Shown piece after piece: positions 1-32,000 of a DNA stretch of 32,000 nt. The position numbers and the translations under genes are program-made. Source of the stretch: an uncultured Gammaproteobacteria bacterium (GTDB lineage Bacteria; Patescibacteriota; Microgenomatia; Daviesbacterales; UBA10151). The stretch is from positions 52,266-84,265 of the forward strand of contig CAYHYM010000001.1 in the NCBI GenBank assembly GCA_964360965.1. The letters run 5' to 3'. Positions within the stretch are counted from its first letter, which is position 1. Every line of letters begins with the position of its first letter. The notes beneath the pieces were generated by a model. The model did not search any database. It was not told the DNA's origin and was given only the letters and a program-made list of their open reading frames with translations.

Positions 1-192
1 CAAGATATTTTAACACAGCCTGAGAATATATGTTTTTAAAGTAAGGGTATAGTTTAATGGATAGATCTACCCCACTTGCTACAACTAAACCTTCTCTTGG
101 TGTTTCTGATGCCATATTTTTATGAGCAGAATAATAAGACGAGTATACAACTACAAACCCATCTTTGCAAATACCAACAAAAATACGAAACA

Positions 193-222
193 TTGACAAG
201 TTTACTTCCCACACCTTATACT
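193..222 (+). promoter_or_regulatory. sigma70-like promoter TTGACA-18 nt-TATACT
   Basis: ttgaca at 193-198 and tatact at 217-222. The ATG at 232 lies 9 nt after the -10. Confidence 0.45.
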
Positions 223-231
223 TTTTCTTTG

Positions 232-930
232 ATGGATTCACAACTTGCCATTTCAGCTGCTTTGGAAGGCCGTTTTTCCGAGGCTTTAAAATTAAACCAG
301 CATATCTTAAAAGATGATCCTAAAAATGTAGATGCCCTAAATCGGTTGGCCAGAGCCTATTTTGAACTGGGAAAACTTATCCTTGCCAAAAAATACTACA
401 ATCATGTATTAGAAATTGACTCCTATAACCCTATTGCCCAAAAAAATTTAAAGATTATTAAAGCCTTCAAAGGCAAAAAAGTAAATGGCATACCAGTTAT
501 GCAGCGTATTCAACCTGCCCTTTTCCTGCAAGAACCAGGTAAAACAAAGGTGGTAGAAGTTATGAAAGTGGCTGAACCCAATAAATTATCCCAACTTTTC
601 CCCGGACAGAGCGTCAAAATTGTACTTAAAAAAAGAACCATCACTGTGGTTGACCAAAATGATGTTTATTTGGGGGTTTTGCCTGATGATTTAGCCTATC
701 ATTTGATCAGACTTTGCAGGGGGGGCAACAAATTTCAAGTTTATGTTAAATCTGTCAGAGTTAATGGATTATCACTGATTTTAAAAGAGGTGTTCCGCAG
801 CAAAAGATTTAAAAACCAACCGTCTTTTTTGCCTGCCAAGGTTTATCATCATCAAGATATCATCAGCCTTCCTGCAAAAGGGGAAAGTATTGATTTAACC
901 TCAGATGATGAAGAAGAGGGAACTAGTTAA
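232..930 (+). CDS. TPR repeat protein
   Basis: ORF 76-930. I place the start at the ATG at 232 (MDSQLAIS...) because the promoter sits inside the upstream part of the ORF. TPR-like helices EALKLNQHILKDDPKNVDALNRLARAYFELGKLILAKKYYNHVLEID. The C-terminal half is unassigned. Confidence 0.65.
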   Translation: MDSQLAISAALEGRFSEALKLNQHILKDDPKNVDALNRLARAYFELGKLILAKKYYNHVLEIDSYNPIAQKNLKIIKAFKGKKVNGIPVMQRIQPALFLQEPGKTKVVEVMKVAEPNKLSQLFPGQSVKIVLKKRTITVVDQNDVYLGVLPDDLAYHLIRLCRGGNKFQVYVKSVRVNGLSLILKEVFRSKRFKNQPSFLPAKVYHHQDIISLPAKGESIDLTSDDEEEGTS

Positions 931-1861
931 TTTTTTGGGCAAAGTCTTCTCCTATAAAAATATTAACCTCGGCCCTTGATTCATATTTTTCATCTTTCAT
1001 TTCAGAGGATGAGAAAACCTGCATCAGCCTTTTTCGGGTTTGAGAGGGAGGTGCTGATAAAGTGGAGTGTTTTTGTTTAAATGAGGCATTTGAAGAAATT
1101 ATGACATTTCCTCCCATATTGGAAATGATCCTGGACACTTTTTGGGCAATGCCCGGGAGATCCGTGGCATTATAAACCCCAATTGTTAAACCCTCAGACA
1201 AAATGGCATCTTCGGAAAAATTCCCTGTCTCAACTATTTTATCCTCTCTTATTCCTATCAACCCTAAGGCAAATCGCCAAAACTCAAACAAGGTGATATT
1301 TGTTTTTGAGGAAAGCAGAAGTGATATCAAATCCAGAGGAGATGAACGCAGCTGCAAGATTAAATCTTTAGCCCTGGTATTTTTAAAAGAACCCCCGGGT
1401 TCCCAATATCCATCAAGGGGAATCTCCAGATGTGAAGAAAAAGAGTTTACCAAAAATGAGTCTCCTGCTTTAGGATTCTCATTTTCACCCAAATCAAAGA
1501 TTGACCTTGCCTGCCATTCTCCAAATCCTCCCGGAACATTAATATAAACCTCATCCCCAACTTCTAAAAGGACCAAAGTTTTCTCTTTGGGATTATAGGA
1601 TAAAACTGATAAACCGGCAGATTTAACCACCAGATTAATATTAAATGCTCCGTCCCAAAGATAATTTTTGGAAATGGTGGTTTCTTTATTTAGCGGAGCA
1701 GATATGAAATGGACAAAACGCACTCCATTACCCACCATAATTACCAAAATAAGTATGACCAGCGCCCACAGGGCAATTTTGACCTTTTGTTTTGTTTTTT
1801 TATGTGACTCAAAAATTTTCCAGCCCATTTTTTTCATTGTATAAACAAACCTCTTGACCAT
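923..1861 (-). CDS. membrane-anchored LytR_C domain protein
   Basis: 312 aa with an N-terminal TM helix (IALWALVILILVIMV). The C-terminal segment LTIGVYNATDLPGIAQKVSRIISNMGGNVIISSNAS fits the LytR_C pattern (V.V.N.T...G.A......L...G..V....NA). Confidence 0.55.
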   Translation of the reverse strand: MVKRFVYTMKKMGWKIFESHKKTKQKVKIALWALVILILVIMVGNGVRFVHFISAPLNKETTISKNYLWDGAFNINLVVKSAGLSVLSYNPKEKTLVLLEVGDEVYINVPGGFGEWQARSIFDLGENENPKAGDSFLVNSFSSHLEIPLDGYWEPGGSFKNTRAKDLILQLRSSPLDLISLLLSSKTNITLFEFWRFALGLIGIREDKIVETGNFSEDAILSEGLTIGVYNATDLPGIAQKVSRIISNMGGNVIISSNASFKQKHSTLSAPPSQTRKRLMQVFSSSEMKDEKYESRAEVNIFIGEDFAQKIN

Positions 1862-1893
1862 GCAAGTTTTTATAGTGTAAACTAACCTTTAAA

Positions 1894-1902
1894 GGGGGTG
1901 AT
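1894..1902 (+). promoter_or_regulatory. extended Shine-Dalgarno gggggtgat
   Basis: Complementary, with one mismatch, to the canonical 16S 3-prime tail (GGAGGTGAT), 8 nt before the ATG at 1911. The same motif recurs at 7755-7763. Confidence 0.6.
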
Positions 1903-1910
1903 AATAATTT

Positions 1911-2183
1911 ATGGATGATCAAAATACAGTACCGTCTACTGCGGCGCCAGCGCCAACCTGCACCAGCTGTGGCATGGCCACATCAGGTTATAAATGCGCT
2001 GTTTGCGGTGAAGAATCAGCTGCCCATGATCAAGCTCATGCTTGCGGTGGAGAAAATTGCCAGCCAAAATGTGAGGGCTGTGGACAAGCTGACAGCAAAT
2101 GTACTTGTCAGCAACCTCAAACTCCATCATCAGGCCCAACTCCTCCACCTGTGGACACTGGAGCAGCGCCACCTGCAATGTAA
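1911..2183 (+). CDS. small Cys-rich, Pro/Ala-tailed protein (putative metal-binding / zinc-ribbon-like)
   Basis: 90 aa with ten Cys, including CTSC...CAVC then C-x4-C-x3-C-x2-C-x6-C-x-C. Strong SD upstream and a hairpin downstream. The segment is visibly GC-richer than its neighbours, which is why two other frames (1915-2190 +, 1936-2178 -) are also open. Confidence 0.55.
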   Translation: MDDQNTVPSTAAPAPTCTSCGMATSGYKCAVCGEESAAHDQAHACGGENCQPKCEGCGQADSKCTCQQPQTPSSGPTPPPVDTGAAPPAM

Positions 2184-2203
2184 AGTTTAAACCTCAATTA
2201 AAC

Positions 2204-2248
2204 CACCTTCCAGGATGGTGTCTGCCGACAGATGATTCCTGGAAGGTG
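2204..2248. terminator. 12-bp stem hairpin between convergent genes
   Basis: caccttccagga (2204-2215) pairs perfectly with tcctggaaggtg (2237-2248) around a 21-nt loop, between the stops at 2183 (+) and 2257 (-). No clean T-run. It ends in ...gacatgac and so resembles the GTCAT-hairpin repeats at 10455-10627. Confidence 0.45.
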
Positions 2249-2256
2249 ACATGACA

Positions 2257-3966
2257 TTATTCCCAGGCCAGAGTTTTTCTGGATAGTCTGGCCAGTTCAA
2301 TTTTGGCCCTGCCTTTAAAATATCCTCCCTCTTTTAAATGCTGACGCAGTTTTTCCGCCAAAAAATCCCCAGCCAAAATTTCCGGCACAATCACAAAATC
2401 AGCTCCCTTTTTATACAAAATTTTGGCATCAAGAGGAGTTTCTGCCCGGACAACAACAGGTACCCTGATATGTCTTGAGCGGACCTCTTCCAAAAGAGTA
2501 AGATTATCCTCCACACCCGGGGCTGTCGATATAATCATCCTGGCCTCTTTTAAAAATAAGGCATCTAAAACTTCAGGATCACTCATGTCCCCATAAATAA
2601 CTTTCACTCCCATCTTTTGTAAATCCTCTATCTGGGTGGGGTTAAAATCCAAAACAATATGCCCTATCCTTTCCTTTTTTAAAAATTTGATAATCTCTCC
2701 CCCCACCCGGTGTCCTCCAATTACCACCACATGACCGCGTAAATTTTCACCAATCCTTACTCTTTCCAAAAAATGATGGTAGTTTTTCCTCTCAAAAAAA
2801 GTAAAAAGAGAGGACAAATGTTTATAAATTACACTTGAGTGTGAGATTAAAATGGATGAGATAATCATCGAGGCCACCCCTGTGAGAGCTATTACTGTCA
2901 ACGCAGCAGTTGAAGCAACCCCCATCTTCACCCCCACCAAAATTACAATCAAAGAAAACTCAGACACCTGAGAAAGGTTAATGGAAGTTTGGAATAGAGT
3001 ATGTTTGCGAAATCCAAAAATACCCAAAATCAGCATAAAAAGAACAGGCTTTATCAAAACAGCATAACTTACAAACAACAAAACCGTTGGTAAAACTTCT
3101 CTAATTTGAGAAAAATTAACCTGGGTGCCAAGATAGACAAAAAAGAGGGTGATAAAAAAATCTCTTAAGGGTTTAACTTTGCCTTGAATTTGAAAATGAT
3201 AAGGCGAGGCAGCCAAAGCCACTCCTGCCAAAAATGCCCCTATCATCACGGAAAAACCCAAAAAAATAGAAAATGACACAAAAATAAAACACCAGGAAAG
3301 AGCTGTTAAAAATAGCAGTTCTCCTGATTTGGCCACAGCGGAAAAAACAGCCGTCAGCAGATAACGATTAAGTAAAAATGCCGATCCAAAAAGTAGCAAA
3401 ACCTTGGCCACAAAGGTAATTACAGGAATAGTCTGCTGCAATCCCAATCCCAAAAAAGAGGGAGAAACAGTTAAGGCCAAAAGCACCAGCACTGCCAGCA
3501 AATCTTCCAAAATAAGTATCCCCAAAGCCAGTTTTCCATATAAAGAGGTTAAATCTTTTTTATCAAGCAGCAGTTTGACTACCACGATGGTGGATGAAAA
3601 AGACAATCCTAACCCCAAATACCAGGATTCAGCATCAGAAAAGCCAAAGTTTTTTGCCAGAGACGATCCTAAAATTGTGGTTATGATAATCTGGAAAAGA
3701 GCCGATACAATAATGGGCTTGCCTAAATTTTTTACCTCTCTTAAATCAAGCTCCATGCCCACCAGAAAAAGCACAAAAGCTATTCCAATCTCCGGTAAAA
3801 AAGATAAAGCTTGTGAGCCTTGAAAATCAAATAAGGTAGAAGAAGCAAGAATCAATCCTCCAAAAAGATAGGCTACCAAAAGCGGCAGGCTAAATTTATG
3901 GGTTACAAAACCCAAAACTGATGATAAACCTAATATGATAGCCAGTTGTATGAAAATGTTATCCAT
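2257..3966 (-). CDS. Kef-type monovalent cation:proton antiporter (CPA2) with C-terminal TrkA-N/RCK domain
   Basis: 569 aa, polytopic N-terminal about 390 aa, then a Rossmann-like HVVVIGGHRVGGEIIKFLKK...VIYGDMSDPEVLD. Confidence 0.85.
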   Translation of the reverse strand: MDNIFIQLAIILGLSSVLGFVTHKFSLPLLVAYLFGGLILASSTLFDFQGSQALSFLPEIGIAFVLFLVGMELDLREVKNLGKPIIVSALFQIIITTILGSSLAKNFGFSDAESWYLGLGLSFSSTIVVVKLLLDKKDLTSLYGKLALGILILEDLLAVLVLLALTVSPSFLGLGLQQTIPVITFVAKVLLLFGSAFLLNRYLLTAVFSAVAKSGELLFLTALSWCFIFVSFSIFLGFSVMIGAFLAGVALAASPYHFQIQGKVKPLRDFFITLFFVYLGTQVNFSQIREVLPTVLLFVSYAVLIKPVLFMLILGIFGFRKHTLFQTSINLSQVSEFSLIVILVGVKMGVASTAALTVIALTGVASMIISSILISHSSVIYKHLSSLFTFFERKNYHHFLERVRIGENLRGHVVVIGGHRVGGEIIKFLKKERIGHIVLDFNPTQIEDLQKMGVKVIYGDMSDPEVLDALFLKEARMIISTAPGVEDNLTLLEEVRSRHIRVPVVVRAETPLDAKILYKKGADFVIVPEILAGDFLAEKLRQHLKEGGYFKGRAKIELARLSRKTLAWE

Positions 3967-4031
3967 ATTTTTTTGGACTAATTCGGTACATATCTTGACT
4001 TGTTAATTTAGTATGTCTGCCGAATTGTCCA

Positions 4032-4817
4032 TTACGAACTTTCTTCTTTTAAATAAGTTAACGCAATTTTTAAATCATCTGGCAATGGGCTTTCCACCTC
4101 CATCCATTCCCCACTCACTGGATGATAAAATCCAATCTTTTTAGCATGTAAAAACTGTCTATGTACCCATCTGTGATCAAGCCTCACCATCTTACGGCCG
4201 ACATATTTCTCGTCCGCCACTATTGGGTGTCCCGTATATTTTAAATGTACCCTAATTTGATGTGTCCGTCCAGTTTTTGGTCTTACGACCAAAAAAGTAA
4301 ACAGGTTATAGTGAATAGTTGACAGTTTTCTGAATTGTATTTTGTTGAAATCATTAAAAATTGTTTGTAACTTGGTTATTGGTAATTGGTAATTACCTAT
4401 AGGTTCGTACTCTGTCACAGCCTGTCGTGCCTCCAGTGCCTCCAGGGGGACGCCTTGGAGGCTTGCAGTGAATTTTTCTCTTTTAAATGGATTCCTGGCA
4501 ATGGCAGCATCAATTACTCCACCCTGTTCAATTCTTCCATGCACCAAGGCTAAATATTCTTTTTTAGTTTTTCTTTCTTTAAATTGGGCTTGTAAATTTT
4601 CTAAAGCTTGTTGAGTTTTAGCTACCAACAAAACTCCCGAGGTATCTTTATCTAATCTATGAACTGCCCCACCTCTCTCAAGGTTAATACCATGCTCTTT
4701 CTGTAAAATCTCTGCAAGTGTCACTTCTTTTTGAGTCTCAGATGGAGTGACAACTAAACCAGGTGGTTTATCTACTACCAGAAGAGAATTATCTTGATAT
4801 ATAATCTTTAAAGCCAT
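4032..4817 (-). CDS. RluA-family pseudouridine synthase
   Basis: Catalytic motif HRLDKDTSGVLLVAK and C-terminal GRTHQIRVH. No S4 domain is visible at the N-terminus. Confidence 0.85.
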   Translation of the reverse strand: MALKIIYQDNSLLVVDKPPGLVVTPSETQKEVTLAEILQKEHGINLERGGAVHRLDKDTSGVLLVAKTQQALENLQAQFKERKTKKEYLALVHGRIEQGGVIDAAIARNPFKREKFTASLQGVPLEALEARQAVTEYEPIGNYQLPITKLQTIFNDFNKIQFRKLSTIHYNLFTFLVVRPKTGRTHQIRVHLKYTGHPIVADEKYVGRKMVRLDHRWVHRQFLHAKKIGFYHPVSGEWMEVESPLPDDLKIALTYLKEESS

Positions 4818-4820
4818 ACC

Positions 4821-5198
4821 TTAAGATTTCTGTAGGTAGGAGTGTATTTCAGATAAAACCTGGTCAGGATTTAGAGCAGATTTGATCAGATATCCTGAGG
4901 CTCCCAGGTCAGAGCACTGCTTTATCACACCATCTTGTCCCAGATTTGTTAAAATGACAATCTGACCATTATTTTGTTTTGGGGGAGTTATTTTTAAATC
5001 TCGCAAAATTTGCAGTCCGTCTTTTTTGGGCAGCATAATATCCAAAAGCACTAGATTATACCCACCCTGGGAAATTTTTTGTAAAGCCACTTCCCCGTCT
5101 GCAGCCACATCAACCAGATATCCTTCCCCCTGCAGCAGTTCCTGATAAAATTCCCGCAAGAATTGATCATCCTCAACAATTAAAATTTTTTCTTTCAT
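4821..5198 (-). CDS. single-domain response regulator (receiver only)
   Basis: 125 aa: ILIVEDD, LVLLDIMLPKKDG, ILTNLG, GASGYLIK. No output domain. Confidence 0.85.
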   Translation of the reverse strand: MKEKILIVEDDQFLREFYQELLQGEGYLVDVAADGEVALQKISQGGYNLVLLDIMLPKKDGLQILRDLKITPPKQNNGQIVILTNLGQDGVIKQCSDLGASGYLIKSALNPDQVLSEIHSYLQKS

Positions 5199-5208
5199 AA
5201 ATTATAAT

Positions 5209-5266
5209 GATTATAACGCATCGCGTTACAAGAAGCGATGCGATGTAATCGCAGAGCGATTATAAC
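5209..5266. repeat. 40-nt GC-rich double-hairpin element flanked by a 9-nt direct repeat
   Basis: gattataac (5209-5217) | gcatcgcgttacaagaagcgatgcgatgtaatcgcagagc | gattataac (5258-5266). Stems cgcatcgc/gcgatgcg (5217-5224/5235-5242) and taatcgc/gcgatta (5246-5252/5256-5262). Lies between the kinase stop and the regulator start. Confidence 0.6.
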
Positions 5267-5277
5267 AGTTATAAAAA

Positions 5278-6750
5278 TTACAAAGCAACTGGTTCCAATC
5301 CTCTAACCTCTTCTTTGGGCTTGATATGATATTTTTCAGATTGATCAAGCACATCAGCGCTGGCCACAGGCAAAGAAAAAGTAAAAGTGGCGCCCTTACC
5401 CAAACCATCTGAGAAGGCCCAAATCCTGCCATGCATGAGATTTACCAAACTTTTGCAAATATAAAGTCCCAAACCTGTTCCGCCTGATGTTCCCATGGCT
5501 ACATAGGAGTTATCCAACCTGCCAAATTTGGTAAAAAGTTGTCCCAAATCCTCTTTGGCAATGCCTGAGCCTGAGTCTTTAACTGAAGTTTCAATAATCT
5601 GCCCGTCACCAAAAAATGAGATGCTAATTTTGCCTCCTGAGGGGGTAAATTTTAAAGAGTTTCCCAGCAGATTCAAAAGCACCTGATGCACTTTATTACG
5701 ATCGGCAAATATTTTTGGTATTGGGGTGCTCAAAATTTCAATTGTAATATTTCTCTCCTGGGCTCTGGGTTTTACCTCTTCCATCACCTCATTTACTAAA
5801 ATGACCATATCATACTCTTGCGGGTTTATCTCTATCCTACCCGCTTCAATCCTGGAAATGTTTAACATGTCAGAAACCAGATTAATCAATCTTTCTGTTG
5901 AAATCAAGGTCCTCTGAAGGTATTTTTTTAATTTTTCTGTTAAGGGAATATCAGGTCTGTTTAAGGCCATCCAGATATAGGAACGAATCGCTGTCATGGG
6001 TGTTCTTAGCTCGTGAGAAGTAACAGAAACAAAATCATCTTTTAGTTGATCTAACTGTTGAAGTCTGGTATTTGCAGTAACCAGTTGTCGACTAGTATCT
6101 TTTAGATTCTGATAAAGAAAGGCGTTATCAAGTGCTCTAGAGACTTCCGCAGTAAACTCTTCCATAATAAGAATTTCTAAAGCTGACAGTTTTTCTTTCT
6201 CTTTGGTAGATGAGTATTCTAAGATTCCTACCACCTCACCTCTTATTAATATTGGGTAAAGAAAAATGCTTTTTAGTCTCCATAATCTTTGAATTTTAGC
6301 TGATATTTCTGAAGGCAAAACTCCTTTTTGAATATCATATAAATTTCTAGTATGTAGAGGCGTTTTATCTAGGACTACTTTGGTGAATAAGTTCTCTGTA
6401 TTGGAAAGTGGAACGATCTGTTCTTTAAATTTTACTGGCAACATATCATGTAAAGTCTGGGTCGAGTCTGAATCTAGAGATATAGCAATTCGTTTTATTA
6501 TTTGAGCTTCCTTATCAACTAGCGCAAGGATAGCAAAAGTAAATCCCAGCTCTTTGTGAATTACTTCTACTATACCTTGGTATAAAGATTCAATTTCCGG
6601 GCTAGAAATTACTAACTTATCTAAGCTTCTTAAAGCTTTTAAAAGCCTATTCTGAGAAGATAATTGAGAATATTTTGAAGCAATAATTCTTATACCCACT
6701 AGAGCGGAAATGATGATTGTTATAATGATGAACAGAGCAGGTATTACCAC
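5278..6750 (-). CDS. sensor histidine kinase (TM, GAF-like, HisKA, HATPase_c)
   Basis: H-box SHELRTPMTAIRSY, N-box LLNLLGNSLKFT, G-boxes DSGSGI and GTGLGLYICK, plus an N-terminal TM helix. Confidence 0.85.
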   Translation of the reverse strand: MVIPALFIIITIIISALVGIRIIASKYSQLSSQNRLLKALRSLDKLVISSPEIESLYQGIVEVIHKELGFTFAILALVDKEAQIIKRIAISLDSDSTQTLHDMLPVKFKEQIVPLSNTENLFTKVVLDKTPLHTRNLYDIQKGVLPSEISAKIQRLWRLKSIFLYPILIRGEVVGILEYSSTKEKEKLSALEILIMEEFTAEVSRALDNAFLYQNLKDTSRQLVTANTRLQQLDQLKDDFVSVTSHELRTPMTAIRSYIWMALNRPDIPLTEKLKKYLQRTLISTERLINLVSDMLNISRIEAGRIEINPQEYDMVILVNEVMEEVKPRAQERNITIEILSTPIPKIFADRNKVHQVLLNLLGNSLKFTPSGGKISISFFGDGQIIETSVKDSGSGIAKEDLGQLFTKFGRLDNSYVAMGTSGGTGLGLYICKSLVNLMHGRIWAFSDGLGKGATFTFSLPVASADVLDQSEKYHIKPKEEVRGLEPVAL

Positions 6751-6764
6751 ACAATTAGTATAAC

Positions 6765-7688
6765 CTATTTTGTTAAGCGTCTTTTTATAAAACCAACTAT
6801 GTTTTCAGCATGAGCTTCTTTATTTACATGATTAGGTTTATTTAAGTCAGGAAAAAACCTCCTAAAACTTAAAGGGTGTTGATTTCCCCATCGCATTAAT
6901 TTTGGCTGTTCTCCTGTTAAATCAATTACGGTCGAAGAAGCTGCTGCATCAATTTTAGGAGATTTTGGGGGAATTTTGTTAAATACCACAAAACCATCCA
7001 CTCTTGATCCTATCTCTTCATATAATTGGTGCTGGGCTGCTACAGAATAAACATTTTTCCCCGTAGGATTGGCTGAAGTTCCCGCTACGACTTTACCATA
7101 TCTTGTGGATAGCTCCCATAAAGTATTATTATAGCTATCATTAGGATCCTGCCAATCACTTGCTCCTAAAACAAGTACAGTCCTACCAAATGGTTTGGCA
7201 TCTGTTACCTGAATAGGTAAAGAATCTTGAGCCATTAGAAGTAGCCCTACTGAATTATTTTCAAAAAGTAATCCTATTACTTGATTTAAATGGTCTTTGG
7301 TAGGATTACTAATATCTAATAATCTTCTTGCTGCTTCAACTAGCGGTTTTGATTCTTCCGTTTTAGCCACATAATGAGTTGACTCTGGCAAACACCCAAT
7401 ACCTAATACTTGGCGTTGAGGTCTACCTTTAATTTCATTGAGTGCAGCTGTTGCTAAGGGATTATCAAAAACACCTACCAAAATCATAATCCTCCTACTT
7501 TCTGCCCCCCAAGGCATAACCACTACTCCCCCTGCAGCAATTAAAGCTGCAACCTCTTTTGCATCTTCTTGCCCAGGATGAAAGATTTTACCTCGTCTGC
7601 CATCTTTTCTCCTTTGAGCAATGTATTCTTTGTTTACCTCTAAACTAGCTAAAGCTGCAGGGGCTAGCTTTCGACCAATTTGAACCAT
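6765..7688 (-). CDS. Sua5/YciO/YrdC-like domain protein (divergent)
   Basis: NEIKGRPQRQVLGIG resembles the K.RP motif and GTSANPTGKN the SAN.SG motif of the YrdC fold. The N-terminal about 40 aa and the overall length are atypical. Confidence 0.5.
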   Translation of the reverse strand: MVQIGRKLAPAALASLEVNKEYIAQRRKDGRRGKIFHPGQEDAKEVAALIAAGGVVVMPWGAESRRIMILVGVFDNPLATAALNEIKGRPQRQVLGIGCLPESTHYVAKTEESKPLVEAARRLLDISNPTKDHLNQVIGLLFENNSVGLLLMAQDSLPIQVTDAKPFGRTVLVLGASDWQDPNDSYNNTLWELSTRYGKVVAGTSANPTGKNVYSVAAQHQLYEEIGSRVDGFVVFNKIPPKSPKIDAAASSTVIDLTGEQPKLMRWGNQHPLSFRRFFPDLNKPNHVNKEAHAENIVGFIKRRLTK

Positions 7689-7754
7689 AGTTAAATTTTA
7701 CAACAAAATCTGTATTTGACAAAATTTGCTATGTATGCCCATTATAGTATTAGA

Positions 7755-7763
7755 GGGGGTGAT
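7755..7763 (+). promoter_or_regulatory. extended Shine-Dalgarno gggggtgat
   Basis: Same 9-mer as at 1894-1902, 5 nt before the TTG start at 7769. Confidence 0.5.
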
Positions 7764-7768
7764 AAAAA

Positions 7769-8098
7769 TTGGATTTATTATGGTATTTTCTGGCAGGATT
7801 TTTTCATTTCAATGCCCTGCCCCATCTTTTTAAAGGCATCACCGGACAGACTCACATGACTCCTTTTGCCAGGGTGTCATCACCGGTGGTAAATGTGATA
7901 TGGGCCTTTGTCAGTTTCGGGATGGCAGCTTTTATTTTGGGAATGGTCACAGGTAAAGGAGGTTTGGTGCTACCCTGGGATGCCAATCTGATGGATCTGA
8001 ATTTGTTGGCCTATTTTGGGGGAGCTTTGGTAGTGGCTTTGTATCTGGCCTGGTTTTGGTCTAATCCCAAAGCCAGACTGCCCTGGCAGACTGACTGA
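7769..8098 (+). CDS. small integral membrane protein, unknown function
   Basis: 109 aa with a TTG start after a strong SD and three hydrophobic segments. The nearby ATG at 7780 is out of frame. Confidence 0.5.
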   Translation: MDLLWYFLAGFFHFNALPHLFKGITGQTHMTPFARVSSPVVNVIWAFVSFGMAAFILGMVTGKGGLVLPWDANLMDLNLLAYFGGALVVALYLAWFWSNPKARLPWQTD

Positions 8099-8114
8099 TT
8101 GGTGAACAATCCTT

Positions 8115-8474
8115 CTATTTTGACATTTTCTTAGAACAAGAAAGGCACAAAGTAGCTGTGGGCATGGCCAGCAGCCTGGCTGTTTCAATATGCTTGGGGC
8201 ATTTTAAACAATGGCCATAAGTGCCATTTTTAATCCTGAAAAGTGCCTCTTTTACATCCTGGGCAAAAGTTTTAAGACCTGCTACCAAAGCAATAGTTCT
8301 CAAATGAGCCTGAGCCAAAAAAGACTCTGTCCCCAACTCAGTGGTTTCGGCAACAGAGGGAAGCTTAAGCGGATCCTCTTTTTCCACGGTTTGCAAGTTT
8401 TTCCTGACCTCCTTTTGACGGGCCAACAGCATTCTTTTAATATTATTTAAAGTTTTTTGGGGTAGTTCTAACAT
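8115..8474 (-). CDS. DksA/TraR-family C4 zinc-finger protein
   Basis: C-terminal GHCLKCPKHIETARLLAMPTATLCLSCSKK (CxxC-x17-CxxC) after a helical region. The start may instead be the internal Met at 8435, which removes the 32-nt overlap with lgt. Confidence 0.7.
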   Translation of the reverse strand: MLELPQKTLNNIKRMLLARQKEVRKNLQTVEKEDPLKLPSVAETTELGTESFLAQAHLRTIALVAGLKTFAQDVKEALFRIKNGTYGHCLKCPKHIETARLLAMPTATLCLSCSKKMSK

Positions 8475-9345
8475 TGAACCTCCTCAATATTTTAGTCAAA
8501 CTCCTGATATTCCAAAAAATAGCAACTGTTTGATTATACCATTTTTTCTGCAAACCCTTTAAAAACCGCTGCCTCTTTTCCCGGCTGGTAAAGATTTCTT
8601 TTAACAAAGCAGCCAGATTTTTAACATCTTCTATTGGTGTTTTCCTGGCAATTTTATAAAACAAAAAAATTGCCAACAAAACAAGTACCAAAGATAAAAA
8701 ATGTCCGCTACTCTGCCTAAAAAAATCCATGATAAATTTGGTTCCTCCTATAAAAATTAGTACTAAACTGGCAATTTTGCCCGGAGGATGAAATTGGACG
8801 GCTTTTGGCCAAATCTTTATCAGTATTATTAAAAAAATCACAGCTTCAAAAAGCTGTACCGGCAGCCTTTTGCCTATCAAACCAACCATGGGAGTGGCAA
8901 AAAAAAGGTCGCTTTGAATCCCTGCCCCGCATCCTCCCAAGAAACAGCCTATATTACCCCAAAAAAGCCCACCCAAAAAACCAACAGATGAAATGTCTAA
9001 AACTTTCCCAAAATCGATCTTGATCATCCTGCATAAAAAAAACAGCGCTCCTGCTCCACCCCCAAAACCTCCCCAAAAAGAAAATCCCGGGTATTTGGTA
9101 ATCTGGATCATTTTTAGAAAATCTGCTTGAAAAAAATTTAAGTGTTCTATAATAAAAAATACTCTGGAAATAACAAGTCCTCCAAAAAAAGTCAGGATTA
9201 AAACGTCAAGCATCTTTTCTTCATCCATATCCCAGGCTCGGGCCAGCCTCCAGATAAGGTAAGTTGAAAATAAAAATGCCACAGCTAAAAATAAGCCAAA
9301 AGAAGAAATGGTAATTGGGCCAATTGAAAAAAGCACCGGTAACAT
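8443..9345 (-). CDS. lgt: prolipoprotein diacylglyceryl transferase-like
   Basis: 300 aa polytopic. The N-terminus MLPVLFSIGPITISSFGLFLAVAFL...YLIWRLA and GGLVISRVFFIIEH are typical of Lgt. Basic C-terminal tail. Confidence 0.65.
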   Translation of the reverse strand: MLPVLFSIGPITISSFGLFLAVAFLFSTYLIWRLARAWDMDEEKMLDVLILTFFGGLVISRVFFIIEHLNFFQADFLKMIQITKYPGFSFWGGFGGGAGALFFLCRMIKIDFGKVLDISSVGFLGGLFWGNIGCFLGGCGAGIQSDLFFATPMVGLIGKRLPVQLFEAVIFLIILIKIWPKAVQFHPPGKIASLVLIFIGGTKFIMDFFRQSSGHFLSLVLVLLAIFLFYKIARKTPIEDVKNLAALLKEIFTSREKRQRFLKGLQKKWYNQTVAIFWNIRSLTKILRRFNVRTTPKNFK

Positions 9346-9417
9346 AAGTATTGTGGTAATAAAAGCCTACCATACAACCTAATTTGACGCAAATTTATCC
9401 TTTGTATTGACAAAGGT

Positions 9418-9426
9418 TGGTATACT
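9418..9426 (+). promoter_or_regulatory. extended -10 (tgg tatact)
   Basis: tatact at 9421-9426 preceded by TGn. The ATG at 9433 is only 6 nt downstream, which is leaderless-like geometry. Confidence 0.4.
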
Positions 9427-9432
9427 ATCTTA

Positions 9433-9876
9433 ATGACCGCTACAGCACATGCTTTAGTGGGAGGAGCAATTGCCGCATCTATTTCTAATCCCGCTGTTGC
9501 CCTTCCCTTAGCTTTCATCTCCCACCCCATTTTGGACATGATTCCTCACTGGGATCTAGGTGTAGGCTGGAGAAAGAAAAATAAAGTAACTCTATTTTTG
9601 GAATCTGTCTTGGATTTAATAATTGGAATAATTTTGGCCTATTTTATATTTGGTAAAAATGTTGATCCAATCTATTTTTTAGCTTGTATATTCTTTTCTG
9701 AAGTTTGGGATATCCTGATGATGCCATACCTTCTTTTTGGCTGGAAGAACCCACCTTTCTCAACAACCTACAAATGGCAGCATAAAATTCAAACCAATAT
9801 TAAACTTCCCTGGGGAATCTTAACTCAAGCAATCACCGTGGGAGGGGTGGTTTTTGCTTTAAGATTTGTCCACTAA
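9433..9876 (+). CDS. DUF457/YdjM-like membrane-bound metal-dependent hydrolase-like protein
   Basis: 147 aa with N-terminus MTATAHALVGGAIA and HPILDMIPHWD, plus several TM segments. Family assignment is from memory of the motif pattern. Confidence 0.45.
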   Translation: MTATAHALVGGAIAASISNPAVALPLAFISHPILDMIPHWDLGVGWRKKNKVTLFLESVLDLIIGIILAYFIFGKNVDPIYFLACIFFSEVWDILMMPYLLFGWKNPPFSTTYKWQHKIQTNIKLPWGILTQAITVGGVVFALRFVH

Positions 9877-10444
9877 ACCTTTCTACATATTCCCCTGTTC
9901 TCGTGTCTATTTTTACTTTTTCCCCAACCTTAATAAACATGGGAACTTTGACCATCAGTCCATTATCCATGATGGCATCTTTGAAGACATTGGAAACTGT
10001 ATTTCCCTTCTCCCCTGGTCCTGTTTCTGCTATTTCATATACCAGGCTCATGGGTAATTCCATTCCCAGAGCCTCTCCTTCTGATATTATTAAAATCACC
10101 TCTAGTCCGTCTTTTAAGTACTTTATCTGCTCACCTAACGCTTGTCCACCTAATGAGAACTGTTCAAAAGATACAGGATCCATGAAGTTAAATCCGCCAG
10201 CTGGCGGATCCCCATCTCTGTACAAAAACTGGGCCTTTTTCTTTTCTACATCAGCTTCATCTACTCTAGCTCCGGTAATAAAGGAGTTTTCTAAAACAGC
10301 CCCTGTACGTATATTCCTGACATTAAGCTTAATATTCCCGGATCCCCGCCCGGTTTTCATATGCTCATAGGTTAAAACCAGGAAAATATCTTTTCCCTCT
10401 TTAAAAAACGTCCCATTCCTTAACTCATTTACATTTAAAGCCAT
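9833..10444 (-). CDS. efp: elongation factor P
   Basis: MALNVNELRNGTFF...EHMKTGRGSGNIKLNVRNIRTG...FMDPVSFEQ aligns with model EF-Ps. I use the ATG at 10444; the ATG at 10459 is contributed by an adjacent repeat. The 3-prime end overlaps the convergent gene 9433-9876 by 44 nt. Confidence 0.9.
   Translation of the reverse strand: MALNVNELRNGTFFKEGKDIFLVLTYEHMKTGRGSGNIKLNVRNIRTGAVLENSFITGARVDEADVEKKKAQFLYRDGDPPAGGFNFMDPVSFEQFSLGGQALGEQIKYLKDGLEVILIISEGEALGMELPMSLVYEIAETGPGEKGNTVSNVFKDAIMDNGLMVKVPMFIKVGEKVKIDTRTGEYVERFSGQILKQKPPLPR
10192..10209. repeat. perfect 18-nt GC-rich palindrome inside efp
   Basis: atccgccag|ctggcggat, read in frame as DPPAGG within ...YRDGDPPAGGFNFMD.... Confidence 0.8.
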
Positions 10445-10454
10445 ACACCCTCCT

Positions 10455-10490
10455 GTCATCCTGAACCCGCCACAGGCGGGTGAAGGATCT
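10455..10490 (+). repeat. GTCAT-hairpin (REP-like) element, copy 1
   Basis: gtcatcc tgaa cccgcc acag gcggg tgaa ggatct: inner stem ccgcc/ggcgg (cccgcc opposite gcggg) and outer stem atcc/ggat. Confidence 0.6.
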
Positions 10491-10523
10491 AATCTTTGGA
10501 TTTTAGCATAAACTTCCTTCCTA

Positions 10524-10550
10524 TGTCATCCCGACGAATGTCGGGATCCA
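10524..10550 (+). repeat. GTCAT-hairpin (REP-like) element, copy 2
   Basis: tgtc atcccgac gaat gtcgggat cca: perfect 8-bp stem (10528-10535 / 10540-10547). Confidence 0.6.
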
Positions 10551-10574
10551 TAAATAATGTGTTTAGTTGGATTC

Positions 10575-10627
10575 TCCTCGAGTCTGAGCGACCTCGGAGT
10601 CGAAGACCTGCATTTGCAGGAATGACA
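10575..10627 (-). repeat. GTCAT-hairpin (REP-like) element, copy 3, inverted
   Basis: The reverse complement reads tgtcattcctgcaaatgcaggtcttcgactccgaggtcgctcagactcgagg, with stem cctgca/tgcagg at 10607-10620. Confidence 0.5.
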
Positions 10628-10699
10628 GAAGAAAATCCTTAATTCCCTCTCTATCTCTTTTTAACCATTCCACATTGGAATGAACAAGTTTTCTCTTTC

Positions 10700-10729
10700 T
10701 TACCACGATCGGAGGATATTTGGTATAAT
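10700..10729 (+). promoter_or_regulatory. promoter for tRNA-Leu (ttacca-18-TGg tataat)
   Basis: ttacca at 10700-10705 and extended -10 tggtataat at 10721-10729, about 57 nt before the mature tRNA 5-prime end. Confidence 0.45.
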
Positions 10730-10739
10730 TATTTTTTAG

Positions 10740-10785
10740 GCCGAGGTGTTTACACCGAGCTTGCCGAGGTGTTTACACCGAGCTT
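10740..10785 (+). repeat. two perfect tandem 23-mers that each begin with the first 9 nt of the tRNA
   Basis: gccgaggtgtttacaccgagctt at 10740-10762 and again at 10763-10785. The tRNA starts gccgaggtg at 10786. Confidence 0.9.
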
Positions 10786-10868
10786 GCCGAGGTGCTGGAA
10801 TGGTAGACAGGCCAGTCTCAAAAACTGGTGATGGCAACATCATGAGGGTTCGACTCCCTCCCTCGGTA
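10786..10868 (+). tRNA. tRNA-Leu (anticodon CAA)
   Basis: Hand-folded cloverleaf. Acceptor gccgagg/cctcggt with a G1-U72 wobble. D stem ctg/cag. Anticodon stem ccagt/actgg with loop ctCAAaa. Long variable arm tgatggcaacatcat. T arm gaggg-ttcgact-ccctc. Discriminator a. CCA is not encoded. Confidence 0.9.
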
Positions 10869-10877
10869 CTCTGTGCG

Positions 10878-10937
10878 ACTATATGACTTCGCTCGAACAT
10901 ATTTTACCAAAAATTACTAACGCATTACTAGTCGGCG
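10878..10937 (+). repeat. left copy of the 60-nt inverted repeat bracketing the accessory block
   Basis: actatatgacttcgctcgaacatattttaccaaaaattactaacgcattactagtcggcg matches the reverse complement of 23358-23417 at 56/60 positions by hand alignment. Confidence 0.9.
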
Positions 10938-11001
10938 TCAACCTCAATCTCGTTTCCTACCTCATTACAAACTCCTACCTCAATCTTTCCATACTTCGAC
11001 T

Positions 11002-11044
11002 GGTTCGACTACTTCGGTTACACTCAGTACAGGTACGCTCACCA
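11002..11044. repeat. cttcgac/ctcagtacagg repeat family member
   Basis: ggttcgactacttcggttacactcagtacaggtacgctcacca matches 19062-19104 at 36/43 in the same orientation. The surrounding 10938-11130 is low-complexity DNA of the same flavour. Confidence 0.7.
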
Positions 11045-11337
11045 TAAATTCACTCACCACAAGTTCACTCAGGACAAGTCACTATCGCTTCCATGCTCAG
11101 GCTCGCACTTGTGGGCCTTCACTCTCCTTACCTTAACTTTAATTTAATTCAAAGAGAAATTTTCGCCAGCATTTTGTCCTAACTATCTATTGTATTTATT
11201 TTGAGTAACTAATTTACTTTAGAGTAAATATATTGTGCAATAGATATAAGTCTATGGAATTCCAGTCAACTACAGAACATTTTTAGGATCTAGTCCAAAT
11301 TAGCATAATTTTTAATAAAATAGGATATAATCGGCAT

Positions 11338-12147
11338 ATGGGAATTGAAAACAGAAGCCATTTTGGCAGAGAAAGACTACGGATGCCAGATCGTGATTAT
11401 AGCAGTCATGTTATTGGTGATCGATGCCCGCTTTTAGGAGGACCTTCTGTTGAAGAAGATGTTGCAACCTTATGGAGAAACTTAAGATATGGTCGTTTTC
11501 TCAAAGAAGAATTAAGAAAATTAAGGGAATATTTAAGTCTAAATTCGGGTTTGCCAGATAGTAGTGCTGACTTTAAAGCGGGAACTACTTTTGAGCCTGA
11601 TGTCTACCCTCATGGAACCATTATACTTGCAGGAAGAGAAGGAGACATATATATCACAACCAGAACCAGGGTTAGAAGGGAACCGTACAGGTCGCCTCTC
11701 CGAGGACCAGACATTGCTTCAGTTCTTTATGGAAGACCTGACTATTCAAAACCGGAATGGCAAGATAAAGGACTATGGTTAGAAAAAGAAGATTATAACG
11801 ATAGGCGACTTTTCCGAGGCAACCATTTTGGAATTATTATTAGATTGCCAAATACTCCCCACAATCAAACAGTACTGCTACAAAATAGCTGGGAGGAAAT
11901 TATGAAAGGCAAAGCGGACCTTAGATTTATTGAAGGTCAAGTGCCTATTAGTTCATGGAATCACTTAGTAACTTCGTATCTGGGGCCTGGATATAATCCT
12001 GATAAGAAAGTGTATACCCAAGATGATCTTTTCGATCGCTTTACTGGAATACAGATATTAGAGGTGGGAAAAGGTGTTAAAGAAGAAGTCAGAAGGCCCT
12101 TAGGAAGATTATCTACCGCTATAAGACGGGCTTTGGGTTCTACATAG
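11338..12147 (+). CDS. hypothetical protein (no recognisable family)
   Basis: 269-aa ORF, soluble and rich in charged and aromatic residues. tataat at 11326-11331 lies 6 nt before the ATG. First gene inside the left inverted repeat. Confidence 0.55.
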   Translation: MGIENRSHFGRERLRMPDRDYSSHVIGDRCPLLGGPSVEEDVATLWRNLRYGRFLKEELRKLREYLSLNSGLPDSSADFKAGTTFEPDVYPHGTIILAGREGDIYITTRTRVRREPYRSPLRGPDIASVLYGRPDYSKPEWQDKGLWLEKEDYNDRRLFRGNHFGIIIRLPNTPHNQTVLLQNSWEEIMKGKADLRFIEGQVPISSWNHLVTSYLGPGYNPDKKVYTQDDLFDRFTGIQILEVGKGVKEEVRRPLGRLSTAIRRALGST

Positions 12148-12155
12148 TACAATAA

Positions 12156-12494
12156 ATGAAAGAGGCTGGAGAGTTTCGAATATTCTGTCCTAAGGCTGAA
12201 CAATTTATGCCTATAAATGGTTCCTTTGAAGTTGACTTACCAGCTTTAGCCCGTGGAGAACAAATTTTTCTAGACTGTGACTATATGCGAGATGCTCAAC
12301 CTGTCAGAGAAGGGAGATTTGGCTGTCTTAAAGTTAGTGCATCAGAAGTAAACCTTAATGATTTAATAACAGTTAATGGCAGTGTTAATGAAGAAAAAGG
12401 AACGCTTGATGCTCAGCTTAACTGTGGACATTGTGGGAATAATGTAGATCTATCATTTCCATATCAGGATGGTAATACCGATAGCCAGCAGTAA
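12156..12494 (+). CDS. hypothetical protein (no recognisable family)
   Basis: 112-aa ORF starting 8 nt after the previous stop, so a likely operon partner. One CGHC motif near the C-terminus. Confidence 0.5.
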   Translation: MKEAGEFRIFCPKAEQFMPINGSFEVDLPALARGEQIFLDCDYMRDAQPVREGRFGCLKVSASEVNLNDLITVNGSVNEEKGTLDAQLNCGHCGNNVDLSFPYQDGNTDSQQ

Positions 12495-12840
12495 AATAAT
12501 TATCAGAATCCACCAAATATATTTTCTGGATGATTTTCTTTCCTCAATTGAAGAATAACTAAAAGGTTTCTTTTTCTCTTGCATTTTTAAAATCCATAAT
12601 TTTTAGGTTAATTTTAGCAGAAATTTAGATCAGAAGGTAGGGTAATTAGGGAGATTGGGGAGGTAAGGGAGATTGGCCCTCCTGCGCTGAAGCTTCGGTG
12701 GGTAAAGGTGATTCAGGTTGTTGGGGTTGTTCAGGGAGATCAGGCGGATTAGATGGATCAGAAGGAGTAGAAGGAACAGAGTCTGATGATTGATTAGGGT
12801 CATCTGGCATAAATTAAGTATACAACAAAACATTTCCTTC

Positions 12841-12868
12841 TTGACAAATATTATCAAACTAATATAAT
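12841..12868 (+). promoter_or_regulatory. consensus promoter TTGACA-16-TATAAT for the toxin-antitoxin operon
   Basis: ttgaca at 12841-12846 and tataat at 12863-12868. The ATG at 12878 is 9 nt downstream. Confidence 0.6.
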
Positions 12869-12877
12869 GATAATAGT

Positions 12878-13174
12878 ATGAACAGCACAATTTTACAAAT
12901 CCCTGTTAATAAAAACCTTCGTGACCAAGCTGCTAGCAGAGCAGAAAGGATGGGTTTTTCTTCCCTTCAGGAGGTAGTCAGATTATTCTTAAATAAAATA
13001 GCCTTGGGAGAAATTGATGTCAGCTTTGAGCCAACTGTGCAGTTATCCCCTAAGGCAATTAAAAGATATAACAAGATGATAGATGAGATTGAAGCTGGTA
13101 AAAATATTACTGGTCCCTTTACAGATGTAGGTGAAATGATGAAATATCTCCATGAAGGTAAAATTCCACGCTAA
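12878..13174 (+). CDS. RelB/DinJ-like ribbon-helix-helix antitoxin
   Basis: 98 aa. LQIPVNKNLRDQAASRAERMGFSSLQEVVRLFLNKIA fits the DinJ/RelB N-terminal pattern. It overlaps the downstream toxin gene by 23 nt. Confidence 0.7.
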   Translation: MNSTILQIPVNKNLRDQAASRAERMGFSSLQEVVRLFLNKIALGEIDVSFEPTVQLSPKAIKRYNKMIDEIEAGKNITGPFTDVGEMMKYLHEGKIPR

Positions 13175-13418
13175 GTTTATTAAAAATTACCGAAAAAGAA
13201 TTCTCAGTAATAAAAAACTTGATAATCAGGTCAAAATAAAAATTGAACAGTTTAAAATTAATCCTAATAATCCTATCTTAAAAGATCATAATTTAACTGG
13301 GACAAAGAAGGGATTAAAAGCATTTTCACTTACTGGAGATATCAGAATAATTTATAGACCTTCTTCCGACAATGAAGTAGTTTTTATGGATATTGGATCA
13401 CATAATCAAGTGTATTAA
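13152..13418 (+). CDS. YafQ/RelE-family mRNA interferase toxin
   Basis: 88 aa: KDHNLTGTKKGLKAFSLTGDIRIIYRPSSDNEVVFMDIGSHNQVY, matching the DH.L.G......R......D.R.IY......gsH pattern. Confidence 0.85.
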   Translation: MKVKFHAKFIKNYRKRILSNKKLDNQVKIKIEQFKINPNNPILKDHNLTGTKKGLKAFSLTGDIRIIYRPSSDNEVVFMDIGSHNQVY

Positions 13419-13423
13419 ATAAA

Positions 13424-13624
13424 TTATTTACTCCAGATTCCTCTTTTATTTTTCTTTGCTTCATCTTGGGCTACAAGTAATTCTTTCTGATATATCCAGG
13501 GTTTTTTGTGTCCCGCACCATACGGTACAGGACTATTTTGGTAGATAAGGGAGAAAGAAGTATTTTTAACATGAGGTAGGATATCTTCAAGTAAATTCTC
13601 TGAAACTGTAATTAATTTAGACAT
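13424..13624 (-). pseudogene. short chimeric ORF: repeat-derived N-terminus plus a thermonuclease (SNase) C-terminal tail fragment
   Basis: MSKLITVSENLLEDILPHVK... is shared with a second copy at 16231-16289. The C-terminus ...ELLVAQDEAKKNKRGIWSK resembles the ...EA.AKK.K.GIWS end of staphylococcal-type nucleases. It is far too short to be a nuclease. Confidence 0.35.
13566..13624 (-). repeat. 59-nt repeat, copy A (5-prime end of a small minus-strand ORF)
   Basis: ttaacatgaggtaggatatcttcaagtaaattctctgaaactgtaattaatttagacat matches 16231-16289 at 51/59 in the same orientation. Confidence 0.8.
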
Positions 13625-13693
13625 ATTTATTATATTACTCAATATTTAGTCTGATTTGCACTATTTATTCTCAAGTTGTATTATTCCATCATT

Positions 13694-14221
13694 ATGGTAA
13701 CTGAAGCTAGACCATCAATAGAATTTTTTAGACAAAGCTTAACTCAGCAAAAGGATTTAGTGGTTGCGGGAGAGGTTAGCCGTTCAAGTGAGAACTGGGC
13801 AGAATGGAGAATGGTTTTTGTAGCTCCAAAGAAACCTGCATATAGTCTAAGAGGAATTCAGGTTGTCTATAATAGATTCTTAAAGCAAGGTTTTAAAGTA
13901 TGTAACAGCACATATCAAGGTCAAGATTCTCTGCATTTGGGAGATATTGAATTTGATGAAGGTCAAATACCACAGGCAAGAAGATTACTTATATCTGTTT
14001 ATCCAGATGAAGGTTTAGCAAGAGAAGCTTATGAGTGGGAGGCAGCATGGGTGGAAAGAGGATCTACATTTGAGCAGTTACGTGGGAAATATCGTGCAGA
14101 AGGAAGACAGGAGCCCTATGTGGGTTATGTTCCAAATGATGTTTTAAGAGAAAAATGGTTAAAACACCAAGTTAATCAGATTAAATCTGCTCTAACTTTT
14201 TGGAAGAGACCTGCAGCTTAA
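13694..14221 (+). CDS. hypothetical protein (no recognisable family)
   Basis: ORF 13676-14221. I prefer the ATG at 13694 because ttgcac (13656-13661), 17 nt, tattat (13679-13684) sits 9 nt upstream. It ends in gcttaatattcac, the same 13-mer as the next gene. Confidence 0.5.
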   Translation: MVTEARPSIEFFRQSLTQQKDLVVAGEVSRSSENWAEWRMVFVAPKKPAYSLRGIQVVYNRFLKQGFKVCNSTYQGQDSLHLGDIEFDEGQIPQARRLLISVYPDEGLAREAYEWEAAWVERGSTFEQLRGKYRAEGRQEPYVGYVPNDVLREKWLKHQVNQIKSALTFWKRPAA

Positions 14222-14299
14222 TATTCACTTCTTCAAAATAATCCCATAGTTTGATATATAGCTTCCTCTTGTATATAATCTCATTCAATAGTTAAACTT

Positions 14300-15502
14300 A
14301 TGGCCACTGAACAAGGAATAATTAATTCTGGACAGGATTTTTTTAATTCACTTAGACTACGACATATTTATGGGGATCTGAATACAATTGAGGCTAAGAT
14401 TAACAAGCGAAGCTTCTTGAGGTTAACTAATCCTGACCCAGACATTGTAGCAGCTGAAGCGGAAAGGATAATTCAAGCTGGACCACTCAGAGGCATTTCC
14501 TTTATTGAAGCAAATAAACAAGGTTACTTTGTTTATGAAGGTGCACCAGTTCCACTTGCTTGGTGGGCACCACATAGGTTCGAAAGACAGTTTCTTACCA
14601 GATTAGCTCATTCACTCACTGGTGAATTTCCTTTTATACTAGATGTTGCATGCGGAACTGGATTACTTGCTAAATTACTAGCAGCAGAAACAGATGCAAA
14701 AGTAGTTGGTTTAGATCCAGGAGAAATATTTAATGAGATGTCTGGTATTGATCGTTTACCAGATACTCCTGGCAATATATTGCTTAGAAAGAAAGATGTT
14801 TGGAAAGCAGTAAATACCTATGGTCCAAAGTATCCTTATCAATTAAACCGAGAAAGAAGAGAATTGTTAAAAAGACTAAAAAGGGAACCTGAAAAAGTAT
14901 CTATTTTCTTATCTCCAGAGTATCCTTACTCATCTTCTGCTAAAGAAGGGTTCAATCGACCCAATGAAGGAGTTGAGGAATTATCTGATGAAGTGAAAAG
15001 AATCCAGGAAATAGCACCTCTTTACAAGGCTCCTTCCCCCATAGATTTAGTAATTTGCAGTTTTATGCCAGTTGGAGCTGATTTAACAGTACCTATCAGA
15101 GATGGCATTTATCCTAAGGGTATTGTTTATGTTAGACAAATGCGTGGTGGGACCGGAACAGGTGATTATTTCTTATATGAATATCTAAATCCTGAAAGTT
15201 CTAAAAGATTAAGATACTCTCAGATAAGTTTTAATCCAGGTGAACATTACCAAGTAGTTGCCAGATGGCCAACCCCAAGTCAAAATAATTGGCATGCTAG
15301 TGAAACTAATAAACTGCAAAGTCCTATGACTGCAGAAGTTGTGGTCCAACTGAGAAAGGATGTTGTTTTAGCCAAGACAGATAGGATCACTTGTCCAAGT
15401 TACCCTTGGGATCAGGATATAGAAGATTTTCTTGGACAAGTATTGAGGAAGGAACTCTTTTTTGCTGGTATTGAACAAGCTACAAATTCCTTATTTGCTT
15501 AA
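14300..15502 (+). CDS. class I SAM-dependent methyltransferase-like protein with large N-terminal and internal extensions
   Basis: 400 aa. Motif I ILDVACGTGLLAKLLA, then VVGLDPGE. A motif-II-like IDLVICSFMP appears only about 125 residues later. Confidence 0.55.
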   Translation: MATEQGIINSGQDFFNSLRLRHIYGDLNTIEAKINKRSFLRLTNPDPDIVAAEAERIIQAGPLRGISFIEANKQGYFVYEGAPVPLAWWAPHRFERQFLTRLAHSLTGEFPFILDVACGTGLLAKLLAAETDAKVVGLDPGEIFNEMSGIDRLPDTPGNILLRKKDVWKAVNTYGPKYPYQLNRERRELLKRLKREPEKVSIFLSPEYPYSSSAKEGFNRPNEGVEELSDEVKRIQEIAPLYKAPSPIDLVICSFMPVGADLTVPIRDGIYPKGIVYVRQMRGGTGTGDYFLYEYLNPESSKRLRYSQISFNPGEHYQVVARWPTPSQNNWHASETNKLQSPMTAEVVVQLRKDVVLAKTDRITCPSYPWDQDIEDFLGQVLRKELFFAGIEQATNSLFA

Positions 15503-15561
15503 TATTCACAACTTCCACCCTTCGATACTTCGACAAGCTCAGTACTCAGGGTAAACCTGAA
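15500..15561 (+). repeat. short form of a 3-prime-flank repeat that starts at the stop codon
   Basis: taatattcacaacttccacccttcgatacttcgacaag + ctcagtactcagggtaaacctgaa. The arms match 17325-17362 (35/38) and 17420-17443 (24/24). Confidence 0.85.
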
Positions 15562-15589
15562 TTAGCTATTTTTGTGCTAGAATTGCTTT

Positions 15590-15961
15590 ATGGCTAAGAA
15601 AGTCATAAGCTATGACCTTTTATTTGAAGTCAAAGATACTCTTGGTAGAAGGATACACACCACAAAAGATTACTGGCAGAAGATTAAAACCTTAAAGCAT
15701 CGAGAATTAAAATATGGTATTAATGAAGTTAAGACTACACTGACAAAACCAGATGAGATAAGAAGAAGTGTGACTGATTCTACTATTTTACTCTATGCAC
15801 AAAGACAGCAAAATTATGATATACTTATTGTGGCAGTTAAGGTTTTAAATGGTGAGGGTTTCTTAGTGACAGTTTATCAGACTAAGGATTATAAAAAGAA
15901 AGGAGAACTTATATGGCCAAAGCAAAAACAGAGGCTCGCCCTGAGCGAAGCCGAAGGGTAA
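15590..15961 (+). CDS. hypothetical protein, putative toxin-like partner of a DUF2283-like protein
   Basis: 123 aa. tgctagaat at 15575-15583 lies 6 nt before the ATG. ...PDEIRRSVTDSTILLYA...ILIVAVKVLNGEGFLVTVYQTKDYKKKGELIW recalls an uncharacterised small-protein family I cannot name with certainty. The last 8 codons lie in a GC-rich patch. Confidence 0.5.
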   Translation: MAKKVISYDLLFEVKDTLGRRIHTTKDYWQKIKTLKHRELKYGINEVKTTLTKPDEIRRSVTDSTILLYAQRQQNYDILIVAVKVLNGEGFLVTVYQTKDYKKKGELIWPKQKQRLALSEAEG

Positions 15962-16200
15962 AAATTTATCTTGATCCTGTAGCAAATACCTTTAATATTT
16001 GGTGGGATGATCCTAAAAAGGCTTATTCCTCTGAAGAGGTAGATTCTCCAAACAGGAATGACGTAATTATTAAAGATAAACAAGGCAAACCAATTAGTTT
16101 GGAAGTGATTGGTATATTTCCAAGTGAACTAAATGTGGCAGAGAAGCTTAAAAGGACAATTGGAACTCCCAAAGAACCACTGCTTCTTCAATCAATTTAA
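15913..16200 (+). CDS. DUF2283-like small protein (putative antitoxin-like partner)
   Basis: 95 aa. KIYLDPVANTFNIWW...VIIKDKQGKPISLEVIG resembles the DUF2283 pattern (YD...D.LYI ... D..G.IVGIEI). It overlaps the upstream gene by 49 nt across the GC-rich patch 15931-15959. Confidence 0.45.
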   Translation: MAKAKTEARPERSRRVKIYLDPVANTFNIWWDDPKKAYSSEEVDSPNRNDVIIKDKQGKPISLEVIGIFPSELNVAEKLKRTIGTPKEPLLLQSI

Positions 16201-16230
16201 TCCTTAATCTTTTTCTCTAAAGGTGTTCCT

Positions 16231-16289
16231 TTAACATGAGGCAGGATATCTTTTAATAGATTCTCTGAGACTGTAATTAATTTGGGCAT
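16231..16289 (-). repeat. 59-nt repeat, copy B
   Basis: Matches 13566-13624 at 51/59. It opens a 30-codon minus-strand ORF (16197-16289, MPKLITVSENLLKDILPHVKGTPLEKKIKD) that overlaps the stop of 15913-16200. Confidence 0.8.
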
Positions 16290-16358
16290 GACACAATTTT
16301 AGTCTATTAGATCTGGACAAAATGATAAAGTTGTGTAAAATAAACTAAAGTTTAATTT

Positions 16359-17327
16359 ATGACTCAAGAAACAAGAGCAGCTTTACTATTCCCAGGTCAA
16401 GGATTACCTTCTAAAGATATTGTTGCATGTTATCAAAGACTCAATAGTATTGATTCTACTCATATACAACAAAGATTAGGACGAGCCCAAGATGCAATAA
16501 ATAAAGTTCATGGAAGTGCTGCTTTTGATATTAATATTGCTTTGCAGGATGAAAAATCTCCAAGCTTTACTCAGACTTCTTTTGTACAACCTGTGGTTTA
16601 TACCCTTAGCGTCCTTACCTCTGAAATTACTGATGCTCACGGTATTGCCAGAATTGCTCCCAGTTTTGTGGCTGGGCATAGTTTAGGTGAGTACTCTGCT
16701 CTAACCAGGGCCAAAGTCTTTGATTTTGAACAAGGAGTTGATCTTGTTACATACCGAGGTTTGGTAATGGAAGAGGCATGTCAGAAAACCAAAAGCGTTT
16801 TACTTAGAATCAGTGGGTTAGCAGAAGATAGAGTAAGGGAACTTTGTCAACCAGGAGGCACAAGAATTGCTGAAGTTGCTTTGATCAATGCTCCAACATT
16901 GATAGTGGTAGGTTGTGCAGCAGAAGCTGCAACTGAAGTAGATAGATTAGCCAAAGAAGCTGGAGCTAGAGGTGCAACTGATTTAGGAACAGCTGGGGCT
17001 TTTCATACCACATTTATGGAAGAAGCAGCTGACAAATTGGATAAAAAACTATTTGAATATGACTTTAAACACCCAGAAATTCCAGTTGTAACTAATTTTA
17101 CAGGAAAACCTATATATCATAGTATGCAAGCACAAGATCATCTAATTCAAGGCATGATCAATCCAGTTCAGTGGGCTAAGGTATTAGAAACTTTACAGAC
17201 ATCAGGTGTCACGGTTTTTGCTGAAGTTGGCCCTGGAACTTCACTGGCTGCTTTAAATAGGATTAACAATATTCCTGAGGATAGAACAATAAATGTTCTT
17301 AACTGGTTTGAACCACGAGGTACTTAA
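16359..17327 (+). CDS. malonyl-CoA:ACP transacylase (FabD)-like acyltransferase
   Basis: 322 aa. ALLFPGQG near the N-terminus, nucleophile elbow GHSLGEYSAL, YRGLVM (Arg of malonyl-type enzymes) and GAFHTTFM. No other fatty-acid or polyketide gene is in the window. Confidence 0.85.
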   Translation: MTQETRAALLFPGQGLPSKDIVACYQRLNSIDSTHIQQRLGRAQDAINKVHGSAAFDINIALQDEKSPSFTQTSFVQPVVYTLSVLTSEITDAHGIARIAPSFVAGHSLGEYSALTRAKVFDFEQGVDLVTYRGLVMEEACQKTKSVLLRISGLAEDRVRELCQPGGTRIAEVALINAPTLIVVGCAAEAATEVDRLAKEAGARGATDLGTAGAFHTTFMEEAADKLDKKLFEYDFKHPEIPVVTNFTGKPIYHSMQAQDHLIQGMINPVQWAKVLETLQTSGVTVFAEVGPGTSLAALNRINNIPEDRTINVLNWFEPRGT

Positions 17328-17443
17328 TATGTACAGCTTCCACCCTTCGATACTTCGACAAGACTTCGACGGTGAGTCTTTCGACCCTGAGCTCAAGACC
17401 GAAGGGCTCAGTCGAACCGCTCAGTACTCAGGGTAAACCTGAA
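17325..17443 (+). repeat. long form of the 3-prime-flank repeat (same arms as 15500-15561 plus a 57-nt internal insertion)
   Basis: Insertion at 17363-17419: acttcgacggtgagtctttcgaccctgagctcaagaccgaagggctcagtcgaaccg, with the imperfect palindrome tcgaccctgagc ... gctcagtcga. Confidence 0.85.
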
Positions 17444-17591
17444 GCTGTTATTAAAAAGAGATTAGAACCTACTTCATAATAAGCTGCTTCATTTCCTCCA
17501 TCAGAATATGCTTTAGAGCCTAAAAATTTAAGTAGTTTGATATACAAAATATACCTTGTATTTTAACAATTAGGATAATAAGATAGATACC

Positions 17592-17948
17592 ATGGATGAA
17601 AGTAAACTTAAAACAATAGTTGAAGAAGTGGTAAATAAAGCCGTGGATCCAATCAAAAAACAGCTTGAAGATCCTAAAACTGGTTTAGCAGCAATCAATA
17701 GAAGGCTTGATGGTGTAGGAGGACAGTTGAATGATCCAGATACAGGATTAAAAAGAATTAATGAGAGATTAGATGCTAATACAGCAGCAGTCGTGGAACT
17801 TGAGAGTACAATAAAAGGCTACGCTGATTCATACCAGACAAATGATGCTAATATTAGGAAAGTGGAAAAAAGATTGGAAACTTTGGAAGAGGATGCAAGA
17901 GTAAATGTCCCTTCTGAGTTACAACTTGCTCCTCAATCTGACCTTTAA
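17592..17948 (+). CDS. coiled-coil protein with an internal repeat, unknown function
   Basis: 118 aa. DPKTGLAAINRRLDGVGGQL followed by NDPDTGLKRINERLDANTAAV is a direct repeat of DP.TGL..IN.RLD. Confidence 0.5.
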   Translation: MDESKLKTIVEEVVNKAVDPIKKQLEDPKTGLAAINRRLDGVGGQLNDPDTGLKRINERLDANTAAVVELESTIKGYADSYQTNDANIRKVEKRLETLEEDARVNVPSELQLAPQSDL

Positions 17949-17962
17949 TGCAAAACCTTTCA

Positions 17963-19273
17963 TCAGTTGTGTTCAATATATGCTTTGTAGCCAACTAGCT
18001 TTTTGTTATCCCCAGAGCCAGAGTAGATATTTTTAACTCCGAAGGTTAAAAAGAGATCATCTTTGGAATAGGTAATGGTAGTACCAGTATTATCTTGGGA
18101 ATTTAAAGTCTCTTTAAAGTTAGAATTGGTAAGTTGATTTGTATAGTAATCCAAAAAGGCTTGAGGAATTGATAATAATTGTTCAGATTCCAGATAAATA
18201 CCTTCCTCCTCAATTCTTCTTTTGCCTGAAGTAAAAAGTAATACCTTCTTTTGGGTTTTCTCCCATTTAATATCTGAGTAGAGTTTAGGGAGTCCCGTAC
18301 CATTCGGTACAGGATTAAAAGTAGTAAGTCCGCCTGTTGGAGAAACAGGGCTAGGTGAAGGCGTAGTCTCAAAAGAGATAATCTCGGAGACCTCTATTAA
18401 ATTAGGGGTGGGGGTTAAGTTGCCCTTAATTTGAACTTTCATGCCTTCAAAATCTGATAAGTTAACATTTTTTGATGCAGGGTTAAGGGTCCAGAGGGTT
18501 TTATTTTTATCATTTGCTTGCAGGTAATATCCTGCTGAGGATTTTTGGATTATTCCCTGGGCAGTAATACCTCTGTGTAAGATGGGAGAGAAATTAGGGA
18601 ATAGTTTACCAAGACCATAGTTTATACCTGATTTAAAACCTATCCCAAAACCTCCCAACCCCCCGCCCACTCCTGCCATGATAATAATTAAAGCTAAAAC
18701 AGGGATTCTTAAGGTAATCATCTGTCTTTTGAGCAGTTTATTTAAAAAAGCTCTTAAATAAGTAACAGGATTAGTTAAGAAAAAACCAAACAAAGGAGGA
18801 TCTTTTTTAGAAGAAGGTTGGGTATTTTGATTTATTTCTATAATGGGAGGAAGTCCCGCACCAGACGGTGCAGGATTAGGGGTATTTGGCTCGCCTGGTG
18901 GCGAAGCTGGGACAGGAGGAGGGGTAGTCTGTTCAACCTTTTCTTCATGTTCAGGGATAAATCTTCCATGTTCATCTCTTTTTTGATGGGAAGCCACAGC
19001 AGAATGGACTAAGTTTTCTGAAACAGGATATTGAGGGTAATCAGGGATATTGGGAGAATTTGGTTCGATTACTTCGACTGTGCTCAGTACAGGTACACTC
19101 ACCACAGGTGGGGTATTAGGGGCTGAAGGAGTAGGTGTTTGAGGAAAGGTTGGATTAACAGATTGTTGGTAGGGATTATCGGGATCTACAGGATTAGTAT
19201 GAGGGTTAAAGTTTGACCCAAAAGAAGGAGGGGGATTATTTTGATCCGGAGGATCTTTAGGCAGATTATCCAT
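17963..19273 (-). CDS. membrane-anchored protein with a Pro/Asn/Thr-rich N-terminal region, unknown function
   Basis: 436 aa. About 170 aa of low-complexity P-rich sequence, a TM segment IPVLALIIIMAGVGGGLGGFGIGF, and a C-terminal about 220-aa globular part. Confidence 0.6.
   Translation of the reverse strand: MDNLPKDPPDQNNPPPSFGSNFNPHTNPVDPDNPYQQSVNPTFPQTPTPSAPNTPPVVSVPVLSTVEVIEPNSPNIPDYPQYPVSENLVHSAVASHQKRDEHGRFIPEHEEKVEQTTPPPVPASPPGEPNTPNPAPSGAGLPPIIEINQNTQPSSKKDPPLFGFFLTNPVTYLRAFLNKLLKRQMITLRIPVLALIIIMAGVGGGLGGFGIGFKSGINYGLGKLFPNFSPILHRGITAQGIIQKSSAGYYLQANDKNKTLWTLNPASKNVNLSDFEGMKVQIKGNLTPTPNLIEVSEIISFETTPSPSPVSPTGGLTTFNPVPNGTGLPKLYSDIKWEKTQKKVLLFTSGKRRIEEEGIYLESEQLLSIPQAFLDYYTNQLTNSNFKETLNSQDNTGTTITYSKDDLFLTFGVKNIYSGSGDNKKLVGYKAYIEHN
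19062..19104. repeat. cttcgac/ctcagtacagg repeat copy embedded in frame in the P-rich ORF
   Basis: ggttcgattacttcgactgtgctcagtacaggtacactcacca matches 11002-11044 at 36/43. It is translated on the minus strand as ...VVSVPVLSTVEVIEP.... Confidence 0.7.
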
Positions 19274-19428
19274 GAAATTAGTATAGAACTAATTTGCAGA
19301 TTAAAGCAATAAATTGATTAGAGGGTGAGTTTAGGTGATGCAACTGTGTATATTGATAGGATATTAGTTTCTCCTAAAATTTTAAGCAGAACGTAAGAAC
19401 GTAAATTTTAAAAATTGTACGTGGTCAA

Positions 19429-19968
19429 TTAAGGCTTCATTATGAAAGGCTCAAGGTCTTCTCTTTTTAAAAGAGTAGATTCTGAACAATTTGCTACCAT
19501 AGCCACACTTGGCATGTGTGAGAAACCTACATATTCAACAAACTTACCTTTTTCTTTGGCTTTCTTAACTGCCGGAAGAAGATCTGTATCTGATGAAACT
19601 AAAGTAATATGGTCGCAAAGATTTTCATAGGTTGCGACCAAGATATCTACGGCTATATTGACATCTACTCCTTTCTCGTGCATTTTGCCTTTTGATTTTA
19701 ATAAATATCCCAATGAGTATCTGAATTTGTGCTTTTTTAAGTGTGCTAATAGCTTTTGTTGTTTGTCAAACAACCCTTGAACATGTTTTGTGCGATTAGT
19801 TCTGACTGCTCCCACATAATATATACACTCTACTAATTCTCCTTTTTTAGAAAGACTTTTGGCAAAAGAAGAAAAATTAAACGCTAACTCATTATGAAGT
19901 TTTAGATCTTTAAGCTTGAAGTAGAAGTTACTACCATCAATTAACACTATATAACGTTGTTTAGTCAT
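19429..19968 (-). CDS. NYN (LabA/DUF88-like) domain protein, putative RNase
   Basis: IVLIDGSNFYF, GVDVNIAVDILV, LVSSDTDLLPAVKKAKEKG. I use the ATG at 19968 (MTKQRY), 8 nt after a minus-strand tataat (19977-19982). The ORF track starts at the TTG at 19977. Confidence 0.8.
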   Translation of the reverse strand: MTKQRYIVLIDGSNFYFKLKDLKLHNELAFNFSSFAKSLSKKGELVECIYYVGAVRTNRTKHVQGLFDKQQKLLAHLKKHKFRYSLGYLLKSKGKMHEKGVDVNIAVDILVATYENLCDHITLVSSDTDLLPAVKKAKEKGKFVEYVGFSHMPSVAMVANCSESTLLKREDLEPFIMKP

Positions 19969-20005
19969 TGAGACCAATTATATAGCAAAGCTTGGGATAA
20001 AAAAA

Positions 20006-20034
20006 TCCTGCAAATGCCTTGCGGCCTTGCAGGA
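20006..20034. repeat. CCTGCA...TGCAGG hairpin (REP-like)
   Basis: tcctgcaa (20006-20013) pairs with ttgcagga (20027-20034) around a 13-nt GC-rich loop. Same stem core as 10607-10620. Confidence 0.5.
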
Positions 20035-20147
20035 GAGTTAAGTAATTGTATACTAACAAAATATTGGCAATATGTCAAGAAAAAATTGTAGGTGAGCAGT
20101 TGGCAGTGAAAACTTTATAGCAGAAACAAGAAGATATGTAAAGCAAA

Positions 20148-20176
20148 TTGCATATAGGCTCGTAAATCACTATAAT
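20148..20176 (+). promoter_or_regulatory. promoter TTGCAT-17-TATAAT, leaderless geometry
   Basis: ttgcat at 20148-20153 and tataat at 20171-20176. The ATG at 20183 is 6 nt after the -10. Confidence 0.55.
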
Positions 20177-20182
20177 TGCAGC

Positions 20183-20722
20183 ATGGCTATTGAAAGATTT
20201 ATTAAAGGCAGAATTATTGGCCCATATTTTGAAAGAGTAAGAAGGCAAAGGGAACAATCACAGCAACAGGTACAAGTGGAAACTGCTCGCGGAGAAATTA
20301 ATGCTCTTTTAGAGGATATATTTCCCAATGACACTGTTAAGGAATATACATTCAAAGATCCTGATATAGATTGGCCTCAACAGCTACCTTCATTAGTAAA
20401 CTTACACCCAGAAATTACTGATAAGGATTTAATATCAATCTCAGTTGATAGAGAATACTTAGGATGTCCCACTCTGCATATTAGTATGTATTTTGGGTAT
20501 TTTACAGATCCGCCTTATTATACAGTAACATCCTTGTTAGACAACAATCTTAGCAGTATTGAGGTTTATTCTGTAGCGACTACTGGAGATGCAATGACCC
20601 AAAGGTATAATAGTGAAAGTTATGTTGCTGAAATGCTTAGGTTAAAATTTATCAAGGAATCTTTATCCTTTGCCCTTTTGTGTAAGCAGTCTGAACTCCC
20701 TGATAGTGATGCAAGTCCATAA
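20183..20722 (+). CDS. hypothetical protein (no recognisable family)
   Basis: 179-aa ORF directly behind a near-consensus promoter. Confidence 0.55.
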   Translation: MAIERFIKGRIIGPYFERVRRQREQSQQQVQVETARGEINALLEDIFPNDTVKEYTFKDPDIDWPQQLPSLVNLHPEITDKDLISISVDREYLGCPTLHISMYFGYFTDPPYYTVTSLLDNNLSSIEVYSVATTGDAMTQRYNSESYVAEMLRLKFIKESLSFALLCKQSELPDSDASP

Positions 20723-20807
20723 AGATATGGTATGTTAGTTTCTCTCAATTTTAAACAATTTTAGGTTCCCTCCAGAGGCGGGCAGGCAAAAAAGGCAAAT
20801 TTTTGTG

Positions 20808-21494
20808 TCAATTAAGGCTGACACAATTCTGCCAGCGGGACAATTTATTTCTGATAAAACTTTTTAGCCTAGTTAATACACCTTCTCGTGGTTGAACTTT
20901 AGTAAATCTTGCTATATAAGGTAATTCTGGTATATATCCATGCATTTTATAAAAATGTTGGGTAAATGAAGGTAGGTTAAATAATTCAGCATCAAAACCA
21001 TCAGCATATTGATCTATAGCTGCAATATTTCCGATGTCAAAATTATTATGCTCTGTTAATCCCAAGGAATGCATATTGCTTCTTACTTCATTAAAAGGTG
21101 ATTCCCAAGGAGTATATGTTTCAACTACAGTTAATACTCCACCTATCTTTAATACTCTTGTTGCATCTTGGGTCATTTGTATACGATTTTGTGGAGGGAT
21201 TTTTTCATAACCAAATACATTACAAAATACAATTTCATCTACACTTTCAGTTCTTAGGGGCAACCCACGACCATCTGCTTTTACTAAATGGACATTTCTC
21301 TTATCTAAGCCCTCATGCTTTTTTATTCTATCTTTAGCATTAGCAAGAGTTGATTTATAATCACCATATAGATACACTCCTATATAGCATTCATTTTCAC
21401 TCAACTGTCTCTTACCAACTGTGGGGAATGGTTTTTCACCTACACCTATCTCAAGAATAATTCTTTTTTCGCCTTCACAACCCATGATGTGCAA
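20808..21494 (-). CDS. class I SAM-dependent methyltransferase-like protein
   Basis: 228 aa. ILEIGVGEKPFP (motif I-like), VDEIVFCNVFGY, LKIGGVLTVVE. The start could be the ATG at 21485. Confidence 0.55.
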   Translation of the reverse strand: MHIMGCEGEKRIILEIGVGEKPFPTVGKRQLSENECYIGVYLYGDYKSTLANAKDRIKKHEGLDKRNVHLVKADGRGLPLRTESVDEIVFCNVFGYEKIPPQNRIQMTQDATRVLKIGGVLTVVETYTPWESPFNEVRSNMHSLGLTEHNNFDIGNIAAIDQYADGFDAELFNLPSFTQHFYKMHGYIPELPYIARFTKVQPREGVLTRLKSFIRNKLSRWQNCVSLN

Positions 21495-21534
21495 TTATAG
21501 TCCGAACCTAACTCAGATTCAACCTATAGCTATT

Positions 21535-21879
21535 TTACAAAAATGTCTTCTGGCAGAGTATTAAGGTACTCTCTCTTTCATGAACGAATACATTCTGTTT
21601 GGTACCAGGTATAATGTGGAAAGCTACTTGCTCTGGCACTCCTTCATCTTTACGAGAGAATGATGCTAATATTATATCTTGCAACCGTTTTTGTAGAAAT
21701 AAAAACTCCTCGTCTGTAAGCCTGGTAATCTCATCATAAGAAAAGACAATTCTAGCCTCATCATATTCGGCCTCGACTTCGTCCTCTAAATCAATTCCTG
21801 ATATTTTTCTTGACCAATAATATAAACGATTGTACCAATATATTGGTAGATCGATTGCTTGGGGGTACTCTTTCCTCAA
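21535..21879 (-). CDS. hypothetical protein
   Basis: 114-aa ORF with a TTG start only. An ATG-initiated 36-codon ORF in another frame overlaps its 5-prime end (see rejected notes). Confidence 0.4.
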   Translation of the reverse strand: MRKEYPQAIDLPIYWYNRLYYWSRKISGIDLEDEVEAEYDEARIVFSYDEITRLTDEEFLFLQKRLQDIILASFSRKDEGVPEQVAFHIIPGTKQNVFVHERESTLILCQKTFL

Positions 21880-21941
21880 TTCGCTGGTTTAAACTTTCTA
21901 TCATACTTTTTAGTTTATTATTTGTGAGATTACTCCAGCTT

Positions 21942-22382
21942 TCATTCCCTGGATCCATCTAAAGTATAGTCTAAACGAGGTTTTGGTGTAAGAACTCCAG
22001 CATCAATTAGATTTCTATATTGCTCTGCTACATCAAAAATTATTTGTGGGTCTACTAAACCTCCTTTAGGTTTACCAAGATCAAACGATAGGTACCCATT
22101 AGGATTAAGCCCTAGTCGTTTGAGACTTACATCATCTTCATGCAAGGAGACATTAGATCCCCATTGTCGTATTTCTGCCACAGATCCTAGTGCATAAACA
22201 CTCGTAATATATAACATTGGCTTATCAGCAGAAAAACCTTGTCTGAGAGTAACGGTATCAAAAACCCTTGCCTCTTGTTCCTCATTATGTTGCAAAACAG
22301 CACATACAGCCTCTCTCACAGCCTGTTTTGCTGCTATTATCTCTTTTCCCTCCGAATCTTTTTCTTCTCTATCTTGAGTCAT
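21942..22382 (-). CDS. hypothetical protein
   Basis: 146-aa ORF, first gene of an apparent minus-strand three-gene unit (22382 to 20808), divergent from 22465-23181. Confidence 0.5.
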   Translation of the reverse strand: MTQDREEKDSEGKEIIAAKQAVREAVCAVLQHNEEQEARVFDTVTLRQGFSADKPMLYITSVYALGSVAEIRQWGSNVSLHEDDVSLKRLGLNPNGYLSFDLGKPKGGLVDPQIIFDVAEQYRNLIDAGVLTPKPRLDYTLDGSRE

Positions 22383-22464
22383 GGGCAGATTATACTCTGT
22401 TATAGGCTCAGATTACAATTCTCCGGTGATTGATATGTTCTATAGGACATGATAATATCAATTT

Positions 22465-23181
22465 ATGAGGCCAGAATTAGAACATGAAATAGCAGAGATT
22501 GTATTGGCAGACGAGCTACGTGCTGAAATGGAATGTACCAGTCATTCCCTTTTACGAGTCGTAGCTGAAAGATTGATTGAGGAAAAAGAACAATGGTCTA
22601 ATGAAACTCGCCATCAGATTGTAGATCAAGAGCCCGATTTTGAGAGATGTATACAGTTAACAAAAGCTTTGGATCAATCTGTGACTCCTTATCAATCACT
22701 TCTAACAGAGCTGGTACGTACAGAAAAAGCCATTGGCACTGGTCTTGATTACATAAGCATTATGGAGCTTGAGGATGATGAATTTGATAGGAGTTTACGA
22801 GAAAAACATCCTGGTACTGGAGGAGATAATTCTATCAGATTGCTTAGGTTATACGCTTCTCTTTCTGGTGATGAAACACTTAAACGAGCAGTTGAGGATA
22901 TTAATACTCCAACTTTTGAACAAGTAATCAGAGGAACTAAACCTGAAGAATTAGCAGTTGGAAAAGCAGAGAGCGCTCTCGCAGCTTTGCGGAATGGAAA
23001 TCTACTTATGGATGATCCCAGTGGTTTTCTGTTAGTTACACAATTTAGCGAAGAACACAACGATTCCCCAGTTCCCTTTTCAAGGCAAGGACAACCGGCA
23101 AGAGAGCAAGCAGCAAAAGATTATAAAGCAATGTATCTTGTAGGTACCAGAGCTGGACTTGGGCCATTACCTAAAGAATAA
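22465..23181 (+). CDS. hypothetical acidic protein
   Basis: 238-aa ORF. Extended -10 tgataatat (22450-22458) ends 6 nt before the ATG. Confidence 0.55.
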   Translation: MRPELEHEIAEIVLADELRAEMECTSHSLLRVVAERLIEEKEQWSNETRHQIVDQEPDFERCIQLTKALDQSVTPYQSLLTELVRTEKAIGTGLDYISIMELEDDEFDRSLREKHPGTGGDNSIRLLRLYASLSGDETLKRAVEDINTPTFEQVIRGTKPEELAVGKAESALAALRNGNLLMDDPSGFLLVTQFSEEHNDSPVPFSRQGQPAREQAAKDYKAMYLVGTRAGLGPLPKE

Positions 23182-23241
23182 AACTTCAGCTTCATAAGGA
23201 TTTTTCCTTTGTGGCGGCTTTCCTTGCCCCCGCCCCATCGG

Positions 23242-23288
23242 TTTAACGGATACCGTTAAATCACCGTTATGTCCATTAAACGGTGATT
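23242..23288. promoter_or_regulatory. two adjacent hairpins sharing AACGG/CCGTT cores
   Basis: tttaacgg-ata-ccgttaaa (23242-23260) and aatcaccgtt-atgtccatta-aacggtgatt (23259-23288). The four arms can pair in alternative combinations. Confidence 0.4.
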
Positions 23289-23357
23289 AGGTTGTTATAG
23301 CAAGCTAATCTTTATATAACGGACTACCTTTAAAATTATTTAAAATATCTTAAGGGG

Positions 23358-23417
23358 CGCCGACTAGTAATGCGTCAGTAGTTTTTGATAAAATATGTTC
23401 GAGCGAAGTCATATATT
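23358..23417 (-). repeat. right copy of the 60-nt inverted repeat
   Basis: cgccgactagtaatgcgtcagtagtttttgataaaatatgttcgagcgaagtcatatatt is the reverse complement of 10878-10937 with 4 mismatches. Confidence 0.9.
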
Positions 23418-23442
23418 CTTACAAAATTTTTTAGGCAGCTAT

Positions 23443-24081
23443 TTAAAGAGTAAAAGCAGTAGAACACCTGATAACTCTCTCATCATAAATCCAGGGTCTT
23501 TGGTGTTCTTGATCTTCATAACAAATTTTTCTTTCAAATCTACTGATTCTAAATGGCTGGCCAGCTTGAAGTCTATTTGATTCAAATATGACTTTGTAAG
23601 CAATATCAAAAGATTCAGTAGGATCAGTTTTAATTTTTGATTGGATAGTTGGTGGTCTTAAGGCTTCATCTATTTCACCTCTAAAGCCGGCTGAGACCGA
23701 CATTTCATCTTCTTCAGTTAATGTTTTTCTGTTAATAAACAATAACACCTCATCATCGCTCATATAAACACCAAGTTGAGATACTCTTAAAGTTTCTCCT
23801 CCATTGGTATATTCTTGACCCTGTAAAACTTTCCCTTCCATTTGGGCTTGTCTAAAAAGCATCAATTTACTCCCCCAATATCTTAATAAGATATCACTAT
23901 ATCGTGCACGCAGATCAAGGAATATTTGGGTATTACCATGGGTACTGAGTTCATGATCTAAAACATTAAATGCTTTATCAAGAAGTTGACCGTGGGATAT
24001 TTCTCCAAATTCTGCAGATTGTGGAAAATCTGGATCTGGAGGGATAATTCTTTGAAAGATTTCCAATTCTTGTATAGCCAT
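23443..24081 (-). CDS. hypothetical protein downstream of dnaB
   Basis: ORF 23443-24129. I prefer the ATG at 24081 (MAIQELEIF...) because the upstream 16 codons are Cys/Leu-rich junk directly after the dnaB stop. Confidence 0.55.
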   Translation of the reverse strand: MAIQELEIFQRIIPPDPDFPQSAEFGEISHGQLLDKAFNVLDHELSTHGNTQIFLDLRARYSDILLRYWGSKLMLFRQAQMEGKVLQGQEYTNGGETLRVSQLGVYMSDDEVLLFINRKTLTEEDEMSVSAGFRGEIDEALRPPTIQSKIKTDPTESFDIAYKVIFESNRLQAGQPFRISRFERKICYEDQEHQRPWIYDERVIRCSTAFTL

Positions 24082-24131
24082 ATAATGGCAAAGCTTACTA
24101 CAACACAAAATATAAAGCAAGCAGAACAATT

Positions 24132-25493
24132 TTAAGCTGCAACTGCTAGCTCTTGAGCTTCCTCAGATGCCGGTGGCCTGCCGCGTCGGCGCTCCATGCC
24201 ATAAAATTTAACCCGATCAGGCCGAAACATCAGCTGAATTTCTCCGGTGGGTCCGTTTCTGTGTTTTTGAATATCCAAGGTTACTGCCTCCGGTTTCTCC
24301 AGATCCTCCCTATAAATAAACATCACCACATCCGCATCCTGTTCTATGGCCCCGGACTCGCGAAGATCAGCCAGCTGCGGTTTTCTTGAACCCCTAGCCT
24401 CAACAGCACGGGAAAGCTGTGAAATAGCCAGGACTGGAATTTTTAACTCTCTGGCCAGATTTTTTAATTGTTGGGAAATCTCCGATACCACCTGAACTCT
24501 ATTTTCCAGATTCCTGCCACTGATAAGCTGCAGATAATCAACTATTAAAAGTTTTAAATTATGCTCAATTTGCAATCTTCTGGCTTTGGTCCTCATCTCA
24601 GCAATGGAAATCCCCGGTGTATCATCAATAAAAAGGGGGGCCTCGGCCAGCTCTCCCATCGCAATGGACAGTGAGTCAAAATCTTTCTCATCTAATCTTC
24701 CTGTTTTTAACTTCCAGGCATCTATATCAGATTGGCCCACCAGCATTCTGTCCACCAGCTCTTCCTGACTCATCTCCAAAGAAAAAATTCCCACTGTCAA
24801 CCCCTCAGTAACTACCACATGTTGGGCAATGTTTAGCGCCAGAGAGGTTTTCCCTTGACCGGGACGGGAAGCCAAAATTAAAAGGTTTGAATCTTGCATG
24901 CCAGCCAGTCTTTGATCCAAATCCCGAAAACCGGTCGGCACTCCCCTTAACTTTCCTGAGGAACGATGAAGTTCATCCAGCCTGTCAAAAGACTCTGCCA
25001 AAGCATCTTTGATGGGAATAAAATCACGCTTGATCCTCTGTTGAGACAGGGCAAAAATTGAGGCTTCGGCAGTCTCCAGCAGATCTTCCACCTCATCACC
25101 CTCAAGGTACGCTTTTTCAATTAAAGAAGTGGACATAGAAATTATGTTTCTTCTGATGGCATGTTCTTTGATGATGGCTGCATAATGCTCAATATGAGCT
25201 GAGGTTGGCACCAGATTTACCAGTGAGCTCAGATAAGCGCTTCCCCCCACTTTATCAAAAACCTTTTTTTGTTTTAACTTTTCTGTCACAGTTATTAAAT
25301 CTATTGGCTGCCGATTTTCAAAAAGTTCAAAAATTGCTTCATAAATTGGCCTATGTTGCTCACTGCGGTAAAAATAAGAGGATTTAAGTATTTCTGCCAC
25401 TTTAACTATGGCATCTTTGTCAATCAAAAGCGCTCCCAGAAGGGATTGTTCTGCTGATATATTTTGCGGCGGAATTTTTGTGACTTGAGCCAT
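24132..25493 (-). CDS. dnaB: replicative DNA helicase DnaB
   Basis: 453 aa. N-terminus PPQNISAEQSLLGALL, Walker A SRPGQGKTSLALN, LLIVDYLQL, ISQLSR. The GC-rich C-terminal tail ERRRGRPPASEEAQELAVAA looks appended. Confidence 0.95.
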   Translation of the reverse strand: MAQVTKIPPQNISAEQSLLGALLIDKDAIVKVAEILKSSYFYRSEQHRPIYEAIFELFENRQPIDLITVTEKLKQKKVFDKVGGSAYLSSLVNLVPTSAHIEHYAAIIKEHAIRRNIISMSTSLIEKAYLEGDEVEDLLETAEASIFALSQQRIKRDFIPIKDALAESFDRLDELHRSSGKLRGVPTGFRDLDQRLAGMQDSNLLILASRPGQGKTSLALNIAQHVVVTEGLTVGIFSLEMSQEELVDRMLVGQSDIDAWKLKTGRLDEKDFDSLSIAMGELAEAPLFIDDTPGISIAEMRTKARRLQIEHNLKLLIVDYLQLISGRNLENRVQVVSEISQQLKNLARELKIPVLAISQLSRAVEARGSRKPQLADLRESGAIEQDADVVMFIYREDLEKPEAVTLDIQKHRNGPTGEIQLMFRPDRVKFYGMERRRGRPPASEEAQELAVAA

Positions 25494-25496
25494 AAA

Positions 25497-26165
25497 TCAA
25501 ATACTTAAAACTACTACCATTGATTCTTCCGGTAATTTTTCTTTGGTAATGACCAGCTTGGGTTGTATCTGGGTATTTTCTGCTCCCATCTCCTTTAAAA
25601 ACTTATCAACGCCTTCCAGCTCAAATTTTAATCCGTTGATCTTGTAATGCATGGGTATGACAATTTTAGGTTCAAGTTGGGCAACAATTTCTGCTGCCTC
25701 CTTACCATCTATGGTATAAACTCCTCCCACTGGAATAAGCAAAATATCAGTCTGGGAAATTTGCTGGATCTGATCCTCAGTTAACTTTTTTTGGCCCAGA
25801 TCACCCAAATGCACCACATTTAATCCGTCTATTAAAAGATGATAAATGATATTTGCCCCCCTTTCAGAACCTTGGGAAGAGTCATGAAATGAAGGAATAC
25901 CTGTTATTAATACTCCTTTAACTTCATACTCACCAGCGCCATCAAAAACCTGAAGGCTTGCCTGTTCATCTATACTACCTACCAAATCAGCTTTATCGTG
26001 ATCATGGTGACGGTGAGTTATCAATACCAAATCAGCTGTTAAACCTGCCTTGCCGGCTCGGCTCGCTGCGAAGCGGGCAGGCAGGTCTTTGGATGGATCC
26101 AGAACAACTGTAGCCTCTCTACCTCTTAACTTAAAACAGGATTGCCCCAACCAGGAAATTTCCAT
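25497..26165 (-). CDS. MBL-fold metallo-hydrolase (UPF0173-like)
   Basis: MEISWLGQSCFKL..., ITHRHHDHD (HxHxDH), VVHLGDLG. Start set at the ATG at 26165, with 26177 as an alternative. The ORF-track N-terminus (to 26357) is antisense to the divergent gene. Confidence 0.8.
   Translation of the reverse strand: MEISWLGQSCFKLRGREATVVLDPSKDLPARFAASRAGKAGLTADLVLITHRHHDHDKADLVGSIDEQASLQVFDGAGEYEVKGVLITGIPSFHDSSQGSERGANIIYHLLIDGLNVVHLGDLGQKKLTEDQIQQISQTDILLIPVGGVYTIDGKEAAEIVAQLEPKIVIPMHYKINGLKFELEGVDKFLKEMGAENTQIQPKLVITKEKLPEESMVVVLSI
26044..26085 (-). repeat. GC-rich imperfect hairpin inserted in frame in the MBL hydrolase gene
   Basis: cctgccttgccggctcggctcgctgcgaagcgggcaggcagg, outer stem cctgcc/ggcagg, translated as LPARFAASRAGKAG. 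Its core cccgcttcgcagcgagcc (minus strand) recurs at 26755-26774. Confidence 0.7.
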
Positions 26166-26247
26166 TGTGCTTGCCATACTAACAAAAACTCTCCCAAAGG
26201 ACAATCCCTCAAATCTTTTTAGGACAGGTATGTTAAAATATGCCCAG

Positions 26248-26691
26248 ATGTCCAAATTAACCATAAATTTATCTAGCGGAACTTTTATTGCCTCCCAAAT
26301 ATTGATTTTGATTTTAGGGCTGCTCTTTTTGGCTTTTTTACATTTTATCTTAAACATCCAGTTTCAACCTACCGCCAATTTATACTCTGCCGGTGGAGGA
26401 CCGATCACCTCTGCTCCGGCATCTTTAGCTCTGGAACTATTTGCCCCTTCCGATAATCAGCTTACTTTTGAACCTCAAATTCTTGTTTCAGGCAAAACTA
26501 CTCCAAATTTGACAGTGCTGATTACCTCTAATGATCAAAATATGGTCATCAAAGCAAATGCGCAGGGATCCTTTTCCACGGTTTTTAATCTTAAGGAAGA
26601 TGAAAACCATATATCTGTGGTTGTTTTTGATACAAATGGTGATGAAAGGATGCTTCAAAGAACCATTTTTTATTCAAAGGAGAAGATATGA
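26248..26691 (+). CDS. exported or membrane-anchored protein, unknown function
   Basis: Start set at the ATG at 26248 (MSKLTINLSSGTFIASQILILILGLLFLAF...), 8 nt after taaaat at 26234-26239. The C-terminal part is beta-rich. The stop overlaps the next start (ATGA). Confidence 0.5.
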   Translation: MSKLTINLSSGTFIASQILILILGLLFLAFLHFILNIQFQPTANLYSAGGGPITSAPASLALELFAPSDNQLTFEPQILVSGKTTPNLTVLITSNDQNMVIKANAQGSFSTVFNLKEDENHISVVVFDTNGDERMLQRTIFYSKEKI

Positions 26692-27425
26692 TTAAGTTCA
26701 GAGTTCAGAGTTCGTTGTTCGTAGTATTTTTAATTGCTATTTTTCTACCAACTACCCGCTTCGCGAGGCGAGCCAACTACGAACTACCAACTGTCCATGC
26801 TGCAGACTCCACCCCCTCATCAGATGTTAAATCCAAACTCGAGGAGCTGAAAAAGAATATTGCCTCCAAGGCTGCCAGACTTAAAGATGAGGTTTCCCAA
26901 AAGTTGCAAAACAGAGCCTTTGTGGGTTTTATTAAAAACAAATCTGCAAATTCTTTAACTTTGGCCTCTTTAAATGGAGTAAAAATTGTTGAATTTACTC
27001 AAGACAGCATATTTGAAAGCAGGATTAAAAAAAGAGCTGACATAAAAAAATTAAAAGAAGAAGATTTCGTGGCTGCCCTGGGAGATATTGATGAAACAGG
27101 AGTATTAACTGCTAAAAAAGTGATCTTACTACCAACTCCCAAAAAAGATTCTAAAACCTATCTTTGGGGACAGATAATTTCTCTGTCAGATTCTTTAGCT
27201 ACCATCAAAAATAAAGATCTTAAAAATATTGCTGTTTCCACATCTTTAGCAGATATTAAACGTGATTTAAAAATTAATGAATTTATCATCATGACCGGAG
27301 AATTTAATAAAAATGAAATTTTTGAGGCAGAATTTATCTATGTGATTCCACAAGGAGGAATAATTAAACCTAAAAAAGCGGTTTACCCTACACCCTCAGC
27401 CACTCCCAAATCTACTAAACCCTAA
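26688..27425 (+). CDS. exported protein, unknown function
   Basis: 245 aa with a signal-peptide-like N-terminus. Codons 8-35 lie inside a repeat element (26709-26792). No alternative in-frame start exists downstream until far into the protein. Confidence 0.5.
   Translation: MIKFRVQSSLFVVFLIAIFLPTTRFARRANYELPTVHAADSTPSSDVKSKLEELKKNIASKAARLKDEVSQKLQNRAFVGFIKNKSANSLTLASLNGVKIVEFTQDSIFESRIKKRADIKKLKEEDFVAALGDIDETGVLTAKKVILLPTPKKDSKTYLWGQIISLSDSLATIKNKDLKNIAVSTSLADIKRDLKINEFIIMTGEFNKNEIFEAEFIYVIPQGGIIKPKKAVYPTPSATPKSTKP
26709..26792 (+). repeat. about 84-nt element with 17-nt terminal inverted arms, inside the 5-prime end of a CDS
   Basis: The arms agttcgttgttcgtagt (26709-26725) and actacgaactaccaact (26776-26792) are complementary at 15/17. 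The interior carries cccgcttcgcgaggcgagcc (26755-26774). Confidence 0.65.
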
Positions 27426-28113
27426 ATACCTCTGTCACTTCTTTTTCAGCTTCAGTTAAGTCTTTAACTGTATCCACTCCCCGCCAATAATCTGTACTTT
27501 TAAAAACTAAAAATCGTTCGGAGGGTAGCTTGGGGAAAGTTTCTATCTCATGATCCCCCTCATCCGGTAAAAGTGGCTCTATCTCTCTTGAAAATATATA
27601 AATTCCTGGATTAATCCAATGAGGCAGCAAAGGTTTTTCTTGAAATCCTAAAACCTCATCCATTTCATTAAACTCTATAACTCCATAAGGGCTTCTTAAA
27701 GGCACCACAGCAATTGTGGCCATAGCATTTCTGCTTTTATGTTTCTCCATCATCCCCCCCAGATCTAGCTTCCAAAGGTTATCTCCATTTAAAACCACCA
27801 CATCTCGCCAATCTTTTGACAGCATTTTCATGGCCTTTTTGATACCACCACCACGACCAAGGGGTGTCTCCTCTACTGAAAATCGTGCTTGAATACCATA
27901 CTTTTTGCCAGAACCCAGATGTCTTTGTAAGGCTTCTCTTTGATAACTGCAAGCAAAAACTACCTCTCCAATACCTACCTTCTTTAGCTGTTCCAGTTGA
28001 TATGCAAGGATTGGCTTGCCCAAAACTTCCACCATGGGCTTGGGCCTGTCATTTGTAAAAGGCCTTAACCTTTCTCCTTTCCCCCCAGCCAAAATAATTG
28101 CACAATTTACCAT
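27415..28113 (-). CDS. sugar-1-phosphate nucleotidylyltransferase (NTP_transferase family)
   Basis: AIILAGGKGERLRPFTNDRPKPMVEVLGKPIL is the classic pyrophosphorylase signature. 232 aa. Confidence 0.85.
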   Translation of the reverse strand: MVNCAIILAGGKGERLRPFTNDRPKPMVEVLGKPILAYQLEQLKKVGIGEVVFACSYQREALQRHLGSGKKYGIQARFSVEETPLGRGGGIKKAMKMLSKDWRDVVVLNGDNLWKLDLGGMMEKHKSRNAMATIAVVPLRSPYGVIEFNEMDEVLGFQEKPLLPHWINPGIYIFSREIEPLLPDEGDHEIETFPKLPSERFLVFKSTDYWRGVDTVKDLTEAEKEVTEVFRV

Positions 28114-28141
28114 TGGGAATTATAATACCATAAACTTTAAT

Positions 28142-28477
28142 ATGCCAGAAAGAATTACAGTTGCTCGTGCTACTGAATCGCCTTGGGATCCTAATCTGCG
28201 TTTGGCTGAAATATTTAAGAGAAGAAAACCTGGAATAGAAATCCAAAGGGAAATTGTACTTGATCCAGAAATAACATTGGAAAAAAGTGTCCTTCTTACT
28301 GTTGATCCTAGTAGGGATCAGGATGCTGAAGATTGGAATAAAGTTTCTAAAACCCAGGAATTTTCCATTTTAGAGGCGGCTTCTGCTGGAAATATAAATT
28401 TTTTCCAGGAGAATTCAATCTCTTCAGATCAAGTAATCCTAAGTTCCAAATGCAGTTGGATTTTCCAGATTTTATGA
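28142..28477 (+). CDS. hypothetical protein
   Basis: ORF 28016-28477 trimmed to the ATG at 28142, because the upstream part is antisense to the nucleotidyltransferase. No family recognised. Confidence 0.35.
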   Translation: MPERITVARATESPWDPNLRLAEIFKRRKPGIEIQREIVLDPEITLEKSVLLTVDPSRDQDAEDWNKVSKTQEFSILEAASAGNINFFQENSISSDQVILSSKCSWIFQIL

Positions 28478-28490
28478 ATTTGCCAGAGCT

Positions 28491-28718
28491 TTGGCTTATG
28501 ACAGAGCAATTAATGAAGCAAATCATTGGGGTACAATAGATGAGATAATTGAATTAAAGCTTCAATCCAGAAAAGACTGGGCCCCTGCTTTTTCAATATT
28601 GCAAAAAAAGTTAGCTTCCCGCTATGTTAACAGTTTGCTAGATAGATTATATAATCTGGTTACAACAGGTGAGGAAAGAAAATCTTTCGGAGACAGGCTT
28701 TTAGATATAATTTATTAA
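28491..28718 (+). CDS. hypothetical small protein
   Basis: 75-aa ORF with a TTG start. No family recognised. Confidence 0.3.
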   Translation: MAYDRAINEANHWGTIDEIIELKLQSRKDWAPAFSILQKKLASRYVNSLLDRLYNLVTTGEERKSFGDRLLDIIY

Positions 28719-28847
28719 TTTTTAGCTTCATTTAGGCACATCTTTACACATCGGAAGTGGATTAACTATGGGATGAGGTTTATTGCTTGCTTCGCAATAA
28801 AAAGGGTATAATCAAGATATTATGAGTAGTTATTATGAGGAAAAAGT

Positions 28848-29765
28848 ATGATAAAAGCACCACCAACACCAAAAGGATTTAGAGATATTACTCCTGAGCT
28901 TGCAAATAGAAGGAGAGAAGTTATTGGTAAAATTGTGGCTGTTTTGGAAGAATTTGAATTTGTTCCTATTGAAACTCCTACCATAGAGTTTGCAGAAACG
29001 CTGGAGGGAAAATATGGAGAGGAAGAAAGGCTGATTTACAAATTTGAAGACAGAGGCGGCAGAAAACTGGCTTTACGCTATGATCTCACCGTGCCGCTGG
29101 CTCGTTATGTGGCAACTTACAATCCCCCACTTCCATTCCGCAGATATCAAATAGGCCAGGTTTTTAGGGGTGAAAATCCTCAAAAAGGTAGATGGAGAGA
29201 ATTTACCCAACTTGATTTTGATAGTGTGGGATTAACTGAAGAGAAGGACTCAACTTTTGAAGAAGATGCCAGAATTATTGCGGCCGCACTGAAAGCCGTG
29301 AGAAATGTGGGTTTAACGAATGCAAAGATGGCTATTAACGATCGTAGTAACTTTGCAGGCATCCCGCCTGAAGTCATCAGGGCGTTTGACAAATTAAAGA
29401 AAATTAGCATTAAAGGAGTTGAAGCAGAAGTATTAAAAAACAATTATTCCAAGGCAGATTTTGAGAGATTCAAATCTATGTTTACCCTTGGTAAAAAAGC
29501 AACACTTACTAAGCTATTTAGAATTCTTACAAACAAATACCAATTAAAAGAGGATAGAGATTTCCTATTTGATCCAACTCTTGCCAGAGGGCTTGATTAT
29601 TACACTAGCACAATTATTGAAATGTATGTACCAGAGTATGACAACTTATCCATTGGTGGAGGCGGCAGGTATGATAATTTAATTGGGATGTTCGGTAAAA
29701 AAGATATCCCAGCAGTTGGATTTTCCTTTGGCCTTGAACGACTGATAGATTCCTTGTATCCTTAA
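28848..29765 (+). CDS. histidyl-tRNA synthetase-like protein, catalytic core only (no anticodon-binding domain)
   Basis: PKGFRDITP, LRYDLTVPLARY, FRRYQIGQVFRGENPQKGRWREFTQLDFD (motif 2), RGLDYYT, GGGRYDNLIGMF...PAVGFSFGLERL (motif 3). The ORF stops 9 codons after GLERL, and the next gene starts at 29770. Confidence 0.8.
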   Translation: MIKAPPTPKGFRDITPELANRRREVIGKIVAVLEEFEFVPIETPTIEFAETLEGKYGEEERLIYKFEDRGGRKLALRYDLTVPLARYVATYNPPLPFRRYQIGQVFRGENPQKGRWREFTQLDFDSVGLTEEKDSTFEEDARIIAAALKAVRNVGLTNAKMAINDRSNFAGIPPEVIRAFDKLKKISIKGVEAEVLKNNYSKADFERFKSMFTLGKKATLTKLFRILTNKYQLKEDRDFLFDPTLARGLDYYTSTIIEMYVPEYDNLSIGGGGRYDNLIGMFGKKDIPAVGFSFGLERLIDSLYP

Positions 29766-29769
29766 AGTA

Positions 29770-30705
29770 GTGTCATCTCAAATCCTATCCAAACCTCTAC
29801 CCTACCTGGCCTTAATCCTGGCCCATCTTATTTGGGGGGCCAATTTTGTGGTGGCCAAAATTACTTTGCAGGAATTTCCACCCTCCTCTTTGGCCTTCTT
29901 AAGGTTTGCCCTGGCTTCACTTTTTTTAGTACCATTTTTTTTAGCACAAACCAAAATTGTCAAAATTGACAAAAAAGACCTGCCAAAGCTGATAGGTATC
30001 GGGATTTTGATCGTTACCTTAAACATCAGCTTCTTTTTTGAGGGAATAAAAAGAACCACAGCCATTAATGCCTCAATCCTCACCCTGATCATACCTATGC
30101 TGTCAGTACTTTTGGGCTGGTGGTTTTTAAAAGAAAAGGTTTATCTTATTAATCTTTTGGGAGTTTTATTGGGACTTTTGGGAGCGGCAGTCACACTGGG
30201 GCTGATGCAAATAATAACTGGCGGTTTTTCTTCTGAAGTATTTTTGGGAAACATACTTATTATCCTGGCTTCCATATCCTGGGTGGCAGGAGCAGTGCTG
30301 TCCCGTCAAATGCTTAAAAAATATCCATCCATGATTGTTACAGCCATTGCCTTTTTGGTGGGAACTGTCACATTGGCTCTGCCGGCAGCCAAAGAATATT
30401 TTCAAAACCCTGCCTGGGTAAATCAAGTCACCTTCCTGGGGTTTGTGGGACTTTTTTATATGACTATTCTTTCCTCTATCTCTGCCTATTTTTTGTTTGA
30501 GTGGGGACTGGCCAAAACATCAGTAGCTGTGGCTGATCTTTTTCAATACATAGAACCTGCGCTGGCCTCGATTTTGGCAGTATTGATATTATCGGAACAA
30601 ATATCCTGGCAGTTTGTCATTGGAGCAATCCTGATTGCCATTGGGGTATATTTGGGCACGCTGGCCAAAGAAATCCACCACAGACACAAAACCCATAGAG
30701 GTTAA
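29770..30705 (+). CDS. EamA-family (DMT superfamily) transporter
   Basis: 311 aa with a GTG start and 10 predicted TM segments. LAHLIWGANFVVAK is typical of EamA domains. Confidence 0.8.
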   Translation: MSSQILSKPLPYLALILAHLIWGANFVVAKITLQEFPPSSLAFLRFALASLFLVPFFLAQTKIVKIDKKDLPKLIGIGILIVTLNISFFFEGIKRTTAINASILTLIIPMLSVLLGWWFLKEKVYLINLLGVLLGLLGAAVTLGLMQIITGGFSSEVFLGNILIILASISWVAGAVLSRQMLKKYPSMIVTAIAFLVGTVTLALPAAKEYFQNPAWVNQVTFLGFVGLFYMTILSSISAYFLFEWGLAKTSVAVADLFQYIEPALASILAVLILSEQISWQFVIGAILIAIGVYLGTLAKEIHHRHKTHRG

Positions 30706-30742
30706 TTTGAACTTAAAATGATAATCTGTTATCATATATTAC

Positions 30743-31063
30743 ATGAAACAGGGAATTCATCCTGCCTGGTATCCGGAGGCCAAAATTAGTTGTGCCTGTG
30801 GGAATACATTTATAACTGGTTCAACTCTACCGGAAATCAGAATGGATATCTGTAGCCAGTGCCATCCTCTTTTTACCGGTCAGGCCAAGTTTGTTGATTC
30901 TTTAGGACAAGTTGAAAGGTTTCAAAAAAAAGTGGCAGTTTCAAAGGTGAAAAAAGTTGAGAGGCAAAAAGTTATGGAAGCAAGAAGATCAAAAATAGAA
31001 CAAAAAACCAAAGAGAGACCCTCCTTAAAAGACTTACTCATGCAAGCCCGCAAACAAATATGA
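30743..31063 (+). CDS. rpmE: 50S ribosomal protein L31 with a roughly 36-aa basic C-terminal extension
   Basis: [23 protein letters not shown]...[28 protein letters not shown] is canonical L31 with the CxxC...CxxC zinc type. Extension: [43 protein letters not shown]. Confidence 0.9.
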
Positions 31064-31797
31064 ACGACGAGTGTATTTTAGAAATCCGGTCTGCTGCAGG
31101 TGGTGATGAAGCAGGTATTTTTGCTTCTGATTTGACAAGGATGTATACCAAATTTGCTCAAAAAAAGGGTTGGAGGATAGAAGAGTTAAATAGGTCAAAA
31201 GGAAACTTAAATCAAATCAAAGAAATTGTACTCAAAATTGAAGGAAAAGACTGTTTTGACATTTTAAAGTACGAATACGGTGTGCACAGAGTACAAAGAG
31301 TACCCATTACTGAATCTGGTGGTAGAATTCATACCTCAACTGCCACTGTGGCAGTACTGCCGAAAGTTTCAGAAAAACAAATTACACTCAACCCAACAGA
31401 TATAGAATTTGAAGCTTTTAGATCAAGCGGGGCCGGAGGACAAAATGTTAATAAAGTATCAACTGCCGTAAGACTGCGGCATGTTCCCACGGGTATTATT
31501 GTCACTTCGCAAACTCAGAGGTCACAATTGCAAAATAGAGAAAACGCTTTTGAGCTGCTTCGATCCAAGCTTTGGGAAATGGAACAGCAAAAAATATCTG
31601 GCGACATTGGCGCTCAAAGAGCCGCCCAGGTTGGAAGCGGTGAAAGATCTGAGAAAATCAGAACATATAATTTTCACCAAAACAGAATAACTGATCACAG
31701 GATTTCCAAATCCTGGCATAACTTGGAAAAAATTCTAGAAGGAGATTTGGATCCCATTATCACGTCATTGAACCATATTAATTCTCAATCAAGCTAA
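31060..31797 (+). CDS. prfA: peptide chain release factor 1-like, lacking N-terminal domain 1
   Basis: [35 protein letters not shown] (P-x-T type tripeptide), [20 protein letters not shown] (GGQ). 245 aa against the roughly 355-360 I recall for RF1. The start overlaps the L31 stop (ATGA). Confidence 0.85.
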
Positions 31798-31799
31798 TA

Positions 31800-32000
31800 T
31801 TATTCATTAGGTAATTCTGATATTGTTGCTGATAAGCTAACCTCTTTTCTATCCCTCCAAATTTTAAGCTCAACTTTTGAACCTATGGAAGTTTTAGAAA
31901 TTATTTCTCCTAATTTTCCTTCCTCATTAATTGACTCCCCATTTATCTTGATGATAATATCTCCTTCCAAAACTCCTGCCTTTTGAGCAGGCCCCCCCTC
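31800..32000 (-). CDS. C-terminal PDZ domain of an HtrA/DegP-like serine protease (partial, runs off the window)
   Basis: My translation of the minus strand is EGGPAQKAGVLEGDIIIKINGESINEEGKLGEIISKTSIGSKVELKIWRDRKEVSLSATISELPNE, with the stop at 31800-31802. Not in the ORF track because it is truncated. Confidence 0.55.
   Translation of the reverse strand, partial: EGGPAQKAGVLEGDIIIKINGESINEEGKLGEIISKTSIGSKVELKIWRDRKEVSLSATISELPNE

Follow-up and report, generated by a model that had tools for sequence, protein, structure and literature searches.

A 12.5-kb block beside tRNA-Leu(CAA) in a Patescibacteria genome: probable remains of a serine recombinase element

Introduction

What is the nature of a block of some 12.5 kb, rich in genes without recognisable families, which lies between the arms of an inverted repeat directly downstream of a tRNA-Leu gene? 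The block resides in a 32,000-nt stretch of the genome of an uncultured bacterium placed in the Patescibacteriota (contig CAYHYM010000001.1), and this whole stretch is referred to here as the window. An earlier note on the locus had favoured an undescribed defence or conflict system, and had offered the repeats as sites for inverting the block, as ends of a non-autonomous element or as a shared 3′ insulator module. The most likely answer is a dead genomic island that lacks its recombinase, and not a new defence system; the recombinase family to which its boundaries point is more interesting than the block itself. The features of the locus are collected in Table 1.

Table 1. Features of the block and its surroundings (positions in the window)
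Feature	Position	Strand	Remarks
Tandem 23-nt repeat	10740-10794	+	2.4 copies, 100% identical; the tRNA's first 9 nt are repeated in it; outside the element
tRNA-Leu(CAA)	10786-10869	+	attachment site (attB half-site) at its 3′ end; near-identical 3′ end occupied in L032
Crossover dinucleotide AC	10868-10869	+	discriminator A and next C; GT on the other strand
TCT	10870-10872	+	probably what is left of the recombinase P arm, its final 3 nt (GGGACTCT followed by GT in L012 and L002)
Left arm, coding part	10873-10920	+	VRLYDFARTYFTKNY and stop; last 16 recombinase codons plus stop; proximal P′ copy (tail2)
Left arm, 17 nt past the stop codon	10921-10937	+	identical in both window arms
Module	10873-11167	+	tail plus ~250 nt of repetitive non-coding DNA, ending GAGAAATTTTCGCC (11154-11167)
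Cargo or remnant genes	11338-23181	.	listed individually below
Near-orphan 269-aa protein	11338-12147		
112-aa ORF			follows 11338-12147
Putative antitoxin (98 aa) and YafQ toxin	12878-13418		antitoxin without family match
SNase (Staphylococcal-nuclease) pseudogene	13424-13642	-	N- and C-terminal pieces joined
181-aa ORF, then 400-aa methyltransferase-like protein			between the YafQ pair and 15590
PBECR2-like and DUF2283 pair	15590-16200		
Second SNase N-terminus fragment	16200-16289	-	82% identical to 13554-13624
FabD-like acyltransferase	16359-17327		
118-aa coiled-coil protein			follows the FabD-like gene
436-aa protein	17963-19273	-	49% identical to the SNase-adjacent gene of L031
NYN	19429-19977		
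179-aa ORF			follows NYN
Methyltransferase	20808-21494		
ORFs of 114, 146 and 238 aa			last of the cargo, up to 23181
Right arm (distal junction)	23358-23423	-	tail (23422-23375, VRIYDFARTYFIKNY and stop) plus the same 17 nt, then similarity ends
Crossover dinucleotide AC, distal junction	23421-23422	+	matches AC at 10868-10869
Chromosomal flank	23443-25493	-	unassigned 228-aa ORF, and DnaB

The inverted repeat

The inverted repeat of 60 nt first described is real and slightly longer, its arms (10872-10937 and 23358-23423) being 91% complementary over 66 nt. Cores of 26 nt and 18 nt within it each occur exactly twice in the window, where shuffled sequences are expected to contain none. Both repeat junctions were recovered at >99% identity in independent assemblies from the same aquifer (L001, L023, L024, L029 and L030), and an assembly artefact is therefore unlikely. 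The left copy had been placed 10 nt after tRNA-Leu, but similarity to relatives in fact begins 3 nt past the tRNA, at 10873; the outer end of the right arm lies 19 nt from the stop codon of ORF 23443-24129. The dinucleotide AC stands on both sides of the block. The matching AC is the same crossover dinucleotide at both junctions, although 2 nt alone carry little weight. A transposon or MITE was considered and rejected: terminal repeats are present, but there is no duplication beyond AC, and elsewhere single arms are found, never the pair.

Each arm corresponds to the very end of a large serine recombinase gene: its 16 final codons, its stop codon and the 17 nt that follow, with VR[L/I]YDFARTYF[T/I]KNY as the encoded peptide. 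The arms differ at 6 of the 66 positions; in this reading frame three of the differences are synonymous, one exchanges one stop codon for another and two are conservative. Divergent recombinases of the family have this tail peptide in conserved form, and in L009 it closes, in frame, a 504-aa protein whose domains are Resolvase, Recombinase and Zn_ribbon_recom. The arm sequence, of about 50 nt, also occurs in other genomes and metagenomes. Behind unrelated sequences the similarity begins at GTGCGA (L003, L004, L005, L008, L011 and L013), and in about ten unrelated contexts its start is exactly the GT dinucleotide; at seven junctions unrelated DNA abuts this GT directly, without TCT. In related samples the tail, with 100% identical DNA downstream, is found in different contexts, and the module that follows it is shared with L012, L009, L004 and L033. 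The 17 nt past the stop, by contrast, are identical in the two window arms and unlike those of all other loci. A 60-mer dispersed commonly after unrelated genes had been named beforehand as counter-evidence to the earlier reading, and this was borne out in a modified form: the 60-mer does recur after many unrelated genes in other genomes, but as the arm of a site-specific recombination system and not as a common dispersed repeat.

Because the GT breakpoint is also the point at which most recombinase genes of the family are fused to the reverse complement of a tRNA 3′ end, the arms are regarded as one half, P′, of the attachment site that belongs to the recombinase itself. They are probably diverged copies of this P′ arm, from an attachment site situated inside the 3′ end of the recombinase gene. 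On the + strand the distal junction reads as the reverse complement of P′, then AC, then flank. Both boundaries are hybrid sites in which the P′ arm is broken at the family's crossover position, as at seven other junctions. A tblastn search of the window with two family recombinases (L009 and L012) matched only two tails of 15-18 aa, one per arm, and found no recombinase gene or body fragment; nor does any window ORF carry a Resolvase or Recombinase domain in Pfam. The previous remark that an integrase is lacking is thus correct for an intact one, whilst the arms themselves are the 3′ end of a recombinase gene.

Gene content and relatives

The gene assignments made earlier were confirmed: matches exist for the YafQ toxin, NYN, two methyltransferase-like proteins and the FabD-like protein, and about ten ORFs are without family. 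Two block proteins are near-orphans. The YafQ_toxin model scores 35.3 bits on 13152-13418 against a curated cut-off of 30, and the 98-aa ORF upstream, for which no family match was found, overlaps the toxin gene by 23 nt. With a toxin domain and a small, overlapping upstream partner, this pair has the make-up of a type II toxin-antitoxin system of the YafQ/RelE type. The cargo contains no phage or conjugation genes.

PADLOC matched only NYN to HEC-09 (2e-16) and to an NYN model, apart from weak coiled-coil matches and weak mad2 matches to the methyltransferase folds, and found no known defence system with its full gene complement in the block. This single-gene NYN/HEC-09-like match, together with signs of decay in the form of pseudogene fragments and internal repeats, speaks against the proposed defence or conflict system. 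In L011, L002, L003, L012 and L031 an intact SNase gene is found some 1-10 kb from a tail, and L021 has an SNase fragment at such a distance. The L031 locus, in which a relative of the 436-aa protein stands next to SNase, carries an intact family recombinase. The SNase fragments and the 436-aa ORF thus tie the block to recombinase-carrying loci.

Two relatives whose EF-P is 83-86% identical (L018 and L019) retain both the DnaB and the EF-P flanks, and none of the block's ORFs is present in their corresponding DNA. Relatives that keep the flanking housekeeping genes without the block ORFs, and the two near-orphans, bear out the accessory character first ascribed to the block. L018 and L019 differ throughout the DnaB–EF-P interval; in L019, the nearest relative for which long context exists, the tRNA is followed by a different gene, for a kinase. 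The precise empty site (tRNA-Leu ending GGTAC, followed by AAAATTTTTT) was not found in relatives.

The recombinase family and its tRNA targets

The recombinase family has more than 7,000 homologues, annotated mostly in CPR/Patescibacteria, tiny bacteria of groundwater, and full-text searches of the literature yielded no description of it. Amongst the best 120 of these, 11 end in the native tail and at least 72 end in the translated reverse complement of a tRNA, in a fixed register. At the common GT breakpoint the recombinase gene passes into reverse-complemented tRNA sequence: tRNA-Val in L012, tRNA-Lys in L022 and tRNA-Leu in L032. The end of the L032 recombinase, P0189 (...MVPREGVEPS and stop), is the exact translation of the reverse complement of the window tRNA-Leu 3′ end from GT. 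In L032 the intact recombinase lies at a tRNA-Leu(CAA) with a 3′ end nearly identical to that of the window, in the order tRNA, opposite-strand recombinase, inverted gene-end copy, GT, tail and cargo. The insertion site in the window is hence a known attB of the family. The layout of the window is that of L032 minus the recombinase gene, and the right arm is the expected far junction.

An inverted duplicate is present upstream of the recombinase gene in seven loci at 89-100% identity, and covers the last 77-153 nt of the gene plus the tail. The repeat copies are 95-100% identical within the intact elements L009, L022, L031 and L032, and 89% identical in L012. The geometry of a + strand tRNA and, further on, a reverse-complemented tail, AC and flank is also seen in L013, a similar remnant with IS fragments inside it. 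No relative of the recombinase was found in IMG/VR, the P arm has no obvious symmetry with the P′ arm, and no intact element with both tails was seen in the 8-10 kb covered by L012, L025, L021 and L033. Assemblies often break at these repeats.

Proposed history of the block

There is a good probability that the block (10870-23422) is the immobilised, decaying remainder of one serine recombinase element, or of nested ones, at tRNA-Leu(CAA), within a hypervariable DnaB–EF-P interval. The observations behind this reading are the homology of the arms, the constant breakpoint, the tRNA fusions of the family, the same architecture at a near-identical tRNA, and relatives without the block's genes. 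Counting against it are the missing recombinase gene, the failure to find a precise empty site or an intact element with both tails, the lack of obvious symmetry between the P and P′ arms, a cargo free of phage and conjugation genes, and the absence of recombinase relatives from IMG/VR. Family members would recombine a GT that lies in the region coding for their own C-terminus with the AC of the tRNA, which is formed by the discriminator and the next nucleotide. On integration, the body of the recombinase gene would become joined to reverse-complemented tRNA sequence, and the 16-codon tail would come to lie at the opposite end of the element. A second, inverted gene-end copy with its tail is also carried by intact elements, a few hundred nucleotides upstream of the recombinase gene. 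Given a tail at the far end and an inverted copy upstream, two inverted tails can be deduced from the layout to bracket the cargo.

The order in the window may accordingly be read as tRNA, AC, a missing recombinase, TCT, GT, tail and module, about 12 kb, inverted tail, AC and flank. Being neither a canonical attL nor a canonical attR product, the left junction requires an additional deletion. The recombinase was probably lost through a deletion of about 2 kb between near-identical 8-mers, CTCGGTAC at the tRNA end and CTCGGGAC in the inverted gene-end copy; the 3-nt TCT remnant and the 7-of-8 microhomology are in keeping with this route, but could be due to chance. We infer that a single element rather than several was involved, and that it is at present inactive.

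Alternative explanations

The alternative which survives best, although unlikely, holds that only a recombinase cassette of 2 kb is mobile, in an IS-like manner, with the gene's own end and the inverted copy as its terminal inverted repeats. The tails would then be chromosomal target sites mimicking the T-arm of a tRNA, the left junction (tRNA-AC-TCT-GT-tail) would be an unoccupied target, and the 12.5-kb block would be ordinary variable chromosome rather than cargo. Such a cassette would agree with the inverted repeats of 77-153 nt around the recombinase gene in seven loci, with the TCGAAC motif shared by the tail and the tRNA half-sites, and with the frequent assembly breaks at these repeats; moreover, precise excision from an L012-like layout by an AC crossover inside GGGACTCT would produce exactly the left junction of the window. 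However, the spacing from AC to GT varies, from 3 nt in L012 to 4 nt in L032, which leaves an AC crossover without constant geometry, whilst the seven junctions at which unrelated DNA directly meets GT fit a GT crossover. The identical DNA downstream of the tail in different contexts indicates that it is the tail side which moves, and conservation of the tail peptide in divergent recombinases is as expected of part of a gene.

It is quite improbable that the arms are scars of separate integrations, with related elements having entered tRNA-Leu in one case and a secondary site in the other, and with a mosaic of leftovers and chromosomal genes between them. The arms do differ at more positions than the copies in L009, L022, L031 and L032, the two SNase fragments and several internal repeat pairs suggest repeated events, and the IS fragments of L013 offer a parallel. 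Against this, identity of the 17 nt past the stop in the two window arms, and in no other locus, points to a common recent origin, the orientation of the right arm exactly fits the far junction of an element at the window tRNA, and the L012 copies bring 91% within the observed range.

Inversion of the block through its arms, by a recombinase encoded elsewhere in the genome, is very unlikely. The repeats are inverted and related recombinases such as L022 are present in the same aquifer metagenome, but both arms are junctions of flank and P′, and so are like sites. Large serine integrases pair attP with attB or, given a directionality factor, attL with attR, and are not known to recombine like sites. 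In addition, the right arm retains just 66 nt, and a single orientation was seen in the five independent junction contigs. This one orientation and the want of a recombinase in the window leave the suggestion of an invertible block unsupported. The idea of ends of a non-autonomous element came closer, the repeats being remnants of recombination sites. The insulator module, in the form of a shared terminator or small RNA after housekeeping transcripts, is scarcely credible: the arms do follow the 3′ ends of transcription units (that of the tRNA for the left arm, that of the dnaB unit for the right), but they show no terminator-like site, no stem-loop with a U-tract, no promoter enrichment, no Rfam match and no folding better than shuffled sequence (z-scores -0.56 to +1.75), and the coding end of a gene accounts for their sequence.

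Relation to known systems

With its Resolvase, Recombinase and zinc ribbon domains, the family resembles the large serine integrases of phages and integrative elements (A118/LI, Bxb1, phiC31 and SPbeta SprA), and the closest solved structure is the A118 integrase (E=1e-6). The sharp breakpoints, with about 2 nt common to the partners, are a further likeness. In the half-site of the element the shared motif is displaced outwards from the centre by about 4 nt compared with that of the host, which may recall the shift of about 5 bp reported between attP and attB of large serine integrases. Unlike these enzymes, the family targets the extreme 3′ end of tRNA genes, described in a mycobacterial survey as a habit of tyrosine integrases (PMC10654092). 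It differs too in that its site lies inside the coding end of the recombinase, so that integration swaps the last 16 residues, and in that a second, inverted copy of the site is found upstream of the gene.

An attachment site within the integrase gene is shared with the SSV1-type archaeal integrases, in which integration into a tRNA gene partitions or alters the integrase gene. Those are tyrosine recombinases of archaeal viruses, with a longer shared core and a gene split in two large parts, whereas the serine recombinase here loses only a 16-codon tail. The block is also reminiscent of tRNA-linked islands of the Islander/TIGER type: an accessory block at a tRNA 3′ end, in a variable hot spot, with att remnants, decay and loss of the integrase. 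Such islands typically rely on tyrosine integrases, and the 3′ part of the tRNA is directly repeated at their two ends; in the window, by contrast, the bounding repeats are inverted and not derived from the tRNA, and AC is the only direct repeat. Serine-recombinase transposons (Tn4451 TnpX and IS607), with a gene flanked by inverted repeats and a 2-nt crossover, are comparable only if the cassette alone is mobile. They differ from the family in its tRNA-end-specific targeting, and no transposon-like copy with both ends was found at several sites.

A tentative joint reading, which we hold to be somewhat doubtful as a whole, is that of a large, apparently undescribed family of recombinases which integrate at the discriminator/CCA position of tRNA genes, use their own tail as the site and keep an inverted spare of it, the window holding a dead copy. 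If true, many different tRNA genes would serve as targets, and the conserved C-terminal tail of the enzyme would be replaced by tRNA-derived residues upon integration. The inverted spare might also allow the recombinase to invert the gene that encodes it and so restore the native tail; a switch of recombinase form or directionality would then be encoded by the element itself. The L022 recombinase comes from the same aquifer sample series as the window.

A tRNA-linked block bounded by an inverted repeat

The 12.5-kb block beside tRNA-Leu(CAA) is probably a decayed integrative island whose two ends derive from the site of a recombinase. The earlier note had described a block bracketed by an inverted repeat, and this bracketing is confirmed. 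In a repeat search of the window the two arms extend over 66 nt with 91% complementarity, and no second repeat comes near this pair. Each of two conserved arm cores occurs exactly twice in the window and not at all in shuffled sequence. The DNA was sampled from groundwater of Hainich well H51 (metagenome, 0.1-um fraction), and both junctions were seen again at >99% identity in independent assemblies, the left in contigs L023 and L024 and the right in L001, L029 and L030. Homologues of the flanking EF-P gene point to Candidatus Daviesbacteria, a CPR/Microgenomates lineage.

Synteny and tblastn searches also bear out the accessory status proposed for the block. Two relatives, L018 (EF-P 86% identical) and L019 (83%), keep both chromosomal flanks. 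On the DnaB side, L019 has HisRS ... MBL-DnaB and then tRNA-Leu(CAA), followed by a kinase, a peptidase M1, HicAB, a DUF2283 pair and EF-P-Lgt-DksA; L018 carries a peptidase M1, a Fic protein and others ahead of EF-P. Between 11338 and 24129, no ORF of the window gave a tblastn match in these two relatives, and the 228-aa ORF beyond the right arm is among those absent. The DnaB-EF-P interval is wholly different among the three Daviesbacteria. Since both flanks are kept and the genes between them differ, the interval is a variable hot spot containing a tRNA, and the window's extra DNA sits 3' of that tRNA. Just before the tRNA stand 2.4 copies, 100% identical, of a 23-nt unit, GCCGAGGTGTTTACACCGAGCTT, which repeats the first 9 nt of tRNA-Leu; a sigma-70-like promoter (TTACCA-18-TATAAT) was also noted.

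Positions of the features discussed, in the window and in related loci
Locus	Feature	Position	Remark
Window	DnaB-EF-P interval	10460-24131	
Window	sigma-70-like promoter	10700-10729	
Window	23-nt tandem unit	10740-10794	
Window	tRNA-Leu(CAA)	10786-10869	
Window	left arm	10872-10937	
Window	module end GGAAATTTTCGC	11154-11167	
Window	staphylococcal-nuclease gene fragment	13424-13642	
Window	staphylococcal-nuclease gene fragment	16200-16289	
Window	internal repeat family	15498-15570 vs 17323-17452	83-93% identity across the families
Window	internal repeat family	11001-11044 vs 19061-19104	
Window	internal repeat family	13510-13535, 18292-18317, 18853-18878	
Window	position of L024 contig end	17415	inside one repeat
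Window	position of L001 contig end	17555	~100 nt past repeat
Window	ORF with proline-rich N-terminus	17963-19273	
Window	right arm	23358-23423	
Window	228-aa ORF	23443-24129	
L010	diverged tail variant	1554	
L014	diverged tail variant	4928	
L015	diverged tail variant	375	
L012	module end GGAAATTTTCGC	about 3270-3290	
L012	diversity-generating retroelement	3709-8174	
L025	diversity-generating retroelement	3143-7608	
L011	non-coding DNA after tail-module	1000-1700	example
L013	tRNA-Leu to inverted tail	9093-10770	

Several other identities for the arms were discarded. The idea of a 3' insulator module did not hold, and neither did those of a terminator or a structured small RNA: the search showed neither a terminator-like site nor an excess of promoters, and folding energies on both strands are no better than those of shuffles. 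Rfam searches of the window and 13 related loci returned tRNAs only. The GTGCG start had brought a group II intron to mind; Rfam gave no intron match for these sequences, and the arm is the coding end of a gene. A dif/Xer-like site and a MITE with short GCGAAWATWT ends, both conceived from sequence alone, were dropped once the recombinase gene had been found.

The arms as the end of a serine recombinase gene

Exact-word scans with a 19-20-mer taken from the arm matched one Blackburnbacteria genome, one bin labelled Gammaproteobacteria and some ten metagenome contigs. Some 50 nt, GTGCGAATATATGACTTCGCTCGAACATATTTTACCAAAAATTACTAA, are nearly invariant across all true matches; the similarity begins at a GT, upstream of which the matching sequences are unrelated. 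In contig L009, the 48 nt of the arm form the in-frame end of a 504-aa ORF (...PPTRDF, then VRIYDFARTYFTKNY and the stop codon). This ORF has Resolvase, Recombinase and zinc-ribbon domains and therefore encodes a large serine recombinase, the closest solved structure to which is that of the A118 integrase. In a tblastn comparison with the window the L009 protein matched the two arms only, the left reading VRLYDFARTYFTKNY and the right VRIYDFARTYFIKNY, each followed by a stop codon. In the recombinase frame, three of the six differences between the arms are synonymous (GTG/GTA, CGA/AGA, AAT/AAC), and the remainder exchange one stop codon for another (TAA/TGA) or are conservative (L/I and T/I), which is how sequence that evolved as coding DNA differs. 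A frame beginning ATG ACT TCG, which had made the differences seem non-synonymous, was rejected in favour of that of the recombinase. A diverged variant of the tail (the last 16 codons and stop of the gene), GTGGAATTATA[C/T]GACTTCGCTCGAACATAT (VELYDFARTYF...), occurs in L010, L014 and L015, in L014 at 130 nt from an opposite-strand tRNA.

Crossover at tRNA ends

Of the candidates scored, 7,243 proteins belong to the recombinase family at E<=1e-20, and most carry a CPR/Patescibacteria annotation. The native tail motif [V/E]xIYxxARTYFxxN stands at the C-terminus of 11 of the best 120 family members; at least 72 of these 120 end in translated reverse-complement tRNA (...GIEPVTFR, ...RIGLASPPWEGSILPVY). 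In L012, the gene reads ...PPTRDS and from the same GT onward is the reverse complement of a tRNA (DNA: tRNA...actgccc-AC-agagtcccgagttgg), and the same kind of fusion is found in L022 (tRNA-Lys) and L032 (tRNA-Leu(CAA)). The fusions always have a fixed register, three codons before the T-arm, so that the crossover falls on the discriminator base of the tRNA and the nucleotide after it.

Three types of junction are observed. Where P and P' are the halves of the recombinase's own attachment site, joined at GT, and B and T the flank and tRNA half-sites, P-GT-P' denotes a recombinase gene that keeps its native tail, P-GT-T the gene fused to reverse-complement tRNA, and B-GT-P' an unrelated flank joined to the tail. 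All observed junctions fit these types, which have the pattern of recombination between attP and attB across a 2-nt crossover. The sequence TCGAAC is common to the tail half-site (positions 19-24 from the centre) and the tRNA half-sites (15-20), an offset which we take, as a lead only, to resemble the attP/attB offset of A118-type integrases.

Inverted gene ends and the predicted layout of intact elements

At seven loci (L009, L012/L025, L021, L022, L031, L032 and L033) an inverted copy of the last 77-153 nt of the recombinase gene, up to the GT, lies 300-430 nt upstream of the gene, 89-100% identical to the end of the gene itself. After this copy come a native tail and a repetitive module of ~300 nt ending ...GGAAATTTTCGC. 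Such an arrangement could permit self-inversion of the recombinase gene with a swap of its C-terminal tail.

The module end GGAAATTTTCGC is found in the window, L012, L009, L004 and L033, and several loci diverge beyond it, a second sharp breakpoint. Its reverse complement (GCGAAAATTT) is similar to the start of the tail (GCGAATATAT), and a TTGAGTAAC motif follows it in the window, L012 and L033. In L002, L003 and L011 the tail-module is separated from an HTH gene by about 1 kb of non-coding sequence; this DNA is 70-75% conserved, with near-invariant blocks such as CTTTACAGTCTCTACCACGGCGAGGAGCGAAAAAC, and has no Rfam match. The DNA after the right arm of the window was suspected to resemble the 3' end of this 1-kb stretch, but gave no significant BLAST match. 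In L012 and L025 the tail-module beside the recombinase is immediately followed by a diversity-generating retroelement, made up of Avd, a reverse transcriptase and a 996-aa target whose end reads ...NPGIGVCFSR.

With the site in the gene end, and an inverted copy with its own tail upstream, two inverted tails would bracket the cargo. An integrated element would begin with the tRNA, AC, the opposite-strand recombinase gene, a gap, the inverted gene-end copy and GT, and continue with the tail-module, cargo, an inverted tail, AC and flank. The window fits this layout minus the recombinase gene. Its left junction, ...CCTCGGT-AC-TCT-GT-GCGACTATATGAC..., consists of the tRNA end, AC, the last 3 nt of the P arm (GGGACTCT followed by GT in L012), GT, and the tail with its module up to 11167. 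The right junction, on the + strand, is ...GTCATATATTCTT-AC-AAAATTTTTT..., that is, the inverted tail, AC and flank toward the 228-aa ORF and DnaB. Locus L032 is an intact version: the 3' end of its tRNA-Leu(CAA) is nearly identical to that of the window, and the C-terminus of its recombinase, MVPREGVEPS and stop, is the exact translation of the window's reverse-complement tRNA from GT. The left junction would have arisen by a ~2-kb deletion between CTCGGTAC at the tRNA end and CTCGGGAC of the inverted gene-end copy, which we infer to be the simplest route from the 3 retained nt and a 7-of-8 microhomology. L013 is a second decayed, recombinase-less remnant with the window's geometry. It runs from a tRNA-Leu through IS fragments (1.7 kb) to an inverted tail, AC and flank; two fragments of an rve-type (IS481/IS3-like) transposase were all that was seen in its interval. 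For the window, an excision junction joining ...CCTCGGTAC to AAAATTTTTTAGGCAGC, or a circular junction, would mean residual mobility.

Alternative origins of the two arms

The tails could instead be chromosomal targets, with only a 2-kb recombinase cassette with inverted-repeat ends being mobile. A crossover at the AC inside GGGACTCT would then make the left junction of the window a precise empty site, yet the spacing between AC and GT is inconstant (3 nt in L012, 4 nt in L032), foreign DNA lies directly at GT in seven junctions, and tails with 100% identical downstream DNA are found in differing contexts; for these reasons this account is rated below that of a decayed island. It is possible that the arms are two independent scars, although the 17 nt past the stop codon are the same in both arms of the window and different from those of all other loci. 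Active inversion of the block at its arms, an option raised by the earlier note, is unlikely because the two arms are half-sites of one type, the block lacks the recombinase and the assemblies show one orientation only.

Decay and cargo of the probable island

Two fragments of a staphylococcal-nuclease gene lie in the block, and intact copies are found near the tails of L011, L002, L003, L012 and L031; a 436-aa ORF is 49% identical to the gene adjoining the nuclease in L031. Together with several pairs of internal repeats, these are signs of decay and of kinship with the recombinase-bearing loci. Some of the internal repeats are intergenic, after genes, and others lie within the proline-rich N-terminus of an ORF; two contigs of the independent assemblies end in or near one of them.

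For the 269-aa protein beside the module, a search of 5.8 billion proteins gave a single non-self homologue; for the 238-aa protein beside the right arm, 1.84 billion cluster representatives included five relatives. Pfam identified a YafQ toxin, NYN, two methyltransferase folds and a FabD-like acyltransferase, the latter below the NCBIfam equivalog cut-off, along with weak matches to PBECR2 and DUF2283. A phage origin was dismissed: ten block proteins had no match in PHROGs, and no relative of the recombinase was found in IMG/VR, where an 18-mer gave two matches, L017 being a chance match in coding DNA and L016 the L008 locus. Islands usually contain such genes as toxin-antitoxin pairs and a lone nuclease. 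PADLOC assigned only the NYN protein, to HEC-09 (2e-16), with weak coiled-coil and methyltransferase-fold matches besides, and nothing in these results speaks for a coherent new defence system. The earlier interpretation is partly supported: its bracketed accessory block is retained, and its inverting sites, insulator and undescribed system find no support. An apparent mystery island becomes an ordinary decayed mobile element, and the case for a new defence system is gone.

Significance of the recombinase family

Neither islands linked to tRNA genes nor large serine integrases are new, and the block is an ordinary dead member of this general kind. It is of modest interest in itself; the recombinase family deserves follow-up. 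The family is unusual as one of serine recombinases targeting tRNA 3' ends: in a mycobacterial survey tRNA sites were used by tyrosine integrases, and serine integrases integrated elsewhere (PMC10654092). Also unusual are the inverted spare site upstream of the gene and the location of the attachment site within the enzyme's own last 16 codons. An attachment site in the recombinase's own gene is presumably analogous to that of SSV1-type tyrosine integrases. Full-text literature searches turned up no account of CPR serine recombinases that target tRNA genes, which is weak evidence of novelty because the literature covered is incomplete.

A large family, most of whose members appear in sequence data as fusions to tRNA genes, explains why CPR protein catalogues hold many odd C-termini and why CPR assemblies have many contig breaks, and it accounts for a source of gene flux at tRNA genes in these small genomes. 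It would also supply many natural enzymes targeting tRNA ends. Should the tail swap or the inverted spare site set directionality, this would be a new mode of serine integrase regulation. Elements of the family appear systematically to break CPR assemblies. Many metagenome contigs (L022, L026, L027, L028, L031, L034 and L035) start 350-600 nt upstream of a recombinase gene of the family, close to or at the inverted gene-end/tail repeat, which was confirmed at the start in L022, L031 and L034.
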